NCBI GenBank assembly: GCA_964437555.1
Contig: CAYTHI010000002.1
Location: 7,653-71,652 of the forward strand
Source of the DNA: Candidatus Woesearchaeota archaeon
Lineage (GTDB): Archaea > Nanobdellota > Nanobdellia > Pacearchaeales > GW2011-AR1
Length of the DNA stretch: 64,000 bases
Reading direction: 5' to 3'
Part shown: in pieces, positions 1-64,000 of the stretch
How the letters are laid out: each line of letters starts with the position of its first letter
How positions within the stretch are numbered: the first letter of the stretch is position 1
Notes under the pieces: model-generated
Seen by the model: only the letters and a program-made list of their open reading frames with translations
Database searches by the model: none
Told to the model about the DNA's origin: nothing
Position numbers and translations under genes: made by a program

Positions 1-224
1 AGTGTTTATGATAAAATCAGAGAAATTGAATCTCAAAGAGAAGCTTATCAATCCGTCGGATTTTTAGGCGCAGAATGGATGATAAACAAATCATTAGAAA
101 TGCATCTTGCTATTCAAAGATTATCTGAAAAAAATCAGGAAATAGATGCCAATAACAGCACCTTACAGCAAAAATACAGAGAAATTGAGCAGTCTCTTGA
201 TAATAGAATACTAGATAATTAAAG
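1..224 (+). CDS. 3' fragment of a hypothetical protein, truncated at the window start; its C-terminal tail (QQKYREIEQSLDNRI) is paralogous to the tail downstream of the 1983..2384 lipoprotein
   Basis: Open frame from position 1 to the TAA at 222-224; shares the GFLxxxWxxxxSL...EKxxEID...KYxEIExSxDxRI pattern with the 1983-2458 region. Confidence 0.5.
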
Positions 225-237
225 CAAAGTTAAAAGA

Positions 238-1137
238 TTAATCAACTTTTATATCGCCTTCCGGCACGCAGGTTACGCAGGCATTTAGTTCAACCCACAT
301 ATGATAATCTCTCCCTGCGCTTCCTCCAGTTTTTCCTCGTCCAGGCAGGCAATTTATATCAACATCAACAGAAACCGTTACCGTACATTCATTTCCCGAG
401 CGCTGAAAATCGCCTATTATCGGATGTGAAATGCTTACGCTTGACGCGCAATCCTCTCCACAGGTATTATCCATAAGGTTTCTAATAAGACGAAGCACTT
501 CATTAAATGCGTCACTCGTTGCATATTCGCACGCTAAATTTCCTGTTCCAAATAATCCTGATGAAGTTTTAGTCGCACTAACTGTCTGGCTCGCACTTCC
601 TCCAGAACAAGAAGGATTTTCTCTCGTATTTACAGGCTCCATAAAGATGCTAACATCGCCACTAACTACTTTATTACATCCGTTCTGGCAGTCAATACTA
701 TCAATCCACTCTCGCGCATCTTCAATAAGTTGTTCAATTTGACGATTTATCTGCTGATCTTCAAAAAGCTTTTTCCACCATAAAGGATCCCTGTTTAAAG
801 GGTCTCTTTTTATTATTTTCTCTGTGACAAATGTTCTGCACATAGTAGCCCCGCAAGCCAAAGTTATTGAATCTCCGCCAGCTCCGCTTTCCCCAGTCTC
901 TACAATTCCCGAATCTTTGCCTAATCCTTGCTCAATTTTTTCTTCAACTTTAAGTATAAACCAAGGAAGCCCGTAAGCATTGGCTTCTTCTACCTGCTGA
1001 AGCTGTGAAGATGCAGAAGGGCTTAATTCAGCTTGCGTTTCAAAGTGCCCTTTAAAATAAAAAATAGCTAAAAGAGCAATAACCAAAGTAATAGCTAAAA
1101 TCAGAAACAATCTATTTCTATGCGCCTCTTTAGCCAT
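238..1137 (-). CDS. Membrane-anchored, Cys-rich secreted protein (hypothetical)
   Basis: 299-aa ORF with an N-terminal hydrophobic signal-anchor (LFLILAITLVIALLAIFYF) and many Cys residues; no recognisable family. Confidence 0.55.
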   Translation of the reverse strand: MAKEAHRNRLFLILAITLVIALLAIFYFKGHFETQAELSPSASSQLQQVEEANAYGLPWFILKVEEKIEQGLGKDSGIVETGESGAGGDSITLACGATMCRTFVTEKIIKRDPLNRDPLWWKKLFEDQQINRQIEQLIEDAREWIDSIDCQNGCNKVVSGDVSIFMEPVNTRENPSCSGGSASQTVSATKTSSGLFGTGNLACEYATSDAFNEVLRLIRNLMDNTCGEDCASSVSISHPIIGDFQRSGNECTVTVSVDVDINCLPGRGKTGGSAGRDYHMWVELNACVTCVPEGDIKVD

Positions 1138-1267
1138 AAAAATAAAGAAGTTTCATAAGATTATAAAGCTACTGAAAGCAAAACTTATCATCAATAATTA
1201 CCTCTGCGTGAGAAAAAGCTTCGGGAAATTCACAGGTCTGACTATGAACTCTGTTAAAGAAATCTAT

Positions 1268-1882
1268 CTAAATTCTGAATGAAAGTCTTGGAAAAGCGGG
1301 AACAACTCTGAATCTCTGATTGTCTATTCTGACATCACCATTGTCGCTATTATAAATATAATAATCATTTCTTGTAAATCTTACTTCATTCAAATCAAAA
1401 TTAGTCCATCCGCTAAATCCAGGAGTTATTGTAAATTCATAATAGCCTAAAAATCCATCTCCATTGACAACTCCGTATTGGTTTCCATGTAAAATTGTGT
1501 CAACTCCTCTAACATTATCGGTTAATTCCCCGCTTCCATCAGGAGTTGAGTCAACTCTGTTCCAGCCTGAAAGCATGTCATATCCATAGAAATAATCTTC
1601 AGTATCAGTTGGAGCAGGAATATAAGCAGTTACAATATTAAAATTAGCCCATGACTGCCCGCCTGCAAGAACAACATCCCACTCAACACCTTGAATTATA
1701 TCTGTAGGATGCTCTGTTGAGTCAGCATAAACATTCATCCTATAAACTCTTCCGTCAGAAACTAAAATAGTTCTTCCGCCTTCTATCTCTGTTCTGATTT
1801 CCATCTGCGCGTTCACAAATGAAGCAAATGCAATAGCTAAAACTAATCCTATTCCTAAAGTAAATAATGCCCTATTTTTCAT
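1268..1882 (-). CDS. Secreted hypothetical protein with signal peptide
   Basis: 204-aa ORF; N-terminus MKNRALFTLGIGLVLAIAFASFVNAQ looks like a signal peptide; Gly/Asp/Asn-rich body. Confidence 0.55.
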   Translation of the reverse strand: MKNRALFTLGIGLVLAIAFASFVNAQMEIRTEIEGGRTILVSDGRVYRMNVYADSTEHPTDIIQGVEWDVVLAGGQSWANFNIVTAYIPAPTDTEDYFYGYDMLSGWNRVDSTPDGSGELTDNVRGVDTILHGNQYGVVNGDGFLGYYEFTITPGFSGWTNFDLNEVRFTRNDYYIYNSDNGDVRIDNQRFRVVPAFPRLSFRI

Positions 1883-1982
1883 ACTTTTCTTAGAAGTTCA
1901 AACTATTTAAATCTTTCGTTTTGTTATCACTTCTTAAAAGTAAAAGCAATAATTTAAATACATAATATTAGAAAAAATCATT

Positions 1983-2384
1983 ATGAAAAAACACAATAGA
2001 TTAAAAAGAATGTTAGCAGGTCTAGCTGTCTCATCTTTGACGTTACTTGCCTCATGTGCAGACCAAACACCTCAATCAGTCAGAAATTTTTCATCTATCT
2101 ATGAAGGAAGAGAAGATAATGAATTTCAAAGGGAAATTTATAATGCATCAAGAAACAATCTGCCTTTGGCAGATTCAACAATATCGGGATTTTTCGCATG
2201 CGCTGAAGAAGGTGCAAGAGCTTATGCAACTGCACAAAAGCAGGCATATGATGCAATAATAGAAATTGAATCAAAAAGAAAAAACTACCATGCTGCCGGG
2301 TTTCTTGCAATCCAATGGGCATTTGATGAGTCTTTAAAAGTATCTGGCCTTATAAGCTGTTTGGAAAAAAGCATAGGGAAATAG
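1983..2384 (+). CDS. Lipoprotein (lipobox LLASC); apparently frameshifted near its 3' end, with a conserved tail continuing in another frame to ~2458
   Basis: Signal peptide plus Cys at MLAGLAVSSLTLLASC; the stop at 2382-2384 follows an A6 run; the paralog-conserved tail EIDPDNISLPEKYDEIEESIDDRIYR reads in the +2 frame through 2458. Confidence 0.55.
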   Translation: MKKHNRLKRMLAGLAVSSLTLLASCADQTPQSVRNFSSIYEGREDNEFQREIYNASRNNLPLADSTISGFFACAEEGARAYATAQKQAYDAIIEIESKRKNYHAAGFLAIQWAFDESLKVSGLISCLEKSIGK

Positions 2385-2566
2385 ACCCTGATAATATTTC
2401 CCTGCCTGAAAAATACGATGAAATTGAAGAATCAATAGACGATAGGATATACAGATAGAGAATTAATCACTCCTATATTGCCTTGCGAAATACAGCCCAC
2501 ACATACTTCTGTTTAAACCCAAATGCTATAATCTTTTCCACCCCTTCCCTGCCCTGCCAAACAATT

Positions 2567-5500
2567 TTATCTGTCTTCATATTCAAAGCCTATATTAGCC
2601 AAATCAACAACATCCATTTCATCGTCACAATTAATATCATATGAAGCGTTATATCCTTCTTGCCCAAGAGCCTTATTATAATTATTAGTAATAGATAAAA
2701 CATCCGCCAAGGTAATCTGCCCATCCCCCGTAACATCAGCATCAACAGGGCAATTCAAATTCTTATTAACAATCGTTGCCCCCGCAGTCCCGCTTGAAGC
2801 TCCAGAACCGCCAGCTAAATTAGTTGAGCTAAAGCTTCTTATGAATCCGTGCGCATTCATCTGGAATATCCCCCCATTTCCTCCTGCTCCGGCAGCACCT
2901 TCAGTTAAAGCTCCTGCTCCTCCTACTCCATCTATAACTCCATTAGTCCTGTTGAACAAATTAGAAACAGTTGCATTAACAATTCCTCCATTCCCGCCCT
3001 GTGCTCCGGCTTTGCCTCTGAATACTATCTGATTCCCTGGCAAGAAAGTTACATTCTGTGAAACATTCAAAACAAGATTTCTTCCATTTCCTGATGAATC
3101 AAATAATGTGTATAACGACGCGTTTAACTTTAGATTTGTAAAGTCGCAAATATTATTAGTGCATAATTCAGAATATAGTAAGCATGAGCTTGTAACATTG
3201 CAATCACTTCCCTCTGCACATTGAGGAAGAGCAAGGCACTGCCCTAAGTCAGCTATGTAATAGCTAGTAAACGAAGTTACATTGAATAATACTGTCGCGG
3301 CATTCAACGAAGTGTAGTTATAGCAGTCAAAGCAAATGCTGCTGTCCCTGAATATGTATGGCTCTGTAAAGTTTGCAGGCATATTGTAGAAAGTTATGTT
3401 GGCGCTTCTGTTCAAGCCAATATTATTCGTAGATTCAACAACAGCCAGATTATTTGACAATCTTATGTCATTGCTTAAATTAGTTCCGGAGCCATTTACA
3501 TCTCTTAAGAAATAAATTTCTCCCTGTGTGGTTTCAACATATCTTAATATTCCTCCTGTTCCCGAGAAAGTATAATTTGCAAAATAACTATCAATCACAT
3601 TTGTCCTATTCGCGCCTGCAAAATCAATGTCATAATAAGAAGAATTTGTATTTCTAACTGTCATATTTTGCAAAATATGATTATTTCCTGACAAAGTTAT
3701 AGGAGTATCCACTGAATCAATAAATGTCAGATTATCAAATCTGCTATTATTTCCATCAGAGGAAATTTCAACAGCTCCTACAGCATTAATGAAAATGCTC
3801 TTGCTTACGTTATAATTATTTCCTGACATAAACAGCGCGTTAACAGTCATATTATTAAATTCGCTTGCTGAAACTTCGTGATTATCTCCTCCAAGAACAA
3901 GCCCGTAATTAGCATTGTAATGCGAGTTATTTGTAAAGGAATTATTCCCATCTGCTGTTCCAACTGCATTAACTCCCCTGTCTGAAGTTGTAAAGTTATT
4001 ATTTGAGAAATTAGAATTATAAACTCCCTGCAATGAAACTCCGACATTGCCGCTGAACTTTGAATTCAGAACCTTGGAATTATTTGAGTTCAATAGCTTT
4101 ATTCCGACATTGCTTGAAAGCCCCGTGCTTCTTATTAAATTAACATTATTTACGACAGTTCCGTATTGGTCAGAATAAATTAAATCAACTGAAGTAATGG
4201 TATTGCCTATACTAAATCCATTTCCGTTAAAGGTTACATTTTGTGCTGTAATATTTATACATGCTTCTAATCCGGCAGGAACAAAGCTTGAGCCTTGCAC
4301 ATAAGTCTTGCCAGCAACATTTAATTCTTTGCATCCTGTAATCAATGAGCTATTAGTGATAGTAAATCTAACACTTGCTGTGTAATTATTATTTCCTGAA
4401 GTGTCATTAGCGAAAACCCTGAAGTTATATCCTCCCAAAGCAATTGAAGAATTTGTTGCATTATGCTCCCTGTTATCCATACTGCTCATGGTTAAATTGT
4501 TAATTCCGTCATCAAGAGAATACTGAACAAGGCTTCCATTTTCATTCAAAGAAACATTAAATATGAAAGGAAGGTCATCGTCATCATAAGTTGTATTTGC
4601 AGGGAAATTAATGGTTACGCTTGGAGCAGTCTGGTCTGCAAGAACATAAGTAACATTGAAGAATAAAGCATCTGTTGTTAAAACCTGCCCTCCTGCTGCA
4701 ATTCCGGTTCTTGTAATTTCATCTCTTGCCATTGCTCTTGTTCCGGAGCTTCCAAAGAAATTACTGCAAGTCCATGTTTCCAATGAAGTAACATTTGTGC
4801 AAGTCAACCCAGGATTTGCTGATGTTCCAGGACATGTTGTTGTTACATTGCTGTAACTTCCTCCTCCGTCAGCATCAACTGCAATTAAACAGCTTGCAGG
4901 ATTGCTCCCAACAATCCACCATTCATAACATAAAAATACATCTCCTGTGGTTGCGCAGTTTGTCACAGAGCTGTTGTAAGAACTGATATTTACTCCTCCG
5001 TATTGAGCCGTATTGAATGTCTGGGTTTCAGAGCTTCCGTCATCACAGCTTAGAAAATCAGTAATTTCTTCTCCGCCGCAATTTCCAGGATAAATTCCGT
5101 CGCATGCACTTGCATAAGAATTCTGAGCTCCTAAATTTTCAGCACTGCACGCTTGAGCTCTTAATGTCGCAACTGTAGACGGCTCAAAGTCAGGGTCAAT
5201 GATATGGTCAAACTCAACGTCTCCATTTAAAACCCTTAAGTCAAATGTGTCCTGCTCTCCTTTCAAGCCAGTCAAATAAACTTTGTTATATTCTTCTGGA
5301 ATTAAATTATCAAATACCGCAATAACTTCGCTTCCGTTAAATGTATAAACTTCTATTCCAGGATTACCGGAAACAATCCTTGGATAAAGAGTTATATCAT
5401 TTTCCGATGTCAGATTTCTCTCAAAAGTCACTCTTACGTAATCCTCTGAAGGAATAGCTTCGCTCCATACTCCGTCTAATGCTTTTACTTCATCATATAT

Positions 5501-7390
5501 ATCAGAAATGAATTCTTTGTCAGCATCCAAATGCTCTGCTTTGATAATTTCTATAATGAATGTCTGGTTGCTCAAACTAGGAGTAATCCATTCTACATAA
5601 TCGTAAACTCCATTTGAATTTATATCTGAAACTAAAGTCGGCTGAACATAAGCGTCCTTTTCCTTCCAAAAGATTTTCAGAGCATTAGGACTTTTAACTT
5701 CGAAACTTTCAGGAATATTTGTGAAAGACAAAACATCTGTATAATGAACACTATCAGGCCCAATAATCACAACCTCTTTTTTATCTTCCAATACACTTTC
5801 AATAGCATAAGGAGCAGGCGTTTCATACTCAATAGTCACTTCCTGAACTACATCTTGCCCTGTGCTGTCAACAACTTCCACAACATTGCCATCCACAGCT
5901 TTTTCAGATACACTAATCCCGCGTTCATCAGAAATAACAAGCCCGGTCTGACTGCCAAAAAGATTCTTTATCCAGTAAACAACAGAAATTAGGAAGTTGC
6001 CTTCCTTTTCCAGCTTAAGCTTTGCAACAACCTCGCCGGTTATTGCTGAAGATTCATCTGATGTAGTTTCTGCTGAAGCAGATTCCGGACTATTTGAAAC
6101 TGTTCCTGATGAGCCTTGCCCGCTGGATAAACTCTCTTCTACAATCTCTATAATATCTTCAACATCTTCTCCCCTGCTCGAATCAACATTAATCCGCTCC
6201 GCAATATCTCCTGACTTGCTCCTGTCAACCCTGACTATCCCGACAACCTCAACATTTTCTGCATATTCAGGAAGAGTAACAGTAACTTTTTTGGCCTCCT
6301 TTTCTGTTAAATCAATTTTTTGCACCCATTTCACAGGCTTTCCTAAAACGGCGCCGGTCTGCATTTTATCAACAACTATGTTCGCGGTTGCATTTTCTTC
6401 AGCAATGCCGCTGGCATTTTCTCCGGCTATCTCATTAGCTACTACTGAAACTCTCTTTTCCGTTTTGGCTAAAATTTTTCCATTATAAAATAAAGTTATT
6501 GAAATTAATTTGACGCTCTTTTCCGCAATTAACTCAAATTTGGATAATTCTATTTCTGCAATAAGCTTTTCAGAATCAGCCAGGAAATCCTCGCCAAACC
6601 CCTCAACTTTCTCAGAATAATCCGTTGAAACAATTAATTCTCCTCGTCTTACTCTGACATCAACTGAAGAGTCATCTATCACAAAACCACTGGCTTTTAC
6701 GCTTCCGGGCACAATCTCGGCATCCTGATTGCTTTCAATAGAATAAACAAAATTATTATCTTTGCTTGCCTTTCCTGAAATAATAAAAAAAGTTTCATAA
6801 ACTGTTCCTCCCGTAATTGGAGGCTTTTTTCCGCTGTCTCCGCCACCGCTATCCAAATCTGAAGGGGCTGCTGTATCCGAACCGCTTTCATCGCCTCTTC
6901 CGGCTTGATCTGCAGAACTCACGCTTGGAGAACCTCCCCCGCCTCTTCCGGAAGTTGATCCTATCTTTTGAGAAATGCGAATTTCAAATTCAACTTCAGG
7001 ATAAATTATCTTCTCTCCTAAAACACCATATCCCTTTCCGAAACCCACAATGTCTGTGCCTTCAGCATAAAACTCTCCAGAAACATGAGCTAAAGAAACA
7101 AGGCTGGAAAGAGAAAATTCTTTTGTTTTATCATCAATCTGAACAACAACTAACGAATCCTTTGGAACAAGCTCCCCTCCAAAAAGAGAAAGTTCCAAAA
7201 CTCCTCCGATTGGCTCCCCGACTTCATAAATAGCGCCCATTGTGTCAAGAGAAATTTTTCCAGTAGCTTTAGAAAATATTGAAGAATCTATAAACGAAAA
7301 AAATAAGGCTAATACAGCAGCAACAAGAAAAAAGTAAAGAACATACTTTCCTGCCCTTCCCGACTTATCAAAATTCATTTCATCCATCAC
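2567..7390 (-). CDS. Giant (1607 aa) cell-surface protein: N-terminal TM anchor, Ser/Gly/Asp-rich linkers, Asn-rich parallel beta-helix-like repeats, C-terminal dockerin-like Ca-binding repeats
   Basis: Single 4.8-kb ORF; N-terminal hydrophobic helix (YVLYFFLVAAVLALFFSF); long stretches of NxS/T-rich short repeats (GNNHILQNMTVRNTNSS...) typical of pectin-lyase-fold beta helices and of N-glycosylated archaeal surface proteins; C-terminal DVTGDGQITLADVLSI and DINCDDEMDVVDLANIG resemble dockerin/EF-hand-like repeats. Confidence 0.7.
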   Translation of the reverse strand: MMDEMNFDKSGRAGKYVLYFFLVAAVLALFFSFIDSSIFSKATGKISLDTMGAIYEVGEPIGGVLELSLFGGELVPKDSLVVVQIDDKTKEFSLSSLVSLAHVSGEFYAEGTDIVGFGKGYGVLGEKIIYPEVEFEIRISQKIGSTSGRGGGGSPSVSSADQAGRGDESGSDTAAPSDLDSGGGDSGKKPPITGGTVYETFFIISGKASKDNNFVYSIESNQDAEIVPGSVKASGFVIDDSSVDVRVRRGELIVSTDYSEKVEGFGEDFLADSEKLIAEIELSKFELIAEKSVKLISITLFYNGKILAKTEKRVSVVANEIAGENASGIAEENATANIVVDKMQTGAVLGKPVKWVQKIDLTEKEAKKVTVTLPEYAENVEVVGIVRVDRSKSGDIAERINVDSSRGEDVEDIIEIVEESLSSGQGSSGTVSNSPESASAETTSDESSAITGEVVAKLKLEKEGNFLISVVYWIKNLFGSQTGLVISDERGISVSEKAVDGNVVEVVDSTGQDVVQEVTIEYETPAPYAIESVLEDKKEVVIIGPDSVHYTDVLSFTNIPESFEVKSPNALKIFWKEKDAYVQPTLVSDINSNGVYDYVEWITPSLSNQTFIIEIIKAEHLDADKEFISDIYDEVKALDGVWSEAIPSEDYVRVTFERNLTSENDITLYPRIVSGNPGIEVYTFNGSEVIAVFDNLIPEEYNKVYLTGLKGEQDTFDLRVLNGDVEFDHIIDPDFEPSTVATLRAQACSAENLGAQNSYASACDGIYPGNCGGEEITDFLSCDDGSSETQTFNTAQYGGVNISSYNSSVTNCATTGDVFLCYEWWIVGSNPASCLIAVDADGGGSYSNVTTTCPGTSANPGLTCTNVTSLETWTCSNFFGSSGTRAMARDEITRTGIAAGGQVLTTDALFFNVTYVLADQTAPSVTINFPANTTYDDDDLPFIFNVSLNENGSLVQYSLDDGINNLTMSSMDNREHNATNSSIALGGYNFRVFANDTSGNNNYTASVRFTITNSSLITGCKELNVAGKTYVQGSSFVPAGLEACINITAQNVTFNGNGFSIGNTITSVDLIYSDQYGTVVNNVNLIRSTGLSSNVGIKLLNSNNSKVLNSKFSGNVGVSLQGVYNSNFSNNNFTTSDRGVNAVGTADGNNSFTNNSHYNANYGLVLGGDNHEVSASEFNNMTVNALFMSGNNYNVSKSIFINAVGAVEISSDGNNSRFDNLTFIDSVDTPITLSGNNHILQNMTVRNTNSSYYDIDFAGANRTNVIDSYFANYTFSGTGGILRYVETTQGEIYFLRDVNGSGTNLSNDIRLSNNLAVVESTNNIGLNRSANITFYNMPANFTEPYIFRDSSICFDCYNYTSLNAATVLFNVTSFTSYYIADLGQCLALPQCAEGSDCNVTSSCLLYSELCTNNICDFTNLKLNASLYTLFDSSGNGRNLVLNVSQNVTFLPGNQIVFRGKAGAQGGNGGIVNATVSNLFNRTNGVIDGVGGAGALTEGAAGAGGNGGIFQMNAHGFIRSFSSTNLAGGSGASSGTAGATIVNKNLNCPVDADVTGDGQITLADVLSITNNYNKALGQEGYNASYDINCDDEMDVVDLANIGFEYEDR

Positions 7391-7474
7391 CTATTTCTCC
7401 TTTAAAAAACACCTCACTTAGAATATAAATTTTGGTTTATATACTTTTATACGATGAAAATTTAATAGGAAGTG

Positions 7475-8362
7475 CTAATCAGTCGTTATAATCTTCTTAT
7501 CATCAAAAATCAAAACGCTATGCTCAGCCTGCGCAACTTTCTTGCCTCTGGCTTCAACTAATTGATGCTCTTGTTTTAAAAGACCTGCCTGCTCAATTTG
7601 CCTTAAAGCTAACAGCCCTCGTGAGCCAAATTTCTTATGAATCCAGCGGGAGCAAAAAGGCAGCTCATTATACTCTTCTATTATAAAATTCAAAACTTCT
7701 CTGGCAAAATTATCCCTGGCATTTCCTGCTCCAATAAGCCAAAATATTCCAGAGGGCTTTCCGTCCTTAACTTTGCCTAATCCGTTTGTTGAAAATGGCT
7801 CAATTGCATAAAGCCCTTCTTTTAAAAAACTCTCATCAGCATTATCAACATTTGGTATTGTCAGCCCGGCATGCAAATCATACCTCTTTATTCCATGCCC
7901 TGTCAGATTCACAACAGGAGAAAAACCTTTTTTTTCTATTTCTTCTCCAATAATCTTTCCTATTTCCCTAAGCTTGACTCCTTCCTTAATAAAATTCAAT
8001 GCCTTATTCAAAGAACTTTCGGCAGCCTCAATTAATTCTTTATTTTCCGAGTTATTTTCCAAATCCAAACTGAAAGCAGTGTCTGCGACAAATCCATCAA
8101 CATGAACTCCCACGTCAACTTTTAGCAAGCCATGGGCAACATCTTCTGAATCCCATGCCGGTGTAGAGTGAGCAGCAATTTCATCGATGCTTAAATTCAC
8201 AGGAAACGCCGGCTTTCCTCCAAGCTCAAAAATTTTTGCATCCAATTTCTCAACAATCTCAAGCAATTTCATTCCCGGCTTAATAATGCTTTTTGCATAA
8301 TCCATCACTTCCTTGGCAATCTTGCCCGCCTTCTTTATCTTTTCAATTTCATCTTGTTTCAT
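7475..8362 (-). CDS. map: Methionine aminopeptidase, type 2 (archaeal)
   Basis: 295 aa; arrangement typical of archaeal MAP2 with its inserted domain; motifs such as AFPVNLSIDEIAAHSTP and HVDGFVADTAFS (metal-binding pita-bread fold). Confidence 0.8.
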   Translation of the reverse strand: MKQDEIEKIKKAGKIAKEVMDYAKSIIKPGMKLLEIVEKLDAKIFELGGKPAFPVNLSIDEIAAHSTPAWDSEDVAHGLLKVDVGVHVDGFVADTAFSLDLENNSENKELIEAAESSLNKALNFIKEGVKLREIGKIIGEEIEKKGFSPVVNLTGHGIKRYDLHAGLTIPNVDNADESFLKEGLYAIEPFSTNGLGKVKDGKPSGIFWLIGAGNARDNFAREVLNFIIEEYNELPFCSRWIHKKFGSRGLLALRQIEQAGLLKQEHQLVEARGKKVAQAEHSVLIFDDKKIITTD

Positions 8363-8469
8363 TTTTTTGAAATATCATTACGCTTTTTATATGTTCCATC
8401 TTATCAAAAAGCAACTATGTAGTAATAACAAATACAAACATTTAAATACATATATTATTCAAACATTTT

Positions 8470-8757
8470 ATGACAAATGAATATGCAGAATATGAAGGAA
8501 TTGGCGATGTTCCTTACGAGAGAAATGAACATACAGGTAATCCAATACTAGACAGAAAAATTGCAAGAGCTGTATCAGACTCTGCGTATAAAGAAAGTCA
8601 GCAAGAGTATACAGGTCCAAATCCAATAGGAACTTTAATACCCGACAGAATTTCAAGCGAAAGAATGGCTGCTCTTAAGAACAGAATTGTTATCCAAATA
8701 CCAAAAAGTCTAAGAGGCAATGGCCGGACTTCTGGATACGATACAGATTCAGCTTAA
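8470..8757 (+). CDS. Small hypothetical protein
   Basis: 95-aa ORF preceded by an AT-rich intergenic region; no family recognised; a competing minus-strand ORF overlaps. Confidence 0.3.
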   Translation: MTNEYAEYEGIGDVPYERNEHTGNPILDRKIARAVSDSAYKESQQEYTGPNPIGTLIPDRISSERMAALKNRIVIQIPKSLRGNGRTSGYDTDSA

Positions 8758-9215
8758 TTCTTCCTAATTCTCCTTTCTTTCGGAACAAAATTAATTAAAA
8801 CTTTCCCGTTCCATTTTCCACAGCCTAAAAAGTCATTATTATTCTTAACAATGTACATTCCCTGCTCTTCATTATGCTCAATCTCAAGATTCTCTCCTCT
8901 AATCCATTTATCCAGCTCTTTTTCGCTGATTTCAATAATACTCTTCCCTATTTGTTTCCCTAAAATATGAATTCCGTCTAAGCTCAATCTTAAAGCCCCA
9001 TTTTCTTCCTTAAACAAATAAGCTCCGATAATCTCAATTCTTGCAAGCTCTCCGAGTAATTTAATTTCATCTCTTGTCATGGTTCCTGAAAATCCGCGAA
9101 TCTTTTCTTTTCCTGTTTCAATTAACAAATAAGGCAATTCATTTATTCCAAATTCGTCATTCAACTTTTCCAGAATTCGTTTCTTCTCTTTGCTGTTAAT
9201 GAATTCAATATTCAT
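8754..9215 (-). CDS. Hypothetical protein, possibly RNA-binding (NIP7/pre-PUA-like)
   Basis: 153-aa ORF; weak resemblance of the C-terminal G-x-G...RR segment to archaeal NIP7-like proteins; tentative. Confidence 0.4.
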   Translation of the reverse strand: MNIEFINSKEKKRILEKLNDEFGINELPYLLIETGKEKIRGFSGTMTRDEIKLLGELARIEIIGAYLFKEENGALRLSLDGIHILGKQIGKSIIEISEKELDKWIRGENLEIEHNEEQGMYIVKNNNDFLGCGKWNGKVLINFVPKERRIRKN

Positions 9216-9844
9216 GCTGAAATCCCGAGCTTCTTTAGCTCCCTGAAAGCCTGCTTATTGCTCTTAAACAAAATGCTTTTTATTCCTGATTTTTTAGCGG
9301 CTTTAGTATTCCATTTCCTATTATCAATAAATACCGTCTCGTGTGCCTTTAATTTTAATTTTTTCAAAGTATATTTGTATATTTTAGGATTTGGCTTTCT
9401 CATCCCAACATCGCATGAGACAACAACAGCATCAAATTTTTTCGCATCTTTTTTATCAATAAACACATTCTTAGACAAATGCCATTGGTCAGACAAGATT
9501 GCAATTTTATATCCTTTTTTTCTTAGATTGAATGCAAAGTCATAAAGCTCATCATTCCTTCTATAAAGTTTCCTATAACTTTCAATAATTTTCTTCTCTA
9601 ATTTCCCCGCATAAATATTAAGATTGCCAGAAATGATTTTCAGAATTTTTATCTTAGAAATCTTGCCTTCCATTGAATACGCATAAGCAGAATCAATAGC
9701 ATCAAGCCACGTGTCGAGCTCCAGGTCAAGGACTTTTGCCATCTCCTCATGAAAGCCCATTGCAAACCTACTGCCTTTTCTTAATTCAACTCCTAAAGCC
9801 AGCACGCCATTCACATCGAAAATTACCGCTTTTATTTCTTTCAT
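9212..9844 (-). CDS. HAD-superfamily hydrolase
   Basis: N-terminal motif I-like AVIFDVNGVL, central ILSDQ, C-terminal K...PNP...FIDN motifs characteristic of haloacid dehalogenase-like hydrolases. Confidence 0.6.
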   Translation of the reverse strand: MKEIKAVIFDVNGVLALGVELRKGSRFAMGFHEEMAKVLDLELDTWLDAIDSAYAYSMEGKISKIKILKIISGNLNIYAGKLEKKIIESYRKLYRRNDELYDFAFNLRKKGYKIAILSDQWHLSKNVFIDKKDAKKFDAVVVSCDVGMRKPNPKIYKYTLKKLKLKAHETVFIDNRKWNTKAAKKSGIKSILFKSNKQAFRELKKLGISA

Positions 9845-9847
9845 TTT

Positions 9848-10813
9848 TCATAACTCCCTTATTTCTTCCAATAACTTCATCTTCGCAACAAAAAATCCCT
9901 CTGAATCATTATCCTGCGGATAAATCCTGCATGATTTATCAACATTGCTATCAAACCTTTCATCATTCCATTCTTTAACTCCTGCTCTGCATTTCAAGGG
10001 CAATATTATTTTCTCAATCTCAACAGGAAAATTCCTCAAAGCAAAGTCAATCACAGCTTCATTTTCTTCAGGAGAATGCGTGCAAGTGCTATAAACTAAT
10101 TCTCCTCCGACTTTTAAGCATTTTAAAGCATTTGCAATTAATTTTTTCTGCATCCTTCCCATATTTTTTACAGCATTAATATTCCACATTAAAAAAGTCT
10201 TTGAGCTACTCCTCAAAGTTCCCTCGCCGGAACACGGAGCATCTAATAAGATTTTATCAAATTTAAAGTCGCTTTGGGCAAGCCGCACGCACAAGCCAAC
10301 CGCATCATTCCTAGTTACAATACAATTAGTAACTCCGCATCTCTCTAAATTGGCATTCAATATTTTTATTCTGTCTATAGAAAGGTCATTGGCAATTAAA
10401 GTTCCTTGATTTTCCATTGTCGCGGCAATTTGAGTAGCTTTTGAGCCAGGAGACGCGCATAAATCAAGAACAAAATCTCCTGCCTGCGGATTTAAAGCAA
10501 GAACACTCATCATGCTTGAAATCTCCTGAATATAATAATAGCCAAGCAAATGCTCAATTGCATTTCCTAATTCCCCGGGCATCAGCTCCTGATCAACTAA
10601 AATTATTTCCTTATGATTAGCAAATGGTCTTTTAACATTCCATTTTTTGCCCAATCTGTTAAAAAGCTTATCTGCATCAATCTTCAAAATATTGCACCTT
10701 ATGAAATTGCGGGGGCTTTTATGTATTATTTTTTCAAAAGCATCAAAATCCCTGCTATCAACAAGCAATTTTTTCATCCTTTCTTCAAATAAAGGCTTCA
10801 TTTCAGGTTTCAT
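9848..10813 (-). CDS. NOL1/NOP2/Sun-family RNA cytosine-C5 methyltransferase
   Basis: Motifs FVLDLCASPGSKATQ (SAM binding) and LLDAPCSGEGTLR (catalytic Cys pair region) typical of the Nop2/Sun family. Confidence 0.8.
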   Translation of the reverse strand: MKPEMKPLFEERMKKLLVDSRDFDAFEKIIHKSPRNFIRCNILKIDADKLFNRLGKKWNVKRPFANHKEIILVDQELMPGELGNAIEHLLGYYYIQEISSMMSVLALNPQAGDFVLDLCASPGSKATQIAATMENQGTLIANDLSIDRIKILNANLERCGVTNCIVTRNDAVGLCVRLAQSDFKFDKILLDAPCSGEGTLRSSSKTFLMWNINAVKNMGRMQKKLIANALKCLKVGGELVYSTCTHSPEENEAVIDFALRNFPVEIEKIILPLKCRAGVKEWNDERFDSNVDKSCRIYPQDNDSEGFFVAKMKLLEEIREL

Positions 10814-10891
10814 AAGTTTAAGAGAAATCCAGTAGTTTTAAAGGCTTGCAAGTCAGAAACATTATTATATTAAATAAAATTAATCATTGCA

Positions 10892-12655
10892 ATGAAACTA
10901 AAAAGAGGGATAATAATTGCTATAATCCTTATTGCAATAATCATTGCGTTTGTATTATACAAAAAAGAAATACTGCAATTTGGGGAAGACAATGAAAAAA
11001 GCAATTACATTCCAGGCCAGGCATCTATCGGATATATAGGATGCTCAAACACAAGAGAAACAGTTGAAGGCTATCACAGAGTAGGCGGAGGAGACATGTG
11101 GGATTATGATAAAAGATATGATTCAGGCGCTGTTAAAGACTGGGCGCTGGATGCAGAGCCGGAAAAAAGATATTGGAATGTCTTTGATGAGCTTCTTGAA
11201 GAAAATCCGAAAACTAAATTTATATGGTGGGAGCTCTGCATACGCGATGATGAAAGGGAAACAAATTATGAGCAAGCCCAGATTATTTTAAATGAAATCA
11301 GGCAGCGAATTCCTGATGCAGTAATTTATGTCTCTGCACTGGCAGATTATACAGAGGGGGTGTGCGAAATAACAGGCACATTCGGGATAGAAAAAGCAAA
11401 AGAATTAGTCCGGGAATTAGAAAATAATAACGCTGATGTATTTCCAGGCCCTGTGCTTGGCCCTATGGCTCCAATTGATACTGCAAAAGACGGCTGCCAT
11501 CTAAGCAGCCCTGATGGAAAAAGAAAATTAGGAAACCAGATGAAAAAATTCTTTGATAATGAAATGAAAACAGATGATAATGAGCTTTCCTTTGAGGAAA
11601 AAGTCTGGCAGCAGAGAATTGACGCTGCTGTTGCTCCTGTAAATTGCCCTGCAGCAACTCGAAGAACATATCCTCAAGGATATTATGCGGAAAAATTGAT
11701 TGATACTCATTTTCATATTGCTAACATTCCTGATTCAACGCCAAGGGAATTTGAAAAAGGATATCAGGAAGAAAGCGAGCATCCGAGATTAGGAAAAGAT
11801 ATTAGCATCGCAGATATTGTCTGCACTTTAGAGCATGAAGGAACAGCAAAGGCTCTCGGCTTCTTCCCCTTGTATAGGGAAATCCAAGAACAAATGGCTC
11901 AAGTTGTATATGAAACAATGCAAAAATACCCTGACAAATTTATTCCATTTATCATGCCTCCTGATAATGATGGCAGCCCTGATGGATTTCCAACAGTAGA
12001 AGCACAAACCTTGCAGGAAATGCTCAATATTTATCCTGGCTTGTTTGAAGGATACGGAGAAATTGGCTTATATGCGCGGGGAGACAATGGAGGCCCGACA
12101 GGCGCCCCAGAGCTCCCTCCAGACTCTCAAAGGCTTGCTGATATTTATCCAATAATCAGAGAAAATAATTTAGTTATTTACTTTCATTTAGGAGAAGGGC
12201 AAAAGGAAAGTTTTGAAACAGCCTTGACAGCAAATCCTGATATTAATTTCATCTGGCATGGAGACCAATTAATCCCATATGAAAATGGCATTCAAAACTT
12301 AGAGCATATTGATGATATTTTAAGCAATCATCCAAATGCATATTACGGAATAGATGAATTATATGGAGACATCTGGCTTCTCCGCCCTGAAGTCAGCAAG
12401 GAAGAATTTTTAGCGCATTTTGAAAATCAGGAAGAATTATTGGAAAAAGACCTTGCTACATGGAAAAATTTTATAGACTCCCATCCTAATCAGGTATTAT
12501 GGGGAACAGACAGGGGATGGAGTTCCAAATGGTCAATAGATAAAGATGTCGGAATAACATTATCTGATTACACCCGCGCTTTCATCGGCAGGCTCTCCCC
12601 AGATGTTCAGGAAAAATTCGCCTACAAAAATGCCGAGAGATTGTTTGGCGAATAA
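10892..12655 (+). CDS. Membrane-anchored two-domain protein with a C-terminal amidohydrolase-2/TIM-barrel metal-dependent hydrolase-like domain
   Basis: N-terminal TM helix (IIIAIILIAIIIAFVLY); DTHFHIAN and C-terminal LWGTDRGW motifs resemble amidohydrolase_2 family proteins. Confidence 0.5.
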   Translation: MKLKRGIIIAIILIAIIIAFVLYKKEILQFGEDNEKSNYIPGQASIGYIGCSNTRETVEGYHRVGGGDMWDYDKRYDSGAVKDWALDAEPEKRYWNVFDELLEENPKTKFIWWELCIRDDERETNYEQAQIILNEIRQRIPDAVIYVSALADYTEGVCEITGTFGIEKAKELVRELENNNADVFPGPVLGPMAPIDTAKDGCHLSSPDGKRKLGNQMKKFFDNEMKTDDNELSFEEKVWQQRIDAAVAPVNCPAATRRTYPQGYYAEKLIDTHFHIANIPDSTPREFEKGYQEESEHPRLGKDISIADIVCTLEHEGTAKALGFFPLYREIQEQMAQVVYETMQKYPDKFIPFIMPPDNDGSPDGFPTVEAQTLQEMLNIYPGLFEGYGEIGLYARGDNGGPTGAPELPPDSQRLADIYPIIRENNLVIYFHLGEGQKESFETALTANPDINFIWHGDQLIPYENGIQNLEHIDDILSNHPNAYYGIDELYGDIWLLRPEVSKEEFLAHFENQEELLEKDLATWKNFIDSHPNQVLWGTDRGWSSKWSIDKDVGITLSDYTRAFIGRLSPDVQEKFAYKNAERLFGE

Positions 12656-12670
12656 TTAATTAAATAAAAA

Positions 12671-12813
12671 TTTGGGCGGAGAAACCTGCAAGGTTTCGGA
12701 ACCGTTAAATTCCTGTTAATTGCCCCGAGCCGATAGGCGAGAGCGCAGCGTGGTCGAGGCAAAGCCGAAGAAGTTTTCAAAAATCCGTCATCAAGGGCGA
12801 AGCCCCATAAATT
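12671..12813 (+). repeat. GC-rich ~145-nt element, copy 1 (core GGGCGGAGAAACCTGCAAGGTTTCGGAACCG), lying ~100 nt upstream of gene 12911
   Basis: About 80% identity over the first ~50 nt with copy 2 at 14080-14228; local GC clearly above the window background; contains short hairpins (AAACCT-GCA-AGGTTT; GGTT-TCGG-AACC). Confidence 0.6.
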
Positions 12814-12823
12814 CAAATGTTTT

Positions 12824-12838
12824 AGAGGGGGAACTTTT
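12824..12838. repeat. Left arm (AGAGGGGGAACTTTT) of a 15-bp perfect inverted repeat bracketing gene 12911..13885
   Basis: Exact reverse complement of AAAAGTTCCCCCTCT at 13925-13939; ATGTTTT occurs on the outer side of both arms. Confidence 0.6.
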
Positions 12839-12910
12839 TATTTTTAATAGTCATTTAGGGGTAGTAAAATTATAGAAAGCTTTATAAAGTATCAGTTAAT
12901 TCAAATACTT

Positions 12911-13885
12911 ATGGAATTAGAGATTATTACAGAAAGAGAATCAAGCCCGTTTAGAAATATCTTTCCTGAAATATCTGAACATTCAAATGGTAGAAGGTAT
13001 GGACAAGACCTGAAAAAAATGGAACAAGTTATGGGCGAATTCTTAGATTCATTACACTTACCGAGAGATTCACGAACTTTAGAGATTGGAGCAGGACATG
13101 GGCAAGAACCATCTAAAGCACTTCTTGCATTAGGAGCGAAACCAGCGACATTAGATGCTGATTGGAATGAGTATTGTAAAGGAACTATTCCAACAACTAA
13201 GGATTTAGATAGAATTGGAGAAGCACAATTATATCCTATGTTGGCTGGTCAAAATGGCGTAAATCATTATCTTGGTGATGTTGCTTTCATTGGAGATGGA
13301 AGAAGCCAATTGAAAAATGAACGATTTGATTTGCTTTTTTATTGGGGGAGTATTCATGGAACTGATTTTTGTTCTTCAGTTCAGCAAAGTAGAACATCAA
13401 AATATGATTTCAAAAGAGATGTTCCATTAAAGGATAGGTTGGTTGCTCCAATTGGTAATGTAGAAAATAGTATGGCTTATGTTTCTGGATTTTTCAACAG
13501 AACAGGAGACCCGCATATGACACCAAAAAATATCATTGCTTTCAACGGCGATATGGTAGATACTGCATTGTTGTGGGCAAATTATGAGAACAGACAGCCA
13601 CACAGGGTTTTGGTTTTTGGTTTATCGCCTGATTTTGCATTTGAATATGTAAGGGGTGTCGGAGACGAATCTTTAATTGATAAACCAACAGACGCCGAAT
13701 ACAGAGAAGCCGTTGATAATGATACCATTGAAAAATTCATGGCAAATCATTGGTCAATGTTTTCTGACTACAAAGCAAAAGATAGTTCAGCGTATAGAAA
13801 AGCTTTGGAAGTCTTTTCTCCAGCACAGCAAAAAGCAATAAGTGATTTGGGTTTGGTGGATTGTGTTGCTGTGCAGTATAAATAA
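12911..13885 (+). CDS. Rossmann-fold methyltransferase-like protein (hypothetical)
   Basis: 324 aa; TLEIGAGHGQEP resembles SAM-MTase motif I and FDLLFYWG a post-II motif; codon usage slightly atypical for the window. Confidence 0.5.
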   Translation: MELEIITERESSPFRNIFPEISEHSNGRRYGQDLKKMEQVMGEFLDSLHLPRDSRTLEIGAGHGQEPSKALLALGAKPATLDADWNEYCKGTIPTTKDLDRIGEAQLYPMLAGQNGVNHYLGDVAFIGDGRSQLKNERFDLLFYWGSIHGTDFCSSVQQSRTSKYDFKRDVPLKDRLVAPIGNVENSMAYVSGFFNRTGDPHMTPKNIIAFNGDMVDTALLWANYENRQPHRVLVFGLSPDFAFEYVRGVGDESLIDKPTDAEYREAVDNDTIEKFMANHWSMFSDYKAKDSSAYRKALEVFSPAQQKAISDLGLVDCVAVQYK

Positions 13886-13904
13886 TTTCTTTTTTGCAGA
13901 AAAA

Positions 13905-13951
13905 GACTATCTGTCCGCAGCACTAAAAGTTCCCCCTCTTTCTATGTTTTA
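13905..13951 (+). repeat. Dispersed repeat family, copy A (AGACTATCTGTCCG ... CCCTCTTTCTATGTTTTA)
   Basis: Shares AGACTATyTGTCCG with copies D and B, and CCCTCT..CTTTCTATGTTTTA with copy C at 43826-43861. Confidence 0.55.
13925..13939. repeat. Right arm (AAAAGTTCCCCCTCT) of the 15-bp inverted repeat
   Basis: Perfect reverse complement of 12824-12838, 1.1 kb away. Confidence 0.6.
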
Positions 13952-14079
13952 GGATTTTTGAAAATTGCAATTAACATATGCGATTAAGCGACCTGAAAGG
14001 CTCGAGTGTAGAAATTTTTCCCTCGTGAAACAGAGCTGGAAAAATTGCGGAACGCTCGAGTGTTTTTGCGTAGCAAAAA

Positions 14080-14228
14080 TATGGGTGGAAAAACCTGCAA
14101 GGTTTTGGAACCGCTTAATCTGCTGTTCATTTCTCCCGAATACTTGTAGGGATTACATTTTAGTGCAACGATGCCGAAGGCAAAAATGTAAAGTTAAATC
14201 GGACTTTGGGATGGTGGGACACCATTGA
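14080..14228 (+). repeat. GC-rich ~150-nt element, copy 2 (core GGGTGGAAAAACCTGCAAGGTTTTGGAACCGC), ~135 nt upstream of gene 14364
   Basis: Paralog of 12671-12813 in the same orientation; the 87-aa ORF 13965..14228 overlapping it is probably spurious. Confidence 0.6.
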
Positions 14229-14261
14229 GTTTTATGTATTAGAGGATTCGCCGTCTTTTTG

Positions 14262-14322
14262 CTTCTTTTTTTCTAAAAAAGAAGTTTGAGATGGGGCTTT
14301 TGCCTTCTTTTTCTAAAAGAAG
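14262..14322 (+). promoter_or_regulatory. Two tandem perfect hairpins (CTTCTTTTTT-TCT-AAAAAAGAAG, then CTTCTTTT-TCT-AAAAGAAG) with T-tracts, directly upstream of gene 14364
   Basis: Perfect 10-bp and 8-bp stems with identical TCT loops, each preceded by TTTTGC; candidate terminator or regulatory structure. Confidence 0.5.
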
Positions 14323-14363
14323 TTTTAGTAAGATATTTAAATAAGTAAACTAATTTTCTTATA

Positions 14364-15083
14364 ATGGACAAATCAAAATATAGTGTTGAAGAAATTATTT
14401 TTAAAAAGTGCCCTATATGCAAAAAAGGAAAAGTAGAAAAATTAGCACCAAGGGGTTTTTTTAGTTTCGCTAAATCTACTAAAATGATTTGTAATAAATG
14501 TTTAGCACAATTCTCTGAAGATGAAGAATATCAAGAGGAACCAACTTACATATTGGATTTATCTGAATCTAATGAAAAGAATAAATATGAAGGTGAAACA
14601 TTAAAGAAAAGTGAATGGGAAAGAGGTATTTCTGATTTGGATTTATGCGTAAAAACAAATAACTTACCAAAAGCAAGTGTAGTCGGTTTGAAAATTATAC
14701 TAAAGCCAGGAGAACAAGCCCATTGGTATTCTTCTTCAAAACTTATGGAAGAAAGAGCAATAAGACGTTCACATGGTGGAGCTGTAAGGGTAATGAAAGG
14801 TGTATATATTGGAGGAAGCCAATCAGAATCTCATGGAGAATTAAGAACAATAGATAATGGGGGATTATTACTCACAAATCAAAGATTAATTTTTAATGGC
14901 GGATTCAAAAATATAGAATATCCTCTTAGTAAAATTGTTTCTGTAGAAGAATATAAAGATTCAATAGAAATAGGTTCAACTAACAGACAGAAAGTTCAGT
15001 TATATGTAGTTCAAGAACCACATAAATGGGCGACATTTGTTAAAATGGCTGTTCAAATGTCCCATAATGTAAAGAAAAAATAA
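14364..15083 (+). CDS. Zn-ribbon plus bacterial-PH (bPH/GRAM-like) domain protein
   Basis: N-terminal CPICKKG...CNKC zinc ribbon; C-terminal GGLLLTNQRLIF motif typical of bPH_2/YdbT-like PH domains. Confidence 0.55.
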   Translation: MDKSKYSVEEIIFKKCPICKKGKVEKLAPRGFFSFAKSTKMICNKCLAQFSEDEEYQEEPTYILDLSESNEKNKYEGETLKKSEWERGISDLDLCVKTNNLPKASVVGLKIILKPGEQAHWYSSSKLMEERAIRRSHGGAVRVMKGVYIGGSQSESHGELRTIDNGGLLLTNQRLIFNGGFKNIEYPLSKIVSVEEYKDSIEIGSTNRQKVQLYVVQEPHKWATFVKMAVQMSHNVKKK

Positions 15084-15101
15084 TTCTTAAAATTCATTTC
15101 G

Positions 15102-15134
15102 GCGAAGCAGACTATTTGTCCGAAGGACGCCCCC
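15102..15134 (+). repeat. Dispersed repeat family, copy D (GCGAAGCAGACTATTTGTCCGAAGGACGCCCCC)
   Basis: A 19-nt identical core (GCGAAGCAGACTATTTGTC) with copy B; contains the GTCC-GAA-GGAC hairpin. Confidence 0.55.
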
Positions 15135-15257
15135 ATCTCAAGAAAAAAAACTGAAAAATATTTGGGTGTAACGAAGTGAAACCTTTTATCGTTTGTTAGA
15201 TGAAGTGCGAAGCATTTCATAGCCGTTTTTTGGTCCGATAAAAGAAGTATTTTTCTG

Positions 15258-15299
15258 TTTTTACTTTCTGCGAAGCAGACTATTTGTCGCGAAGCGACC
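15258..15299 (+). repeat. Dispersed repeat family, copy B (GTTTTTACTTTCTGCGAAGCAGACTATTTGTCGCGAAGCGACC)
   Basis: Shares its left half with copy C (43826-43861) and its right half with copy D; contains the CTGC-GAA-GCAG and GTCGC-GAA-GCGAC hairpins. Confidence 0.55.
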
Positions 15300-15451
15300 G
15301 AGGCGACTCGCATTTGACAACAATTTCTACTATTGGGTGGGAGAGAATTTTTAATTTGGATGCAATCTGGGAACATAAAGTTATCCCAAGTAGAGTTGGG
15401 ATAACATGCCTAAATACGCATTATCATAAATTATAAATACAATACCATCTA

Positions 15452-16270
15452 ATGCAAAGCATGCAAAAAGAAGAACACCTTAAAAGGCTAAGGCAGGAGC
15501 TTGAGATAAGGAATTTTTCTAAGGAAACAATAAAATCCTACTTAAGTTCAGTCAATAAATTCCTTGATTATTCTAATGGCAATGAAATGAGCCAGCAAAA
15601 AGTCAAAGATTACATACAATCAAGAATAAGCAATAAAAATCCATCTACAATAAGGCAGGGCATATTCGCAATTCAGTTCTTTTTTGATAAGGTTTTAGGC
15701 CAGAAAATATACATTCCAAGGCCTAAAAAGAACAAAACTCTCCCTGAAATACTTACTCTTGAAGAAGCAAAAAAGCTTGTGAATGCTCCTTTAAACCCAA
15801 AACATCAGCTAATATTAAAAATTTTGTACGGATGCGGCTTACGTGTAAGTGAAGTTATAAGTTTGATGAAAAAAGACATTAATTTAGATGAAAGTATGAT
15901 TCACATAAGAATGGCAAAAGGAAAAAAGGACAGGTTCGTAAAAATTCCTGAAAGCGTAAAAGAAGAGTTAGAGCATTATGCGGTTCTTAACAAAGAAGAA
16001 CTCTTATTCCCCTCGCAAAGAGGCGGAAAGCTTACAACAGCAGGAATTCAGGCAATAGTTGAAAAATCAGCCAAAAAAACAGGAATAAAAAAAGATGTTT
16101 ATCCGCACCTGCTAAGGCATAGTTTTGCAACCCATCTCCTTGAGCAGGGCACAGACTTAAGAATAATCCAAAAATTATTAGGGCATTCAGATATCAGAAC
16201 TACACAAATGTATCTTCAGATTTCACAGCAATCTATAAAAAACATAAGAAGCCCCTTAGACAGCAAATAA
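15452..16270 (+). CDS. xerA: Tyrosine site-specific recombinase, XerA/XerCD-like
   Basis: 272 aa; C-terminal LLRHSFATHLLEQGTDLRIIQKLLGHSDIRTTQMYLQI contains the R..H..R..Y catalytic signature of tyrosine recombinases. Confidence 0.85.
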   Translation: MQSMQKEEHLKRLRQELEIRNFSKETIKSYLSSVNKFLDYSNGNEMSQQKVKDYIQSRISNKNPSTIRQGIFAIQFFFDKVLGQKIYIPRPKKNKTLPEILTLEEAKKLVNAPLNPKHQLILKILYGCGLRVSEVISLMKKDINLDESMIHIRMAKGKKDRFVKIPESVKEELEHYAVLNKEELLFPSQRGGKLTTAGIQAIVEKSAKKTGIKKDVYPHLLRHSFATHLLEQGTDLRIIQKLLGHSDIRTTQMYLQISQQSIKNIRSPLDSK

Positions 16271-16271
16271 A

Positions 16272-18548
16272 ATGCCAATTCAAAGCTATCCCCCAACAAC
16301 AGATGCAAAGATAACTGTAGAAAAAACTGTAAAGCGAAAGCCTTCAACAGAAGAGCTTACAACAATAGAAAAGCCAGGCAAGCCAATTCCAGCTTCAGAG
16401 ATGGAAGAATTTGAAAAAGAAAAGCCAAAAAAAACAAAAAAAGCAAGAAGGCAAAATAAGCCAAAAACCCAAGAAGCAACAAAAATAAGCCAAAAGCAGG
16501 ATGCAATATTAATAATAACAGAAAAGCCGCAAGCTGCATTGAAAATTGCCTCTGCATTGGGAGATGCAAGAAAATATTCTGAAAATAATGTTCCTTTCTA
16601 TGAATTGGAGAAAAACAATGAGAAAATAATTGTCGCTTCTGCAGTGGGGCATTTGTTTAATCTTACATATGTGAAAGGCCAGACAGGCTGGCCTATCTTC
16701 AAGACAGAATGGGTCCCATCCTATACTCAAAAAGCTTCCTATACAAAAAATTACTATGATTTAATAAAAAAATTATCAAGAAGGGCAAAAGAAATAATCG
16801 TTTCTACTGATTATGACATAGAAGGAGAAGTAATAGGGTGGAACGTCCTTAGATTTATCTGCAGCAAAGAAGACGCAAAAAGGATGAAATACTCTACATT
16901 AACAAAGCCTGAATTAATAAAATCATATGAAAATGCAATGCCTCATCTGGATTGGGGGCAGGCGTATGCAGGTGAAACAAGGCATGAAATAGACTGGCTT
17001 TACGGAATTAACCTATCAAGGGCATTAATGTCTGCAATAAAAACTACAGGCGGCTTCAAGATACTTTCAATAGGCCGTGTTCAGGGCCCTGCATTAAAAA
17101 TAATAGTGGACAGGGAAAAAGAAATATCAAGCTTCAAATCCAAAGTGTATTGGCAGGTTTTTGCCATTATAGGAAAAAATGAGTTTAAGCATCCCAAAGA
17201 TATTTTTGAAAAGACAGAACTTGAGCAATTTAAAGATATAAAAGAAGCTGACGCAGAAACAAAAGCATCCGAAGAAAATCTGCAGCCTCCGCATCCGTTT
17301 GATTTAACAGCACTGCAAAGAGAAGCATATCGCCTTCATAACTTAAGCCCTTCAAAAACTCTTCAGATAGCGCAGGCATTATACTTAGACGGAGTTATTT
17401 CGTATCCCAGAACTTCCTCGCAAAAAATACCAGAGCAGATAGAGCCAAAAAATATCCTTGAAAAATTAGCTAAGAAATATCCCCAGACAAAATATGCCGT
17501 GAGAAGCAAGCCGGTTGAAGGCGGGAAATCAGACCCTGCTCACCCTTCAATATACCCAACAGGCGAATTTAACAATTCATTAAAAGAAGATGAAAAAGAG
17601 CTATATGAATTAATAGTAAAAAGATTCATAGCCTGCTTTTGCGAGGATGCAATAACAGCAAATAAAAGGATAAAGCTGGCATCATTAAAAGACCCTAAAA
17701 AAACATTTACAGCTTCTGCCCTGACAATAAAAGAAAAAGGCTGGCTGAATGTTTACCCAACAGAATTGCAGGAAAGCTCTTTGCCTGACTTATCAGGAAG
17801 AGTAAAAATAGACAAAATCAGGATTGATGAAAAGCTTACACAGCCTCCGAAAAGATACACGCCTGCTTCTTTAGTCTCCTTACTGGAAAAAAAGAATCTC
17901 GGCACAAAAACAACAAGAAGCATGATTGTAGATACTTTATTTGACCGCGGATATTTAGACGGAAAAAGCATTCAGGCAACTCCTCTTGGTTTAAAACTTA
18001 TTGAAACCCTGGAAAAATATTCTCCGATAATTATTGACGAAAACCTCACAAGAGAATTAGAGGAAAAAATGGAAGAAATTCAGAATTCAAAAGCTGGTTT
18101 TCAGGAAAAGAAAGATAAAGTCATCCATAATGTTGAAAGATTAATCACAGACATCTCAAAAGAATTCAGAATTAATGAAAGAAACATCGGGCAGGATTTA
18201 TTGCAGGGCACACAAGAGTTAAGAGAACAGCAGAAAGAAAACAGCATAATAATGCCCTGCCCTGTCTGCAAAAAAGGGCATTTAGCGATAAAATACTCAA
18301 AAAAGAACAGAAGGCAGTTTGTTGCCTGTGATAATTACCCTGAATGCAAAACAACTTTCTCTCTGCCCCCCGGCGGATTTGTAAAAAAAACAGACAAAGT
18401 TTCAGAAAAAGGCCTGCCAATATTAATTTTATTAAAAAGAGGCAGGCGTCCGTGGGAATTTCCATTCAATCCAAACTGGAAAGCCGAGCAGCAAAAAGAA
18501 CAGCAGGAACATCAAGAACAGAAACCCCAAAAAGATAGCGAAGAATAA
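16272..18548 (+). CDS. topA: DNA topoisomerase, type IA (Topo I/III-like), with a C-terminal C4 zinc ribbon and a Lys/Glu/Pro-rich ~90-aa N-terminal extension
   Basis: TOPRIM begins at AILIITEKPQAA; type IA core motifs (GYISYPRT-like VISYPRTSSQ); CPVCKKG...CDNYPEC zinc ribbon; low-complexity basic N-terminus and acidic/Q-rich C-terminus. Confidence 0.85.
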   Translation: MPIQSYPPTTDAKITVEKTVKRKPSTEELTTIEKPGKPIPASEMEEFEKEKPKKTKKARRQNKPKTQEATKISQKQDAILIITEKPQAALKIASALGDARKYSENNVPFYELEKNNEKIIVASAVGHLFNLTYVKGQTGWPIFKTEWVPSYTQKASYTKNYYDLIKKLSRRAKEIIVSTDYDIEGEVIGWNVLRFICSKEDAKRMKYSTLTKPELIKSYENAMPHLDWGQAYAGETRHEIDWLYGINLSRALMSAIKTTGGFKILSIGRVQGPALKIIVDREKEISSFKSKVYWQVFAIIGKNEFKHPKDIFEKTELEQFKDIKEADAETKASEENLQPPHPFDLTALQREAYRLHNLSPSKTLQIAQALYLDGVISYPRTSSQKIPEQIEPKNILEKLAKKYPQTKYAVRSKPVEGGKSDPAHPSIYPTGEFNNSLKEDEKELYELIVKRFIACFCEDAITANKRIKLASLKDPKKTFTASALTIKEKGWLNVYPTELQESSLPDLSGRVKIDKIRIDEKLTQPPKRYTPASLVSLLEKKNLGTKTTRSMIVDTLFDRGYLDGKSIQATPLGLKLIETLEKYSPIIIDENLTRELEEKMEEIQNSKAGFQEKKDKVIHNVERLITDISKEFRINERNIGQDLLQGTQELREQQKENSIIMPCPVCKKGHLAIKYSKKNRRQFVACDNYPECKTTFSLPPGGFVKKTDKVSEKGLPILILLKRGRRPWEFPFNPNWKAEQQKEQQEHQEQKPQKDSEE

Positions 18549-18630
18549 AAATAAGGTAATTAACAAATGTTTTAAAAATTTATTAGAGGATAAATACTAT
18601 AGAAGAAAAATATATTTAGCTATAACTTAA

Positions 18631-19569
18631 TCACTGCCTGTCAACAAAGAAATTCACAGAATCTTCCTTCCACTCATCATAAAGCGTGCACTGGACTTCC
18701 AGATTATAGAAATCAGGAAACATAGTGTGCTGCAAATTATTGATAACGCCGGAGTGCTGCCTTCCTACTTCCTGGTCAATTGCATCCCAGGGAATGCAAT
18801 CCTCGCGAGTAATATGAGTGCCGTCAACAATTATTCTGCAATATCTATAAACACAAGTGGTATCTTCATTCGTAGTCACTTCTATTGGTGTATGGTCTAA
18901 GAAAACTATTTCATCATCCAGCGGAGCAGTTATTTTTATGTCTATATTGGCATTTTCAGTCTGAAAGCAATATAAATGGGCTCCATTATAATATGCTTGG
19001 TCGCATGCCTGCGATGTAAATTCTGTCCATTTCTTATCATTTGCTGTCAGATCCCCCAAGCCGGCATAATAATTTTCCGCATTATTAATATCCAGTCCTT
19101 GCCAATTATTGCACATCCTTCCTCTCCATTTCTGCCCATTGCTCTTTGTTCCTGTATAAACAAAGCCCCCACTAATGCCTCTGCTAAACTCATCAATAAG
19201 CAGACTTGCTCTTAAATGCCCGTCCACTAAATCTGCTTTATTATCTGCAATGGATATTCCATCAATTCTAATATATCTTCCTTCCGGAATCCTGTCTGCG
19301 GCATTATACTCATCTGTGCTTAGCCATGCAGCAAATGTTCCTGGAAGGTATGCAGCATCGGCAGCTTCCTGGCATAATTCATCTGCCGTTGGAGTTTCCA
19401 ATAAATTAGGATTATAAAATTTAAGGCTCGTAACAAAAACTAAAACATCCTCCGCGTAAGTAGGGCTGTTTTGCACATCTTTGGCAACAGAGATTGAAGA
19501 AACATTAAGGGCAAAAGCAATACCGATAAAAAATATTGCCGAAAAAACACCAATAATTGCGGGTTTCAT
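18631..19569 (-). CDS. Secreted hypothetical protein with signal peptide
   Basis: 312 aa; N-terminus MKPAIIGVFSAIFFIGIAFALNVSS; Cys-containing extracellular-type domain; no firm family. Confidence 0.55.
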   Translation of the reverse strand: MKPAIIGVFSAIFFIGIAFALNVSSISVAKDVQNSPTYAEDVLVFVTSLKFYNPNLLETPTADELCQEAADAAYLPGTFAAWLSTDEYNAADRIPEGRYIRIDGISIADNKADLVDGHLRASLLIDEFSRGISGGFVYTGTKSNGQKWRGRMCNNWQGLDINNAENYYAGLGDLTANDKKWTEFTSQACDQAYYNGAHLYCFQTENANIDIKITAPLDDEIVFLDHTPIEVTTNEDTTCVYRYCRIIVDGTHITREDCIPWDAIDQEVGRQHSGVINNLQHTMFPDFYNLEVQCTLYDEWKEDSVNFFVDRQ

Positions 19570-19622
19570 TTAAGATTTTATTTTCATGGAAACTATTTAA
19601 GCATTTATGTATAAAAACATTA

Positions 19623-19841
19623 TTATGCAACTAAATCCAAATCACTTGACTCAAGACCACTCAATTTTCCCTTTCCGTCGTAAACTAAATACCTCTGCAT
19701 AGGATTGTAGCCATCATTTCTTTGTCCATCAGCATATCTCCTTCCGCTATCAGAAGCAGCAACTGGTTCAACCGCTCTAACAAATGCTGGGTGTTCTGTC
19801 CTTGCAAAAGAATCAGACTGAATGTGGGCTCCGTACATCAT
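19623..19841 (-). CDS. Small hypothetical protein immediately downstream of rpl15e
   Basis: 72-aa ORF starting 2 nt after the rpl15e stop; Ala/Asp/Gly/Arg-rich composition atypical for the window. Confidence 0.3.
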   Translation of the reverse strand: MMYGAHIQSDSFARTEHPAFVRAVEPVAASDSGRRYADGQRNDGYNPMQRYLVYDGKGKLSGLESSDLDLVA

Positions 19842-19842
19842 T

Positions 19843-20427
19843 TTATTTTCCCTTCCTGTTCCAAGCTCTCAACGACGGCCTGACTTTCAAATTGGAGCTC
19901 TTTCCCTTATTGCTGGTCAATCCTCTGGATTTCTTAGCCGCGCTTGTCAATCCTCTTTCAGCCCTCTTCCTGTTTTTATCAGAAGAAATCCATTTGTAAA
20001 CAGGATCGTTTTTAATCTCTGGCTTGCCAGGATCAACCATTATAACTTCATAAAAATAATATTTCCCGTCTTTAGCAAGCAAATATGAATTTAACACTTC
20101 CAGATTCTTAAATTTCTTTGCAGCCCTTATCTCTGCAACCCATTGATAGCTCATCTTTAATGTTTTTCTGACCGTCTGCTTTCTTGTCTTTCTTCCTTTA
20201 ACTCCCTGCCTTTCTCTCTTTCTCCCGCCTCTCTTAACTCTTGAGCGGACAACAACAAATCCTGTTTTATCTTTATAGCCAACGGACCTTGCCCTGTCAA
20301 TTCTCAATGGCTTTTCAGTAACAACTAAAGAGTTTCCTGCTCTCCATGCAATTAATCTGTCTTTTAGCATTTCTCTTGAAGGCTTTCTCCAAGCCTGCTT
20401 CATATAAGAATACATTCCCTTAGCCAT
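19843..20427 (-). CDS. rpl15e: 50S ribosomal protein L15e
   Basis: 194 aa; highly basic; MAKGMYSYMKQAWRKP...GYKDKTGFVVVRSRVKRGGRKR are conserved L15e blocks. Confidence 0.85.
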   Translation of the reverse strand: MAKGMYSYMKQAWRKPSREMLKDRLIAWRAGNSLVVTEKPLRIDRARSVGYKDKTGFVVVRSRVKRGGRKRERQGVKGRKTRKQTVRKTLKMSYQWVAEIRAAKKFKNLEVLNSYLLAKDGKYYFYEVIMVDPGKPEIKNDPVYKWISSDKNRKRAERGLTSAAKKSRGLTSNKGKSSNLKVRPSLRAWNRKGK

Positions 20428-20500
20428 TCAATCAATTCAGAAAACAGCTTTTTAAAACTTGCTGTTATGCTTTTCTCCAGAATAAAAGAAAAAACAACAA

Positions 20501-20510
20501 TTTTATAAAC
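20501..20510 (+). promoter_or_regulatory. TATA-box-like element (TTTTATAAAC) ~25-30 nt upstream of tRNA-Ile
   Basis: Archaeal TATA consensus TTTAWATA-like at the canonical distance from the tRNA 5' end. Confidence 0.45.
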
Positions 20511-20532
20511 GAAGAAATAAAGATTAACTTGT

Positions 20533-20619
20533 GATCCCGTAGCTCAGCCTGGTTAGAGCACTGCTCTGATAAGCCTATCAGAAAGGCAGGGGTCCCAAGT
20601 TCAAATCTTGGCGGGATCA
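20533..20619 (+). tRNA. tRNA-Ile (anticodon GAT) with a 12-nt intron at the canonical 37/38 position
   Basis: Acceptor GATCCCG/CGGGATC, D-arm GCTC-AGCCTGGTTA-GAGC, anticodon stem CTGCT/GGCAG with loop CTGATAA, T-arm CCAAG-TTCAAAT-CTTGG; the inserted GCCTATCAGAAA has TATCAG pairing with CTGATA (BHB-like). Confidence 0.75.
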
Positions 20620-20654
20620 TTCATAAAAGAGCATACTTAAACAAAGAGAGCAAA

Positions 20655-21191
20655 GTGAAAATAATAATCAAAAATAGCAAGAGTTTAACGAAAAAAGATA
20701 CGCAGATTATGAACGAAAAAAGAGTAAAAGAATTTGGAAAAGAAGAGGTCAAGAATTTTAAGAAAGATTATCCATTGAGCTCAAATTACCTTTTTGTAAA
20801 GGATAAATCTGAGATTGTTGCTTTTGGAATAATAAGACCAATAAAAATTAGCTATCTTGGAAAAACATATAATATTTTAGGATTGTGCAGTATAATATCC
20901 ATAGAAAAAGGCAAGGGCTATGGAAAAATTTTAGTTAATGCTATGATTAATATCGTAAAAAAGAAGAAAAAAAGCGCATTAGGATTTACTCTAAAAACAA
21001 AAATATTTGAAAAGATGGGCTTGAAATCCAAAAAAGGACTTATAAGAAAATTCAGATACAAAAATCCAAAAACAGGAAAAGTAGAAATAGATAACGAAGG
21101 AGACGGCATCTATATCAATGGCAAGGATAATCTCATAAATAAAATTCTGTCAACCAAATCAATAGTTTACATCGAAATACCTTTTTGGTAA
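20655..21191 (+). CDS. GNAT-family N-acetyltransferase-like protein
   Basis: 178 aa; KGKGYGKILV resembles GNAT motif A (acetyl-CoA binding). Confidence 0.5.
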   Translation: MKIIIKNSKSLTKKDTQIMNEKRVKEFGKEEVKNFKKDYPLSSNYLFVKDKSEIVAFGIIRPIKISYLGKTYNILGLCSIISIEKGKGYGKILVNAMINIVKKKKKSALGFTLKTKIFEKMGLKSKKGLIRKFRYKNPKTGKVEIDNEGDGIYINGKDNLINKILSTKSIVYIEIPFW

Positions 21192-21210
21192 AAAAAGCTA
21201 ATAGAAAAAA

Positions 21211-21846
21211 TCACTGCAAGCCAAACTCAACAACCAAGCCAGTATTATTTATGGCATATCCCTTTAAAGGTAAATTAACAGGAAGATTATTAACATAAAC
21301 CTTCTTTTTTCCTATTGCCTTGACTTCATATCCTGATTCAACTTTAGAAACAAAAACATCCTGCACACTTTCAATTCCGGGCGCTTCTAATTCATAAATA
21401 ATCTTATCACTCAATCTCCTGACAGAACTTTTGGCTTCTATTCTTGGCAAGCCTGACATTTTCTTAACCTGCTCTGCAGTAATACTAACTTTGTTGCTTT
21501 GCCTCTTTTTTGGCTCTTGTTTCGGAATCCCAAAATGAATCCTTATGCCATTAGGCAAAGTCTCAACACTTGATTCTTCCGCATTCTCTTTAAAGGCAGA
21601 TTTCATCTCCCTATCCAATGCCTTGAATAACCCATTCATTAAAGAGCCTATCATCTTATCTGTAAAACCCATATTTCCTCCTCCGATTAATGGCAATCCC
21701 TCAACATTATTATTTTTTCCAAGCAGGCCATAGTCTCTCATTTCTTTCTCAGGGTTTCTCAAATCACACCCGCAAAAAGGGCAAAAGTCATAGCTGTCTT
21801 TAATCTTCTCATCACACTTAGGACACGCTTTCTTCTTACCGAACAT
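21211..21846 (-). CDS. Zn-ribbon domain protein (hypothetical)
   Basis: N-terminal CPKCDEK...CPFCGC zinc ribbon; rest unassigned. Confidence 0.5.
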   Translation of the reverse strand: MFGKKKACPKCDEKIKDSYDFCPFCGCDLRNPEKEMRDYGLLGKNNNVEGLPLIGGGNMGFTDKMIGSLMNGLFKALDREMKSAFKENAEESSVETLPNGIRIHFGIPKQEPKKRQSNKVSITAEQVKKMSGLPRIEAKSSVRRLSDKIIYELEAPGIESVQDVFVSKVESGYEVKAIGKKKVYVNNLPVNLPLKGYAINNTGLVVEFGLQ

Positions 21847-21889
21847 GATTAATCTAAAAAGACCAAACTTTTAAATCTTTGGGAAGATT

Positions 21890-23284
21890 TTATTTCTCCC
21901 TTATGAGCTTCTTAAACCATACAACATCAGAATGCACCATTCTGAAAGGATGATGGAAATCAACATTTAATCCCTTAATTCTCTCTGTTTTTCTTACTTC
22001 CTCAAGGCGAGGCAGGAAAGAAAATACAACTATAAAGCGCAAAACCGCTGCAAGAGCAAAAACAAACAAAGTAGAGCTCATAAAAGTTATAGGCAGATAA
22101 TCTATCATCAGTCCTCCAAGAATAGAGCCTGCAAACACACCAATCCCGTTTAGCACGCTTGAATAAGCAACAATAATTCCTCTTTTCTGCTGAGAAACGC
22201 CATCATAAATATAATTAGTTGAGCCAATCGTAAAAGCCGCATTGGCTGCTCCTGAAATAAATCCCGGGATAAGAATAAGAAAAACAGGGTCTTTAAGAAA
22301 CATCCAAAACAATGGCGTTAGAGGAAAAGCAAACCCTGCGATGTAAAGCAGCTTAAGATTTCCATACTTATCAGAAAGTTTCCCGGCCAAAGGAGTCAGA
22401 ATTAAATAAAATACAGTTGTGCTCAAAGTTACAATAGTGAAAGTAAGAAGATTAAAATTTAAATCCTTGAGCATGTAGGTTGCAAAAAATGGAGAAGCAA
22501 CCATGATAGAAAAATTAAACAGCGCTTGGAAAACTGCAAATTTCCCTATTGTATCATATCTCTTCAAAAAAGCAATCATTGAAAATTTATCTTTTTTATG
22601 CAGTTTGAGCTGCGGAGAAAAGACCGTTCTTAGCTGATGAAAAGAAACAATTCTCAGAACGAGCGCAACACCGAACAAAATGATATAACCAACAAGCACA
22701 TCTCCGCCTTTCTCAAAAAACCTCAAAACCAAGCCTCCGGCTAAAAATGCACCAAGCCCAAAAATACCAGTTATTCTATTGCGCCTTGCAAAATAATGGC
22801 CCCTGTCCTCTGATGAAACAACATCGCCTATCCAGGAAAAAAATGGGGGTGATTTTACTCCGCTGAAAAAAACAAACAAGGAGTAAACAACAATCAAAAC
22901 ATAAGGCAGAACAGGAACATATAAATTATTCCAAAACAAATAAATGAGTAGAAACATAGGAACCAGCATCACTGATTCCAATAAAGTATAGCGAAGAAGT
23001 ATTTTCTTCCTGGAATGCTTTTCCATCAACTTGCTTCCCAACAAGCTTCCTAAGGGAGAGAGCAAGCCCGAAAATGCGCTTAGAAATCCAATTTGGGAAG
23101 TTGTCGCCTTAAGGGTTTGTGCAAAAGGCACAATAAATGAAGAGCTTAAGTTTGATGAAGCGTCGCTTACAACTCCATGCGAAATAAATCTCTTCCGGGC
23201 ATGCTCTTCAAAATGAATCACGTACGGAGACTGATTCACAATCATCTCTTTTCCTTTAGCCATGCCAAAAGAAAGAAAAGGCAA
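21890..23284 (-). CDS. Major facilitator superfamily-like transporter
   Basis: 464 aa with ~12 predicted hydrophobic helices in a 6+6 arrangement. Confidence 0.6.
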   Translation of the reverse strand: MPFLSFGMAKGKEMIVNQSPYVIHFEEHARKRFISHGVVSDASSNLSSSFIVPFAQTLKATTSQIGFLSAFSGLLSPLGSLLGSKLMEKHSRKKILLRYTLLESVMLVPMFLLIYLFWNNLYVPVLPYVLIVVYSLFVFFSGVKSPPFFSWIGDVVSSEDRGHYFARRNRITGIFGLGAFLAGGLVLRFFEKGGDVLVGYIILFGVALVLRIVSFHQLRTVFSPQLKLHKKDKFSMIAFLKRYDTIGKFAVFQALFNFSIMVASPFFATYMLKDLNFNLLTFTIVTLSTTVFYLILTPLAGKLSDKYGNLKLLYIAGFAFPLTPLFWMFLKDPVFLILIPGFISGAANAAFTIGSTNYIYDGVSQQKRGIIVAYSSVLNGIGVFAGSILGGLMIDYLPITFMSSTLFVFALAAVLRFIVVFSFLPRLEEVRKTERIKGLNVDFHHPFRMVHSDVVWFKKLIREK

Positions 23285-23307
23285 TTAATAAATCTTAAGA
23301 ATAGAAA

Positions 23308-23379
23308 TGCGCCGACCGGGAGTCGAACCCGGATCTCAACCTTGGGAAGGTCGAATCATGACCGCTAGACCATCAGCGC
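23308..23379 (-). tRNA. tRNA-Gly (anticodon CCC), intron-less
   Basis: Minus-strand GCGCTGA...TCGGCGC acceptor, anticodon stem CGACC/GGTTG with loop TTCCCAA, T-arm CCGGG-TTCGACT-CCCGG; 72 nt. Confidence 0.7.
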
Positions 23380-23431
23380 TCTATCTTTTGTAAAAGAACA
23401 AGTTTAAAAACTAAATGGCATCAGAAATAAT

Positions 23432-24328
23432 ATGCAAAATATAGAGTTGCGTTATGATCCTATCACTTCAGAAGGAGACTTGACAGAGGAAGAGTTCACA
23501 AGATATCTTGAACAAAGAGGCCTTGGAACATTAGTAGACAAATTAGTTATAGATCCTGTGGAAGAAGCGCTAAAAAGTCTAAAAAGAAATTTAATAGTTT
23601 TAGGCAATATAAGCCTGTCAAGAACCGAAAAGAGAGGAACATCCACATCATGGAAACCCGCGCTTGATGAACTCGCAACTTTTCTTGATATAAGAGCAGA
23701 CGATGCGCGGGCAATGGCAATGAAAGATGTCACGTATGCAGAAGGTGTTGGATATTGTATTAATGTGGCAGAATGGGGAGAACAAATAAAAAAACAAATC
23801 CAGAGCAATACGGCACAAACTATGAGCATAGGTATAGGATGGCCCAAAGCTAGAAAAGAAGATTATCCTGTAAGGCGTCTGGAAATGCCTGTAAGAGATT
23901 TTAGAAAAGTTGATGAAGAAACTGTAAAAATAGCAATCCAAGTCAGGAAATTTAAAGCAAGTTTGGATAAAGAAGTGGTTACTCCATTCAAAGATAAGGT
24001 TAAAGAATGGCATGCCAGACAAACAGGATATGATTCTGAAAAGATACCTAGTGCAGAAGATAGCCCTGTGCCGCGTGCAAGAAAGATTGGAGAAGGCAAA
24101 TACGTGCTTATACAGCTCGTACGCGTAGAAGATTATGATTACCAGAATGTTGTTCAAACATTAAAAGCAGAACAATCACGGCTCGCTGAAGGAGAAACAT
24201 TTTCATGGTATAGAACAACAAGTGTCAGGAATGATATCTTTGTCAACATAAAAACAGTAAGAGACAGGTTACAGGCAATTAAAGAAAATTCAAAAAAGAT
24301 AAAAGCAAGATATGAGATTGTTCCTTAA
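23432..24328 (+). CDS. Hypothetical protein
   Basis: 298-aa ORF with good coding statistics; no recognisable family. Confidence 0.5.
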   Translation: MQNIELRYDPITSEGDLTEEEFTRYLEQRGLGTLVDKLVIDPVEEALKSLKRNLIVLGNISLSRTEKRGTSTSWKPALDELATFLDIRADDARAMAMKDVTYAEGVGYCINVAEWGEQIKKQIQSNTAQTMSIGIGWPKARKEDYPVRRLEMPVRDFRKVDEETVKIAIQVRKFKASLDKEVVTPFKDKVKEWHARQTGYDSEKIPSAEDSPVPRARKIGEGKYVLIQLVRVEDYDYQNVVQTLKAEQSRLAEGETFSWYRTTSVRNDIFVNIKTVRDRLQAIKENSKKIKARYEIVP

Positions 24329-24365
24329 GCATTATATTTTTATACCTTTCTAATCTTCTCTACTT

Positions 24366-25808
24366 ATGAAAAACAAAAAAACATTTTACATAACAACACC
24401 AATTTACTACCCTAATGATGTTCCTCATTTAGGTCATGCATACACAACAATAGCTGCGGATGTGTTAGCAAGATGGAATAAGCTTCTTGGGAAAAAAGTA
24501 TTTTTCCTTACAGGAACCGACGAGCACGGAAAAAAAATAGAGCAGACTGCAAAAAAGGCAGGAAAAAAGCCAAAGGAATTCGCTGATTCCTTAATACCTG
24601 AATTCAAATCTGCCTGGAAAGACTTAAACATTCAATATGACAGATTCATCAGGACAACTGATAAAGACCATGAAGCAATGGTAAGCAAAATATTGCAAAA
24701 AGTATATGGCAACGGAGACATTTATCTGGGAGAGTATGAAGGATATTACTGCACTTCATGCGAAGCATATTATGCAGAGAAAGATTCTCCGGACTTCAAA
24801 TGCCCTATTCACAAAAAACCCCTTGAAAGACTAAAAGAAAAATCATATTTTTTCAGATTATCAAAATATCAGGATTTTCTTCTTAAATTTTACAGGAAGA
24901 ATCCGGAGTTCATACTCCCTGAAAAAAGAAGAATGGAAATAATAAACAGAGTCAGGGAAGGGCTTCATGATTTCAGCATATCAAGAACTTCTTTTGACTG
25001 GGGCATTCCTCTTCCTTTTGATAAAAAGCATTGTTGCTATGTCTGGTTTGATGCTTTGATAAACTATTACACCGCGACACAATCTTCAAAAGGATTAAAT
25101 AAATTCTGGCCGGCAGATTTGCACGTAATAGGAAAAGATATTTTATGGTTTCATGTTGTTTACTGGCCGGCAATGCTTAAATCAGCCTCTCTCGCTCTGC
25201 CAAAATCTGTTTTCGCTCATGGATGGTGGACTGTGAATAGTGAAAAAATAGGAAAGTCTGCAGGAAATGCAATAAAAATTCAGGATTTAATAAATATAGC
25301 GGGAGTTGATTCAGCGCGCTATTTCCTTCTAAGAGAAACTCCTTTTGGAGAAGACGGGGATTTTTCAGAATCCATGCTAATAGAAAGACATAACAATGAA
25401 TTGGCAAACAAACTTGGCAATTTAGTGTCAAGAGTTTCAGCTTTAGCTGAAAAATATGGATTGGAAAAAACAAAATCCTCTATTGATATAAAACCAACAC
25501 TAAGAACTATTGAATCTCATTTCAACAACTACGAATTAGACAAAGCATTAAGTGAAATCTTTGCATTCATAGACAAATGCAACGAATACGTCCAGGAAAA
25601 AAAGCCATGGGAAACAAAGGACAAGAAAGTTTTGTACGAATTATTAAAGGCAATCAAAGATGTAACAATTCTTCTTTCTCCATTCATGCCGGACACATGC
25701 GAAAAAATCGCAAAAACCTTTAACTTCAAAATTGAATTAAAACAATTAGAAAGGCCATTAAAAATCAGCAAGATTAAAAAATCAGATGTTTTATTTAGGA
25801 AAATATGA
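24366..25808 (+). CDS. metG: Methionyl-tRNA synthetase (catalytic core, short form)
   Basis: HIGH-type motif PHLGHAYTT, TGTDEHG, KMSKS-type KIGKSAGN; 480 aa. Confidence 0.85.
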   Translation: MKNKKTFYITTPIYYPNDVPHLGHAYTTIAADVLARWNKLLGKKVFFLTGTDEHGKKIEQTAKKAGKKPKEFADSLIPEFKSAWKDLNIQYDRFIRTTDKDHEAMVSKILQKVYGNGDIYLGEYEGYYCTSCEAYYAEKDSPDFKCPIHKKPLERLKEKSYFFRLSKYQDFLLKFYRKNPEFILPEKRRMEIINRVREGLHDFSISRTSFDWGIPLPFDKKHCCYVWFDALINYYTATQSSKGLNKFWPADLHVIGKDILWFHVVYWPAMLKSASLALPKSVFAHGWWTVNSEKIGKSAGNAIKIQDLINIAGVDSARYFLLRETPFGEDGDFSESMLIERHNNELANKLGNLVSRVSALAEKYGLEKTKSSIDIKPTLRTIESHFNNYELDKALSEIFAFIDKCNEYVQEKKPWETKDKKVLYELLKAIKDVTILLSPFMPDTCEKIAKTFNFKIELKQLERPLKISKIKKSDVLFRKI

Positions 25809-25957
25809 AATCTCAAAATATAATAAAAAAAGGCGAGAAACAACATATTGCTATATGTAAAAAACCAAACGTGGTTAGTCAAGGGTATACAGCGGAAGAA
25901 GCGATAGGCAATCTGAAAGAGGCAGTAAAATTATATATTAAAGAGATGAATCTCTGA
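25805..25957 (+). CDS. Small HicB/UPF0150-like protein (50 aa)
   Basis: Start overlaps the metG stop (ATGA); QGYTAEEAIGNLKEAVKLYIKE resembles the HicB-like antitoxin fold; absent from the ORF track because it is under 60 aa. Confidence 0.4.
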   Translation: MKSQNIIKKGEKQHIAICKKPNVVSQGYTAEEAIGNLKEAVKLYIKEMNL

Positions 25958-26055
25958 ATTTTCTTTAGCTTTTTCTCGTTAAAAATCAATAAGACTTTTT
26001 CTATTTGAAGTTTCGCAACCGCAAAGTCTAAAAAGGATTAATTAGAAGAGAACAG

Positions 26056-26559
26056 ATGGATGTGGCATATTTAGCACAAATAGCAAGAAGATTTAGAGAA
26101 AATCGTGGTGAAGTGATTAGAAGATTAGTTGAATTCAGAGATGTCCTAGAAAAAATAAGACAAAAATCTTCATATGCTTCTCAGGATATAACAGATGTTC
26201 TTCAGCAGATAGCAGTAGTATGTTTTAACAGTGTTAATCCGGTCAGGTCATTAGCAGCATGTTCCAGAGTGCATAGTGATGCATTAAGCATACCGACATC
26301 CACTTATCTTAGAAGGCAGGATTACAGGTTAGACTTGGTAACCCCTCCATGGATAAAGAGAATAGAAGAATATAATCCAAGAGCAAGAAGCCATGCTGAT
26401 ATAGTTCAGATAGCCACTGAGGGAATCATAACTGGCTCAAATTTAGAAGTGCCTTCATTAATGGGAGCAAGAACTCACGCAACTTCAGGAGCTAATAGTA
26501 CAACAACGCCACATCGTACAGGCCTTAGAAGTGAGCGCGATTTTACTGGATATAATTAA
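26056..26559 (+). CDS. Hypothetical protein with unusual composition and an S/T-rich C-terminus
   Basis: 167-aa ORF; Arg/Ser/Thr-rich; no family recognised. Confidence 0.4.
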   Translation: MDVAYLAQIARRFRENRGEVIRRLVEFRDVLEKIRQKSSYASQDITDVLQQIAVVCFNSVNPVRSLAACSRVHSDALSIPTSTYLRRQDYRLDLVTPPWIKRIEEYNPRARSHADIVQIATEGIITGSNLEVPSLMGARTHATSGANSTTTPHRTGLRSERDFTGYN

Positions 26560-26606
26560 ACTCCAAAGGCAATAAGTATTAAAAACTAATTCTGTTTATT
26601 TAAAAT

Positions 26607-27305
26607 ATGAAATTAAAAAATAAAACAGTTCTCATCACGGGTGGAAGCACTGGCATAGGAAAAGCAACGGCCGAAGCTTTTATAGAAAAAGAAGCAAAAA
26701 TAATTATTTTCGGTTTGTATAAGCCAGATTATAGCTGTGAATTTCATAAAGTTGATGTAAGCAAAGAGGAAGAAATAAAATCAGCTCTATCTAAAATAAA
26801 ATCGATAGACATTTTAATTAATAATGCAGGAATTGCGATAGAAAAACCATTTGAAGAAACAACGGCAGATATATTAAACAAAACAATTGACGTTAATCTA
26901 AAGGGAGTCTTCTGGGTATGCAGATACTCTTTACCTAAGTTAAGAGAGGGAAGTTGCATAATAAATATAAACTCAATAGCCGGAATAAGGGGATTTCCAG
27001 GAATCTCAATTTATAATGCGACAAAAGCTGGAGTGATTATACTAACAGAAACTCTGGCAAATGAACTCGGAAAAAATAAAATCAGAGTTAATTGTATTGC
27101 TCCGGGAACAATAGAAACTGAAATCTGGGAAAAGATGTACGGAAAAAATTCAAGGCAGATATTAGAAGAATTAAAGGAATCAAAACTACTAAAAAGAAAT
27201 GGAAGGCCAGAGGAAATAGCGCATGCAGCAATATTTTTAAGCGAAAATGAGTTTGTAAATGGAGAAACAATAGTGATTGATGGTGGAGAAACAAAGAAAG
27301 AATGA
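26607..27305 (+). CDS. Short-chain dehydrogenase/reductase (SDR)
   Basis: TGGSTGIGKATAE (NAD(P)-binding) and YNATKAGV (YxxxK active site). Confidence 0.8.
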   Translation: MKLKNKTVLITGGSTGIGKATAEAFIEKEAKIIIFGLYKPDYSCEFHKVDVSKEEEIKSALSKIKSIDILINNAGIAIEKPFEETTADILNKTIDVNLKGVFWVCRYSLPKLREGSCIININSIAGIRGFPGISIYNATKAGVIILTETLANELGKNKIRVNCIAPGTIETEIWEKMYGKNSRQILEELKESKLLKRNGRPEEIAHAAIFLSENEFVNGETIVIDGGETKKE

Positions 27306-27640
27306 CCCCCGACAAAGCTTCATATTCAGATTTTGAAAAACTTGAGCTAAAAGTTGGAAAGATAATGAAAGTTCAGAATCATCCGAACGCAGATAAATTA
27401 TATGTTTTAATTGTAGATTTAGGCGAAGAAGAGGACAGAATAATTGTTGCAGGATTAAGAAAAAATTACGAAAAAGAAGAACTTGAAGGCAAAAAAGCAA
27501 TTTTTGTAGCAAATTTAGAGCCTTCCAAAATCAGAGGCATTGAAAGCAATGGAATGATTCTTGCGGCAAGTGATGAAGAAGGAAATGTTCTTATTTTGTG
27601 TCCTGAAAAAGATATTGATGTCGGCAGCAAAGTTAAGTAA
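27302..27640 (+). CDS. tRNA-binding domain protein (Trbp111/CsaA/MetRS C-terminal-domain-like)
   Basis: 112 aa; LELKVGKI...HPNADKLYV...ESNGMILAA is the OB-fold tRNA-binding domain normally found at the MetRS C-terminus. Confidence 0.7.
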   Translation: MTPDKASYSDFEKLELKVGKIMKVQNHPNADKLYVLIVDLGEEEDRIIVAGLRKNYEKEELEGKKAIFVANLEPSKIRGIESNGMILAASDEEGNVLILCPEKDIDVGSKVK

Positions 27641-27641
27641 T

Positions 27642-28196
27642 TTACCTGCTAAACTTAAATACCGCTTTAACCGCATCAACAGGATTTCTAATGAACTTAT
27701 AAGCATCAATTGCTTTATCTTCTTTGGAGATTAGAAATTTACCATCATAAGCAATCACAACACTTCTAGAATTCTCGCCATGTGAAGGTTCAACAAAAGC
27801 ATACTCGCCGATAACCTCCTCCAAGTCTCGTTCAGGCGCAGCAAAAATATATCTTGGCGAATAGTTAATAACTAAAAATTCTTCAAACTCGCGCTTTCCT
27901 AACATAGAAAGCTCTGTTGCTGACGGAGTTGTATGCAAATGAGCCAACACTTTCCATTTTTCTCTCGTTCTGTCAGTGCCAAATCTAATTATTCTGGCAA
28001 CAGTTTCATCAGTCACAACTAATCCCCGATATAAAAGATTATGGGAATATACGCCTCTTTTCTTTAAATTTGTAAGTATTCTTCTACTTATTTCAGAAAT
28101 ATTATCATCGACGAAAGTAAAGTCTCCTAAATCAACAACTCTGCCATTTGGTGCGGAAACGTTAGAAACTCCCTTTAACAAATATGTTTTACTCAT
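27642..28196 (-). CDS. Hypothetical protein
   Basis: 184-aa ORF; no confident family. Confidence 0.45.
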   Translation of the reverse strand: MSKTYLLKGVSNVSAPNGRVVDLGDFTFVDDNISEISRRILTNLKKRGVYSHNLLYRGLVVTDETVARIIRFGTDRTREKWKVLAHLHTTPSATELSMLGKREFEEFLVINYSPRYIFAAPERDLEEVIGEYAFVEPSHGENSRSVVIAYDGKFLISKEDKAIDAYKFIRNPVDAVKAVFKFSR

Positions 28197-28257
28197 GAAA
28201 AACCAAAAAGAATGTTCTTCTTAAACCTTTCATTTTATAAAAAGATAGAAATTACTA

Positions 28258-29007
28258 TCATCCAAGAATTCTTGAGATTAAGCTGGGTGTTTTATACCTT
28301 ATGCCGGAGATATTTGCAGCAATCCTCTTGTAAGCTAAAGATGACCTGCTTCTCGGATGCAAATGCACTATCGCATCTTTTTTTGCAAGAGCAAACTGCA
28401 TATTCGGATCTTCAGGAACAACTCCAAGAACAGGAACTTCAAGGATATCTCTTACATTTTCAACAGACATCTCTGCCTTCGTTCCTCTGACTCTCGTTAC
28501 TATAACTCCTCTGACACGCTTTCCTCTTTGCTCGGCAAATTTTATCGCTTTCAAAGCATCTGTAACTGCCGGAACTTCCGGATTAGTAACAAGAATTATC
28601 TCGTCAGCAGCATCAATGCTTCCTATTGCTTCGTCCCCTAATCCTGCAGCACCATCATAAATGACATAGTCAACAGAAAGTTTCTTTAATTTTTTGCCAA
28701 CCTCTTTTAGCTTGGAATGATTTATTTTCGATAATTCTCTTACAGACAAGGAGCTTGGAATTAATTTTGTTCCTGATTCATGCTCGTAAATTGCATCAGA
28801 AATCCTCGCCTTGCCCTGAAGAACATGATTCAGGCTTACAGGAACAATCGGAGCGCCTAAATGCAGGCCAAGATTAGGAGTGGTTAAATTTGCATCAACT
28901 AAAATTACTTCTTTTCCAAACTGGTTTAAGCATACCCCAATATTTACAGAAGTGGTTGTCTTGCCAACGCCCCCCTTTCCTGAAATAATCGAAATTAATT
29001 TAGCCAT
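28258..29007 (-). CDS. minD: MinD/ParA-family ATPase
   Basis: Deviant Walker A ISGKGGVGKTTT; 249 aa. Confidence 0.8.
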   Translation of the reverse strand: MAKLISIISGKGGVGKTTTSVNIGVCLNQFGKEVILVDANLTTPNLGLHLGAPIVPVSLNHVLQGKARISDAIYEHESGTKLIPSSLSVRELSKINHSKLKEVGKKLKKLSVDYVIYDGAAGLGDEAIGSIDAADEIILVTNPEVPAVTDALKAIKFAEQRGKRVRGVIVTRVRGTKAEMSVENVRDILEVPVLGVVPEDPNMQFALAKKDAIVHLHPRSRSSLAYKRIAANISGIRYKTPSLISRILG

Positions 29008-29029
29008 ATTAAATCAAAGTAAAACAACT

Positions 29030-29494
29030 CTATTTAAGATAACTTATAAACTTTTCTAACGTATCTGAATATTCCTTAAGTTTCTCCAAATTCACATTCA
29101 CAATCTGGTCTTTATACTTAACTTTAAGGTTTACCCCTTTCCTGAATTCATTTTCTCTGGTTTTATCCAGTTTTTCTATATCGCGAAACAGCTCATACAT
29201 CTCAAGAGTCTTGGCAACAATCGGCTCTCCCTTGTAAATGCTTTTCAACTGAATAAGTTTCGCTCTTGGAGCATCAGGAATCTGCTTCCATTGCCTTTTC
29301 TTGACCTTCTCAATAAGTCTGTCCATTGACATTTCAATCATAACCTTCCATCTTAGCAGCAAGTTTATAATAACATCACAGGTTTTCGTGTACTTTAAGC
29401 TTACATATAAAAGATGGTCTGCACTGATTTTTTCCTTTATTATATGATCCATAACCAAGTCGTTACCTCTTAAAAAGCAGAAACACGAAGGCAA
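29030..29494 (-). CDS. Hypothetical protein (true start probably at the internal Met MDHIIKEK)
   Basis: ORF with Lys/Glu-rich coiled-coil-like composition. Confidence 0.4.
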   Translation of the reverse strand: MPSCFCFLRGNDLVMDHIIKEKISADHLLYVSLKYTKTCDVIINLLLRWKVMIEMSMDRLIEKVKKRQWKQIPDAPRAKLIQLKSIYKGEPIVAKTLEMYELFRDIEKLDKTRENEFRKGVNLKVKYKDQIVNVNLEKLKEYSDTLEKFISYLK

Positions 29495-29551
29495 AAGAAG
29501 TATTTATACCTTTCTGAATTTTGCACTTATCACTTTTAAGTGATTTCAGAA

Positions 29552-29887
29552 TTAATCTGCCAATTTCATGATTGCTTCCGCAATGTCTTGGGTTTCTTCT
29601 AAAGCATCCCGAGCTTCTTCTTCTGATTTTCCGGTCTTTTCGGCAACCATCTTAACATCTTCATCAGAAAATCCCTCGCTCTTGCTTTCCTCTCTGACTT
29701 CTCCTGAAATCTGAAAGCTTTCATTGCCCTGCATCACAATCTTTTGCACATTAGGATTTTCAATAACAATATTTCCGTCTTCCTTCTCAATTATAACTCT
29801 TTTAGCATTAATTTCTTCCTGCTTGATGCCCAGCTGCTTCATCATTGCCTGCATCTTCTTAGGATCCAATCCTCCCATTCCAAACAT
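29552..29887 (-). CDS. nac: Nascent polypeptide-associated complex, alpha subunit
   Basis: 111 aa; NAC domain (VIIEKEDGNIVIENPNVQKI) and C-terminal UBA-like tail. Confidence 0.8.
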   Translation of the reverse strand: MFGMGGLDPKKMQAMMKQLGIKQEEINAKRVIIEKEDGNIVIENPNVQKIVMQGNESFQISGEVREESKSEGFSDEDVKMVAEKTGKSEEEARDALEETQDIAEAIMKLAD

Positions 29888-29936
29888 ATTTCAGCTGATG
29901 AATAAAAGTATAAATACCTTACTAAATCCTAAGTCT

Positions 29937-30164
29937 CTAGTTGCTCTTCGCAATAAGCGCAGCCTGCGGAGCAATCTTGCTCCCGCATTCAGGACAGAAT
30001 TTTTCCTCTCCGCTTAAGATAATTCCGCATTGAGAACACTTCTTTGGCTCAACTCTTCTCTCTATAACAGGCTTATAGCCTTTCTTCCCAGACAAGATTA
30101 ATCCGAAAGCTTCATGGACTTTCGGGTCATCCATTTTATCTCTTAAATCTAAACAGCTTCCCAT
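29937..30164 (-). CDS. Small Zn-ribbon protein
   Basis: 75 aa; CSQCG...CPECG. Confidence 0.5.
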   Translation of the reverse strand: MGSCLDLRDKMDDPKVHEAFGLILSGKKGYKPVIERRVEPKKCSQCGIILSGEEKFCPECGSKIAPQAALIAKSN

Positions 30165-30167
30165 TTT

Positions 30168-30335
30168 TTAAACCGACGGCCAAAAGACCTTGAGAGCAAT
30201 TACAAAAGCGATTACAACAACAATAAATACAATTACTGTTCTGGGATTAACCATAAACTTGCTGTTATATTCATCATCATACCTCATCAGCCCGCCAAAA
30301 ACGCCCGGCATATGTATCTTATTATCTCTCTCCAT
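30168..30335 (-). CDS. secG: Preprotein translocase subunit Sec61-beta (archaeal SecG)
   Basis: 55 aa, MERDNKIHMPGVFGGLMRYDDEYNSKFMVNPRTVIVFIVVVIAFVIALKVFWPSV; G-L-x-R-Y-x-D-E motif plus a single C-terminal TM; below the ORF-track cutoff. Confidence 0.7.
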   Translation of the reverse strand: MERDNKIHMPGVFGGLMRYDDEYNSKFMVNPRTVIVFIVVVIAFVIALKVFWPSV

Positions 30336-30365
30336 GACTTATTTTAATATCTATTATTTAAAAAT

Positions 30366-30983
30366 CTATTGCTCCAGCTTTCTTAAAAACTTTTTTTTAT
30401 CCCTTCCAAGAACCTCTTTTCCCCATAAGACAAAAATCCTGTTTATTCTGCTCCAATATTTTTTCGGGGCAATTTTCATCAAAGCATATTCAGTTTCAGT
30501 AGGATTTCTGGTTTTAACAAGCCCGAGAACATTTGATAAACGATGAACGTGAGTATCAACTGTAATTCCATCTTTCTTATGAACTTCACTCAAAACCAGA
30601 TTCGCAGTCTTTCTCCCAACTCCCGGAATTTTCACAAGCTCGTCAATTTCATCAGGAATTTTTCCATTGAACTCTTTTAGGATAAACTTGGCAGCAGCAA
30701 TAGCATTTCTCGCTTTTGTTTTATTATAATTCAAGCTTTTAAAAATCCTAAGAACGTCGCTGTATCTTGCCTTGCCCAATTTTTCCAAATTTCCATACTT
30801 TCTAAAAAGCTCTTCAGCAATCGGTATTGTTGTCTCATCTCTGCTTTGCGCGGACATAATTGTTGCGATTAAAGTCTGCCAGTCATAATCCCATCCTTCT
30901 CCTGCAAGCCTTTTCCCGCTTTTGCCATATTTTCTCTCGGCTTTCCTGAAAATCTCAAAAAAATACTCTTTTTTGTTCACCAA
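30366..30983 (-). CDS. nth: Endonuclease III-like HhH-GPD DNA glycosylase (no C-terminal FeS cysteine cluster)
   Basis: LVKIPGVGRKTANLVL helix-hairpin-helix, GPD-region Asp; 205 aa. Confidence 0.75.
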   Translation of the reverse strand: MVNKKEYFFEIFRKAERKYGKSGKRLAGEGWDYDWQTLIATIMSAQSRDETTIPIAEELFRKYGNLEKLGKARYSDVLRIFKSLNYNKTKARNAIAAAKFILKEFNGKIPDEIDELVKIPGVGRKTANLVLSEVHKKDGITVDTHVHRLSNVLGLVKTRNPTETEYALMKIAPKKYWSRINRIFVLWGKEVLGRDKKKFLRKLEQ

Positions 30984-31106
30984 TCAGAAAGAAAAGCCAG
31001 AAATTTAAAGTATTGCATAAAGTCAGGAAAACCTCAAATGAATAACATTTATATAGGTGTCCAGCCAAATAATATTACATGTTCAGAATGAAAGGAGGTA
31101 AATAAG

Positions 31107-31250
31107 ATGAGTGGTGGTTGGCAAACTTGGCTCGCTTTAATAGGCGGAATTGTTGCTGTGATTGGTGAATTCTGGCCTGGTTATTATCTTGCTGCAATCG
31201 GAGGAATTCTTGCAGTGATAGGCGGCCTTGGAGCATTTTCTGGCAAATAA
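31107..31250 (+). CDS. Small membrane protein (47 aa, GxxxG-rich), paralog 1
   Basis: Preceded by AAAGGAGGT 8 nt upstream; MSGGWQTWLALIGGIVAVIGEFW...; followed by an oligo-T tract. Confidence 0.55.
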   Translation: MSGGWQTWLALIGGIVAVIGEFWPGYYLAAIGGILAVIGGLGAFSGK

Positions 31251-31324
31251 AGCCAAATAAATTTTTTATTTTTTTTATTTAATCAATATACTTATAGATG
31301 TTTACTGAAAGGAGGTACGAAAAC

Positions 31325-31675
31325 ATGAACAATTTACAAAGATCATGGGCGATGATTATAGGAATAATCCTTATTGTAGTGGGTATTTGGGGATTCTTCC
31401 AACAGCCAGTACTGAGTCTATTTGGAGTAAACCCTGCGCATAACATAGTTCATATAGTTACAGGGCTCATTTTTGCATGGGCAGGATTCTCAAAAGGAAC
31501 TTCAGCTATGCCTGTCAATAAATGGCTGGGAGTCATTTACATCTTCGTAGGAATAATAGGTTTTGCAGGACTTCTGACTTTCTTGGAAGTTCAGGCAGGA
31601 GCTGGAGACTTGGACAACTGGTTGCATTTGATTATCGGCCTTGTGTCTGCGGCGATAGGCTGGTTTGCCAAGTAA
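31325..31675 (+). CDS. Small membrane protein (116 aa), paralog 2; the track start at 31298 probably includes the RBS, with the true start at 31325
   Basis: The same AAAGGAGGT motif 8 nt upstream of ATG 31325; 3-4 TM helices; a similar T-rich 3' flank. Confidence 0.55.
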   Translation: MNNLQRSWAMIIGIILIVVGIWGFFQQPVLSLFGVNPAHNIVHIVTGLIFAWAGFSKGTSAMPVNKWLGVIYIFVGIIGFAGLLTFLEVQAGAGDLDNWLHLIIGLVSAAIGWFAK

Positions 31676-31759
31676 AAGCAAAAATATTATTTTTATTTTT
31701 TTATTGATTACAAAGAGCACAAACACTAAATTTAAAATGCCCTCATTCTTAAAAAACTG

Positions 31760-34090
31760 ATGGGTGAAGAGAATAAGCAGATAGATAAAAAATGGAGAAA
31801 CTATTGGGAAAAAGAAAGAGTATATTCCTTCAAGCCTGATTCTAAAAAGAAAATTTATTCTATAGATACGCCCCCTCCGACTGTTTCCGGAGAAATGCAC
31901 ATGGGTCATGCCTTTATGTATTCCCAGATGGATTTCATAGCCAGATACAAACGAATGCAGGGCTTTAACGTCTTCTATCCTTTCGGAACAGACGACAATG
32001 GCCTCCCAACAGAAAAGCTTATAGAAAAAACAAACAACGTAAAAAGCAAATCAATGCCAAGAGAAGAATTTATCAAATTATGCCTGAAAACCCTAAAGCA
32101 AATGCTCCCAAAATTCACAGATGACTGGAAAAATATTGGCATTTCATCTGATTTTACAAAAATCTATTCAACAATTGACAATAGTTCAAGAAAAATATCT
32201 CAAAAATCTTTCATTGAATTATACAATAAAGGGCATATTTACAAAAAAGAATTTCCGACAATATGGGATACTCAATTCCAAACACCTGTAGCTCAGGCAG
32301 AATTAGAAGATAAAGAAAAAGAATCTTTCTTTACAACGATAAAATTCCAATGCGGGGAAAAAATCCTTCCTATTGCAACTACACGTCCGGAACTCTTGGG
32401 AGCATGCCTTGCAGTTTTTGTAAACCCAAAAGACAAAAGATATTCAAACCTTATAGGAAAAAAAGCTAAAATCCCATTGTTCAACAATAAAGTCCCCATA
32501 ATAGCTGATGATTCAGCAGACATGAAGAAAGGCACAGGATTATTGATGGTATGCTCTTACGGAGACAAGTATGATATACAGGCTGTAAAAAAGCATAAAT
32601 TAAATCCAAGAATAATAATAAGCAAAGGCGGAACAATTAACATAGCGCCTTACGCAGGATTGACAATAGCAGAAGCAAGGAAAAGAACTTTAGAAGACCT
32701 AAAGAAAAACGATTTAATAATAAACCAGGAAAAAATAAAACACACAGTCAATGTTTATGAAAAATCAGGGGCAGAAATAGAATTTATACCGACAGAGCAA
32801 TGGTTCATAAAAATCCTTGACAAGCAGAAAAAGCTGATACTATTAGGAAAAAAAATAAAATGGATTCCTGAATACATGTTCAAAAGATATGAAAATTGGA
32901 TTCTTGGATTAGAGTGGGACTGGTCAATTTCAAGGGAAAGGCATTTCGGAGTTCCTATCCCTTTATGGTATTGCAAAACCTGTAATAACATAATTCTTGC
33001 CAAAGAGTCAGAGCTTCCTGTAGATCCTGTGGAAAAAGAAAAAAGATGCGACAAATGCAAATCATTAGCGGAGCCTGAAACAAAAGTTCTTGACACATGG
33101 GCAACATCTTCTCTTTCCCCAAAAATAGCTTCAGAATTATTTGGAGGAGAAATAAAAACTCCTTACTCTTTAAGGTCGCAGGGACATGACATAATTAGAA
33201 CATGGGCATTCTACACAATAGTCAAATCCTATCTTCACGAAAACAAGATCCCCTGGAATGACATCATAATTACAGGGAACGTAAAATTAAAGGGAGAAAA
33301 AATGTCAAAATCAAAAGGAAATGTCATGCGCCCTCAGGAAGTATTGGAAAAGCACGGAGCAGATGCAATAAGATACTGGGCGGCCTCTTCAACATTAGGA
33401 GAGGATTTTGAATATCACGAAAAAGATGTGATTACAGGAAATAAATTCTCTACAAAAATGCTCAATGCTGCTAATTTCGTGTTTATGAATTTAGAGCATC
33501 AGAATAAAACTCCAAAAATCCTGGAATTAGACAGAATTTTCCTTTCTCAATTGAATAGCCTTATAGCAATATCCACAGAATCTTTTGAGAATTATAATTA
33601 TGCGTGCTCAAAATTAGAAACAGACAAATTCTTCTGGCATTCATTTGCAGACAATTATCTGGAGATAGTTAAAAATCGTGTTTACAACGGAACAAAAGAA
33701 GAAAAATCTTCCGCCTTCTATACTCTTTACAATGCGCTCTTAACCATACTAAAGTTAACTGCTCCTATAACTCCATTCATAACAGAGGAAATATACCAGC
33801 AGCATTTTAAAAAATATGAAAAAGAAAAATCAATACATCTTACAAATTGGCCTGAAAAAATCAGAATAAAGGAATCAAAAGATGATGATAAAAAATGGGC
33901 AAGAATTACTGAGATAATAGCATCTGTAAGGCAGGCAAAATCAAATGCAAAGAAATCAATGAAAGCACAGGTTATTTTAGCGTTACCAAAAGAAGACATA
34001 AACTTCCTGGAAGATGTTTTGGATGACATAAAAGCAGTTACCTGCTCAAAAGAAATCAACGAAGGTATGTTTAATATAGAAATTCTCTAG
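31760..34090 (+). CDS. valS: Class I aminoacyl-tRNA synthetase of the Val/Ile/Leu group, most likely valyl-tRNA synthetase (compact, 776 aa)
   Basis: HMGH (HIGH), KMSKSKGN, and an editing-domain block ATTRPELLGACLAVFVNPKDKRY...IPIIADDSADMKKGTGLLMVCSYGD close to the ValRS CP1 consensus. Confidence 0.6.
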   Translation: MGEENKQIDKKWRNYWEKERVYSFKPDSKKKIYSIDTPPPTVSGEMHMGHAFMYSQMDFIARYKRMQGFNVFYPFGTDDNGLPTEKLIEKTNNVKSKSMPREEFIKLCLKTLKQMLPKFTDDWKNIGISSDFTKIYSTIDNSSRKISQKSFIELYNKGHIYKKEFPTIWDTQFQTPVAQAELEDKEKESFFTTIKFQCGEKILPIATTRPELLGACLAVFVNPKDKRYSNLIGKKAKIPLFNNKVPIIADDSADMKKGTGLLMVCSYGDKYDIQAVKKHKLNPRIIISKGGTINIAPYAGLTIAEARKRTLEDLKKNDLIINQEKIKHTVNVYEKSGAEIEFIPTEQWFIKILDKQKKLILLGKKIKWIPEYMFKRYENWILGLEWDWSISRERHFGVPIPLWYCKTCNNIILAKESELPVDPVEKEKRCDKCKSLAEPETKVLDTWATSSLSPKIASELFGGEIKTPYSLRSQGHDIIRTWAFYTIVKSYLHENKIPWNDIIITGNVKLKGEKMSKSKGNVMRPQEVLEKHGADAIRYWAASSTLGEDFEYHEKDVITGNKFSTKMLNAANFVFMNLEHQNKTPKILELDRIFLSQLNSLIAISTESFENYNYACSKLETDKFFWHSFADNYLEIVKNRVYNGTKEEKSSAFYTLYNALLTILKLTAPITPFITEEIYQQHFKKYEKEKSIHLTNWPEKIRIKESKDDDKKWARITEIIASVRQAKSNAKKSMKAQVILALPKEDINFLEDVLDDIKAVTCSKEINEGMFNIEIL

Positions 34091-34135
34091 CTTAAATCAG
34101 CAAATCTTTATTAACTCCTCTAATTTCTCATAAAA

Positions 34136-35236
34136 ATGGAGATAACTGAGAAGCAAAAATCAGAGCTTGAAGAAAAAATAAAAGACTTAGAATCAAGAAA
34201 AGGCAGGCACACCCAATTAGTAACTGTCATGATACCTGCAGGATTCAATGTGAGCCAGGTAGTGAGGCAGTTGGAAGCTGAAAAATCAACTGCTGCAAAC
34301 ATAAAGTCAAAGCAGACAAGAACAGCAGTCTCTGACGCATTGGAAAGAATTATCAGGGAATTAAAAAGTTTCAGGCAGACCCCTCCAAACGGCCTGGCGT
34401 TATTTTCAGGAAATATTGCAGAACAGGAAGGAGTTCAGGACATTAAGCTTTGGGTAATTGAACCTCCAAGGCCATTAAACATTAGAATGTATAGATGCGA
34501 CCAAACTTTTGTTACGACACCTTTAAGAGAGATGCTTGAAACACAGGAAGTATATGCTTTGCTTGTAATAGACAGGCAGGAAGCAACAATGGGGTTATTA
34601 GAAGGAAAAAAAATAAAAGTTCTTAGCAAAATGACATCTGGAGTTCCTGGAAAAGTAAGGGCCGGGGGACAAAGCGCAGCCCGCTTTCATAGAGTAACAG
34701 AAGGCCTTACAAAAGAATTCTTCAGGCGTGTTTCTGCAGAGATGAAAAAACTCTTCTTTGACCTGCCGAAGCTAAAGGGAGTGCTAATCGGAGGTCCTAT
34801 TCCCACAAAAGAGGAATTTCTGGAAGAAGGAGAATTAGTTACAAAGCTAAAAGAGTTAGTTATAGCTGTAAAAGATATAGGTTATGTTGATGAGCACGGC
34901 CTTGAGCTATTAGTAGAATCATCGCAGGAAGATATACAGGAGCAAGAATTAGTAAAAGAGAAAAAAGCGGTTGAAAAATTCTTTGAAACTCTTGGAAAGA
35001 ATCCTGAAAAAGCTACTTATGGTGAAAAAAAAGTCTCTTTGGCTTTGGAAAGAGGCGCAGTTGAAAAACTTCTGATTTCAAAAAGCATGAGCAAGGAAAA
35101 AACAAAGGCATTTGAAGAAAAAGCCATTAATATAGGTGCAGAAATAACAATAATCTCCCTTGAGACCATTGAAGGAGAGCAGTTTGATAACTTAACAGGC
35201 GGTGTAGGAGCCATATTAAGATTCGCCTTTCAGTAA
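34136..35236 (+). CDS. prf1: Peptide chain release factor aRF1 (eRF1 homolog)
   Basis: NIKS motif (TAANIKSKQ) and GGQ motif (RAGGQSAARF). Confidence 0.85.
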   Translation: MEITEKQKSELEEKIKDLESRKGRHTQLVTVMIPAGFNVSQVVRQLEAEKSTAANIKSKQTRTAVSDALERIIRELKSFRQTPPNGLALFSGNIAEQEGVQDIKLWVIEPPRPLNIRMYRCDQTFVTTPLREMLETQEVYALLVIDRQEATMGLLEGKKIKVLSKMTSGVPGKVRAGGQSAARFHRVTEGLTKEFFRRVSAEMKKLFFDLPKLKGVLIGGPIPTKEEFLEEGELVTKLKELVIAVKDIGYVDEHGLELLVESSQEDIQEQELVKEKKAVEKFFETLGKNPEKATYGEKKVSLALERGAVEKLLISKSMSKEKTKAFEEKAINIGAEITIISLETIEGEQFDNLTGGVGAILRFAFQ

Positions 35237-35304
35237 TAATCAAAAAGTATAATAATTTTCTTACCACAATAAACCATATAAATAACCCCTAGCCTTTACT
35301 TCCA

Positions 35305-38300
35305 ATGGAGATTAAAAAACAAGAGGAATTTGTCTTAGAAGCAAAAAAGTTCTTTGAAGTATACAAAAAAGATATTGGAAAATCTTTGAGAAGCGAAGAA
35401 AGCGTTATTTATCTTAATTTCGGAGATGTTCTGCAATTTTCTCCTTCTTTAGCTGAAAAGCTCGTAGACACTCCGGAAGAAACCCTTGCGCTGTTAGAGC
35501 TTGCAATGGAAGAATCAGGATTAAGAGAAAGGCCAAGGATTAGGATTAAAGAGCTTCCCGCTTCTACAGATATAAAAATAAGAGAAATAAGAGCAAAACA
35601 TTTAGACAAGTTCCTGCAGATAGAAGGAATTGTCAAGCAAGCTTCTGAAGTAAGGCCGCAGGTAGTGAATGCAAGATTTGAATGCCCAACATGCGGCGCA
35701 ATTCTCTCTGTATTGCAGATAGATAAAAAATTCAGAGAGCCCGCGAGATGTTCATGCGGAAGAAAAGGCCAATTCAATTTGCTTTCAAAAGAAATGGTTG
35801 ATGCTCAAAGATTAGTTATAGAGGAAGCTTCTGATTCTCTCGACGGAGGAGAACAGCCGAGAAGAATAAATATTTTTCTAAAAGAAGATTTAGTAGATCC
35901 TCGAATGGAAGAAAGAACAACTCCTGGAAGCAGGGTTAAAGTTCTCGGTGTTCTGAAAGAAGTTCCGATTCCTTTGCAAACAGGCTCTATATCTACTCGC
36001 TTTGATCTCGCAATAGAAGCCAACAACATGATTCCGTTGGAAGAAACATTTGAAGACTTGCAAATAAGTGAAGAAGAGGAAAAGCAGATAAATGAGCTGG
36101 CTTCAGACCCTTACGCTCACAAGAAGCTTTCTCAAAGCATTGCCCCAAGCGTATATGGATTTGAAAGAATAAAAGAGGCAATTCTTTTGCAATTATTCTC
36201 AGGAGTAAAAAAAGTAAAATCTGATGGAGGAAGAACAAGGGGAGATATCCATATACTTTTAGTAGGAGATCCGGGCGTAGCGAAATCCGTAACTCTGAAA
36301 TTTGTTTCAACAATTGCCCCGAAAGGAAGATATGTTTCAGGAAAAGCAGCGACTGCAGCAGGATTAACAGCGGCAGTTGTAAAAGACGAATTCTTAAAAG
36401 GATGGTCTTTAGAAGCAGGAGCAATGGTATTGGCAAATAAAGGTCTTGTCTGTATAGATGAGATAGAAAAGATGGATGAGCAGGATCGTTCAACTATGCA
36501 TGAAGCAATGGAGCAGCAATGCTACCATAAAGACACGATTATATCCATGGCTGATGGTTCAGAAGCTAAAATAGGAGATTTAGTAGAAGAGCTATTAGAA
36601 AGAAATAAAGGCAAAATAATCAAAGGCAAAGACTGCCTTATCCTTCCTGTTGAAAACCTAGAAGTGCTTACAACTGATTTTACAAATGTCTTCAAAACAA
36701 AAGCCACGAGGATAAGCAAGCATAAAGCCTTTGACAGATTTATCAAAATAAAATTCTCTCATGGCAGAGAGATAACAGTCACGCCAGAGCATCCTGTGTT
36801 TACTGCTGAAAATGGAGAAATAATCACGAAAAGAGCTGATGAAATAAAAATAGGCAATTCTGCCCCCATACCCTTAAATATTCCGATAATAGGAAAAGAA
36901 CAAAACTTCGAACCAATACTGCTGATAGAAAATGAGAGAATAAAGCAGCAAATAAAAATTCCGCAGAAGAACTGCCAAGAATTATTCAAAATAGTAGGGT
37001 ACTTAATTTCAGAGGGCTCCAGGGAAAAAAACAGAGGGAAAATTGTAGGAGTTAATTTTACAAATAAAGATAAACGCGTATTGGAAGATTTTGAGAGCGG
37101 TATGCATAAAGTTTTTAACCTAAAGCCTTACAAACAAACTAAGATAGACGACCATGAGCCAAGAGATATGTACAGATATTCTTCAGTTAATCTAATCAGT
37201 TTTATAAGTAAGAATATGCCATCTTTGCTTAGAAAGTCAGGCAGTAAAGAAATCCCTGAATTTGCAATGAGAGGAAGAAAAGAAGATATCGCAAAAATGC
37301 TTTCTTCCTTATTTGAAGGAGACGGGTATGCTGCGATTAAAAAGAGAACAATAAGAATTGGATATAAAACCAAAAGCAAGAGACTTGCAGAACAAATTCA
37401 GGATTTATTGTTAAGATTTGGCATAAGAAGTTCTATAACAGAACACATGGGATTTTATAGGGTGGGAATAGCTGAATATACCAATATTCAAAGATTTAGA
37501 AAGGATATTGGTTTCTTCACAGAAGAAAAAAACAGAATAATAGACTACTATCTTAGAACTAAGCTCATTAAAAGGCATGTAAAAAACATAATACCGGTCG
37601 AATTTAATGAGAAAATTATCAGTATCCTCAAAGAAGAAGGTATAAGTGACGTTGGGAAATATAAAATATACGATATAATCTATGACCATCAAAAAAGAAA
37701 AGATAAATTTTCATTTTCAACAGAATTCCTAAGAAATCTTCTGCCATTGATAAAGGGTTATAAAAATAAAAAATATATAGAGCAATTCACAAAAGATATT
37801 GGCTGGGAATATATCAAAGGAATAGAGATAATTGAAAACGAAGATGAAAATTGGGTTTATGACATTACGATAGAGCCAAATCACTCTTTTATTTCACAAG
37901 CTGCTATACTTCATAATACTGTCACCATCTCCAAAGCAAACATCCAGGCATCACTAAGAGCCGAGACATCTGTTCTTGCAGCAGGAAACCCAAAGCTCGG
38001 AAGATTTGACCCATTTACGCCGATTCCGCAACAGATAGACATTTCTCCTGCCTTGCTCAGCAGATTTGATGTTATTTTTGTCCTTCGTGATTTGCCAAAC
38101 AAAGGCCAGGATGAAGCAATAGCCTCGCATATATTGGAAGAACACAAACAAACAGTAATAAGAGATGTAGTTGAGCCAAATCTACTAAGAAAATATATTG
38201 CCTATGCCAAAAAGATAAAACCAAAACTGACAGAAGAAGCAAGCGATGAAATAAAAGATTTCTACATTTCATTAAGAAATCAATCAGTCAGAACAGATAC

Positions 38301-38712
38301 AGACATAAAGCCAATTCCTATAACAGCAAGGCAATTAGAAGCAATAGTAAGATTATCGGAAGCCTGCGCACGTGTAAGATTAAGTGAAACAGTTTCAAGG
38401 GATGACGCAAAAAAAGCAATAAATCTTCTGAAATTTTCTCTTAGCCAGGTCGGCTATGATGAAGAGACAAAAGCGTTTGATATAGACAGGATAACAACAG
38501 GAATCTCATCTTCAAAGAGAGGAAAAATAATAAGCGTAAAAGAAACATTGACAAAATTAGAGTCAAGGCTTGGAAAGCTTATTCCCATAGAAGAACTGCA
38601 AAAAGAATTAGAAGGAAAAATATCAGAAACAGAGATTGAAGAAGCAATAAATCAGCTTGACAAATCCGGGGATATTTTCAGGCCCAAGCCTGGTTATATT
38701 CAGAAGTTATAA
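35305..38712 (+). CDS. mcm: MCM replicative helicase with an in-frame 466-aa intein
   Basis: Zn-finger CPTCG...CSCG, Walker A GDPGVAKS, Walker B CIDEIEKMD, arginine finger SRFD; exteins total ~669 aa. Confidence 0.9.
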   Translation: MEIKKQEEFVLEAKKFFEVYKKDIGKSLRSEESVIYLNFGDVLQFSPSLAEKLVDTPEETLALLELAMEESGLRERPRIRIKELPASTDIKIREIRAKHLDKFLQIEGIVKQASEVRPQVVNARFECPTCGAILSVLQIDKKFREPARCSCGRKGQFNLLSKEMVDAQRLVIEEASDSLDGGEQPRRINIFLKEDLVDPRMEERTTPGSRVKVLGVLKEVPIPLQTGSISTRFDLAIEANNMIPLEETFEDLQISEEEEKQINELASDPYAHKKLSQSIAPSVYGFERIKEAILLQLFSGVKKVKSDGGRTRGDIHILLVGDPGVAKSVTLKFVSTIAPKGRYVSGKAATAAGLTAAVVKDEFLKGWSLEAGAMVLANKGLVCIDEIEKMDEQDRSTMHEAMEQQCYHKDTIISMADGSEAKIGDLVEELLERNKGKIIKGKDCLILPVENLEVLTTDFTNVFKTKATRISKHKAFDRFIKIKFSHGREITVTPEHPVFTAENGEIITKRADEIKIGNSAPIPLNIPIIGKEQNFEPILLIENERIKQQIKIPQKNCQELFKIVGYLISEGSREKNRGKIVGVNFTNKDKRVLEDFESGMHKVFNLKPYKQTKIDDHEPRDMYRYSSVNLISFISKNMPSLLRKSGSKEIPEFAMRGRKEDIAKMLSSLFEGDGYAAIKKRTIRIGYKTKSKRLAEQIQDLLLRFGIRSSITEHMGFYRVGIAEYTNIQRFRKDIGFFTEEKNRIIDYYLRTKLIKRHVKNIIPVEFNEKIISILKEEGISDVGKYKIYDIIYDHQKRKDKFSFSTEFLRNLLPLIKGYKNKKYIEQFTKDIGWEYIKGIEIIENEDENWVYDITIEPNHSFISQAAILHNTVTISKANIQASLRAETSVLAAGNPKLGRFDPFTPIPQQIDISPALLSRFDVIFVLRDLPNKGQDEAIASHILEEHKQTVIRDVVEPNLLRKYIAYAKKIKPKLTEEASDEIKDFYISLRNQSVRTDTDIKPIPITARQLEAIVRLSEACARVRLSETVSRDDAKKAINLLKFSLSQVGYDEETKAFDIDRITTGISSSKRGKIISVKETLTKLESRLGKLIPIEELQKELEGKISETEIEEAINQLDKSGDIFRPKPGYIQKL
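36520..37917 (+). mobile_element. Intein with LAGLIDADG homing-endonuclease domain inside mcm
   Basis: Begins with Cys immediately after EAMEQQ and ends ILHN followed by Thr (+1); LAGLIDADG-type blocks VGYLISEGS and LSSLFEGDGYA. Confidence 0.8.
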
Positions 38713-38976
38713 TCTGCCTTTCTCGATAGCATCTTTCACAGAAAAATCAATATAGTTTCTAGCAGAATAAGTTGTAGCTTTTCCATCGAAATAATATCTT
38801 CCATCTCTCTCCTGAACGCAAGTCAGTTCATTAATCAAAAATCTTAAATGCGAATAATCTCCATTAAAAACTATCGATCTGACCCTATCGCTATGTCCCC
38901 ATTGGCTATACATATATTCCCAAAGCTCCTCTAAAGTCAGACCTGGCTTATCTTTAACCGCCTTTAATGTAAACAT
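38707..38976 (-). CDS. Small hypothetical protein (89 aa)
   Basis: ORF convergent with mcm; no family. Confidence 0.4.
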   Translation of the reverse strand: MFTLKAVKDKPGLTLEELWEYMYSQWGHSDRVRSIVFNGDYSHLRFLINELTCVQERDGRYYFDGKATTYSARNYIDFSVKDAIEKGRL

Positions 38977-39073
38977 AACCTGGCTTACTAACCTCTTGGC
39001 AGCAGAAATAAGAAATTTAAATATCTTTACTAATCACGAAAATGCTTAAATAACCATCATCATTTTAACAAAA

Positions 39074-39688
39074 ATGCAGGAACAGGAATTCAAAAGGCAC
39101 ATTGCACACAAATTTAGGATAGGTGATATTCTTTCAGGAAAGCCTGTTATGGATGCTGATAGGTTCAAATTTACTGAAATAGGAGACAAAAAAGTTGCAA
39201 GAGTTAATATAATAGCAAATGTAATAGAAAAATTTGTCCAAGATGGTGAGAAAAAATTTGCCTCTGTAACGTTGGACGATGCCTCCGGGCAGATAAGAAT
39301 AAAAACATTCGGAGAAGACATAGAAAAGTTCTCATCTCTCGTACAGGGAGACACCATCCAGATTATAGGGCTTCTGCGCTCATGGAATAATGAAATATAC
39401 ATAACTCCTGAAATAATAAAAAAAAGAAATCCTGAATTTCTTTTGCTAAGAAAATTAGAAACAGACCTTCAAAAGCCAAAACAGATAGATAAGAGCCAAA
39501 TAAATACATTCAGAGACAGCATACTTTCAATGATTAAAAAAGAAGAATCTAACGGCGGAATAGAAACAGAAAAAATAGTTAATGAACTTAAAACAACACA
39601 CGATTTAGTTAATAGTGAAGTCAAAAGGCTTCTTGAAGACGGCCTTATTTATGAGCCCCGCCCGGGAAAATTACGATATTTAGGATAA
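39074..39688 (+). CDS. RPA-like single-stranded DNA-binding protein (OB fold plus C-terminal winged helix)
   Basis: VNIIANVIEKFV...ASVTLDDASGQIRIKTFGED...GDTIQIIG fits an RPA/SSB OB fold; sits next to mcm. Confidence 0.55.
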   Translation: MQEQEFKRHIAHKFRIGDILSGKPVMDADRFKFTEIGDKKVARVNIIANVIEKFVQDGEKKFASVTLDDASGQIRIKTFGEDIEKFSSLVQGDTIQIIGLLRSWNNEIYITPEIIKKRNPEFLLLRKLETDLQKPKQIDKSQINTFRDSILSMIKKEESNGGIETEKIVNELKTTHDLVNSEVKRLLEDGLIYEPRPGKLRYLG

Positions 39689-39689
39689 T

Positions 39690-40125
39690 GAAAACCAGAA
39701 CATTCAATTCTGTAATGATTCCTGCTCATGAAAGCTATGTCAGCAGGGCGCTTGGCATCCCACAAAATTCAGGCCCGAGAATAGATTTAGTAAGTGAAGC
39801 AGCGGGGGTTGAAATAAAATCAAGACTATTAGTACGGACCATCCGAAAAAATGGGTTGTGCAGGAGCACCAAATGCAATATCCTAAAATGCTTGAGGAGA
39901 GGGTAACTGAAAGAACTCTTCACATAATTTCATGGGATTGGATGAGTCAATTTCCGCCACATGAAACGAGCGGCAAGACAAAAATATCAGAGTGGGAGTT
40001 AGTCTTGAGATATTCAACTTTTGCAAGAATCCCAAAAATAGCGAAAACATATCAGGGCCGAAAAGGTCCAATACACTTAACAAATGGAGTCAACCCAAAA
40101 CATTTCCCGGCACTTTCCCGTTGAT
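39690..40125. ncRNA. GC-rich non-coding stretch, candidate structured RNA (RNase P RNA or SRP RNA considered, not confirmed)
   Basis: Only short mutually overlapping ORFs on both strands; GC well above the window background; P4-like GGGAAAGUGCCGGGAAA on the minus strand near 40090-40110. Confidence 0.3.
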
Positions 40126-40129
40126 TTAT

Positions 40130-40663
40130 TTATAATTTCCTCGCAATCAATTCAGCAACAGAGTTCTCTTTGTAATGCAAAATCTCCCATCCATTTTCAT
40201 AAAAACTCTTCAATTCTCTTTTCTTAAATAAAAAAGAAAACTTTATTTTATCATCATCAAAAAAAGCAGAAATCACATTAATCCCTTTTTTCTTTGTATG
40301 CTTTTTAATATTTTCAATTAAAGCGTAAACATCATTCCTATGCAAAAAGTGCAGGACATTGTTACAGATAATCAAATCATAATTTCCCTTAATTTTTAAC
40401 TTAGTTATATCTTCAACAACACTTTTTAATTTAACATTATGAATTTTAGCCAGTTGGTTTAATTTATGAATTCCATACTTAGAAGAATCAACAGCCAAAA
40501 CTTTAAAGCCTTTCTTTGCTAAAAAAACAGAATCTCTGCCTTCTCCCGCCCCTAAATCTAAAACCTTTCCTTTCTTAACAAAACTAATTGCCTTCACAAC
40601 TAAACTGCTCGGCTCCAATCCCCAGTAATATTTTTTGCCTTTATATAAAGAATCAAAACTCAT
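40130..40663 (-). CDS. Class I SAM-dependent methyltransferase
   Basis: VLDLGAGEGRDSVFLAKKGFKVLAVDSS motif I/II. Confidence 0.65.
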   Translation of the reverse strand: MSFDSLYKGKKYYWGLEPSSLVVKAISFVKKGKVLDLGAGEGRDSVFLAKKGFKVLAVDSSKYGIHKLNQLAKIHNVKLKSVVEDITKLKIKGNYDLIICNNVLHFLHRNDVYALIENIKKHTKKKGINVISAFFDDDKIKFSFLFKKRELKSFYENGWEILHYKENSVAELIARKL

Positions 40664-41232
40664 TATTTTTTAAAACCAATCCTATGCAAAAATCCACTCT
40701 TCTTGTTAACTCTCAAAGCAAGCAGGATTAATACAATTAATACAAATACAAGAAGGCCGAATTTAATCGCATTAGTAAAGTTCTGCCAATTCCTGACAGA
40801 GCCATAAACAATAGCAAGAACTCCTGAAGCCATCAATCCGCTTCCGATTGGCTCTATACTAAAGATAGAATATCCTACAATAATTGTTATTAACCCTATA
40901 ATTAGTGCAATCCAGAAAACATTAGTATTATATTTGGAAATAGCATCCTGATAATTAATCCCGCATTCATCGCAATATCCATCAGTAACACACCCTCTGC
41001 TATCATATTCAGACCTGAACTCTCCCTTTATGGCATAGCAAGCCTGCTCTTTTGCACTTAACTCGGACGAATAAGTGCAATTAACTGCCGGCTCCCTGTA
41101 AATAGTAGGATACCTATAAGTGCAGTAATCCTCATACTTCGGCTCAGGATAAAAAGTCTGTATGCCATAAAGCAATACTAAAAAGTAAACAATAAATATC
41201 CCCACTCCCAAAACAATATTCTTGAATCTCAT
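40663..41232 (-). CDS. Cys-rich membrane protein (hypothetical)
   Basis: N-terminal TM, Cys-rich ectodomain, 3 C-terminal TM helices. Confidence 0.5.
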   Translation of the reverse strand: MRFKNIVLGVGIFIVYFLVLLYGIQTFYPEPKYEDYCTYRYPTIYREPAVNCTYSSELSAKEQACYAIKGEFRSEYDSRGCVTDGYCDECGINYQDAISKYNTNVFWIALIIGLITIIVGYSIFSIEPIGSGLMASGVLAIVYGSVRNWQNFTNAIKFGLLVFVLIVLILLALRVNKKSGFLHRIGFKK

Positions 41233-41581
41233 AATTAGAATTAAACAAGCATCTTTATAAATATTATTTATCGGTCATCGGATATATTTTTTAGGTTCAT
41301 ATGTTATCTGTGCAAGATAAACAATTCTCGGCTTCTCCGATGTGCCAACAGAGCATGATGTAGTCTGAACATCCAAAACCCTGTTTCTATGTACAAGTAA
41401 AGAAGTAAGCTCAACACTAACACTAGTTTGAAAGAGCTCAAGACCGGCTTCATCTTGTATTTCAATTGGCAAAGATTAAATATATCTAATTTGAGGCATA
41501 GGTTAACATTATCAAAGCAATATTTAAGCATTTATATAAGGCAATCAAAACTCTTAAAAACTATCTAAATACAATAATCAG

Positions 41582-41992
41582 ATGGAATCATACGAAAATC
41601 TTCTTGAAGATGCCTACAAAAACATAAAAGAAATAAAAGGAAGTTCAGAGAGATTTGAAATACCAAAAGTAAAAGGATTTGTAGCAGGAAAAAATACAAT
41701 AATCAGCAATTTCAGGGAGATTGCTTCATACATAAGAAGACCGCAGGAGCAAATAGCAAAGTTTCTTCAAAAAGAACTGGCAACGCCAGGCAAGATTGAA
41801 AATGATCGCCTCATACTTAACAGAAAAATAAATTCAGCTCTTATAAATGAAAAATTAGAAGAATATGTAAAAGAATTTGTTTTATGCAATGAATGCAAAA
41901 AGCCCGACACAGAGATAATATCTGAAAAAGGAATAAAATTTAAGCATTGCCTTGCCTGCGGAGCAAAAACCCCAATAAAAAGCAGGATTTAA
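41582..41992 (+). CDS. eif2b: Translation initiation factor aIF2 beta subunit
   Basis: 136 aa; C-terminal C4 zinc finger CNECKKPDT...CLACGAK and conserved aIF2-beta core. Confidence 0.8.
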   Translation: MESYENLLEDAYKNIKEIKGSSERFEIPKVKGFVAGKNTIISNFREIASYIRRPQEQIAKFLQKELATPGKIENDRLILNRKINSALINEKLEEYVKEFVLCNECKKPDTEIISEKGIKFKHCLACGAKTPIKSRI

Positions 41993-42079
41993 ATAGGCTA
42001 ACAAAAGTTAATTATTATAGTAAAAATAGAAGCATCCGATGATTCTATCGGATATCAAGCAATAATATCCGGCAATTTC

Positions 42080-42316
42080 ATGCTTCCGGCAAGAGTGTTC
42101 GCTTCGCCAACTCCCAATGGAGGATACACTTTATACAGATACTTATATGGAACTATTTCAAGAATGTTAGGAATACCAGAAGGTACTGAGCAAATCGGAA
42201 CAGCAACAAATGAGAGAGATGCCCGTAAAAAATTAAGAGCACATCTAAGAGGATTAGCAGCAAGGCAAGAGAGTTTAGTAGAACAGGTAGAACAATTAAT
42301 TGGTTGTGAAGAGTAA
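42080..42316 (+). CDS. Small hypothetical protein
   Basis: 78-aa ORF in a relatively GC-rich 260-bp segment; an overlapping minus-strand ORF competes; weak. Confidence 0.3.
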   Translation: MLPARVFASPTPNGGYTLYRYLYGTISRMLGIPEGTEQIGTATNERDARKKLRAHLRGLAARQESLVEQVEQLIGCEE

Positions 42317-42405
42317 TTCAGCTCTTTCCTTGCTAAAAAATCAAAAATCACCAATAAAAACCTTTATAATACCAAAAAACAAAGAAATAGGACGGAGGTA
42401 TAAAT

Positions 42406-42558
42406 ATGGCAACAAAAGGATACTGTGTAAAATGCAAAGAACAGGTAGAAATGAAAAACCCTGTTGAATCCCGAACATCCAAGGGAACCAAGATAGCTAA
42501 AGGAAAATGCCCTAATTGCGGAACAACAGTTTGCAGAATGGGCGGAATTCAGAAGTAG
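42406..42558 (+). CDS. Small Zn-ribbon protein (50 aa) with a strong upstream GGAGGT
   Basis: MATKGYCVKCKEQVEM...KCPNCGTTVC; GGAGGT 9 nt upstream; sits inside a translation-factor cluster. Confidence 0.55.
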   Translation: MATKGYCVKCKEQVEMKNPVESRTSKGTKIAKGKCPNCGTTVCRMGGIQK

Positions 42559-42564
42559 GTCTCG

Positions 42565-42864
42565 ATGATTAGTTTCAAGATACATAAGTCGTACAGGAAT
42601 GTAGTGGCTGTATGCGACTCCGAACTGCTTGGAAAGAAATTTGAGGAAGGAAAGAGGCAGCTTCATTTGAAGGAATTCTTCTATAAAGATAAAGAAGTTT
42701 CTTTGGAAGAGGCTATTTCATTAATTAAATCCCAGGCAAGAGAAGATTCAACTTTTAACATAGTTGGAAAAGAAGCTGTAAAAGCCGCTACTGAAGCCGG
42801 AATGATAAACCCGGCACAAATCAGCAAAATACAGGGAATCCCGTTTATTCTCGTTCTGCTTTAA
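42565..42864 (+). CDS. Conserved archaeal small protein (DUF-type)
   Basis: 99-aa ORF between the Zn-ribbon gene and aIF1A. Confidence 0.45.
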   Translation: MISFKIHKSYRNVVAVCDSELLGKKFEEGKRQLHLKEFFYKDKEVSLEEAISLIKSQAREDSTFNIVGKEAVKAATEAGMINPAQISKIQGIPFILVLL

Positions 42865-42901
42865 AGCCAAATTTTAAATAACCTATTTTACAATATTTCT
42901 A

Positions 42902-43267
42902 ATGAAAGAAAATGATTTCGGAGATTTTGAAGAAATAAATGAAAATTTACATCAGCAGGAGGTCTCTGAAGAGCCGGGAATTCCAACAAGAGTAAGAATG
43001 CCAAGAAAAGGCGAGGTAATTGGAGTAATAACGCAAAGGCTTGGAGGAAATAGAATGCATATCAACTCTACAGACGGAAAAATAAGAAATTGCAGAGTCC
43101 CTGGAAGATTCAAAAGAAGACTCTGGCTCAGGCCTAAAGATATCGTATTAATTACTCCCTGGCCTGACAATGACGAAAAAGGAGATATAATTTACAAGTA
43201 TAATTCTTCAGAAATAATACAATTAAGAAAAAAAGGAATTTTAGACACAATCAAAGAAGAATTCTAA
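42902..43267 (+). CDS. eif1a: Translation initiation factor aIF-1A
   Basis: S1-like OB fold: GEVIGVITQRLGGNRMHINSTDGKIRNCRVPGRFKRRLWLRPKDIVLI. Confidence 0.85.
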   Translation: MKENDFGDFEEINENLHQQEVSEEPGIPTRVRMPRKGEVIGVITQRLGGNRMHINSTDGKIRNCRVPGRFKRRLWLRPKDIVLITPWPDNDEKGDIIYKYNSSEIIQLRKKGILDTIKEEF

Positions 43268-43268
43268 A

Positions 43269-43769
43269 ATGAAAATCCTTTTACTTCAAAGAACAAAAGA
43301 GCTGGCGAGAGAAAAAAAATTTCTTGAAGAGAAGCTAAATGTAGAAATATCAATTGAAGGAAAAAAAATAACGATAGAAGGAAATGCTGTTGATGAATAT
43401 GAAGCATCAATAGTTTTAGAAGCAATAGGCTTCGGTTTCTCAACAAAAGTAGCTATTCTTCTGAAAAACCCTGATTTCGCATTCAGGCAATTAAGCATAA
43501 AAGATATTACAAAGAAAAAAAACTTTCTGCTAATAAGAGGGAGATTAATAGGAACAAGAGGAAAAACAAAAGAGACAATAGAAGAAATTTCAGGGTGCAG
43601 GCTTATGATTCACGACAACGACAATATTGTAGGCATAATCGGACCATCTGAAGACATTGAAGATGCAATAACTGCTCTGACAAGCCTAATCAAGGGCTCA
43701 AAACAAGCCAATGTTTACAGGTATCTAGAAAAAAGAAACAGAGATAAAAAAATAAAAAATGATTTTTGA
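43269..43769 (+). CDS. KH-domain RNA-binding protein (Dim2/Pno1-like)
   Basis: Two KH-like segments (IGTRGKTKETIEEISGCRL...); the eIF1A-KH gene pairing is typical in archaea. Confidence 0.65.
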   Translation: MKILLLQRTKELAREKKFLEEKLNVEISIEGKKITIEGNAVDEYEASIVLEAIGFGFSTKVAILLKNPDFAFRQLSIKDITKKKNFLLIRGRLIGTRGKTKETIEEISGCRLMIHDNDNIVGIIGPSEDIEDAITALTSLIKGSKQANVYRYLEKRNRDKKIKNDF

Positions 43770-43780
43770 AATTATTGGTA

Positions 43781-43879
43781 TTATCTTCGTCGGGAAGTTC
43801 TTCGCTTAGACTTTGCCCTGGAAGACCCTCTACCCTTTCTATGTTTTACTTTCCGCGAAGCTTTTCTTTTTTTGGCCAT
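43781..43879 (-). CDS. Highly basic 32-aa peptide (MAKKRKASRKVKHRKGRGSSRAKSKRRTSRRR); ribosomal-protein-like composition, identity unknown
   Basis: Minus-strand ORF exactly covering repeat copy C; decayed fragments of the same coding sequence occur at repeat copies A and B. Confidence 0.3.
   Translation of the reverse strand: MAKKRKASRKVKHRKGRGSSRAKSKRRTSRRR
43826..43861 (+). repeat. Dispersed repeat family, copy C (CCCTCTACCCTTTCTATGTTTTACTTTCCGCGAAGC)
   Basis: Left half matches copy A (13938-13951 region) and right half matches copy B (15258-15278). Confidence 0.55.
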
Positions 43880-44042
43880 TATCAACACCTCTTTACAACA
43901 AAAGCAAGTTAATCTCGTATTTAAAATTTTCCAATTTCAAAAAATTTTAAATTGCTCTGAAAAAATCAGAAATAAAGCGGAAAAATTATTCAAGTAAATC
44001 TTTAAACAAGCAACTTACTCGAGACATTGAAGTTGTAGAGCA

Positions 44043-44070
44043 AAGATTTGCAGAGCAAATCTTTAAATAA
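44043..44070 (+). promoter_or_regulatory. Perfect 10-bp-arm palindrome (AAAGATTTGC-AGA-GCAAATCTTT) overlapping a TATA-like TTTAAATA box ~28 nt upstream of tRNA-Asn
   Basis: Exact inverted repeat; AAATCTTTAAA also recurs at 43996-44006; canonical TATA-to-start spacing for the tRNA gene. Confidence 0.5.
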
Positions 44071-44093
44071 CGTTTTTGCCCCACAATTATTAT

Positions 44094-44181
44094 GTCCCCG
44101 TAGCTCAGTTGGTTAGAGCGCACGGCTGTTAAAATTAGTTTAGAAACCGTGATGTCCGAGGTTCGAGTCCTCGCGGGGACG
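44094..44181 (+). tRNA. tRNA-Asn (anticodon GTT) with a 14-nt intron
   Basis: Acceptor GTCCCCG/CGGGGAC, D-arm GCTC-AGTTGGTTA-GAGC, anticodon stem CACGG/CCGTG with loop CTGTTA-A split by AAATTAGTTTAGAA, T-arm CGAGG-TTCGAGT-CCTCG. Confidence 0.75.
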
Positions 44182-44230
44182 TTCTATCTCTCTAAGATAA
44201 ATTTAAATTTAATTATTAATTACCAATACA

Positions 44231-44734
44231 ATGGATTATAACATCATCGGCTACGGAAGCTTGTTAAGCCACAAGTCCCTGAAAGAAGACTGCAAAGACA
44301 AAAAATTCAAACAAGTAATAGTAAAAGGATATAAAAGAATTTTCAATATAGATGAAGGCAACAGCCATGATGTTTTAAATCTCACCCCTGAAAAAAGTTC
44401 TGCCTTCAACGGAGTTCTGTTCAAAGTAAACGATAGGGAATTAAAAAAATTAAAAGAGCGCGAGGACTGGTATAATATAGAAGAATCAGAATGTTACAAT
44501 TTTAATACAAATAAAAAAGCAGGAAAATGCCTTCTATTCATAGACCACATGATACTGATAGACAAGCATCACAAAAATCCGGACAAAAGGTATTTTATAC
44601 TATGCAGGGAGGCAGCATATCATATAAGCAAAAAATTCGGCAGGTATTGGGATGAAACTACATATGTATCATCAGGAAAAAAAGTTTCTGAATGGATAAA
44701 GACAAATCCAGAATATAATACAATAAAAAATTAA
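44231..44734 (+). CDS. Gamma-glutamyl cyclotransferase (AIG2/GGCT)-like protein
   Basis: N-terminal IIGYGSLL matches the GGCT-fold YGSN/L motif. Confidence 0.45.
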   Translation: MDYNIIGYGSLLSHKSLKEDCKDKKFKQVIVKGYKRIFNIDEGNSHDVLNLTPEKSSAFNGVLFKVNDRELKKLKEREDWYNIEESECYNFNTNKKAGKCLLFIDHMILIDKHHKNPDKRYFILCREAAYHISKKFGRYWDETTYVSSGKKVSEWIKTNPEYNTIKN

Positions 44735-45354
44735 ACTTTGGTTCTCCAAAATTTATCCAAGTCAGTAAGAGTCAAATAACTCTCCATTATCTTTAAATAC
44801 AATTTCTTTTGCTCTTTATTGAGAAGAAAATTATAATCGTGGCTTTTAGTCCAATGGTGAGATGATATAAGCTTAGCTACTTCCCTCTTATCAAATGTAA
44901 GCTCACCAAAATCCAAAAGAATTATTTTTTCATTTCTGTCAAGCCCATAATTAATCCCAAAATTAAATATTCTATCTTGGAATCCATATTTCCAGCATTC
45001 TTTTATAAAAATCGCATAATCTCTGAATATCTTTTCAAGATTTTCTTCTGATTTTATCAATTTTTTCAGGGGAATTGCCTTATCCTGCCATATATTATTT
45101 CCGTCAAAAACAGGATTGCCTAAAAGAGAAGGTTTTATTTTTCTGCTCTTTATGCCAGTTATAGAATTAACTCTAGAATGTTCCAGATTTTTTATATGCT
45201 TATTAAAAAATAAATAAGAGGGTTCAAAAAATGCCCATTTGAACAAAGTAAAAATTATTCCATATATTGAGCGTGGTATTTTAAGAACTCTGTCTCCATA
45301 ATCATAAACAACATATTGCAGACCTTTGCCTATTTTGTTAGCCATATTTAGCAC
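44731..45354 (-). CDS. Protein-kinase-like fold protein (atypical small kinase)
   Basis: Gly-rich GKGLQYVVYDYGDRVLKI (P-loop/VAIK-like) and ILLDFGEL (DFG-like) motifs. Confidence 0.45.
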   Translation of the reverse strand: MLNMANKIGKGLQYVVYDYGDRVLKIPRSIYGIIFTLFKWAFFEPSYLFFNKHIKNLEHSRVNSITGIKSRKIKPSLLGNPVFDGNNIWQDKAIPLKKLIKSEENLEKIFRDYAIFIKECWKYGFQDRIFNFGINYGLDRNEKIILLDFGELTFDKREVAKLISSHHWTKSHDYNFLLNKEQKKLYLKIMESYLTLTDLDKFWRTKV

Positions 45355-45402
45355 AAATAGTTCAATTTAAAAATTTTTAAACCTTCTTACCAAGATAGAG
45401 TC

Positions 45403-46500
45403 ATGGAAAAACAAAAGACAGTTGTCGTAGGCCTTTCTGGAGGCGTAGATTCAGCCGTAGCTGCCTTTCTTCTGAAAAAGCAGGGATATAAAGTGATAGG
45501 CGCTTTCATGAAAAACTTTTCAGATACAAAAAATATGCTGACAGAAGAATGCAATTGGGTTGAAGAAAAAAAAGAAGCCATTAAGGTTGCAGCGCACCTT
45601 AAAATTCCGCTTGTTGTTTTTGATTTTGAGGAAGAATATAAAAAATATGTTATAGCTCCGATGATTAAAGCATACTCAAAAGGCTTGACACCTAATCCTG
45701 ATGCATTGTGCAATAAAATAATAAAATTTCCTTTATTCTGGAAAGAAGCAAAAAAGCTTGGAGCAGATTACATGGCATTTGGTCATTATATAAAAAGCAA
45801 AAAAACAAAATCCGAATATAAACTCTTCATTCCCGAAAATAAAAAAAAAGACCAGTCCTACTTCCTATACCAATTGAATCAGAAAGATTTAGAACATGCA
45901 CTTTTCCCAATAGGAGATTATACAAAACTAGGAATCAGGAAAATAGCAAAGAAAAACAATTTTCCTAATTATAACAGAAAAAGCACTTCCGGAATATGTT
46001 TTGTGGGAAAAGTCAACCTGAAAGATTTTCTAAGCAAGAAGATTAAGCCAAAAGAAGGAAATATTTTGTCAACTGAAGGAGAAATTATAGGAACTCATCC
46101 GGGCATATTTTATTACACAAACGGGCAAAGAATAGGTGAATCATTAGGATTTCATATAAGCAATAAATATCTAAATAAAGAAAAAAATAAATTATACATA
46201 GCGGAAAAAGACAAAACAAGGAATACTATAACAATAGCTCCTAAAGGTCATTCTGCCCTAAAGAAAAAAGAATTAGTAATAATTAATTTCAATTTAATAA
46301 ATAAAAATAATAGAATTCCATTAAATTGCAAGGTAAGAATACGGCATCTCGGCTCTCTAATGGACGTAAGATTAAAAAAACAACACAATAAATTTCTATG
46401 TATTCTGAAAAAACCTGTCCTCGGTCTCGCAGAAGGCCAATCCGCAGTTATCTATAATGGCAAAGAAGTTTTAGGCGGCGGAGAGATTAGATTTAAATAA
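45403..46500 (+). CDS. mnmA: tRNA-specific 2-thiouridylase MnmA
   Basis: PP-loop VVVGLSGGVDSAVAA; C-terminal catalytic Cys region; 365 aa. Confidence 0.8.
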   Translation: MEKQKTVVVGLSGGVDSAVAAFLLKKQGYKVIGAFMKNFSDTKNMLTEECNWVEEKKEAIKVAAHLKIPLVVFDFEEEYKKYVIAPMIKAYSKGLTPNPDALCNKIIKFPLFWKEAKKLGADYMAFGHYIKSKKTKSEYKLFIPENKKKDQSYFLYQLNQKDLEHALFPIGDYTKLGIRKIAKKNNFPNYNRKSTSGICFVGKVNLKDFLSKKIKPKEGNILSTEGEIIGTHPGIFYYTNGQRIGESLGFHISNKYLNKEKNKLYIAEKDKTRNTITIAPKGHSALKKKELVIINFNLINKNNRIPLNCKVRIRHLGSLMDVRLKKQHNKFLCILKKPVLGLAEGQSAVIYNGKEVLGGGEIRFK

Positions 46501-46520
46501 AATTCACTATTAATATTAAC

Positions 46521-47068
46521 ATGAAAACAGCAGTTTTAGTAGTGGATATGGTAAAAGACCTTTTTAACAAAGTTAATCTTACAAAGAATAAATTAGGAAT
46601 GATTAATAATATCAATGCTCTAACAAATTACGCAAGAAGTAAAAAAATACCTGTATTCTTTATTAAGCAGGAATTTAAGCCGGATTTGTCAGATGCTTAT
46701 TTATGAAAAAAAGAAATGAAAAAACAACAATAAAGGGAACAAATGGGGCTCAATTTTTAGACAAACTTGTTATTGAAAAGAAAGATAAAATAATAATTAA
46801 GAAAAAATGGAGTGCCTTCTTTAATACAAGCCTTGAGCAACAGCTGAAAAAATTAAGGATAAATAATATAATAATTGCAGGAATATACACTCATGCCCGT
46901 GTTAGAACAACAGCAATTGACGCATATCAAAGAGATTATAATGTTGTTTTAGCCAAGGATTGCATCTCCTCATGGGATAAAAAGCACGAAGAAATAACCT
47001 TAAGCTACCTGAATTTGGGTTTAAAAATCCCTCTACTTTCAAATAATCAAATTAAGAATATTGTATAA
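46521..47068 (+). pseudogene. Isochorismatase-family hydrolase split into two ORFs (46521..46706 and 46703..47068) by a frameshift in an A7 run
   Basis: The N-terminal AVLVVDMVKDLF and C-terminal IIIAGIYTHARVRTTAIDAYQRDYNVVLAKDC are the two halves of one isochorismatase fold; the break falls in TATGAAAAAAAG. Confidence 0.55.
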
Positions 47069-47105
47069 CAACAACTTTTTATATAAGAACGTCCTACTCT
47101 AAGCT

Positions 47106-47366
47106 ATGAGTATAGATAATTTCATTAGCGATGAAGAAAATGAAAGAATTCTAATTGGTTCTTTAAGAGGAGCAGTAAGAGCTTTCACTAAGCCTCTGGG
47201 ATTCTTCAAAGAAAGGAGAAGACAACTGGAAGAATGGGGAGAAACTGATATCTCAAAATATAGTGCGTTTAGTGTAGAAACATTTAAGCTCGTAGCAGTA
47301 GCAAGTTTAATTGCAGCAAGCTGGGATTATACTACAAGAATAATAGATTACCTAAGCCAGCATTAA
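47106..47366 (+). CDS. Small hypothetical protein
   Basis: 86-aa ORF. Confidence 0.4.
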   Translation: MSIDNFISDEENERILIGSLRGAVRAFTKPLGFFKERRRQLEEWGETDISKYSAFSVETFKLVAVASLIAASWDYTTRIIDYLSQH

Positions 47367-47410
47367 TAAATCAGCAACATCTTTTTATACTTCTTTTTTC
47401 TCTATAAACC

Positions 47411-47971
47411 ATGGAATTAGACCAGGCAATAAGCTCAAGAAGATCAGTAAGAGATTTTACAAATAAGAAAGCCGCCTGGGATAAAGTGATAGAGGCGATA
47501 GATTCTGCAATTCAATCTCCTGTTGCAACCAACAGCCTCCCTCTAAAATTTGTTATAGTTCAGGATCCAAAGACTATATTTAGCATTGCCAAAGCCGCAA
47601 ATCAGCCATGGATAGCAAATTCAAAAATGCTCATCTTGATTTGCTCAGACCACACTCATTTGGAAAAGTTATACGGGGAAAAAGGATTAATTTATGGAAG
47701 ACAGCAGGCAGGAGCATCAATACAAAATTTTCTTCTAAAAATTACAGACTTAGGATTAGCAACATGCTGGATTGGCTCTTATGACGAAGATAAAATAAGA
47801 AGCCTGGCAGAAATACCGAAAGAAATAAATGTTGAAGCAATTCTCCCATTAGGATATGCAAAAAAGAAAGCTCCAAAGCCAAAAAAGCCGTCTTTAGAAT
47901 CTTCCATCTACTGGGAAAAATGGGGAAATAAAAGGCGCCCTACATTAATCAAAGATCCTGAAATGTGGTAA
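47411..47971 (+). CDS. Nitroreductase-family protein
   Basis: N-terminal SSRRSVRDFT and nitroreductase-fold length (186 aa). Confidence 0.75.
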   Translation: MELDQAISSRRSVRDFTNKKAAWDKVIEAIDSAIQSPVATNSLPLKFVIVQDPKTIFSIAKAANQPWIANSKMLILICSDHTHLEKLYGEKGLIYGRQQAGASIQNFLLKITDLGLATCWIGSYDEDKIRSLAEIPKEINVEAILPLGYAKKKAPKPKKPSLESSIYWEKWGNKRRPTLIKDPEMW

Positions 47972-47981
47972 GAATAATTTT

Positions 47982-48302
47982 ATGAAAATAAAAAATATTT
48001 TCTCTGATATTCCTAAAGATTTATCAAAAGAAATATTTGAGCAGATTATTGCTGTAGATAAAATAAAAATAGAAAGAATTATTTCAAAAGGACATTCAGC
48101 TCCGGACAATAAATGGTATAATCAAAAAAGGAGCGAATTTGTAATAATTCTTAAAGGAAATGCAGAATTATTATTTGAAAAAAATAATAAAATAATAAAA
48201 ATGAAAAAAGGAGATTACATTAATATTCTCAAGCACGTCAAACATAGAGTTATAAAAACAAACCCTGAAAAAGAAACAATCTGGTTAGCTGTATTTTATT
48301 AA
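47982..48302 (+). CDS. Cupin-domain protein
   Basis: 106 aa; beta-barrel motif region KKGDYINILKHVKHRV. Confidence 0.6.
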   Translation: MKIKNIFSDIPKDLSKEIFEQIIAVDKIKIERIISKGHSAPDNKWYNQKRSEFVIILKGNAELLFEKNNKIIKMKKGDYINILKHVKHRVIKTNPEKETIWLAVFY

Positions 48303-48308
48303 AAAAAT

Positions 48309-48788
48309 TTAAGCAACCAATTTTGTTCCATTTTGAGGTTTTGCCAAAAGATGCTCAACTTCTAAATAGTTATCTTGAGTAAGCCTACGCGTAAGCATTT
48401 TTTCAAAGAAGCGCATTTCTGCTAACCTTCCACCAGCTTGGTTCGATTGACGATAAGTTTTTCTTCCTAGCTTATCAAGACCAGAAAGAATTTGCGACGA
48501 AAGGTCGTCATACGAAGCAAATCTTTGAGCAAAACGCCTAAACTCTATCCAGTTTAAAGGTTCATTAGAATTAAATGCTCGACGGGTTTCATCTTCAGAA
48601 AATCCCAGTCGTTCGTTATTAATAACTAAACGCCAATAGCTCTCTTCAGTTCCATTATATCCTTCTGGAAGACTTACAGGATCACAAGCAGCAAGAACAC
48701 CATAAATCGTGTCCGCATGTCTCTGAAGGCTATCTGCTCTTCCCGCAATCCTCTCTCTCAAAGTCGCATCCATCAAACATAATGACAT
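48309..48788 (-). CDS. Hypothetical protein with GC-enriched, Arg-rich composition (possible HEPN-like R-x6-H motif)
   Basis: 159-aa ORF whose composition and codon use differ from neighbouring genes; RADSLQRH near the N-terminus. Confidence 0.45.
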   Translation of the reverse strand: MSLCLMDATLRERIAGRADSLQRHADTIYGVLAACDPVSLPEGYNGTEESYWRLVINNERLGFSEDETRRAFNSNEPLNWIEFRRFAQRFASYDDLSSQILSGLDKLGRKTYRQSNQAGGRLAEMRFFEKMLTRRLTQDNYLEVEHLLAKPQNGTKLVA

Positions 48789-48875
48789 TAATTATTTAAA
48801 AATGTTCGTGTAAAAATTATTTCCCTAAAAATCAAAAAAAAGAAAAAGGCAAAAAAATAAAAATAAAATCTGCCT

Positions 48876-49955
48876 TTATCTGAAGACTTCTATGCCTAAT
48901 TCAGACATTTCTGATCTGGCTCCTGAAGGTTCAGGATATTGGTCTTTGCCTAAAACATAAGGCGATTTAACGCCTGTAATTATAGTAATGACCCTTACCT
49001 TTCCTCCGAACTCTTTGTTGATTCTTGCGCCAATAATAACATTGGCTTCCGGATTCAAATTCTCTGTTACAAGCTGGCCAACACCGGCAAATTCTTCAAG
49101 CTTGAAGTCAGGCCCGCACGTTATATGGATTAAAGAACCTGTGGCGCCCCTGTAATCAACATCCAATAAAGGATGTGTCAGAGCCTGCCTTACAGCTTCC
49201 TCAACTCTCATAGAACTGTCAGACTCTCCAATGCCAATAACTGCAACGTTACCGTTCTTCATAATAGCTGAAACGTCAGCATAGTCTAAGTCGATCAATG
49301 ATGGCAAGGTAATTGTTTCCACTATTCCTTTAATCATTGTACTTATCAGCTCGTTTGCTACTGCGAAGGCCTGTTCCATTGGCAAATTACCTGCTATATC
49401 TACAAGCCTGTTGTTATCAATAACAATAACAGTATCTGTAACCTCTTTAAGCTCTTGAAGTCCGAATTCTGCCTTATCTACTCTGGCCCTTTCACACTCA
49501 AATGGCATTGTAACAACTGCGATTACAACTCCGCCTGCTTCTTTAGCAAGCTGTGCAACAACCGGAGCAGTTCCTGTTCCTGTACCTCCGCCCATTCCTG
49601 CCAGAACAAATACCATGTCCGCCCCTGAAGTAGCTTTCTTAAGCTCTGACAAAGCTTCCTTTGCAGCTTCTCTTCCTTTTTGAGGATATCCGCCGCATCC
49701 TAAACCTCTTGTCAATTCCTTGCCAATTAAGATTTTTTCATCCGCCTTGGTAATACTTAAGTGCAAAGCATCTGTATTTATGCCGTAAACACTGGCGCCG
49801 TTAATGCCTTTGTTGAAAAGCCATGTAGACATATTACATCCTGCTCCTCCGCAGCCAAAAACCTTGATATTGGCCTTTCCGGCCCTTAATTCATCAAAAT
49901 TAATACTATGCGTAGATGCATTCTGAATTGCTTCTTTTGCAAAATCTAGTACCAT
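48876..49955 (-). CDS. ftsZ: Cell division GTPase FtsZ
   Basis: Tubulin signature AGMGGGTGTGTAPVVA; N-terminal GCGGAG. Confidence 0.9.
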   Translation of the reverse strand: MVLDFAKEAIQNASTHSINFDELRAGKANIKVFGCGGAGCNMSTWLFNKGINGASVYGINTDALHLSITKADEKILIGKELTRGLGCGGYPQKGREAAKEALSELKKATSGADMVFVLAGMGGGTGTGTAPVVAQLAKEAGGVVIAVVTMPFECERARVDKAEFGLQELKEVTDTVIVIDNNRLVDIAGNLPMEQAFAVANELISTMIKGIVETITLPSLIDLDYADVSAIMKNGNVAVIGIGESDSSMRVEEAVRQALTHPLLDVDYRGATGSLIHITCGPDFKLEEFAGVGQLVTENLNPEANVIIGARINKEFGGKVRVITIITGVKSPYVLGKDQYPEPSGARSEMSELGIEVFR

Positions 49956-50084
49956 TTACTCTTTTTTTCATACCTCCTTTCAGTTTTATGTTAGAAATCT
50001 ATACTCCCTTCTTTAAATATTTGACTATATCACAATTGCAACAATAAAAAGAGTTATAAATCTATAAATCGCCTGTTTTTTACA

Positions 50085-50693
50085 ATGATAGCAATAAATC
50101 CTTCAAGGCAGGCGGCAGAAGAAGACTCATATCGCGAAGATTCTGATGAAGAGCTCTTTGAAAGATACTGTTCAGAACGCGATGAGCGCGCTTTTGAAGT
50201 TTTAGTAGCAAAATATACTCCAATGATAATAAGCTATTGCGGTGCTGCACTACCTTATTTAAAGGAAGACATAACTCAAGAAACATTTATGGCAGTGCAT
50301 AAAAACAGACACGGATTTAACACAAGCAAAGGAAGTTTTAAAAATTGGATATACCAAATCGCTCGGAGCAAAGTAATAGATCACCTAAGAAAATCTAAAG
50401 GAAAAAAGATGCTATCTTTAGACGCCCAGGAGCCCGATGAAAATAGCCTGGACTCATTATTAGAAGCAAGGCAGGAGAGGGAAATAAACACGACAGATTT
50501 TGGCTCGCTGCAGCCGCATGTTGATATTCTTCCGCATTCCCAAAGAGAAAATATAATTTTAGTTTATGAAAGAGGCTTTAGTCTTAGGCAGTCTGCAGAG
50601 ATTAGGCAAAAAAAGATTGGCACAATAAAAAGCTCTTTAAGTGCCGGTCTTAAAAATCTTAGAGGCAATACCCGAGCTATTCAAGCAGCCTAA
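50085..50693 (+). CDS. ECF-type RNA polymerase sigma-70 factor-like protein (bacterial-type) in archaeal context
   Basis: Region-2 block FEVLVAKYTPMIISYC...EDITQETFMAVHKNRHGFN...FKNWIYQIARSKVIDHLRK and region-4 HTH block RENIILVYERGFSLRQSAEIRQKKIGTIKSSLSAGLKNLR. Confidence 0.65.
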   Translation: MIAINPSRQAAEEDSYREDSDEELFERYCSERDERAFEVLVAKYTPMIISYCGAALPYLKEDITQETFMAVHKNRHGFNTSKGSFKNWIYQIARSKVIDHLRKSKGKKMLSLDAQEPDENSLDSLLEARQEREINTTDFGSLQPHVDILPHSQRENIILVYERGFSLRQSAEIRQKKIGTIKSSLSAGLKNLRGNTRAIQAA

Positions 50694-51715
50694 TCCCTCG
50701 CAAAGCTCTCTGCAACTAAAAGCGGAAAAAGTATCGTCGCATCGCCAAAAACTTTGACACTTTTAGCATTTTTCCTGATTTTTCCCCATGAGATTGCTTC
50801 TTCAGGCAATGCCCCTGAATCAGAAGCATCATATTCGTAAGAAGTATTAATATAAACAGCATAATCAGCTCCGTTCCTAAGCATATTTGCGTTAAGAATA
50901 GAATGCTTGACAACTCCTGCACCCAAAACAATAATTCCTGATTTTTTCAAGCCAATTGTTAAGTCATTAAATCTCTTTACATCTTCAGCGATATCCAAAA
51001 CAATATTTTTTTTAAATTTGAAAAAATAAATATTGTCCCCTAAAGCCCCGTCTGTAATTGCAGGGCAATAAACAGGAATTTTATTTTTCCACGCCCAATA
51101 ATAAATACTCTTCCCGTTATTTATTTTCTCTCCCAATTTCCAAATAAGTTCAGAAGGAGTTATAGCCCTGTTCTCCTTCTTAGACAAATTATACAATTCC
51201 TCAAGAACAGGATGAACAAATTTTTCAAATTCAACATACCTGTTATTTGGAACAAAAATATTTCCTATCCTGTTTATCCCTCTATTTCTTAATTCCTTTC
51301 CGGATGCCCTGAAATCTCCTATGTAAAAATCACCTAAGCATTTTATAATATCTTCCTCAATTCCTCCCGCAGTCGTCACAAGACAATTGACTTTTTTATG
51401 TTTTACAAGCCATCTTATAATATCTCTATTCCCTGAAGAAACCATGTTTGATGTATATCCTAAAAATATAAATGCATTTTCCTTAATCATGCTATTAATA
51501 ATATCAATGGCTTTGGAAAATTCACTCGCCTGCGCACCCGAACTTCTAAAGCTATCCAAAATCCCGGCATAATCAATCCCTTCATCAAAATCATATCCTT
51601 CTACTTTAATGCCTTGAATTTCCTCGCTTTCTCTAAGTAAGTTTTTCCTGGCAATTCTCTCATTTGTATTAAATATTTTTTTTGCCATTTTAACATAATA
51701 AACAGAACAAAACAA
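50690..51715 (-). CDS. dys: Deoxyhypusine synthase
   Basis: GYTSNMVSSGNRDIIRWLVKH...LVTTAGGIEEDIIKC conserved DHS blocks. Confidence 0.85.
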   Translation of the reverse strand: MFCSVYYVKMAKKIFNTNERIARKNLLRESEEIQGIKVEGYDFDEGIDYAGILDSFRSSGAQASEFSKAIDIINSMIKENAFIFLGYTSNMVSSGNRDIIRWLVKHKKVNCLVTTAGGIEEDIIKCLGDFYIGDFRASGKELRNRGINRIGNIFVPNNRYVEFEKFVHPVLEELYNLSKKENRAITPSELIWKLGEKINNGKSIYYWAWKNKIPVYCPAITDGALGDNIYFFKFKKNIVLDIAEDVKRFNDLTIGLKKSGIIVLGAGVVKHSILNANMLRNGADYAVYINTSYEYDASDSGALPEEAISWGKIRKNAKSVKVFGDATILFPLLVAESFARD

Positions 51716-51985
51716 GAGCTACAAATCAGACAAATTCTTATGACTTTGCTCTTACGCTATTGCACATCCGAGAAATAAAAATCGCGGCTTTTTAAAGCCT
51801 CTGTCTCCATGCAAAAAGCTGACCTAAGCAACTTCTCCTTCTCCAAAATACGCAACCTCGGCCAATATAATTGACCCCCTGCGCTTTCTCTTTGGCTGTA
51901 ATTCCTATTTATATCCATGAAAGGAGCATAAGATATTACGAAAGCAAAAATACCAGCCAATACATTTCTGCTGTTTTTTCTCATC

Positions 51986-53038
51986 TTAATTATCCCGAAC
52001 TCCAAGCCTCCTTTTAAATTCCTCAAGATATTTCTTGGGAAAAAATCCTCCTGCAGCAGGAATATGCCCTCCAGAATTAGAATCATCAAATCCCTTCATG
52101 CAGACTTTAAGCAAATCAGGCATGCTGTCTTTCCTGTCATTCCTCCTGGCATTCACTGTATATCCTTCATTCATTGGCTTAACAATAATAATATTTTTGT
52201 CAGGATATTTAATTGAAATAATATTTCCTATTATTGTCCCGATCTGAAACATAGGTTTGAATTCAAAATAATAACCTCCAGGAAAGCTCTTCTTTTCGGT
52301 TTCAAATTTAACCAGAACGGAATCAATTTCTCCCTGAACCCTGCCAATATACTTTCCTAAATCTTCAATATCCCAAACTTCTGCCTTTATTGAATAGAAA
52401 ACCTTCTCCGGACTATTTATAAAATATATTAAAGCAAGAGTCAAATCCCATTGCATTCTATGAAATTTAGATTTGTTTAATGCTTGAAAATCAAATCCGG
52501 GTTTTACCATATCACTGGAATAAATTTCTCCATATTTCTTAAAAGCTTTTTTCATCCAAGCCTCATTTTTTACATTACAAAAATCAGATATGGATGCGCA
52601 TGCAACAAGCCAATCCAAATTGCTCAAATCTTTAATCTCACTTAATAGCTCATAGCATAAAAACGCTGCACAATATCCTTCTTCTCCAATAAGAAATACA
52701 CATTTTTTAGAATTAAAATCATTAACTGAAACATGATGGTCTAATATCAAAATTTCAGCAAACTTTTCCAAGCCAGTTATAAAATTTCTGTCCGTAATCA
52801 GAATATCAGTAATTATAATTTTATTTATGCCTTCCATTTCAAGCTCGCTAACAAGATTTTCATCCAAATCGCTGTAACTCAAAAATTTTACTATCTTTGC
52901 CTTAAAGACATAATTAACAACTTTTGCAGAAGATATTCCATCCAAATCATTGTGGCTAAGCAGGGCAAGGTTATCACCTTCACTTATGCCTTGTATGAAA
53001 TCATAAGCTCTTTGCCTGCTGCCTAGTCTAAATTCCAT
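51986..53038 (-). CDS. DHH/DHHA1 phosphoesterase (RecJ-like/GAN/nanoRNase-like)
   Basis: LSHNDLDGISSA (motif I/II), ILDHH (DHH motif), C-terminal GGHIPAAGG (DHHA1). Confidence 0.7.
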   Translation of the reverse strand: MEFRLGSRQRAYDFIQGISEGDNLALLSHNDLDGISSAKVVNYVFKAKIVKFLSYSDLDENLVSELEMEGINKIIITDILITDRNFITGLEKFAEILILDHHVSVNDFNSKKCVFLIGEEGYCAAFLCYELLSEIKDLSNLDWLVACASISDFCNVKNEAWMKKAFKKYGEIYSSDMVKPGFDFQALNKSKFHRMQWDLTLALIYFINSPEKVFYSIKAEVWDIEDLGKYIGRVQGEIDSVLVKFETEKKSFPGGYYFEFKPMFQIGTIIGNIISIKYPDKNIIIVKPMNEGYTVNARRNDRKDSMPDLLKVCMKGFDDSNSGGHIPAAGGFFPKKYLEEFKRRLGVRDN

Positions 53039-53133
53039 TAAAATAAGTTCTTAGATTAGTATATAAATTTTTATTAATCTATTATCAAATAAAAAATATT
53101 GCCAATTTTGATCTTTACACGATAATAGCTATA

Positions 53134-53436
53134 ATGACGGCTATAGCCCTGGCGATATTTTCCCCAAGCCTGCCAAAAATAAGTTCAACAATAAACTTAA
53201 TTACTGGTTTGATAGTATTTTTTATATTGCTTCTCTTGGTAATTTTGCTAGATATTTATCTAAAAGAAAGAAAAAGAAAAGATATCTTGGAAGAAAAAAT
53301 TGATAACATAATTAGAAATCTAAAGGAAGTAAGTAGAGAAATATCTTTTCTTAAGGAAATATTTAAAACAATAGAAGATTTATCAGGATTGAAGACAAAA
53401 ATGGAGATTATAGAGAAGAAGGTGTTTAAAAAATGA
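53134..53436 (+). CDS. Small membrane/coiled-coil protein
   Basis: 100 aa; N-terminal TM plus a Lys/Glu-rich helix; a further 38-aa TM ORF overlaps its stop (53433..53549). Confidence 0.4.
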   Translation: MTAIALAIFSPSLPKISSTINLITGLIVFFILLLLVILLDIYLKERKRKDILEEKIDNIIRNLKEVSREISFLKEIFKTIEDLSGLKTKMEIIEKKVFKK

Positions 53437-53545
53437 GCAAAACAGACGACCCCATAGAGCTATTAATACAAATAATAAAGTTTGCAGCTATAGCTATAAT
53501 AGGATTTATTCTGATAAAAGCTCTTTTACAGGCAGCAAGCGGTGC

Positions 53546-54223
53546 TTAAATCTTCTCTAAAATCTGCGCTCTCAATCCTTTCTCCCTGCAAAGCTCAACA
53601 AAATTCTGAGCGTCTTCCATTGTTCCAACAACTCCAGAGCCATAATGCATTGGTATTGCCAAATCAGGGCTGATAATAGAAGCTGCCTCTGCTGCCTCTT
53701 CAGCATTCATGACATATTTGCCTGAAACAGGAAGCAAAGCAATAAACTCATTTCCGTGCTTACCGTATCCTGTAAGGTTCTTCATTTCAGGAATAAAATC
53801 ACTGTCTCCTGTGTGATATAAAACAACATCTCCAAGCTTGATAACAAATCCAACCCATCCTTCTGACTTTGGGTGATAGTCTTTCCTTACATTGTATGCA
53901 GGAACAGCCTCAATCTTGATATCGTCCAGGTCAATTTTGTCTCCTGCTTCAACAACCTGCAATTCCACGCCTTGAATCTTCATTACTTTACTTTGAGCAT
54001 CAGCTGTGCAGACAACAACAGTTCCTGCTTCAGCCAGTTTTTCAATGTCCTTTATAGAGCAATGGTCATAATGGCTATGGCTTATCAGGATTAAATCAGC
54101 TTTCTCATTAAAGCTGTCAGGTATATTATACGGGTCTATGGCAATCCTCTTGCCGTTCCTGATAAAAAACCCTGAATGCCCCAAAAACAGGATTTCAGCA
54201 GCGCCTATCTTCATGAGAAACAA
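53546..54223 (-). CDS. Metallo-beta-lactamase-fold hydrolase
   Basis: LILISHSHYDHC (HxHxDH) and downstream His/Asp ligands. Confidence 0.7.
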   Translation of the reverse strand: MFLMKIGAAEILFLGHSGFFIRNGKRIAIDPYNIPDSFNEKADLILISHSHYDHCSIKDIEKLAEAGTVVVCTADAQSKVMKIQGVELQVVEAGDKIDLDDIKIEAVPAYNVRKDYHPKSEGWVGFVIKLGDVVLYHTGDSDFIPEMKNLTGYGKHGNEFIALLPVSGKYVMNAEEAAEAASIISPDLAIPMHYGSGVVGTMEDAQNFVELCREKGLRAQILEKI

Positions 54224-54262
54224 TATAAGCCGTGATTTTTAAAGATTGTTAATTTTCACAAG

Positions 54263-54589
54263 CTAATAACCAAATCTCCTTTCATAGTCTTTATGATTGA
54301 ACCATTCTAAAATAACAGATATTATCTCCACTTTATCTGGTGAGATTATAGTATACACAAGTCTCCATCCATCTGGCAAATCATATTTCCAAAGATTAGT
54401 CACATTATACTTAACAATGTATTCACGAGGAAATAGTCGTTTTGGTATTCTTATTCCTGCAAAAGCATTTTCTTTGAGCTCTTCAATTGCTCTTTTAATA
54501 TGCTTTTTCAAAATTTCATTGTCTTTAAGAGATTCAAAAGTTTTCTCCAGAATTTCTGAAACAAATGCTACCTTAGAGCGTTTTATCAT
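54263..54589 (-). CDS. RelE/ParE-family toxin-like protein (start taken at the internal Met MIKRSKV)
   Basis: C-terminal WKYDLPDGWRLVYTI...VEIISVILEWFNHKDYERRF resembles the RelE/ParE core. Confidence 0.5.
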   Translation of the reverse strand: MIKRSKVAFVSEILEKTFESLKDNEILKKHIKRAIEELKENAFAGIRIPKRLFPREYIVKYNVTNLWKYDLPDGWRLVYTIISPDKVEIISVILEWFNHKDYERRFGY

Positions 54590-54591
54590 AA

Positions 54592-54870
54592 TTAGTACCT
54601 CTTTCTTTTTGCAATAAGCTTGGTTAATTTGGGATTCCAAAGATAAACAATTACGTTTTCCCTGTCAAAGCCTATTTTATTAATACTCTGCAAATAATCC
54701 AAAACAACCAAATAAGTCTGCCACATAACTTTCCTAGGAAGTCTTTTCCACAATTCGGTTCTATTGAACTCTCCTGAATATTTTTCTATAGCTCTCTCTA
54801 TCATAAGAACCGTATCAAGTGTTGGTGATCTTAAAAACGGATTTTGCTCTTTCCTGCTAACTAAGTTCAT
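54592..54870 (-). CDS. Putative partner or antitoxin-like winged-helix protein upstream of the RelE-like gene (start at internal Met MNLVS)
   Basis: Ends 2 nt before the RelE-like start, a typical antitoxin-toxin arrangement; not a classical RHH/Phd sequence. Confidence 0.35.
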   Translation of the reverse strand: MNLVSRKEQNPFLRSPTLDTVLMIERAIEKYSGEFNRTELWKRLPRKVMWQTYLVVLDYLQSINKIGFDRENVIVYLWNPKLTKLIAKRKRY

Positions 54871-54922
54871 GAGAATCTGTATATCAATTGATATATAAAG
54901 TTTTCTATTTGCTAAAGCCCAA

Positions 54923-55309
54923 TCAATATTTTTTAATCGCCTCCCAAATCCAGATAATATTCTCTTCTGTATCCTTAACTTGAGCATACCATCCCATGTC
55001 TCCTACTTTATGCTTGGCCTTGATTATTTTCCCGCCTGCTTTCTCAACCTGCTTAATTTTTTCACCAACATTCTTAACATCGATCACTAAAACAGGACTT
55101 TTAGCGCTCGTTTCATCTCTCTTATACATCCCTCCATTTATAGCGCCAGATTCCTTAGGCATGAATTTATCATCAACTTCAACACTATGCACAATAGTAT
55201 AATTCATCTCCGGCATGTCATTGAGCTTCCATCCAAAAACATTTTTATAAAAATTACTAGCCCTGCTCTTATCATCAAATGGAATCTCAAAATGCACAAC
55301 TTTGTCCAT
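54923..55309 (-). CDS. VOC (glyoxalase/bleomycin-resistance) family protein
   Basis: 128 aa; HFEIPFDD N-terminal metal-binding pattern and paired beta-alpha-beta-beta-beta module length. Confidence 0.6.
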   Translation of the reverse strand: MDKVVHFEIPFDDKSRASNFYKNVFGWKLNDMPEMNYTIVHSVEVDDKFMPKESGAINGGMYKRDETSAKSPVLVIDVKNVGEKIKQVEKAGGKIIKAKHKVGDMGWYAQVKDTEENIIWIWEAIKKY

Positions 55310-55410
55310 GCTTTTTCTTAATAATTAGGATTGATAAACCTTGCCTAGTTTTTAACACCTCTTTTCTTGATATATAAAAGTTATTTAAACTAAATCTCCT
55401 ATTTTAATCA

Positions 55411-55869
55411 ATGAAAAAGCTAATTGAAGTAAAAAACCTAACATTTTCATTTCCCGAAGAAAAAGAGAAAGCCCTTGATAATATTTCCATGACAATTAAC
55501 GAAGGCGAAGTCTACGGGATAATCGAAGCTTGGATAGTAAGTGCAACCGGAATACCTGCCAGTTCGGGATTTGTGCCCGTAATTACAAGGGAAATAAACC
55601 ATGTAATAAATGCACAAAAAGCAAGGGCGCATAAAATAAAATTCTCTTTAAATAGACCAATAGAATCCTTGCAGACATTCTTCCCTATCATAATCCCAAC
55701 ATTCAACCTTCTTCTGAACAAAGCATTTGATTTATCTTTATCAATAGAAGCGAGGGCTTTCAGAGCTAAAAAAGAAAGAACATATCCTCCAAGACTCAAA
55801 TTCAAAATCCAGGACTATGTAGCGATAATAATCCTAATATCTCTCTTCGTCCCTTATTTTATTAAATAA
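55411..55869 (+). pseudogene. Remnant of an ABC/ECF-transporter gene: the first ~35 aa of an ATPase fused to an unrelated hydrophobic reading frame
   Basis: LIEVKNLTFSFPEEKEKALDNISMTINEGEVYGII is a canonical ABC N-terminus, but the Walker A that should follow (GxNGxGKST) is absent; the opposite strand encodes a permease-like fragment. Confidence 0.4.
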
Positions 55870-55874
55870 TTACT

Positions 55875-56147
55875 TCACCACTCCGCACTTTCCAGCTCAA
55901 CTTGCTCATAAACAATTGTCTTTAATTCGTAAAATTTAATAGTCTCTTCAACTTGGTCGTCAAAATACCTCAATTGATAATCTTTGTCTGTTTTAGCGTC
56001 AAAAAGCTCAATAATCATTTCTTTAGTTGTCTTGTAATCTTCAAAGACATAATGCGCATCAACTTCCAGTTGCAGTCCATTTATATTCATCTTGTCGCCT
56101 TTCTTAATTTGCGCAATCGGCTTTGACGCTTTTATTTTCATGAACAA
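55875..56147 (-). CDS. Small hypothetical protein
   Basis: 90-aa ORF. Confidence 0.4.
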   Translation of the reverse strand: MFMKIKASKPIAQIKKGDKMNINGLQLEVDAHYVFEDYKTTKEMIIELFDAKTDKDYQLRYFDDQVEETIKFYELKTIVYEQVELESAEW

Positions 56148-56165
56148 AAAAGAATAAATTGGTTT

Positions 56166-56363
56166 TTAAGCTTTAGCTTCCATAAGCTCCTTAATAATTC
56201 TACCCCATTCTTCTCCTTCCCAAATACCGCAAAATTTTGTTATATCTTTTTTCTTTTTTTCAGACTCTAAGGAATTCCTTATAATTTCTGAAAAAGACAT
56301 ATTTCTTTTTATTGCTTTTAATTTTCTATAAACATCATCAGACAAGGAGATTACCTTTACCAT
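56166..56363 (-). CDS. Ribbon-helix-helix/VapB-like antitoxin family small protein (orphan)
   Basis: MVKVISLSDDVYRKLKAIK is the beta-strand plus helix signature of RHH-type archaeal antitoxins; no adjacent toxin gene. Confidence 0.5.
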   Translation of the reverse strand: MVKVISLSDDVYRKLKAIKRNMSFSEIIRNSLESEKKKKDITKFCGIWEGEEWGRIIKELMEAKA

Positions 56364-56444
56364 ATAGGCATATTGCCCAGATTATATAAATAAATCTTTC
56401 TATCTAAATAATTTAAAGAAAATGTGTATTTTTATAATTATGCC

Positions 56445-57743
56445 TTAAGGCTTCCATCTTGTCATCGTCCTTGGAAAGCCAATTGCATCCTTTATTGTAT
56501 CAAGGCCGCATATCCATTTAACCAATCTTTCTGTTCCTAATCCAAATCCTCCATGAGGAACAGCCCCATATTTATGAATGTCAAAATAATACTGATAGTC
56601 TTCCAGCTTCTCTCCTTTTGCCTTCAACGATTTCTTTAATTCATCTATGTTTGTATCTCTCTCGCTTCCCCCGATTAATTCTCCGTTTCCTTCAGGCCCA
56701 AGCATGTCAAAGCACAAAGCTAATTTGGGATTTTTAGGGTCTCTTGGCTTGTAAAAAGCCATTATTTCTTTAGGATAATGAGTTACAAAAACAGGTATGT
56801 CATGCGATTCCATAAACTTTTCTTCTTCTATAGTGCGCAAGTCCTTTCCCCACTCCACATGCATCTTCTTCTTTTCTTTCAAAACTTTCAGAACCTCATC
56901 ATACCTAACTCTGGGAAATTTCTTCTTTAAAACAGCTTCCAGCTTTTTTACGTCTCTCTCCAAAAATTTCAGCTCCTCTTTATTTACCTCTAAAACTTTT
57001 TTTACAACATATTTAGTCATTTCCTCTGCATAACTCATTAATTCGTCTAAATCAGCCCATGCAATTTCCATTTCAGTATGCCAATACTCTGTTAAATGCC
57101 GTGAAGTTTTACTTTTTTCTGCCCTGAATGAAGGAGCAATTGTATAGATTTTCTCTAAGCCGTACATGGCTGCCTCTGCATACAACTGCCATGTCTGCGC
57201 CAGATACATTTTTTTGTCAAAATATTTTACTTCAAACATGCTTGGTCCATCTTCAGCCCCGCCTGGAATCAAAATCGGCGATTGAAATTCATAAAATCCC
57301 TTGCCTTTAAAGTATTCATGCAAAGCACCTGTGACAGTGCTTCTTATTTTCATAATAGAAGTCATTTTCCTGCTTCTAATCCACAAATGCCTTCTGTCGC
57401 CTAATAATTCTTCATTCAAATCCTTGCTAATAGGAAATTCGTCGCTAAGCCCGACAATTTCAATTTTATCAGCATGAATTTCATATCCTGTCGGGGCTCT
57501 TTTATCCTCTTTGATACTTCCACGAATTTCAACACTTGCTTCAATCTTCAATTTATCAATATCATTCCATTGCTTCTCAAAGTCCTTCTTCTCAAAAACG
57601 CATTGAATTATATCCGATGAATCACGAAGAACAATAAACTTAATTGCATTGCTTCCTCTTTCTCTGTGTATCCAGCCGCGCACAGCAACTTCGCCTTTGC
57701 CTTTTTTCATGGCTTCTTTTATTGAAATAAATTCTGATTTCAT
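56445..57743 (-). CDS. asnS: Class IIb aminoacyl-tRNA synthetase, probably asparaginyl-tRNA synthetase
   Basis: Motif 2 FRAEKSKTSRHLTEYWHTEMEIAW (the EF/YW pattern is typical of AsnRS), motif 3 GLGTERLV; N-terminal OB anticodon-binding domain. Confidence 0.6.
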   Translation of the reverse strand: MKSEFISIKEAMKKGKGEVAVRGWIHRERGSNAIKFIVLRDSSDIIQCVFEKKDFEKQWNDIDKLKIEASVEIRGSIKEDKRAPTGYEIHADKIEIVGLSDEFPISKDLNEELLGDRRHLWIRSRKMTSIMKIRSTVTGALHEYFKGKGFYEFQSPILIPGGAEDGPSMFEVKYFDKKMYLAQTWQLYAEAAMYGLEKIYTIAPSFRAEKSKTSRHLTEYWHTEMEIAWADLDELMSYAEEMTKYVVKKVLEVNKEELKFLERDVKKLEAVLKKKFPRVRYDEVLKVLKEKKKMHVEWGKDLRTIEEEKFMESHDIPVFVTHYPKEIMAFYKPRDPKNPKLALCFDMLGPEGNGELIGGSERDTNIDELKKSLKAKGEKLEDYQYYFDIHKYGAVPHGGFGLGTERLVKWICGLDTIKDAIGFPRTMTRWKP

Positions 57744-57748
57744 TTTAA

Positions 57749-58081
57749 TTATAAAATATTATTAAACTCCTTTTTAACCTTCTCAAAAGTCTCCTTATTA
57801 ACTCTTGCGACACTCTTTTTTATAGTTTTTTTATCCAATGTAAACAGCTTATTAATTTTAATCCTGCTTTTCCTTGGAATACTGCCGTTCTCCAAACTAA
57901 AATTATCTATTAAAACAGAGTATTTTGAATTCTTTAAATTTGAAGTAATCCCGCAGGTTACAATATCCCCAAATAATTTATTATCCTCCTCTTTAGATAA
58001 TACGAGAACAGGTCTTTGTCTTTTATCGCTCAAATCAGTAAAAGGAAAAGGAACTATGATAATTTCACCCTGCTTATACAT
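57749..58081 (-). CDS. mazF: MazF/PemK-family toxin (start at the internal Met MYKQGEIIIVPFPF)
   Basis: GEIIIVPFPFTDLSDKRQRPVLVLS is the MazF/PemK N-terminal signature. Confidence 0.65.
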   Translation of the reverse strand: MYKQGEIIIVPFPFTDLSDKRQRPVLVLSKEEDNKLFGDIVTCGITSNLKNSKYSVLIDNFSLENGSIPRKSRIKINKLFTLDKKTIKKSVARVNKETFEKVKKEFNNIL

Positions 58082-58307
58082 TGTTCCAGACCTCATCTTC
58101 TTTATTATCCCATAATTTTTTAGCAACTTTTTCAGAATGTTTCAGCAAATCAGAAAAATCATCCTTATTCACTTTCTTAATTACTATTGCGTCATCTGTT
58201 TTTGTCACAAACAGCTCATCTCCCTGCTCAATTTTCAAACTTTCACGAATGCCGACAGGCAGAGATATTTGCCCTTTGTCTGTAACTTTGATAATTTTAA
58301 CTTCCAT
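58074..58307 (-). CDS. mazE: AbrB/MazE/SpoVT-family antitoxin
   Basis: KVTDKGQISLPVGIRESLKIEQGDEL swapped-hairpin domain; overlaps the mazF start by 8 nt. Confidence 0.65.
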   Translation of the reverse strand: MEVKIIKVTDKGQISLPVGIRESLKIEQGDELFVTKTDDAIVIKKVNKDDFSDLLKHSEKVAKKLWDNKEDEVWNNV

Positions 58308-58356
58308 AGGAAAGTAAGAATTTCCTTACTTATAAATCTTTCTTTCAAAAAGCAAC

Positions 58357-59664
58357 TTAAGGAGTAAGTCTGCCCGGATCTCTTGCAAACAAAACAGCTT
58401 CTCTGATATTTTCTAACCCTAAAAGCACCATTGTAATGCGTTCTATTCCTAAGGCAAAGCCGCCGTGGGACGGAACTCCATATTTAAAAAACTTAGTAAA
58501 CCAGTCTACAGACTTTAATGGCAAATTTCTTTCTTTAACATTTTTTATTAGCTTATCATAACGATTTTCCCTTTGCCCACCAGAAGACATTTCCATTCCT
58601 CTATAATAGAGGTCCGTGCTTCTTGCATATTTCTCTCCTTCTTCACAATAGACATAAAATGGCTTAACCTTAAATGGAAATTTATTAAGGAAATAAAATT
58701 CTGTTCCGGGATATTTTTCCTGAACATGCCGCCATAATAATTTTTCAGCTTCAGCATCTAAATCCTCTCCGATTTTAATTTTTTTCCCCATTTTTCCGAG
58801 AATTTCATAAATCTCTGGAAAATTTATTTCTGGGAAAGGTGCCTTCGGTATTTTTAATGTGGCTCCTAAAGTTTCCAATTCTTGTTTGCATTCACTATTC
58901 ACTTTCTCAAAAGCAGAAATAATGACTTGTTCTTCAACTCTCATAACCTCTCTTTCAGACTTGATAAAAGCAATCTCCACAGCACAGGTCCTATGCTCGG
59001 TCAGATGCTTTACAGTGTTGCTTTTTTCAGCTCTCCAGCTTGGTCCAATATCGTAAATTCTTTCTATGCCTCCCGCAACTGTTAATTGCCTATGAAGCTG
59101 GGGGTCTTGCCTTAAATATGCCTTGGTCTCAAAATATTTTACTTCAAAAGCCTCGCTTCCTGATTCAGAAGCGACGCCCATTAGAGCAGGGGTAAAAACC
59201 TGTAAAAAACCATGCTTGTTAAGGTATTCCTGCATTCCCTCTATCAACTTAGCTTGTATCCTAAAAACCGCTCTATATTTGGGAGTTCTCAAACTAAGAG
59301 ACCTGTAATCCAATCTTGTAGGCAATTCCGCCCTGACCGCTTTCTCATTAACCTGCATAGGCAGCTCCTCCGCATTATTTAATATCTTAATATCGAAAAC
59401 CTCAACTTCAACATCTGCTCTGGCAAATTCCGCCTTAACGCTTGCCTTCTTCGCCTTCCCTTTAATCTCAACAATACTCTCTAAACTTAAATCTGAAATT
59501 TTACCCATTAAACCTTTATCACTGACAACACACTGAATCATTCCTGTATAATCCCTAAGAAGAATAAAACTAATCTTAGATAAATTCCTTATTTCATGAA
59601 CCCATCCATTTAATACTACTTGCTCTCCCGACTTAACCTCTTTAATAAAAGTCCTCTCCATCAC
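58357..59664 (-). CDS. aspS: Class IIb aminoacyl-tRNA synthetase, probably aspartyl-tRNA synthetase (archaeal type)
   Basis: Motif 2 WRAEKSNTVKHLTEHRTCAVEIAF, motif 3 GFALGIERI; paralog of 56445..57743. Confidence 0.55.
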   Translation of the reverse strand: MMERTFIKEVKSGEQVVLNGWVHEIRNLSKISFILLRDYTGMIQCVVSDKGLMGKISDLSLESIVEIKGKAKKASVKAEFARADVEVEVFDIKILNNAEELPMQVNEKAVRAELPTRLDYRSLSLRTPKYRAVFRIQAKLIEGMQEYLNKHGFLQVFTPALMGVASESGSEAFEVKYFETKAYLRQDPQLHRQLTVAGGIERIYDIGPSWRAEKSNTVKHLTEHRTCAVEIAFIKSEREVMRVEEQVIISAFEKVNSECKQELETLGATLKIPKAPFPEINFPEIYEILGKMGKKIKIGEDLDAEAEKLLWRHVQEKYPGTEFYFLNKFPFKVKPFYVYCEEGEKYARSTDLYYRGMEMSSGGQRENRYDKLIKNVKERNLPLKSVDWFTKFFKYGVPSHGGFALGIERITMVLLGLENIREAVLFARDPGRLTP

Positions 59665-59728
59665 CCCTTTAAAAAAACCTATTATTTAATCTTTTTGACT
59701 ACCAGAACTTTTTCTAAAAGTTGTAGTT

Positions 59729-60913
59729 TTAAGTATTTTTATCCATTAAATTAGCTCTATCTAAAAAGAAAGAATAATCTTTTGCAATTATCTTATTCTT
59801 TATCTTTATTGAATTAAACAATTCCTTTTGCTTTTTTTCCAGTTCTTTGTTGTATTTTGCTTCAATTAAGGCGTCTTTAGTGATAAAGTCTATTTCTATT
59901 GAATTTTCAAGATAATAGGCAGGATTTTCATCTTTTATCTTCAAAAATACCAAGTTTTCAAAACTAGCGCCTAAATCTTTTAATCCCGTTATAATATTTT
60001 TAATTCCTATGTCTCCTGCATAAATTTTCTTTGGGGAAGTCACTTTTTCGTTATAGGATTTAGCATACCTGTCAACAATATAAAATAAATAAGATTTTTC
60101 AAAATAGCCTACATATCTTTTTGCACTATCAACCGAGATTTTTAATATCTCTGCCATCTTGTTATAGCTCATTGGTTTTCCAACTCTCTGGCATAAAAGA
60201 ACAAAAAGCTCTTTTATTGTTTTCTCTGCTGTAATCTTATGGTAAGCTATTATATCTTTGTAAATTACACTTTCAATTAGTTCATTTAGATAATTTTTAT
60301 CTTCTGTTAGAACGTAATTTGGCATTCCTCCGATTTTCAGATAATCTGTAAAATAACTCTCCAGTTTGGCCGTATCAGATTTGGATATGCTGGCTTCTTT
60401 AAATTGTAAAAACTCCTGAAAGTCCAGAGGCATTATTTCTATTGTTATTATTCTTCCGGTCAGGCTTGCTTTTTTGTCTCTTAATAAAGTAGCAATTGAA
60501 GAAGAGCAGATAACTTTTATTTTTTCATTGTCATAAATGCTCTTTAGTTCCTGTTCAAAATTCTCTCTGGAAGAAACTTCATCTAAAAATAAATAAAAGA
60601 AGTCTGCAGAAGACTTTTTATGTATCTTTCTATATTCTTCTATTAATTGATGAATACTAAATTCCAAAAGATTGAATGCGTCCAGACTTACAAAAAATAT
60701 ATCTTCGGGCTTATTTTCCTTTAATAATTCTTTTATTGCCTGTATTACTATTGTTGTCTTTCCCACCCTTCTCAATCCAGTAAGAATAATTATCTCTTTT
60801 GACTTAATATTTTTGAATATTTGTGATAAATATTTTTCCCGAATGTAGCTTTCCTCTTTAAACTTGCTTTCCCACCAAGGATTTTGCTTAAACAATTCTG
60901 CTTCAATTTCCAT
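59729..60913 (-). CDS. AAA+ ATPase (DUF4143/COG1373-like archaeal ATPase); the start at 60913 (MEIEAELF) is preferred over the track start at 61033
   Basis: Walker A GLRRVGKTT, Walker B FLFLDEV; the upstream track extension would translate a tandem DNA repeat. Confidence 0.65.
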   Translation of the reverse strand: MEIEAELFKQNPWWESKFKEESYIREKYLSQIFKNIKSKEIIILTGLRRVGKTTIVIQAIKELLKENKPEDIFFVSLDAFNLLEFSIHQLIEEYRKIHKKSSADFFYLFLDEVSSRENFEQELKSIYDNEKIKVICSSSIATLLRDKKASLTGRIITIEIMPLDFQEFLQFKEASISKSDTAKLESYFTDYLKIGGMPNYVLTEDKNYLNELIESVIYKDIIAYHKITAEKTIKELFVLLCQRVGKPMSYNKMAEILKISVDSAKRYVGYFEKSYLFYIVDRYAKSYNEKVTSPKKIYAGDIGIKNIITGLKDLGASFENLVFLKIKDENPAYYLENSIEIDFITKDALIEAKYNKELEKKQKELFNSIKIKNKIIAKDYSFFLDRANLMDKNT

Positions 60914-60940
60914 ACATATTTCAATTCTTAAACATTTAAA

Positions 60941-60997
60941 TACTTTACTATTCCATCGTATAGTATTATATATTACTTTACTATTCCATCGTATAGT
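60941..60997. repeat. Two copies of the 24-bp direct repeat TACTTTACTATTCCATCGTATAGT (period 33 bp) in the promoter region of the AAA+ ATPase gene
   Basis: Exact copies at 60941-60964 and 60974-60997, 28-85 bp upstream of the ATG at 60913 on the minus strand. Confidence 0.6.
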
Positions 60998-61370
60998 CTG
61001 ATAAATACCTGTTGCATCAAAACAACCTGCCAAGACATACTTAATGAATTAGTTGAATTTGACTGCCTCCCGCGCGAAAGGGCTAATAATTATGCGTGTG
61101 GCCCAGCCATTTCTGGCTAGGAATAATAAAAGAAAAGATGTATTTTTATAATTATGCATTCAAAAGAGTGTCAAGAATTAGGGGCTTGATTTTGCTGTCA
61201 GGTTGGGGGGCTTTCGGGATAACTTTTATAGGATGTTTCTCTATAAAATGTATGCAGCAGAAAGATGTAAGCTTAATGTTGCAGGACAAGGAAACAGATG
61301 GATGAATTTAATTAAATCAGTTCAAGCCGCACCTGACAACACAGGAGAAAATTACGGAAAGCCCCGAAAG

Positions 61371-62222
61371 TCAGACAATCCTTGCATTCAATATGGCATT
61401 TGCAGAATCAATGCATGCTTGCTCGTCTGCTTTAAGCTGTGCAAGTCTTCCTTCAATTTCAGCCCTTGATTTTGTAAACTTCTTTTCTATTTGACTTTCA
61501 ATAAGTCCACTCAAATTTTTTGCGCTGTCTACGGCAGAAATTCTCCCCACCCTGCAAAGCCCGCTAAAGCAGTCCAAGCTGACGCCCCAGTCGGCATCCC
61601 AGTCGCCGTAGCTCAAGCTCAACCTACGAACGCCCGAATTTCCTCTCCATCTAAAATTATCTTTTAATGTCTTTTCTGCATCCTGTCCCTGTATTAATCC
61701 ATCAGCAGAGACTATTTGAGGCATTACTCCATATCTTTCTCCTCCTAATTTCAAGCCAAGAGATTTAAATGAAGCTAAAACTGGCATAACAAGCCCATGT
61801 TTCCCAGCATATTGAGTTAAAGCTTGCGCAACTTTTGCATCAGGATTATTTTCATCATACAAAGCAAGCCCATGGTCTATTAAAATTTCAGGGCGATACA
61901 TACCTGCCCTTTGTAATTGAATTCCTTCTCCAATTGTTGGAAGCCATCTTTCATCCCTGCTTCTCTTCATCAAAACTCTATTTACTACAATTCCCTTAAG
62001 ACGGCTAATATTATATAATTCTCCCGTACTTTTATCAACAGAAACTCCGCCCTTCAATCCAGGTGCGTTGCCATAATCAGAAACAATTGCCTTATTAGTG
62101 GCAGATACCACCTCTCTGGCTTCGTCAACACAAAAGGGCATTGAAAAAGTATAATTTCCATCATCCTGATTAAAAACAAAAATATCTGTTCCGTCTACTC
62201 TCTGATTTATCTCTCTTACCAT
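61371..62222 (-). CDS. Hypothetical protein with GC-enriched composition
   Basis: 283-aa ORF; no family recognised; composition differs from neighbours. Confidence 0.45.
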   Translation of the reverse strand: MVREINQRVDGTDIFVFNQDDGNYTFSMPFCVDEAREVVSATNKAIVSDYGNAPGLKGGVSVDKSTGELYNISRLKGIVVNRVLMKRSRDERWLPTIGEGIQLQRAGMYRPEILIDHGLALYDENNPDAKVAQALTQYAGKHGLVMPVLASFKSLGLKLGGERYGVMPQIVSADGLIQGQDAEKTLKDNFRWRGNSGVRRLSLSYGDWDADWGVSLDCFSGLCRVGRISAVDSAKNLSGLIESQIEKKFTKSRAEIEGRLAQLKADEQACIDSANAILNARIV

Positions 62223-62291
62223 GTCTTTCCTACAAATAATCGGTATTTAAATTTTTCTATTCTGTTACCACTTAACAGAAACACCTTAAAT

Positions 62292-63038
62292 TCACAGCTG
62301 AACTTTAGAAAAAATATAGCTTCCAAGAATTAACAATATTAATGAAAGGACTGATAGCACAAGCGCATCAATACCAACGCCAAAATGAGACATTCCTGTT
62401 AAAGCGCCTCTCAAGCCGTCAACTCCATAAGAAAGAGGATTGAATCTGGCAATTATATCCAACGCTATCGGTAAATCCTTCAAAGGATATAACGCTCCTG
62501 ACAAAAAGAATAAGGGCATGATAAGAAAGTTCAGGATGAGAGGAAATGCCTGCATATCTTCCATATTTGAAGCAATAACAACTCCAAAAGCAGTAAACAG
62601 GAATCCTATTAAAAACAAAAATAAGAAAGCTAAGGGCAGCATTAAAATGCTTACCGGTCTAAAACCGGCAATTAAACAAACTAAAAACACTAAAATTCCC
62701 TGCGCTATAGCAACTGTTGTGCCTCCTAATATTTTTCCTAAAGCTATTTCAAATCTTGGCACAGGAGCAACAAGAGTTTCTTTCAAAAATCCGATTTGCC
62801 TGTCCCAAATTATTTCCATGGCTGAAAAAGTAGCTGTAAATAAAACAGTCATTGCAATTATTCCGGAAGCTAAGAATTGCAGATAATCTCCCCCTCCGGC
62901 TTTAGCATAAATAGGGCCGAATCCGAAACCGAGAGCCAATAAAAATAAAATTGGCTGGCCTAAAGAGCCCGCCATTCTCCATTTTGTTCTCACATATCTC
63001 TTCAACTGCCTAAGCCAGAGAATATAAACTGCTTTCAT
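62292..63038 (-). CDS. ABC-2 type transporter permease
   Basis: 248 aa, 6 TM helices, ABC-2 N-terminal signature LRQLKRYVRTKWRM. Confidence 0.75.
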   Translation of the reverse strand: MKAVYILWLRQLKRYVRTKWRMAGSLGQPILFLLALGFGFGPIYAKAGGGDYLQFLASGIIAMTVLFTATFSAMEIIWDRQIGFLKETLVAPVPRFEIALGKILGGTTVAIAQGILVFLVCLIAGFRPVSILMLPLAFLFLFLIGFLFTAFGVVIASNMEDMQAFPLILNFLIMPLFFLSGALYPLKDLPIALDIIARFNPLSYGVDGLRGALTGMSHFGVGIDALVLSVLSLILLILGSYIFSKVQL

Positions 63039-63427
63039 TTTTGTTTTTTACCTCTATTAAATTTCACAAACTTAGAATACTTTCCCAAATTATCCATCAA
63101 TATCTTACAAAATTTTAAATTTGTTATTATATTTATGAAAATCTTTTCTTTTCCATAAAAAATCCCTGCCCTATTATCATTTGCCTCATAAGATTCATGC
63201 CAATCAATATAATTATCAATATCTTTCTTCTTCGAAATAAATTTATCGTTCTTATCAATATACTCCTCTCTATCAATATCTGGCATATTTTCAAAAGAAT
63301 TGTACATTGCCTCGCACAACCAATTAAAAAAATTCTTATTTTTTCTAACAATTATATAGGCATAATTAAAGTTTCCTTCATGAATATTGTCAATTCCCAA
63401 AATTTCTGTTTTTTCTATACTCTTCAT
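63035..63427 (-). CDS. Hypothetical protein sandwiched between the ABC ATPase and permease genes (4-bp overlaps on both sides)
   Basis: 130-aa ORF, translationally coupled within the ABC operon. Confidence 0.45.
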   Translation of the reverse strand: MKSIEKTEILGIDNIHEGNFNYAYIIVRKNKNFFNWLCEAMYNSFENMPDIDREEYIDKNDKFISKKKDIDNYIDWHESYEANDNRAGIFYGKEKIFINIITNLKFCKILMDNLGKYSKFVKFNRGKKQK

Positions 63428-64000
63428 ATCCTGCCCCAGCTTTTCGCCATCGCCCTTACCCTATCAATTGCTCCTGCGTTCTCTTTTCTTATAGTATGCC
63501 CTGTTAGTTTCAAAAACGCCTCTTCTATACTCTTGCTTTGGGTATGTTTTTTAATTTCATCAGGCGTTCCTCTGTAAGCAATTTTTCCGTAATCAATAAT
63601 AGCTATATGATTTGCATACCTTTCAGCTTCCTCCATGTTATGCGTTGTAAAAAACACAGTCATGTTTTCTTTTTTATTCAATTCTTTAATATAATTCCAT
63701 ATATGATTTCTTGTTTGCGGGTCAAGTCCGATAGTTGGCTCGTCCAAAAATAAGATTTTAGGATGATGTATCAATCCCCGAGCAATTTCAAGCCTTCTTT
63801 TCATTCCTCCTGAAAATGTTTTCACATAATCATCCTTTCTGTCCCATAATCCGACAAATTTAAGTAAAGATTCTATTTTGGGATTCATTGTTTTTTTGTC
63901 CACATCATACAGCATGGCATGAAATTGCATATTCTCATAAGAAGTCAGTTCATTGTCCAAGCTCACGTCCTGAAAAACAATTCCAAAAGATTTTCTGACA
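63424..64000 (-). CDS. ABC transporter ATP-binding protein, 5' end beyond the window
   Basis: ABC signature LSGGMKRRL (here FSGGMKRRL), Walker B ILFLDEPT, H-loop; the reading frame continues past position 64000 (upstream residues ...VRKSFGIVFQD). Confidence 0.8.
   Translation of the reverse strand, partial: VRKSFGIVFQDVSLDNELTSYENMQFHAMLYDVDKKTMNPKIESLLKFVGLWDRKDDYVKTFSGGMKRRLEIARGLIHHPKILFLDEPTIGLDPQTRNHIWNYIKELNKKENMTVFFTTHNMEEAERYANHIAIIDYGKIAYRGTPDEIKKHTQSKSIEEAFLKLTGHTIRKENAGAIDRVRAMAKSWGRI

Follow-up and report, generated by a model that had tools for sequence, protein, structure and literature searches.

The window analysed here, a 64-kb stretch of DNA, carries on its minus strand a large surface-protein gene (2567 to 7390) that encodes 1607 aa from a GTG start and is the largest open reading frame present, the next being that of an MCM protein (1135 aa). 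An earlier sequence-only reading had picked it out as the largest gene of the window, which was confirmed. In the public gene call, the identical protein measures 1606 aa and starts at an ATG at 7387 with a GGAG 8-9 nt upstream. This ATG is probably the true start, giving a protein of 1606 aa. The same reading had assumed a small-genome archaeon, and an assignment to the DPANN type is supported by other features of the window (an MCM gene with intein, L15e and intron-bearing tRNAs) and by labelled homologues from Nanoarchaeota, Pacearchaeota and Woesearchaeota MAGs.

A single hydrophobic segment was found in the large protein, an N-terminal signal-anchor transmembrane (TM) helix (aa ~13-37; 7280 to 7354, this and all following parts of the gene being on the minus strand), with none in the remainder, in agreement with the membrane anchor proposed earlier. 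Homologues possess a Lys/Arg-rich cytoplasmic motif of ~45 aa before the TM helix, whereas the large protein of the window does not. The helix is followed by a first conserved extracellular block (aa ~42-138; 6977 to 7267), delineated by homologue comparison and without a Pfam or PDB match, and then by the acidic linker that had also been predicted, a low-complexity segment rich in Ser, Gly and Asp (aa ~139-192; 6815 to 6976) that was evident from composition, as the block of aa 101-200 alone contains 22 Gly and 13 Ser. The N-terminal stalk (aa ~193-735; 5186 to 6814) comprises, besides a second acidic linker, four more conserved blocks; it is common to homologues P0002 to P0008 and constitutes the whole of P0006 and P0008. 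For the N-terminal ~745 aa, no match was obtained with Pfam or NCBIfam using the whole protein and five segments, nor with Pfam on six homologues or a six-sequence profile searched against the PDB.

Homologue comparison also identified a variable cassette beyond the stalk (aa ~745-900; 4691 to 5158), which in the large protein is Cys-rich (10 Cys) and was modeled by AlphaFold 2 (AF2) at pLDDT below 50 (aa 740-915). Among the compared homologues, the Cys-rich version was found in the large protein only; orthologues carry a LamG domain at this position (P0002, L003) or another domain (P0003 to P0005). Paralogues P0003 to P0005 furthermore end in a C-terminal TM helix instead of the dockerin described below, and accordingly have TM helices at both ends.

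The outer half of the protein begins with an Ig-like domain of the Big_13 / Y_Y_Y type (aa ~913-1014; 4349 to 4654), followed by a right-handed parallel beta-helix (aa ~1016-1266; 3593 to 4345) and its distal end or cap (aa ~1267-1381; 3248 to 3592), the most conserved segment, in which C1353 and C1356 are invariant. AF2 modeled aa 919-1389 confidently as the Ig-like domain and a right-handed parallel beta-helix with the conserved cap, with block-averaged pLDDTs above 85 across most of the region, and Foldseek matched the beta-helix to GH28, pectate-lyase/PL and tailspike structures. Right-handed parallel beta-helix is also the annotation given to homologues, which carry PF13229 and PF05048; the Pfam Beta_helix match of the large protein itself is insignificant (E 2.5). 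Of the two folds that the sequence-only reading expected from structure prediction, the beta-helix was recovered, and the dockerin region (aa 1389-1607) stayed at pLDDT below 50, where the alignment contained one homologue covering the region. The Asn-rich "repeats" of that reading are degenerate beta-helix coils at the protein level. Tandem Repeats Finder detected no DNA repeats within the gene, on which ground an assembly artefact was rejected as their origin. The Asn-x-Ser/Thr pattern of the protein could in part represent turn motifs of the beta-helix.

The best fold matches of the beta-helix (exopolygalacturonase 2uve, Klebsiella K1 capsule lyase 7w1c and phage depolymerases or tailspikes) raise the question of a surface polysaccharide depolymerase, in which a GH28-, pectate-lyase- or tailspike-like beta-helix would cut host or matrix glycans. 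Identity to these structures is only 8-12%, however, and PfbA (4mr0), a non-enzymatic beta-helix adhesin, matched as well. In the coils of aa ~1070-1250, columns conserved in at least 70% of sequences are almost all Asn or Gly, and no acidic or basic column reached 60% conservation among the at most 19 aligned homologues, for which the alignment of such degenerate coils is imperfect. Conserved catalytic residues of GH28 enzymes or polysaccharide lyases (an Asp cluster or a Ca/Arg site) were likewise not found in the coils. Considering this lack of conserved catalytic columns, together with the insignificant Pfam match noted above, an enzymatic role is highly improbable and can probably be set aside. 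The protein shares its fold, Asn ladders and an extracellular fibrous role with beta-helix adhesins and tailspikes such as PfbA and the phage depolymerases, but differs from them in that no conserved catalytic residues were found and in its distinctive cap, which is common only to Pacearchaeota and Nanoarchaeota proteins.

N-x-S/T sequons are dense in the protein, as had been claimed, with 48 observed against 24.6 ± 4.3 in shuffled sequences, or about twice the expectation from composition. They are concentrated in aa 621-1500 (44 against 20.8 ± 3.9 in shuffles, about 6 sd), including eight in the Ig-like domain, while the first 600 aa contain only two. Judged from this distribution, the large protein may be N-glycosylated.

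The protein ends in a conserved C-terminal module composed of a Cys-rich knot (aa 1385-1415), a Gly-rich segment with GGxGG/FxxN motifs (aa ~1420-1545; 2756 to 3238 together with the knot) and a dockerin (aa ~1547-1603; 2582 to 2752). The two C-terminal dockerin or EF-hand-like repeats recognized in the earlier reading proved to be intact 12-residue Ca loops (D1552-D1563 and D1585-D1596), each followed by a helix; loop positions 1, 3 and 5 are occupied by D/N/T, position 8 is hydrophobic and position 12 is Asp. Both loops are conserved in 35 non-redundant modules, and C1547 and C1588 in most orthologues. When the C-terminal 71 aa were scanned in isolation, PF00404 (Dockerin_1) scored 23.1 bits (E 8e-5), just over the gathering threshold of 22.9, and fell below it (18.1-20.5 bits) when the dockerin was part of a longer segment; all five orthologous modules scanned matched the family (best E 1e-5). 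The best PDB sequence match of the dockerin segment was itself a dockerin (2y3n_B, E 8e-4), and a profile of the module retrieved mostly dockerins as its best sequence matches in the PDB, followed by calmodulins.

Three further secreted or lipoprotein genes had been described as preceding the large gene. Export signals were indeed found on all three, but the genes are located downstream of it, not upstream. One encodes a 133-aa lipobox protein (LLASC; 1983 to 2384, plus strand) and is probably a local insertion, as it is missing at that position in related loci. Another encodes a 299-aa Cys-rich protein with an N-terminal TM helix (238 to 1137, minus strand), a homologue of which adjoins the cohesin-dockerin gene pair of a related locus, L006 (E 2e-13), so that an accessory role is possible. 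A decayed copy of the last ~37 codons of this gene, interrupted by an internal stop, starts directly after the stop codon of the large gene (2468 to 2566, minus strand).

The third gene (1268 to 1882, minus strand) encodes a secreted protein of 204 aa with a signal peptide (aa 1-26) that ends in VNA before a Gln. Its AF2 model (pLDDT 82.8, pTM 0.77) is a predicted nine-stranded beta-sandwich jelly-roll of the cohesin type: the top ~45 Foldseek matches in the PDB were all cohesins, of types I, II and III (E 9e-9 to about 1e-5, probability 1.00, target-normalised TM 0.56-0.80), and the archaeal Archaeoglobus fulgidus cohesin 2xdh was among the best. The assignment is based on this predicted fold and not on a sequence match, as the 204-aa protein had none in Pfam, NCBIfam or the PDB (phmmer), PF00963 (Cohesin) matched none of eight close and none of 112 wider family members, and two family profiles searched against the PDB retrieved no cohesin by sequence. 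Within the 112 members, Pfam and NCBIfam recognized dockerin and PEP-CTERM tails and left the cohesin-fold core unmatched. The family comprises about 227 sequence clusters, and a C-terminal Dockerin_1 domain was present in 25, and PEP-CTERM in 20, of the 112 members scanned, resembling the behaviour of scaffoldin and anchor proteins. The cohesin-fold proteins of this genome and of its closest relatives have no anchor; in about 14 related loci, judged by eye, the partner has a PEP-CTERM-like tail. A profile search of genome contigs with the cohesin alignment returned one Nanoarchaeota MAG only, the search pattern being too narrow.

The 204-aa protein is the candidate that emerged when a cohesin-like partner of the dockerin was sought, as the earlier reading had suggested, and is one of the other secreted proteins listed there. 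The window holds one dockerin gene and one cohesin-fold gene, 685 bp apart. The lipobox gene lies between them on the opposite strand, and there are separate TATA-like elements for the two, indicating that they do not form one operon in this window; a scan for sigma-70 promoters and terminators gave background levels, these models not applying to archaea. In loci L001, L003, L004/5 and L006, a member of the cohesin family lies directly downstream of a large dockerin-ending gene. The linkage was quantified in a metagenome search with the dockerin module alone as query, counting non-redundant loci whose downstream DNA was long enough. A cohesin-family ORF was found just downstream in 30 of 34 such loci, at a distance of 38-350 bp with one exception at 1.1 kb, and a single 94-kb contig contained three dockerin-cohesin pairs. 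In genomic terms, the cohesin-fold family is associated with dockerins, through adjacency in these loci and through the 25 members fused to Dockerin_1. Gene adjacency is also expected under other kinds of functional coupling.

In cellulosomes, for instance, the type II dockerin of Clostridium thermocellum CipA binds the cohesins of SdbA or OlpB, which are fixed to the surface through SLH domains. The pair described here resembles this anchoring in that a large extracellular protein bears a C-terminal dockerin for which a putative cohesin partner exists, and in that the cohesin is surface-fixed in many relatives, by PEP-CTERM in place of SLH domains. In contrast to a cellulosome, each partner protein has a single cohesin-fold domain, there is no multi-cohesin scaffoldin, and the partners seem to pair at a ratio of one to one. 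CAZyme and CBM domains are absent from the dockerin protein, which possesses its own membrane anchor. On account of the missing CAZymes and multi-cohesin scaffoldin, a role as a cellulosome component was rejected. Non-cellulosomal examples include the A. fulgidus cohesin (2xdh) and the toxin and glycosidase complexes of Clostridium perfringens. Such modules share with this locus a Ca-loop dockerin, a single cohesin-fold module, closely spaced genes and the lack of a cellulosome. Here, in contrast, the cohesin family goes undetected by Pfam Cohesin (none of 112 members), the dockerin sits on a TM-anchored beta-helix fibre of ~1600 aa and not on an enzyme, and the two-gene arrangement is kept across many DPANN-type loci. 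Peer et al. 2009, cited in PMC10066038, surveyed such non-cellulosomal modules in archaea and bacteria. Our literature search found no paper that links dockerins or cohesins with Woese-, Pace- or Nanoarchaeota, or with PEP-CTERM.

Overall, the locus is rather likely to encode a cohesin-dockerin pair of a minimal, non-cellulosomal kind, through which DPANN archaea assemble or tether a large, presumably glycosylated fibre at their surface. The fibre would be anchored N-in/C-out through its one TM helix and would extend outward from a lineage-specific stalk of ~700 aa with flexible acidic Ser/Gly linkers, through the variable cassette, the Ig-like domain and the sequon-dense right-handed beta-helix with its conserved cap, to the Cys/Gly-rich module and a dockerin presumed to bind Ca2+. 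This dockerin would plug non-covalently, and presumably in a Ca2+-dependent manner, into the cohesin-fold protein encoded just downstream, the two genes forming a non-cellulosomal unit. In the many relatives with a PEP-CTERM- or TM-anchored cohesin, the pair may fix the distal fibre end to the surface of the cell, a model that matches paralogues P0003 to P0005, in which the C-terminal TM helix replaces the dockerin. Where the cohesin is unanchored, as in this genome and those most closely related to it, it is more likely either to be borne at the fibre tip or to cross-link fibres.

The large size of the protein, its sequon-dense outer half and N-terminal TM helix, the second, C-terminal TM helix of the paralogues and the PEP-CTERM-like cohesin tails, which would add a second tether, would also suit an envelope or S-layer-like coat, that is, a glycosylated structural sheath tethered at both ends and without specific adhesion. 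We regard this as quite unlikely, as known archaeal S-layer families were not matched, closely related proteins differ strongly in domain content, an unusual trait in a lattice protein, and the cohesin of this genome is unanchored.

Alternatively, the fibre could reach a host, where its dockerin or beta-helix would bind a surface ligand, conceivably a cohesin-fold PEP-CTERM protein displayed by the host, with the adjacent cohesin merely a cap or storage partner before contact. Such a host-attachment adhesin would fit a cassette that is Cys-rich in this protein and LamG in orthologues yet always at one position, as expected of a specificity determinant, and would draw on a broad cohesin-fold family with many PEP-CTERM-anchored members among its 227 clusters. 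There is precedent in ultra-small bacteria, whose dockerin-bearing giant ORFs, including the Omnitrophota "Dockerin-type giant proteins" and an essential Saccharibacteria dockerin protein, have been proposed as adhesins (PMC10066038; bioRxiv 10.1101/2023.11.21.568195; PMC10633639). The likeness lies in very large surface proteins with dockerin or EF-hand modules in small-genome, probably host-dependent organisms, but the bacterial giants carry numerous dockerin repeats and have no cohesin partner identified, whereas the archaeal protein has a single terminal dockerin and a linked candidate partner. We think a role in host attachment unlikely: no result bears on a host, the tight linkage seen in 30 of 34 loci favours a cohesin of the organism's own genome as the partner, and the paralogues with TM helices at both ends suggest that both ends are on one cell. 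A more speculative, distinctly unlikely extension is that the DPANN plug and socket is an interchangeable coupling for cassette-variable fibres whose dockerin also engages PEP-CTERM-displayed cohesins on other cells, in which case episymbiont and host would use cohesin-dockerin recognition as a docking code between species and not as an enzyme-assembly device.

Little is known, to our knowledge, of how DPANN archaea build their surfaces and attach to hosts, and annotation is lacking for most of the large proteins displayed there. The fibre and cohesin-fold proteins represent a concrete candidate partner pair that could be cloned and tested. Confirmed binding would bring the envelope architecture of ultra-small archaea into the range of cohesin-dockerin assembly, and the variable cassette and tip complex would provide a handle on the determinants of surface and host specificity.

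The largest ORF of the window, 2567..7390(-), encodes 1607 aa when counted from a GTG, as the sequence-only reading had it; the public gene call for the identical protein gives 1606 aa and starts at the ATG one codon later, with GGAG 8-9 nt 5' of that ATG and a TATATAAA element farther upstream. A single hydrophobic helix (aa ~13-37) corresponds to the proposed TM anchor, and the Ser/Gly/Asp-rich linker that had been described follows the first extracellular block. The claimed density of N-x-S/T sequons was also borne out (48 vs 24.6 ± 4.3 expected from composition), with 44 located in aa 621-1500 (vs 20.8 ± 3.9) and only 2 in aa 1-600, an uneven distribution that makes this a compositionally polarised protein. 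Glu, Lys and Asp are abundant in its membrane-proximal half; in the distal half, Asn, Ser and Thr are abundant and Lys is scarce.

Searching a collection of 5.8 billion proteins identified only nine homologues of the whole protein. The N-terminal ~745 aa, common to the large protein and its homologues P0002-P0008, comprise five conserved blocks with low-complexity acidic linkers between them, had no Pfam, NCBIfam or PDB match in any of these proteins, and make up the whole of P0006 and P0008. In several homologues a Lys/Arg-rich cytoplasmic motif (KKYxYKNGKxYGPYxY...) precedes the TM helix, which argues for an N-in signal anchor. The motif spans ~40 aa in P0003, P0004, P0005, P0006 and P0008 (M-x-x-KKY-x-x-K-x-GK-x-YGPY-x-Y-x-x-x-x-x-x-GK-x-x-x-x-YLG) and is missing in the large protein and P0002. 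Following the N-terminal region is a variable cassette: in the large protein, a 155-aa segment unique to it and containing 10 Cys; in P0002 and L003, which are syntenic orthologues, a LamG domain; and in P0003-5, a different domain.

For the C-terminal half, 39 relatives were detectable. Many carry PF13229 and PF05048, and most of those with a named source are Pacearchaeota or Nanoarchaeota proteins with the annotation 'right-handed parallel beta-helix repeat-containing protein'. AlphaFold2 modeling of aa 740-1607 with a 26-row alignment produced an Ig-like domain followed by a beta-helix at aa 919-1389, with pLDDT >85 across most of this segment and confidence <50 in the Cys-rich cassette and the last 220 residues. 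Foldseek searches of the PDB matched the Ig-like domain to FN3/Ig modules and the beta-helix to GH28 exopolygalacturonase, Klebsiella K1 capsule lyase, isopullulanase, tailspikes and the adhesin PfbA, while matches in BFVD were phage tailspikes and depolymerases. Model and fold matches therefore confirm the beta-helix postulated from sequence. The Asn-rich "repeats" described with it exist as beta-helix coils and not as DNA repeats, as no tandem repeats were found in the DNA of the gene. An enzymatic depolymerase role is unlikely: nearly all conserved columns in the coils at aa ~1070-1250 are Asn or Gly, no conserved acidic or basic column was found there, and column conservation in the coils gave no evidence of a catalytic site in the beta-helix. 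The most conserved part is the distal cap (aa 1267-1381), in which a CxxC is invariant.

Within the final ~60 residues are two loop-helix units, their EF-hand-like loops spanning D1552-D1563 and D1585-D1596. When isolated, this segment scored 23.1 bits on Pfam Dockerin_1 (threshold 22.9), falling below threshold in longer contexts, and its top PDB sequence match was a Bacteroides cellulosolvens dockerin (2y3n_B). A profile of the C-terminal module from five orthologues returned mostly dockerins first (2y3n_B, 4wi0_B, 5k39_B, 4u3s_B and others), followed by calmodulins; PF00404 was matched in 5/5 orthologues, and both Ca loops are kept across 35 non-redundant metagenome modules. The assignment of a C-terminal dockerin thus has good support at the sequence level, although the fold was not confirmed by the low-confidence AlphaFold2 model of this region. 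Two cysteines bracket the dockerin and may form a disulfide "clasp" (a concept taken from PMC3821032): C1547, just ahead of Ca loop 1, and C1588, the fourth residue of Ca loop 2. Neither varies among the five closest orthologues. Among distant modules, those of loci L017, L019 and L020 have neither cysteine, and others are missing only the first.

The sequence-only reading had called for a search for a cohesin-like partner, and a predicted cohesin-fold protein was found to be encoded next door: the secreted 204-aa product of 1268..1882(-). The gene for P0002, which comes after MetAP as the large gene does in the window, is directly followed at its 3' side by a gene for a 226-aa protein that shares 26% identity with the 204-aa protein over nearly its full length. 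Eight close relatives were identified, and in every case with a long enough contig their genes lie directly downstream of large genes ending in the same Cys/Gly-rich module and dockerin. The core domain of the 204-aa protein and these relatives had no Pfam or NCBIfam match and no PDB sequence match. A confident AlphaFold2 model of the 204-aa protein built from an eight-sequence alignment (pLDDT 82.8, pTM 0.77) retrieved cohesin modules exclusively among its top ~45 PDB fold matches (E from 9e-9; target-normalised TM 0.56-0.80), spanning types I, II and III, C. perfringens non-cellulosomal and A. fulgidus archaeal cohesins.

An exhaustive profile search (E <=1e-3) expanded the family to 227 clusters at 50% identity, most members being 190-300 aa long, with a signal-peptide-like hydrophobic start in most of the ~60 N-termini inspected. 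Pfam Cohesin matched 0/112 members, while a C-terminal Dockerin_1 (best E 6e-11) was present in 25/112 and PEP-CTERM in 20/112. NCBIfam likewise recognises only tails, through its PEP-CTERM and "GC-type dockerin domain-anchored protein" models, so the core domain of the family goes unrecognised by either library. Many members without an anchor end in Cys-x(3-7)-Cys, such as RCVGVNC, VCTFPHC or KCSWPNC (examples are P0068, P0085, P0090, P0092, P0094, P0110 and those of loci L021 and L036), and the closest relatives of the 204-aa protein end in ...AKC(R/A)R; the 204-aa protein itself has neither ending.

Metagenome contigs were scanned with the dockerin-bearing C-terminal module only, and six-frame ORFs of all recovered loci were then searched with HMMs of the cohesin-fold family. 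Of 35 non-redundant loci, 34 had sufficient downstream DNA and 30 of these contained a family member. The intervening gap is 1.1 kb in one locus and 38-350 bp in the others; partners mostly share the strand of the dockerin-module gene, with five convergent groups. Linkage between the two gene types is thus strong and repeated. A secreted protein is still encoded downstream in each of the remaining four loci, one being a PEP-CTERM protein resembling a family member and two having cohesin-like motifs (e.g., 'LYGYEVNLNFTG'). Classed by eye, the tails of adjoining partners were roughly 14 PEP-CTERM-like, about 5 with a dockerin-like repeat and about 11 without an anchor, the last group including the window's protein and its closest relatives. 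The 94-kb contig Ga0210050_1000148 contains three pairs (L013, L037 and L039), its dockerin-module genes lying inside ~22 kb and each followed by its own cohesin-fold gene, which looks like tandem expansion of the pair.

The 64-kb window contains exactly one gene of each type, 685 bp apart, with a TATA-like element in front of each separately. Between them, on the opposite strand, is a lipobox gene (1983..2384(+)) that is missing there in other loci, and the large gene's stop codon is followed immediately, in the same frame, by a decayed duplicate of the final ~37 codons of the 299-aa gene (2468-2566(-); 43% identical, internal stop). The two genes thus appear to have been separated by a local insertion or duplication. 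The window also opens with a partial paralogue of the lipobox gene (4-102(+)), and together these features suggest that segmental duplication of the convergent pair of lipobox and 299-aa genes split the cohesin-dockerin pair. The 299-aa gene (238..1137(-)) encodes a TM-anchored, Cys-rich protein without a Pfam match that may be a third, accessory component; a homologue adjoins the pair in locus L006 (1743-2639(-); 24.5% identity/269 aa, E 2e-13).

The window (G+C ~35%) also encodes ribosomal protein L15e, FtsZ and a type IA topoisomerase, and every named-source homologue of the large protein derives from a MAG of Nanoarchaeota, Pacearchaeota or Woesearchaeota. The MCM helicase gene (35305-38712(+)) is split by an intein with a LAGLIDADG homing-endonuclease domain, and 10892-12655(+) encodes an apparent membrane-anchored amidohydrolase of 587 aa, combining an N-terminal TM helix with a C-terminal Amidohydro_2 domain. 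Two tRNA genes of 88-90 nt presumably contain introns: ARAGORN left 20532-20620(+) unassigned and called 44093-44182(+) as Phe with an odd AAA anticodon, a call probably confused by the intron.

Overall, the description given by the sequence-only reading is supported, the large protein being a fibre with a TM anchor, dense sequons, a beta-helix and a dockerin at its end. This dockerin probably binds the neighboring cohesin-fold protein in a Ca2+-dependent manner. In relatives with a PEP-CTERM-anchored cohesin, such a pair would hold the fibre's far end on the cell that produces it, which P0003-5 would achieve via a C-terminal TM helix instead; the anchor-less cohesin of the window would more likely be carried on the fibre tip or link fibres. 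Cohesin and dockerin modules outside cellulosomes have been described for both Archaea and Bacteria (PMC3821032; PDB 2xdh; Peer et al. 2009, cited in PMC10066038). In ultra-small bacteria, dockerin-bearing giant ORFs have been proposed as adhesins (PMC10066038; bioRxiv 10.1101/2023.11.21.568195), a Saccharibacterium has an essential dockerin protein (PMC10633639), and cohesin and dockerin genes are expressed in CPR bacteria (PMC9123182). Our literature search found no paper tying dockerin/cohesin to Woese-, Pace- or Nanoarchaeota or to PEP-CTERM. While the plug-and-socket principle is already established, the divergent cohesin family and its fixed pairing with DPANN beta-helix fibres are new, as is the reversed logic whereby the dockerin-bearing protein holds the membrane anchor. 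A role in host attachment by this DPANN archaeon is plausible, for which the variable cassette would fit as a putative specificity determinant.

Follow-up and report, generated by a model that had tools for sequence, protein, structure and literature searches.

Two accessory genes and their repeats ahead of xerA

What is the repeat-rich segment that separates an Amidohydro_2 gene from the gene for a XerA-type tyrosine recombinase in this archaeal genome? Two accessory ORFs (12911–13885 and 14364–15083; coordinates are those of the window, i.e., the whole 64-kb stretch of DNA analyzed, and all features located below are on its forward strand) lie in this interval (12.66–15.45 kb), for which a preliminary description had reported several repeats and proposed a single integrated element with its own bounding repeats and recombinase. 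We found that the repeats are real and that two single-gene units form a short array here, within a recombinase-terminated platform that is widespread. The segment is probably the recombinase-proximal end of an Xer-linked, integron-like gene-cassette array; if so, the region ahead of xerA would be a store of swappable accessory genes.

As had been described, one GC-rich element precedes both genes: a 45-nt block is 87% identical between the copies, the left flanks are collinear over ~170 nt, and the GC content (0.54 for 12669–12771 and 0.40 for 14078–14194) compares with ~0.355 for the window. The 15-bp perfect inverted repeat said to bracket gene 1 (12824–12838 and 13925–13939) is likewise present, as part of a longer interrupted repeat that includes 12774–12786 with 13952–13964 and, by direct reading, 12714–12723 with 13967–13976. 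These blocks are exact inverted copies, separated in the right arm of the unit (12714–12838; inverted repeats I8 and I17, alignment and direct reading) by GC-rich hairpin insertions. The 3′ module of unit 1 (13886–13977; repeat families D2/D3) consists of a T-run, AGACTATCTGTCCGCAGCAC and the left-arm blocks AAAAGTTCCCCCTCT ... GGATTTTTGAAAA ... GCAATTAACA. Gene 2 is bracketed by an inverted repeat of its own (14286–14296 and 15131–15141, by direct reading). The first arm, TTGAGATGGGG, is flanked by the tandem short hairpins noted previously (CTTCTTTTT...AAAAAGAAG, 14263–14323, at ~14263–14285 and ~14301–14323; repeats D1, D4 and I14), which lie upstream of the gene 2 TATA box and share a conserved 17-nt block with the region upstream of a gene 2 homologue in locus L009. 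The second arm, GCCCCCATCTCAA, belongs to the 3′ module of unit 2 (15084–15141; repeats D2/D3 and alignment), which also holds the hairpin GGCGAAGC and AGACTATTTGTCCGAAGGAC. Three copies of the 3′ repeat family were confirmed at 13892–13915, 15097–15120 and 15265–15288, and the modules that follow genes 1 and 2 are homologous (alignment z ~5.9 against shuffles).

Gene 1 (324 aa) has its own TATA-like box (CTTTATAAAG, ~12880), roughly 25 nt ahead of the ATG, and no match in Pfam or NCBIfam; only 14 homologues were recovered among 5.8e9 proteins, and homologues occur in five differing gene contexts. Its structural model (pLDDT 80) retrieves PDB methyltransferases in Foldseek (E = 1.5e-5, TM ~0.35), pointing to a predicted class I SAM-methyltransferase-like fold. 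The product of gene 2 (239 aa), which also lacks a Pfam or NCBIfam match, combines an N-terminal CxxC...CxxC Zn-ribbon-like part with a C-terminal PH-like domain (model pLDDT 85; PH-domain matches weak, E ~2e-3, probability 1). All of its 56 homologues are apparently from Nanoarchaeota-type sources, some are fused to TPR or other domains, and in loci L012 and L108 they too adjoin a recombinase gene.

A branched, structured element recurs across metagenomes

Element copy 1 (12669–12771; repeat D3) lacks its 5′ half: it starts with ATTTGGG, continues through the hairpin GAAACC-TGCAA-GGTTTC, the 19-nt core GAACCGTTAAATTCCTGTT (12699–12717) and a variant D1 region downstream, has no TAACAT or 5′ box upstream and abuts the amidohydrolase stop codon. 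Its core, which served as the seed of a metagenome scan, matches at least 120 contigs, and ~115 of these, among the matches listed, share the full modular hairpin element. A covariance model from the metagenome copies alone (R1; 101 copies in 70 loci) recovers copy 1 (75.1 bits, E = 2.2e-14) and copy 2 (108.3 bits, E = 1.7e-21 for 14078–14194), with no other strong copy in the 64 kb and none outside 12.67–14.2 kb. Copy 2 is complete (13972–14194), with TAACAT (13972–13977), the 5′ box GCGATTAAGCG (13980–13990), three internal hairpins, the 3′ box CGCTTAATC (14112–14120), TGTT (14124–14127) and a D1 region containing AGTGCAACG; folded as single-stranded DNA (13962–14136), it reaches -32 kcal/mol (z = -4.4) with the boxes paired.

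The family follows a common plan: ATTG-N4-TAACAT, an 11-nt box, variable hairpins, a complementary box, TGTT and a further stem-loop region whose conserved structure runs ~90 nt past the 3′ box. The distance from box to box is ~50–190 nt, the element overall measures ~170–330 nt, and folding predicts a junction with multiple branches and two to four internal hairpins. The boxes are complementary in 111 of 137 instances, with at least 12 distinct compensated variants (several inside one array), one of which is the pair of window copy 2. The D1 stems also co-vary (double changes in 11 of 20 predicted pairs), and the left module type is near-perfectly linked to the right D type (76 vs. 3 hybrids).

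Helices that co-vary around strongly conserved unpaired motifs are the usual signature of functional RNAs, and the elements might accordingly be structured non-coding RNAs, or transcription insulators or terminators, made from the strand of the recombinase gene, the variability of the region near xerA having another cause such as a nearby dif site. Such a reading also fits their occurrence as GC-rich islands in an AT-rich archaeal genome, a classic RNA signal, and the box-stem mismatches, which are mostly G.T on the top strand (~14 vs. ~4 A.C by hand count). Moreover, a recombination site would have no obvious need for the additional hairpins or for the long unpaired stretches that are conserved (ATTTGGGTGGAG, AGTGCAACG), features that could have an RNA function. 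We nevertheless regard an RNA or insulator origin as unlikely. With Rfam 15, only three tRNAs pass the gathering thresholds in the window, and 12400–15700 still yields nothing credible when E is relaxed to 10. Most hairpin loops are C:G-closed GNA triloops, a very stable DNA mini-hairpin type, and a compact, duplex-type palindrome ahead of the recombinase gene repeats the logic of the 5′ flank and boxes. Element orientation follows the recombinase gene and not the neighboring genes, so the element is not a UTR-type regulator, and arrays that end at xerA would be left unexplained.

The core sites of integron attC are defined as RYYYAAC and GTTRRRY, which the ATTTAAC ... GTTAAAT of the consensus boxes fit. 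The elements could thus be an attC array of the CALIN kind, on which a canonical IntI would act that is encoded at another place in the genome or supplied by other organisms, with the adjacency of XerA incidental. Co-oriented arrays with diverse single-gene cargo would agree with this, and there are archaeal precedents: reported archaeal integrons are mostly CALINs, and include Pacearchaeales and Woesearchaeales MAGs with 2–4 attC sites and no IntI (PMC9668308). However, the GTT/AAC triplet varies among the element copies, being AGC/GCT in window copy 2 and CTTTAAAT, CTCTAAAT or CGGTTAAT in others, and neither the branched structure nor the conserved region beyond the 3′ box is that of an attC array. 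The co-variation of the two boxes inside integrated arrays is unexpected if the crossover splits R′, and it rules out a crossover at the attC position. A second AAC/GTT pair (TAACA/TGTTA) flanks the boxes, and the 2-nt bulge (TC) that separates TAACA from the 5′ box could be the counterpart of extrahelical bases.

The recombinase and its proximal site

The recombinase also speaks against a canonical IntI. The 272-aa product of the window gene (15452–16270) passes the NCBI XerA equivalog threshold (NF040815 recomb_XerA_Arch, 242 bits, cutoff 220) and falls below the integron-integrase cutoffs (TIGR02249 integrase_gron, 202 vs. 265, in two stretches; NF011946, 129 vs. 435). Its best PDB match, P. 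abyssi XerA (4a8e), aligns in one stretch and VchIntIA (2a3v) in two. An alignment of 18 full-length recombinases (17 element-linked ones and the window XerA) shows Xer-like proteins of 258–293 aa that lack an insertion between the K and HxxR motifs, and ~1 Mb of element-bearing contigs encode no recombinase with the IntI insertion. A XerA-like protein is encoded in 16 of ~120 element-selected loci among the matches listed; in 15 of the 16, the elements lie upstream of the recombinase gene and are co-oriented with it, and none was found downstream. The same holds for the window, L176 and L012. We consequently find an IntI-served attC array quite improbable. The recombinase may, for its part, be a plain housekeeping dimer resolvase, the plasticity nearby having some other cause.

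Between unit 2 and xerA lies a conserved, gene-free leader (15150–15330), in which R1 finds a weak match (15159–15206, E = 0.5). It starts in an element-like manner (ATTTGGGTG, TAACGAAGT, GAAACC, TGTTAG), holds the third of the 3′-module copies (15265–15288) and is conserved at the nucleotide level with L176 and L177, whose XerA is only 62–66% identical; an independent contig (L188) begins inside it, at 15235. Downstream follows the recombinase-proximal site (15372–15407), which comprises AACAT, AAA and the palindrome GTTATCCCAA-GTAGAG-TTGGGATAAC (15380–15405; 10-bp arms, 6-nt spacer, z = -3.1). Proximal sites with the form ATTG-N4-TAACA(T/C) plus a palindrome (10–12-bp arms and a 4–9-bp spacer, e.g., 10-6-10 in the window and 11-6-11 in L179) occur 40–110 nt ahead of most recombinase genes in the set of 19 that we examined; palindrome arms in the XerA-orthologue clade are unlike the element boxes.

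The proximal site is the border between a conserved side, that of xerA, and a variable one. The topoisomerase I gene (16272–18548) follows xerA after 1 nt, and this xerA-topA pair is kept in L105, L135 and L188–L194. In the closest relative found (L105, XerA 86% identical), xerA, topA and the next gene are retained, similarity to the window stops at 15372 and different genes lie upstream. One identical XerA occurs with three upstream sequences that diverge 0–47 nt from the proximal site, and in 10 of 11 assemblies the contigs end 90–900 nt upstream of xerA.

These observations bear on the earlier model of a single integrated or mobilizable island, such as the remnant of a prophage- or ICE-like element that arrived with a recombinase of its own. 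The abutment of a tyrosine recombinase gene and a repeat-rich accessory segment would suit such an island. Yet the recombinase is a XerA equivalog and, being tightly linked to topA, sits on the side that keeps its synteny in relatives, the other side being variable, so that it does not appear to be cargo. The supposed bounding repeats prove to belong to a family that well over a hundred contigs carry, and no copy of the element was found in the 2.9 million viral contigs searched. Further, replication, structural and transfer genes are all missing from the segment, and its composition is not anomalous. We accordingly consider an island highly improbable. What does hold of the original proposal is that the segment is accessory and exchangeable and is linked to the tyrosine recombinase, given the different genes upstream of xerA in L105, the presence of gene 1 in an unrelated context (see below) and the contig ends of several independent assemblies close to xerA.

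Unidirectional arrays with variable cargo

In many DPANN archaea, the elements point in one direction ahead of an Xer-type recombinase gene, and single accessory genes that can be swapped lie between them. All copies are on one strand in each of the 21 loci that have at least two (66 copies), with a spacing of 0.6–4 kb and 5′ boxes that begin 20–130 nt past ORF stops. The ORFs next to the elements point either way relative to them, and the cassette genes carry their own TATA-like boxes. The cargo is diverse (e.g., the L152 array has M23 peptidase, NUDIX, Bro-N, HAD, GATase and SNase genes, along with unknowns), and identical elements in L142, L157 and L174 have reassorted upstream and downstream contexts. 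In L001, gene 1 and its flanks recur at 92% nucleotide identity in an unrelated context, with the unit 1 3′ module still attached and the similarity beginning 8 nt into the core; measured from the core, the observed breakpoints fall at -116, -111, +8 and +87. Neither a circular form nor a clean occupied-versus-empty pair turned up.

Could the elements instead be non-autonomous MITE-, BOX- or REP-type repeats, spread by transposition or copying into a permissive hot spot, with the genes as mere neighbors? They do resemble pneumococcal BOX, REP/BIME and MITEs in being modular, hairpin-forming, high-copy, always intergenic and prone to break contigs; moreover, some copies are truncated at differing points (window copy 1, L058, L072 and L088), and gene 1 has the look of cargo flanked by terminal inverted repeats. 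Unlike those repeats, which are dispersed in both orientations and have no tie to a recombinase, the elements form unidirectional arrays that end at xerA, with a uniform orientation in every multi-copy locus and a fixed position relative to the recombinase gene. The other 61 kb of the window is devoid of strong copies, direct reading of the window and L001 junctions reveals no target-site duplication, and no transposase is associated with the elements. A transposed repeat is therefore, in our assessment, a rather unlikely source of the arrays.

Relationship to integrons and other Xer-based systems

The preferred reading, an Xer-linked cassette array, finds its closest analogy in the integrons (IntI, attI and attC). 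As in these, a tyrosine recombinase gene is located at one end with a special site beside it; co-oriented imperfect-palindrome sites lie between mostly single, functionally unrelated accessory genes; and the sites are conserved in structure while the cargo differs between close relatives. The array thus has the co-oriented sites, the unrelated, mostly single-gene cassettes and the recombinase-proximal site of an integron. It departs from integrons in several defining features, namely the integrase type, the single-hairpin attC and the crossover in R′. The recombinase is of the XerA type and lacks the IntI insertion around patch III. The elements are branched and larger, whereas an integron attC is a single hairpin of 57–141 nt with an R box, an unpaired central spacer, an L box, extrahelical bases and a variable terminal loop. 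Crossover at G|TT in R′ leaves a hybrid R′ in integrons, while the boxes here co-vary element by element once integrated. Finally, the cassette genes have their own promoters and point in either direction, and the array is co-oriented with the recombinase gene, not divergent from it.

Based on these parallels, we posit a platform made up of the xerA gene, the short core-type palindrome that closely precedes its promoter and the co-oriented folded elements. The recombinase would recognize a folded strand or cruciform by its paired boxes and the TAACA/TGTTA sequences that flank them, in a manner likened to that of IntI on attC or XerCD on the folded attP of the CTX phage, and gene units would be exchanged, inserted or deleted between the elements and the proximal site. 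Our analysis shows the family, its structure, the geometry of the arrays, their tie to the recombinase and the variability of the cargo; recombination itself, the place of the crossover and the nature of the folding molecule (DNA or RNA) are inferred. Counting against this reading are the missing circular forms and occupied-versus-empty pairs, the linkage of left module and right D type across the core, the joint inheritance of the two boxes, the conserved unpaired motifs, the mixed orientation of neighboring ORFs and the unlike arms of the proximal palindrome in the XerA-orthologue clade. The single-stranded attP of the CTX phage (an IMEX) folds into a forked hairpin that is used by XerCD, and successive IMEX integrations at one chromosomal site build tandem arrays. 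By analogy, an Xer protein is proposed here to act on a folded site with inverted half-sites tens of nucleotides apart; IMEX are, however, phages or genomic islands with many genes, whereas the units here are single genes that have no replication or packaging functions. The layout of a duplex Xer/dif site, with two ~11-bp inverted arms and a 6–8-bp center, is seen in the proximal sites but not in the array elements. The pdif modules of Acinetobacter offer a further parallel in being small accessory modules with Xer-type boundary sites found in differing contexts, and are thought to be shuffled by the host Xer recombinase and not by a dedicated integrase (PMC6449649, PMC13141974, PMC12907356). 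In contrast to pdif, which are simple 28-bp duplex sites that alternate in orientation, are carried on plasmids and are served by XerC plus XerD, the sites here are all co-oriented, chromosomal and ahead of xerA, their arms are set 23–160 nt apart by hairpins (except at the recombinase-proximal site), and a single XerA is present.

A solitary, short relative of the 3′ module and leader lies upstream of tRNA-Phe (TTTCTATGTTTTACTTTCCGCGAAGC, 43826–43861) and had been described as a fourth copy of the 3′ repeat and a candidate empty site. Its 26-nt match to 15252–15276 holds up (score 42 against 21 +/- 3.3 for shuffles, z ~6), the similarity to the post-gene-1 region is marginal (z ~2.5), and R1 returns no match there. 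The role of an empty site is not borne out for this sequence, and L177 is the better candidate for a cassette-free platform.

Gene content and repeats upstream of xerA

We found that in the AT-rich window (GC ~35%) an Amidohydro_2 gene (10892-12655) on the left and a tyrosine recombinase gene on the right (xerA, 15452-16270, with topoisomerase I beginning 1 nt after it) enclose two ORFs, gene 1 (12911-13885) and gene 2 (14364-15083), each with a copy of a GC-rich element upstream (copy 1, 12669-12771; copy 2, 13972-14194). The most likely explanation of this arrangement, and in our view a probable one, is a cassette platform linked to the Xer recombinase. The nearest relatives of the recombinase and the topoisomerase belong to Pacearchaeota and Woesearchaeota MAGs, which, with the AT-rich composition and long tRNA genes of the window, identifies the source as an archaeon of DPANN type. 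Neither ORF has a match in Pfam or NCBIfam. Gene 1, with only 14 homologues in a search of 5.8 billion proteins, yields a structure model (pLDDT 80) like those of class I SAM-dependent methyltransferases (Foldseek E = 1.5e-5, TM ~0.35), and gene 2, with 56 homologues, several of them fused to TPR or other domains, yields a model (pLDDT 85) with a PH-like C-terminal domain recognized through weak matches; judged by these models and Foldseek matches, the labels of the preliminary description (methyltransferase-like; Zn-ribbon plus bPH) are reasonable. Fusion partners elsewhere in the gene 2 family are TPR repeats, PF09851 or PF04283. Gene 2 homologues adjoin the recombinase gene in three lineages (window 14364-15083; L012, 8001-8717; L108, 3878-4579; L-numbers denote the genomic and metagenomic loci compared), one of them in opposite orientation, and this adjacency could be a functional link or merely a frequent first cassette. 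A gene 1 homologue with 66% identity in L004 (2062-6847) lacks a flanking element and sits in a tight operon with ABC-transporter genes (ABC_tran, MacB/FtsX) and another methyltransferase-like gene, which may hint at the native functional context of gene 1.

The repeats that the preliminary description had reported here are confirmed: between the two upstream elements a 45-nt block is 87% identical and the alignment is collinear over ~170 nt, gene 1 does lie within a perfect 15-bp inverted repeat, itself part of a longer interrupted repeat of three exact blocks, and the dispersed repeat is seen as homology between the regions 3′ of the gene 1 and gene 2 stops (z ~5.9), with a third copy before xerA. 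We additionally found an 11-bp inverted repeat bracketing gene 2. The match to the fourth copy of the dispersed repeat, 28 kb away (43826-43861), is significant but merely 26 nt long, and its proposed role as an empty site is not supported by a match of that length. In the surrounding stretch (43770-43905), between the 3′ side of a gene and tRNA-Phe, the 26 nt that match the xerA leader precede CCATTATCAACACCTC, a sequence similar to the ATTG-N4-TAACAC flank of the recombinase-proximal sites. A solitary secondary site is a possible reading of this stretch. By direct reading, a TATA-like box lies ~25 nt before the ATG of both genes, placing the GC-rich elements upstream of promoters and not in 5′ leaders, and the riboswitch or 5′-leader reading is thereby out. 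Folded alone as single-sequence RNA, the elements are no more stable than shuffled sequences (z = -0.3 and -1.0).

A family of modular elements with a conserved fold

The 19-nt core of copy 1, GAACCGYTWAATTCCTGTT, matched at least 120 contigs of a metagenome collection, and ~115 of the matching contigs listed carry the same modular element. It opens with ATTG-N4-TAACAT, an 11-nt box (consensus GGAATTTAACG) and AAGT, followed by at least one hairpin; next come ATTTGGG with either module A (GGAGAAACC-TGCAA-GGTTTCG) or a longer module B, then GAAC, the complementary box (CGTTAAATTCC) and TGTT, a small variable hairpin, and finally either D1, a covarying stem with invariant AGTGCAACG, or an alternative region, D2. 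The specific 19-mer core has zero matches in viral contigs; a loose core pattern gave 42 matches there, every one by chance inside phage genes. A covariance model of the element (R1), built from 34 metagenome copies and copy 2 of the window, scores 108 bits at 14078-14194 and 75 bits at 12669-12771, and over the 64 kb it returned nothing else except weak matches at 15159-15206 and 51051-51150. The latter (minus strand, E = 0.19) includes AAAATTCCTGTTTATTGCCC, identical at 19 of 20 positions to the core region of copy 1; chance or the decay of a former copy could account for it. Rfam, at gathering thresholds and at E up to 10, returned tRNAs and noise only.

The structure of the element is under selection. 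Complementarity between the two 11-nt boxes holds in 111 of 137 instances, and at least 12 box variants are altered at several positions on both sides (including GCGATTAAGCG / CGCTTAATC in the window), with differing variants found inside one array. Double changes affect 11 of the 20 predicted pairs of the D1 stems, and the segment 13962-14136, taken as single-stranded DNA, is predicted to fold into a branched hairpin in which the boxes form the closing stem (z = -4.4). By hand count, most box-stem mismatches on the strand shown are G.T, a bias that weakly indicates which strand folds and does not distinguish folded DNA from folded RNA. The loops of the small hairpins are mostly G-N-A triloops closed by C:G (CGAAG, CGCAG, CGTAG), as at 12796-12806, 14176-14184, 15101-15108, 15269-15276 and 15289-15299 in the window. 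Such triloops are an exceptionally stable DNA mini-hairpin motif, which hints at DNA rather than RNA as the folding molecule.

Unidirectional arrays and probable mobility of single units

Across 70 loci, R1 recovers 101 copies of the element, and in all 21 loci with at least two copies (66 copies) every copy lies on one strand, with a spacing of 0.6-4 kb within arrays. One set, in L152, comprises twelve 5′ boxes on one strand over 14.6 kb, each beginning 20-130 nt past an ORF, and the genes between these elements are mutually unrelated (M23 peptidase, NUDIX, Bro-N, HAD, GATase, SNase and unknowns). Cargo genes are found in either orientation relative to the element. Homologues of gene 1 occur in five different gene contexts; in L001, window 12707-13980 (gene 1 with its flanks) recurs at 92% nucleotide identity within an otherwise unrelated neighbourhood, the similarity beginning 8 nt into the core and fading within the next element. 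Likewise, L142, L157 and L174 share one identical element joined to different combinations of upstream and downstream sequence.

An all-against-all megablast of the loci gave only four informative junctions, with breakpoints at -116, -111, +8 and +87 relative to the core; these few breakpoints point to the 5′ edge (ATTG-N4-TAACAT), or else to where D1 ends, as a candidate crossover point. We also considered a crossover at the position used in attC, the integron site, given where the window-L001 similarity starts, and dropped it on linkage and co-variation: boxes and flanking modules are inherited together (76 linked versus 3 hybrid), and hence the crossover cannot sit there.

The recombinase and its proximal site

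A XerA-like protein is encoded in 16 of the ~120 loci selected for the element, and in 15 of these 16 the elements lie upstream of its gene and co-oriented with it, a layout also present in the window, in the GTDB Pacearchaeota locus L176 and in L012. The element-linked recombinases are all 258-293 aa long and have no integron-specific insertion; the window XerA scores above the NCBI XerA equivalog threshold and below the integron-integrase threshold, and its closest solved structure is P. abyssi XerA. In L174 (~5146-7146, minus strand) the XerA-like frame seems split, with residues 8-174 and 218-270 matching ~1.3 kb apart, which suggests an insertion (intein, intron or other element) or a pseudogene.

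Most of the 19 recombinase genes examined have, 40-110 nt upstream, the motif ATTG-N4-TAACA(T/C) and a compact palindrome with arms of 10-12 bp and a spacer of 4-9 bp, a geometry that matches a duplex tyrosine-recombinase core site. In the window this proximal site (15372-15405) reads AACAT-AAA-GTTATCCCAA-GTAGAG-TTGGGATAAC; the sites of some lineages amount to a minimal array element. Against three other readings stand the uniform orientation of the copies, their constant placement with respect to the recombinase gene and the matching site beside that gene. A structured RNA or insulator family, which has in its favor conserved unpaired motifs for which a recombination site has no obvious use, is unlikely; a MITE- or BOX-like repeat gathered in a hot spot is, by a shade, more unlikely; and a classical CALIN, that is, an integrase-less cassette array served by an IntI encoded elsewhere, is the least probable of the three.

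Several results place the boundary of constant and variable DNA at the proximal site. The match to L105 (XerA 86%, topA 60%, next gene 66%) stops at 15372, beyond which other genes follow, and six contigs with one identical XerA (P0073) carry three different upstream sequences, whose divergence begins 0-47 nt from the palindrome. The conserved xerA-topA synteny also makes it highly improbable that the region is the single integrated or mobilisable island of the preliminary description. Contigs of 10 of 11 assemblies end 90-900 nt upstream of xerA (including the contig starts of L188-L194 and L177-L179), which fits a repetitive or strain-variable region; we attribute these assembly breaks to the elements. 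An exact look-up of the window XerA found no 272-aa record, and its 269-aa form led to L188, from another sample, which begins inside the leader and is 100% identical to window 15235-24568. The leader before xerA (15150-15330, 180 nt) is conserved at the nucleotide level in L176 and L177 despite XerA identities of only 62-66%; in L177 it directly follows a divergent gene, making that locus a possible cassette-free platform.

Relationship to integrons and significance

In layout the system is that of an integron: a recombinase gene with a special site beside it, and structured sites arrayed in one direction that separate single accessory genes differing between relatives. By definition it nevertheless falls outside the integron family: its enzyme has no IntI domain, its sites are larger and branched, GTT/AAC is not conserved in every copy, and the co-inheritance of boxes and flanking modules puts the crossover elsewhere than in attC. 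In the mechanism that a more tentative reading proposes, the XerA-type recombinase, possibly the sole Xer enzyme of the cell, would act on the palindrome beside its own gene, the large folded hairpin sites would serve as its partner sites, and single-gene cassettes would be stored and exchanged through both. With this reading, held with rather less confidence than the platform itself, we posit a new archaeal gene-capture platform across Woesearchaeales/Pacearchaeales-type DPANN archaea, built of a plain XerA-type recombinase, its own palindromic site and folded hairpin sites. If true, the platform would be analogous to integrons in function, and perhaps related to them by descent or intermediate between them and Xer/dif systems.

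Little is understood of how the DPANN archaea, host-dependent and with tiny genomes, acquire and swap accessory genes; if real, a compact, recognizable and widespread cassette platform linked to a Xer recombinase would give them a concrete mechanism of gene exchange. The 19-nt core with its ATTG-N4-TAACAT flank would offer a simple signature by which metagenomes could be searched for the flexible genes of these archaea. One added domain sets integron integrases apart from their Xer relatives, and a Xer enzyme without it in an integron-like layout makes the origin of structure-specific cassette recombination directly testable in vitro. The elements themselves would be new folded-DNA recombination sites and putative tools. 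Among the nearest mechanistic parallels is Xer use of a folded phage attP. The others are integron attC recombination and the pdif modules of Acinetobacter (PMC6449649, PMC13141974). Archaeal integrons, mostly integrase-less, are on record, including in Pacearchaeales and Woesearchaeales MAGs (PMC9668308); the element strings are absent from the searched supplementary files of that study (Ghaly et al. 2022), and the attC sites it reports may or may not be this element family. A literature search of incomplete coverage returned no description of these elements or of Xer-linked cassette arrays in archaea.

Other features of the window

At 60941-61006, a 33-nt unit (TACTTTACTATTCCATCGTATAGT...) is duplicated in tandem in perfect register at 91% identity and has no relation to the array. 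Two of the three tRNA genes of the window (20532-20620, which ARAGORN left without assignment, giving the anticodon as 'ga', and 44093-44182) are 88-90 nt long, probably because of introns.

Follow-up and report, generated by a model that had tools for sequence, protein, structure and literature searches.

The textbook case of gene capture through recombination at folded single-stranded DNA is that of integrons, whose integrases are considered Xer-derived. Their attC sites are 57–141 nt long and are conserved in structure, not in sequence. IMEXs exploit Xer at dif, and the single-stranded genome of the CTX phage folds into a hairpin attP that is used by XerCD. In the bacterial XerS/difSL and XerH/difH systems a dif-like palindrome lies immediately upstream of the recombinase gene, and we know of no cassette arrays reported at these sites. 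The pdif modules of Acinetobacter plasmids carry plain 28-bp duplex sites in alternating orientation. In Archaea, the dif site of Thermococcales is not adjacent to xerA (PMC2958812), and integrons have been described (Ghaly et al. 2022; PMC9668308). The core sequences of the elements presented below and six of their contig accession prefixes are absent from the text-form supplementary files of the latter paper.

Here we analyse two elements upstream of xerA in a 64 kb stretch of DNA (hereafter the window). The arrays formed by such elements look like an undescribed relative of the bacterial integron, and no description of such a system was found in Rfam or in the literature searched. From comparison of sequences we infer recombination, and consider it fairly probable that the two elements are folded recombination sites bounding mobile gene cassettes in an integron-like platform linked to XerA.

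Results

Two related elements in the window

A 23-nt core, AAACCTGCAAGGTTTYGGAACCG, is present in identical form at 12682–12704 and 14091–14113, both on the + strand. These are its only two occurrences in the window, and none of 100 shuffles contained a match, even with up to three mismatches allowed. The two copies, A and B, align over about 210 columns with 76% identity and with conserved blocks at both ends. Thus, two paralogous elements in the same + orientation exist, as an earlier note on this DNA had described. The GC contrast that it had pointed out is also present, with 0.44–0.52 in the copies versus about 0.35 in the window, but the rise is only moderate. The extents it had assigned needed revision: copy B starts about 115 nt further upstream, near 13965, with the prefix TTGCAATTAACAT (TTG-CAATT-AACAT, 13965–13977), and is a full-length family member, while the decayed 5′ part of copy A overlaps the stop codon of the upstream gene (12655) and its proper 5′ half is missing. 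A covariance model scan detected no third copy within the 64 kb window, so that the two form a single cluster. Related modules also occupy 13886–13964 and 15084–15406.

Element A (12645–12773, + strand) is the copy most distant from xerA and has the degenerate 5′ half; it scores 49 bits with covariance model R1 (E=1e-9). Direct reading of the sequence places ATTTGGG at 12670–12676. The core is followed by the 3′ arm of the P1 stem, CGTTAAATTCC (12703–12713), by TGTT and N5 in TGTTAATTGC (12714–12723), and by a variant Y domain that extends up to 12773. Element B (13965–14194, + strand) is full length and scores 101 bits with R1 (E=1e-21). It consists of the P1 5′ arm GCGATTAAGCG (13980–13990), an insert of long nested hairpins (13991–14079), ATATGGG plus the core (14080–14113), the P1 3′ arm CGCTTAATCTGC (14112–14123), TGTTCATTTC (14124–14133) and a Y domain with the motif AGTGCAACG, which reaches to AAAGT at 14190–14194. 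The P1 arms of element B carry compensatory changes relative to the common type.

A family of elements with conserved structure

The search for further copies found the core in 89 stretches from about 80 genomes, mostly of DPANN archaea, where it is embedded in a conserved element of 160–300 nt; bins labelled as bacterial are also among them. The larger family that the earlier note had thought worth searching for is therefore real. The loci selected with the pattern hardly differ in core and flanks; since the family was gathered with an exact 19-base pattern, this apparent sequence conservation is inflated. In most loci the elements lie at or near contig ends. Three exact-pattern scans of the IMG/VR viral contig collection gave no match, and a viral or proviral origin is thus unsupported.

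Read toward xerA, the full element begins with TTG-N5-(T/G)AACA-T, the P1 5′ arm of about 11 nt, and GAAGT with variable nested hairpins. These are followed by ATTTGGGyGRAG with a hairpin, GGAACC with the P1 3′ arm, TGTT-N5′ and the Y domain, which in the family comprises two hairpins and the motif AGTGCAACG. The frame (T/G)AACA...TGTT(A/C) is invariant, and the common types have a short bulge on the 5′ side, usually TC (read by eye). Whereas the R boxes of integrons read RYYYAAC/GTTRRRY, the bases flanking AACA and TGTT do not consistently follow RYYY/RRRY. The elements also contain many C-GNA-G mini-hairpins, for example GCGAAGC; hairpins of this kind are very stable in single-stranded DNA.

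Single-sequence folds were no more stable than those of shuffles on either strand (z −1.3 and −0.8), and structure was therefore judged by comparison between copies. Across 21 elements, pairing holds in 97.1% of the cells, and 13 pairs have changed at both positions. The elements reach a covariation score of 0.220, compared to 0.097 after shuffling (none of 500 shuffles reached 0.220) and at most 0.069 when the partners were slid, which confirms the conserved hairpins proposed earlier. The P1 arms occur in 27 distinct paired sequence versions. In 6 of the 21 canonical elements the P1 5′ arm does not match the 3′ arm of its own element, forming a hybrid with the arm of another type, and some exchanges thus occur inside the element. 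One locus (L036) has the middle segment in inverted orientation between its P1 arms, and versions with this segment deleted also exist.

Such features would also be compatible with a gene for a structured non-coding RNA, or with an RNA domain that each cassette carries, the DNA arrangement being secondary; this RNA might act as a regulator, as an antisense or toxin–antidote RNA, or as a recombinase cofactor. The multi-helix architecture and strong covariation would suit an RNA, as would the highly conserved unpaired motifs (ATTTGGG, GGAG/CGGA, AGTGCAACG and GAAGT), the helix insertions of variable length that resemble expansion segments, and the T run that directly follows about one third of the copies. 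The middle segment and the Y domain, including their unpaired bases, are far more conserved than any attC terminal structure; such conservation would rather be expected of a functional RNA or of a platform for protein binding, and counts against a recombination site. We nevertheless regard an RNA as unlikely. Stem mismatches show no excess of G:T (G:U in RNA) over A:C (5 versus 9, and 4 versus 7), and an inverted or deleted middle segment is hard to reconcile with an RNA, as are single folds that do not rise above shuffles. The outer stems pair across cassettes only, which would be meaningless for a transcript. Furthermore, the DNA upstream of the elements is cassette-specific, so there is no conserved sequence that could be a promoter. 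Together with the mismatches and the inverted segment, this makes the small-RNA family suggested in the earlier note improbable. Rfam gave no match at the gathering score for the whole window, nor at E≤10 for the element region, and assigns the elements to no known family, while structure is conserved between the copies; both results leave the original observation standing.

Several other identities were rejected. A tRNA-like fold, group I/II intron ends and C/D or H/ACA sRNAs were dropped on reading the sequences. The copies differ at all bases and not at A alone, which speaks against template and variable repeats of a DGR. Repeats of excessive length and genes within the ‘spacers’ speak against CRISPR. 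No TnpB or IscB gene lies nearby to go with a guide RNA, and the ‘tails’ are shared modules, not guides. An ORB box of archaeal replication origins does not fit either, given the differing consensus and the many copies.

Arrays of putative gene cassettes

We now return to the reading of the elements as probable recombination sites and to their arrangement. The covariance model gave 169 matches, with all elements on one strand in 46 of 48 multi-copy loci and a median spacing of 1175 bp. Arrays hold at least 5 units per 8 kb. Exactly one ORF lies in 43 of the 78 intervals between neighbouring elements, and one or two unrelated accessory genes are typical. The cargo is of accessory type and includes methyltransferases, PIN, a type I restriction-modification specificity subunit, GT2 and ABC-2.

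In the window, the left inverted-repeat half of cassette 1 spans 12774–12838 (+), with IR-La TTTTCAAAAATCC at 12774–12786 and IR-Lb AGAGGGGGAACTTTT at 12824–12838. IR-La is 100% complementary to 13952–13964, and IR-Lb to 13925–13939. Between the two halves lies the cassette 1 gene (12911–13885, +), which encodes 324 aa with a glycine-rich LEIGAGHG. The right end of the cassette (13886–13964, +) contains a hairpin module, TTTTTTGCAGAAAAAG and GTCCGCAGCAC (module family D3), and the right repeats IR-Rb AAAAGTTCCCCCTCT (13925–13939) and IR-Ra GGATTTTTGAAAA (13952–13964).

The tail of element B and the left end of cassette 2 occupy 14195–14363 (+), with TAAATCGGACTTTG, the hairpin GATGGTGGGACACCATT and GAGGATTCGCCGTC (14243–14256). 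When the homologous locus L088 was folded, these three motifs paired with the region upstream of the next element; for cassette 2 itself, a search for a matching right-hand partner repeat within the window found none. The cassette 2 gene (14364–15083, +) encodes 239 aa with two CxxC pairs, CPIC and CNKC, near the N-terminus. The products of both cassette genes had no match in Pfam or NCBIfam, and on comparison the genes proved unrelated, so that paralogy was rejected. Downstream follows a gene-free mosaic of hairpin modules (15084–15371, +). It contains TTTCnGCGAAGCAGACTATTTGTC twice (15097–15120 and 15265–15288; D3) and an element-like remnant, TTTGGGTGTAACGAAGTGAAACC...TTTGTTAG. L011 has the same sequences in front of xerA, and L050 and L059 have related ones there (read by eye). 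A module k-mer map over the window was too noisy in the AT-rich DNA.

xerA and its proximal site

The array is followed by xerA (15452–16270, +), which encodes a 272-aa tyrosine recombinase (Pfam Phage_integrase, 1e-40), and directly thereafter by topA (16272–18548). The protein passes the NCBIfam equivalog model recomb_XerA_Arch with 242 bits (cut-off 220). With the integron-integrase model TIGR02249 it reaches 202 bits, below the cut-off of 265, and the match is split into two stretches. Similarly, its best PDB match is P. abyssi XerA (4a8e), and the match to IntI4 (2a3v) is split into two stretches.

A minimal site lies beside xerA at 15372–15405 (+). It consists of AACAT (15372–15376) and the dif-like palindrome GTTATCCCAA-GTAGAG-TTGGGATAAC (15380–15405), and equivalent AACAT plus dif-like sites are present upstream of xerA in 13 other loci. 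A dif site has two inverted arms of about 11 bp on either side of a 6-bp spacer. Palindromes with 10–12 bp arms and 6-bp spacers occur upstream of xerA in the window, L003, L027 and L059; the spacers in other loci measure 5–18 bp. Wherever this could be checked, in the window as well as in 14 genome and 6 metagenome loci, the minimal site terminates the array and lies 60–100 bp upstream of a co-oriented xerA. A XerA homolog was found in 14 of the 89 8-kb blocks, always downstream of the elements, on the same strand and 0.5–3.4 kb away. In the reverse test, six XerA homologs had over 1 kb of sequence upstream, and for all six the element matches were confined to the upstream side and co-oriented. 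By this synteny, xerA is the candidate recombinase of the array. GC skew showed no clear switch at xerA.

Predicted position of strand exchange

The position of the crossover was approached through complementarity between neighbouring elements. Of 79 neighbour pairs, 40 show pairing between the tail of element i and the flank that precedes element i+1, compared to 1 and 3 in the controls; about half of the neighbouring pairs do not have the predicted complementarity. N5 plus AACA is complementary to TGTT plus N5′ of the previous element in 16 of 34 cases, versus 5 of 74 for the partner within the same element and 6 of 74 for a random element. Left of AACA in element i+1, complementarity continues over another 13–17 nt, whose counterpart lies beyond the Y domain in the tail of element i. 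The P1 arms show the opposite preference and pair with the partner of their own element in 28 of 36 cases and with the arm of the previous element in 3 of 36. In the window, GCAATTAACA of element B (13967–13976) is complementary to TGTTAATTGC of element A, with 9 contiguous pairs, which is the full stretch tested. Pairing thus crosses between elements left of AACA and right of TGTT, and we therefore place the crossover at AACA.

L091, the closest relative, is syntenic precisely from the xerA-proximal AACAT (15372) onward. In 6 of 7 reconstructed circle junctions, the fold gains 12–25 kcal/mol over the in-array contexts. The breakpoints of pairwise BLAST between loci are mostly element boundaries and provide few informative exchange points. 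The dif-like palindrome is located 3 nt from the predicted crossover and is not centred on it, which counts against a recombination site. The same holds for the neighbour pairs that lack complementarity, the mismatched P1 arms, the missing right-hand repeat of cassette 2 and the degenerate 5′ half of element A. Overall, the outer box half of each site appears to belong to the neighbouring cassette, as a crossover within the conserved triplet would predict.

Exchange could also take place by ordinary homologous recombination in a variable island beside xerA/dif, with the elements being mere stretches of homology or mosaics of promoters and terminators. The hybrid P1 5′ arms indeed indicate some exchange within the element, TATA-like AT-rich boxes and runs of T are frequent in the tails, and many modules recur in differing combinations. 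Homology of at least 160 nt predicts scattered exchange points, however, whereas the change of left partner is confined to a few bases, between N5 and the P1 arm. In addition, site-specific recombination predicts both the co-orientation described above (46 of 48 loci) and an unvarying position and orientation relative to xerA, as seen in 21 of 21 cases. We therefore find homologous recombination a quite improbable explanation.

Site-specific recombination also fits the arrays better than transposition does. Miniature transposable elements (MITE, REP/BIME or IS200-derived), inserted repeatedly between genes by a transposase encoded elsewhere, would match the mosaic modular build, the inverted repeats and the many C-GNA-G mini-hairpins. 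Such elements would be dispersed, whereas the copies are clustered and co-oriented, with one cluster in the window. They lack target-site duplications, and the inverted repeats bracket the genes between the elements rather than the elements themselves. Among 151 genes flanking elements 124 are singletons, with no recurring family and no recurring transposase. A transposable element is thus very unlikely. Cis-acting 5′ leaders or riboswitches, proposed in the earlier note on account of the + strand ORFs that indeed start 98 and 136 nt downstream of the copies (at 12911 and 14364), can practically be discarded, because the genes between elements are unrelated, the two in the window included, and lie on either strand (61 same, 65 opposite; 90 loci). 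The note’s third suggestion, shared regulatory DNA, comes closest, though the evidence favours a site of recombination over one of regulation.

Discussion

The arrays share with integrons co-oriented, imperfectly palindromic sites that lie about one gene apart, and a cargo of accessory genes. As in attC, the stem of each site appears to start from an invariant AAC...GTT box and to continue with a variable but paired inner box that carries a bulge and with a variable top, and the outer box half seems to be owned by the neighbouring cassette, which would put the crossover in the conserved triplet in both systems. A simple site also lies beside the gene of a Xer-clade tyrosine recombinase, transcribed away from the array (with the locus flipped). 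A canonical integron is ruled out by the integrase scores and the site length: the recombinase scores as archaeal XerA, under the IntI cut-off, and does not show the additional domain specific to IntI, and the sites measure about 160–300 nt. Unlike in attC, the middle segment is three-way and conserved in sequence, and a Y domain and cassette-specific outer repeats are present in addition. Moreover, the ORFs of integron cassettes are mostly co-oriented, whereas here they are found on either strand.

With IMEXs and CTX the arrays have in common the apparent use of a housekeeping-type Xer beside a dif-like site, tandem co-oriented repeats and a folded hairpin as the likely substrate. They differ in that the units are single accessory genes, without replication or virion genes. 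Integrated IMEXs have flanking dif-like duplex sites similar to the dif of their host; here, the P1 arms lie 60–140 nt apart and are unlike the dif-like arms found in their locus, and nothing but the prefix TTG-N5-TAACAT is common to both. A single Xer with a dif-like palindrome directly upstream of its own gene is also the arrangement of XerS/difSL and XerH/difH. The pdif modules resemble the cassettes in being small, with one to few genes between Xer-type sites in varied contexts, but our arrays have large and structured sites, all in strict co-orientation.

On the reading we favour, cassettes would move as circles with one element each. The element, single-stranded or extruded, would fold into a long branched hairpin, whose base (N5-TAACA/TGTTA-N5′) together with the outer inverted repeats would be specific to the cassette. 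The AAC/GTT box and the bulged P1 stem would take the roles of the attC R and L boxes. XerA may then swap strands within the invariant AACA(T), either between an element and the xerA-proximal site or between two elements, and such exchange would lead to insertion, excision and shuffling of cassettes. Binding of XerA or of accessory factors is the probable role of the Y domain and of the conserved middle segment.

More tentatively, we suggest that DPANN archaea possess a previously undescribed platform for gene capture, in which a XerA of the housekeeping type, along with large and conserved folded sites of 160–300 nt, replaces the integron integrase and attC. It could be an independent invention or a surviving relative of the Xer-based ancestor of integrons, and might be a major path by which these ultra-small symbionts exchange genes. 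If this is true, a cassette system that operates with an unmodified XerA and elaborate sites of its own would mean that the principle is older or wider than the IntI family, and would provide a concrete model for the beginnings of integrons. The elements could also mark cassette arrays in metagenomes. For DPANN archaea, with their small genomes and poorly understood accessory genes, the arrays would constitute a specific hot spot and mechanism of gene flux, the cargo in question being methyltransferases, restriction-modification subunits, toxins and glycosyltransferases.

A widespread family of structured elements

The 23-nt core reported in an earlier note matches the window exactly twice, at 12682–12704 and 14091–14113, both on the plus strand, and none of 100 shuffled sequences contained a match even when three mismatches were allowed. 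The regions around it, copies A and B, align with 76% identity, have a G+C content moderately above that of their surroundings, and lie 98 and 136 nt ahead of the plus-strand ORFs 12911–13885 (cassette 1) and 14364–15083 (cassette 2). The shared core, the raised GC content and the position upstream of genes are thus borne out. The two downstream proteins are not related to each other, and neither contains a Pfam or NCBIfam domain. Rfam returned nothing for either copy, neither at gathering score nor at E ≤ 10, so no known RNA family was matched. Copy B (13965–14194, plus strand) is a full family member; copy A (12645–12773, plus strand) retains no more than a degraded 5′ half, and this part runs over the stop codon of the preceding gene.

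A species-representative genome collection was scanned once with the exact pattern AACCTGCAAGGTTNNGGAACC, which resulted in 89 stretches. The two copies belong to a large family and are not just a pair of paralogs. Most of the stretches come from Woese-, Pace-, Nano-, Nanohalo-, Micr-, Aenigm- and Altiarchaeota bins, and some from bins labelled Methanosarcinales or bacteria. However, one 'Saccharibacteria' locus (L013) is over its whole length 100% identical to positions 1–3096 of a 'Methanosarcinales' locus (L063) over 3,096 nt, in an alignment made to the reverse complement of L063 (1281–4376). The taxonomy given to short contigs that carry an element, 'bacterial' labels among them, can thus not be relied on.

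Reading of the flanks showed that the conserved unit is much larger than the core. It begins with TTG-N5-(T/G)AACA-T, where N5 is a variable 5-nt stretch, followed by the 5′ arm (~11 nt) of a stem, P1. Next come GAAGT with one to three nested hairpins of variable length, ATTTGGGyGRAG with a hairpin, and GGAACC with the P1 3′ arm. TGTT-N5′, carrying the other variable stretch, then leads into the 'Y' domain, which comprises a hairpin, a AGTGCAACG motif within the second stem and RAGT at its close. Covariation, a check proposed earlier, was found: among 21 canonical members 97.1% of cells are paired and 13 pairs change on both sides, and the covariation score was 0.220 compared with 0.097 in shuffles (0/500 reached 0.220) and at most 0.069 with the partners slid. 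The core's near-invariance partly reflects how the family was gathered, namely by exact pattern matching. R1, the covariance model built for the element, also detects copies with quite different, compensated middle-hairpin sequences; in the 64 kb of the window it finds copies A and B only.

In one locus (L042), GAAGT and ATTTGGG are separated, ~140 nt ahead of the core, by as many as three nested copies of a stem unit, N8-CCCUCG ... CAGAGCUGG-N8′, which may stem from either nested insertion or expansion. Many elements carry a single copy of this unit, among them copy B (~14012–14044).

Elsewhere in the window, two tRNA genes of 88–90 nt (20532–20620 and 44093–44182) pass the Rfam tRNA gathering score. 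ARAGORN anticodon calls are odd for both ('ga' at position 37 and 'aaa' at position 39), and the two may represent archaeal tRNAs with an intron or a long variable arm. The minus-strand ORF 59729–61033 overlaps at its 5′ end with a tandem repeat (60941–61006) made up of two 33-nt copies (TACTTTACTATTCCATCGTATAGT...; 91% identity).

Element arrays and their cargo

R1 produced 169 matches across 553 kb of loci; of the 48 loci in which it matched repeatedly, 46 have all matches on one strand. The median start-to-start spacing is 1175 bp, and 43 of 78 inter-element intervals contain a single ORF (median ORF length 188 aa). Inside arrays, 61 ORFs lie on the strand of the element and 65 do not. Similarly, the nearest genes in 90 loci occur on both strands, and BLAST leaves 124 of 151 as singletons. 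Cargo genes with Pfam domains are of accessory type: SAM methyltransferases, a TrmB regulator, an ABC-2 permease, a GT2 glycosyltransferase, an N6/N4 DNA methylase, PIN and HD proteins, a metallophosphoesterase and a type I R-M specificity subunit. As gene strands are mixed and the genes mostly unrelated singletons of accessory type, a role as leader or riboswitch of a given set of genes, which had been suggested for the two copies, is excluded.

Approximately 75 of the 89 element-bearing 8-kb blocks (L002–L090, counted from the locus table) are the terminal block of their contig or come from contigs of less than 8 kb, so that no complete array was observed. This position fits a repeated array and suggests that arrays break short-read assemblies.

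Linkage to xerA and a candidate dif site

The ORF at 15452–16270 (plus strand) encodes an archaeal XerA, with 242 bits to NCBIfam recomb_XerA_Arch (cut-off 220), 202 bits to the integron-integrase model (below its cut-off of 265) and P. abyssi XerA as its best PDB match. When this protein was used as a tblastn query against the loci, homologs were detected in 14 of 89 blocks. In all 14 the element is followed by the homolog at a distance of 0.5–3.4 kb, both being on one strand, as in the window, and in four of them topA follows xerA. We also performed the reverse test, starting from XerA homologs on metagenome contigs that shared 46% identity or more and had over 1 kb of sequence ahead of them. 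All six had one to four R1 matches, and 13/13 matches were upstream and co-oriented.

Between the last cassette and xerA, 60–100 bp ahead of the start codon, lies a minimal site consisting of the same prefix as in the element, TTG-N5-(T/G)AACA(T/C), and a lineage-specific palindrome. Several of these palindromes have arms of 10–12 bp and a 6-bp spacer, such as ATCATATCATAA-GTTTAT-TTATGATATGAT in locus L027. In the window, GTTATCCCAA-GTAGAG-TTGGGATAAC (15380–15405; 10-6-10) is located 46 bp upstream of xerA. It is kept, with partly compensated changes, in the closest relative found (L091, XerA identity 86%), and 13 other loci have palindromes like it ahead of xerA. Arms and spacer of these lengths are the published dif architecture in archaea and bacteria (PMC2958812, PMC8371274). 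Judged by its sequence, the window palindrome is thus a candidate dif site adjoining its recombinase gene, whereas in Thermococcales dif does not adjoin xerA (PMC2958812).

Cassette 2 is followed by ~290 nt of gene-free modules (15084–15371), which also precede xerA in loci L011, L050 and L059. L011 has the same ~250-nt non-coding mosaic upstream of xerA, and L050 and L059 have related sequences; this likeness notwithstanding, their XerA proteins are only 41–66% identical to that of the window. A minus-strand ORF of 107 aa (15053–15376) lies almost wholly over repeated hairpin modules and is probably no gene.

Probable location of the exchange

Within the 60–70 nt that follow the Y domain of an element we found a perfect 13–17 bp reverse complement of the flank immediately upstream of the prefix of the next element toward xerA. 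This outer-repeat pairing is present in 40 of 79 neighbouring pairs (controls 1/79 and 3/79), and the repeats differ between cassettes. In the window, 12774–12786 pairs with 13952–13964, and 12824–12838 with 13925–13939. Moreover, N5 together with the base preceding AAC can pair with the bases that follow TGTT in the previous element, as GCAATTAACA of copy B does with TGTTAATTGC of copy A. Nine contiguous pairs, the limit of the N5 stretch tested, were present in 16/34 cases (19/34 by reading if AACG variants are allowed), compared with 5/74 for the element's own TGTT side and 6/74 for a random element. P1 arms, in contrast, pair within their own element in 28/36 cases and with the arm of the previous element in 3/36. 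The partner therefore switches between N5 and the P1 arm, i.e. within AACA(T). About half of the neighbouring pairs are without the predicted complementarity, and for the tail of cassette 2 no right-hand partner was found in the window.

L091 is collinear with the window from exactly AACAT at 15372 through xerA and topA, whereas upstream of this point, cassettes included, the two are unrelated. Thus, several independent sequence comparisons point to an exchange at the invariant AACA, with the dif-like palindrome lying next to the inferred crossover instead of surrounding it. In six of the 21 canonical elements the P1 5′ arm is of another type, indicating that some exchanges occur inside the element.

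We then joined the right end of a cassette in silico to the element at its left end and folded the product with DNA parameters. In six of seven cases it was 12–25 kcal/mol more stable than either element in its present context (for locus L088, −81.9 compared with −57.2 and −43.7 kcal/mol). Such a predicted gain would be expected if the cassette was once a circle with a single site and a cassette-specific stem base.

DNA site or RNA

With strongly conserved unpaired bases in the middle segment and the Y domain, the element looks like an RNA or a protein-binding platform. However, its outermost pairings form solely between one array element and another and would make no sense in an RNA. Base pairing in the stems is almost exclusively Watson-Crick, and among the few mismatches G:T is no commoner than A:C (5 vs 9 in the outer repeats; 4 vs 7 among 684 paired P1 positions). 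This favours DNA, as a transcript is expected to show a G:U excess. Nor is there a conserved promoter position, since the DNA upstream of each element is cassette-specific. The middle segment can also be inverted or missing. In locus L036 (2725–2800) the segment from GAAGT through the core is an exact reverse complement precisely between the P1 arms, with the flanks in the usual orientation, the result either of inversion of the DNA between these inverted arms or of faulty assembly. Near 6718 of locus L073 the whole segment is missing and the prefix with half of P1 is joined to the 3′ end (AACATCGGAATT directly followed by CCTGTTAG); the upstream cassette end is common to locus L029. Many element loops are C-GNA-G mini-hairpins such as GCGAAGC, which are unusually stable in single-stranded DNA. 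Together these observations favour a DNA site, which may also be transcribed.

Comparison with integrons and proposed mechanism

When flipped, the locus has the layout of an integron: xerA reading leftward, a minimal site ending in ATG|TTA-N5, a cassette, rc(Y), N5-TAACA, one L arm, a variable top, the other L arm, ATG|TTA-N5 and the next cassette, with ..TAAC as R″ and G|TTA.. as R′. Unlike in integrons, the integrase does not pass the IntI-specific domain test, the elements fail the attC size and sequence-variability test, and the cassette ORFs are not co-oriented. A housekeeping-type Xer with a site adjoining its gene resembles IMEXs and XerS/XerH systems, but the sites here are not duplex dif copies. 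The system is undescribed in the full-text literature searched and in the supplements of the archaeal-integron paper. By analogy, it may work like an integron. From the observed element anatomy, arrays, linkage to xerA, complementarity across cassettes and synteny break, we infer that XerA would catalyse cleavage and exchange within AACA/TGTT, with the site next to xerA and elements folded as single strands or by extrusion as the partners, and would thereby, through a circular intermediate, capture, excise and shuffle cassettes.
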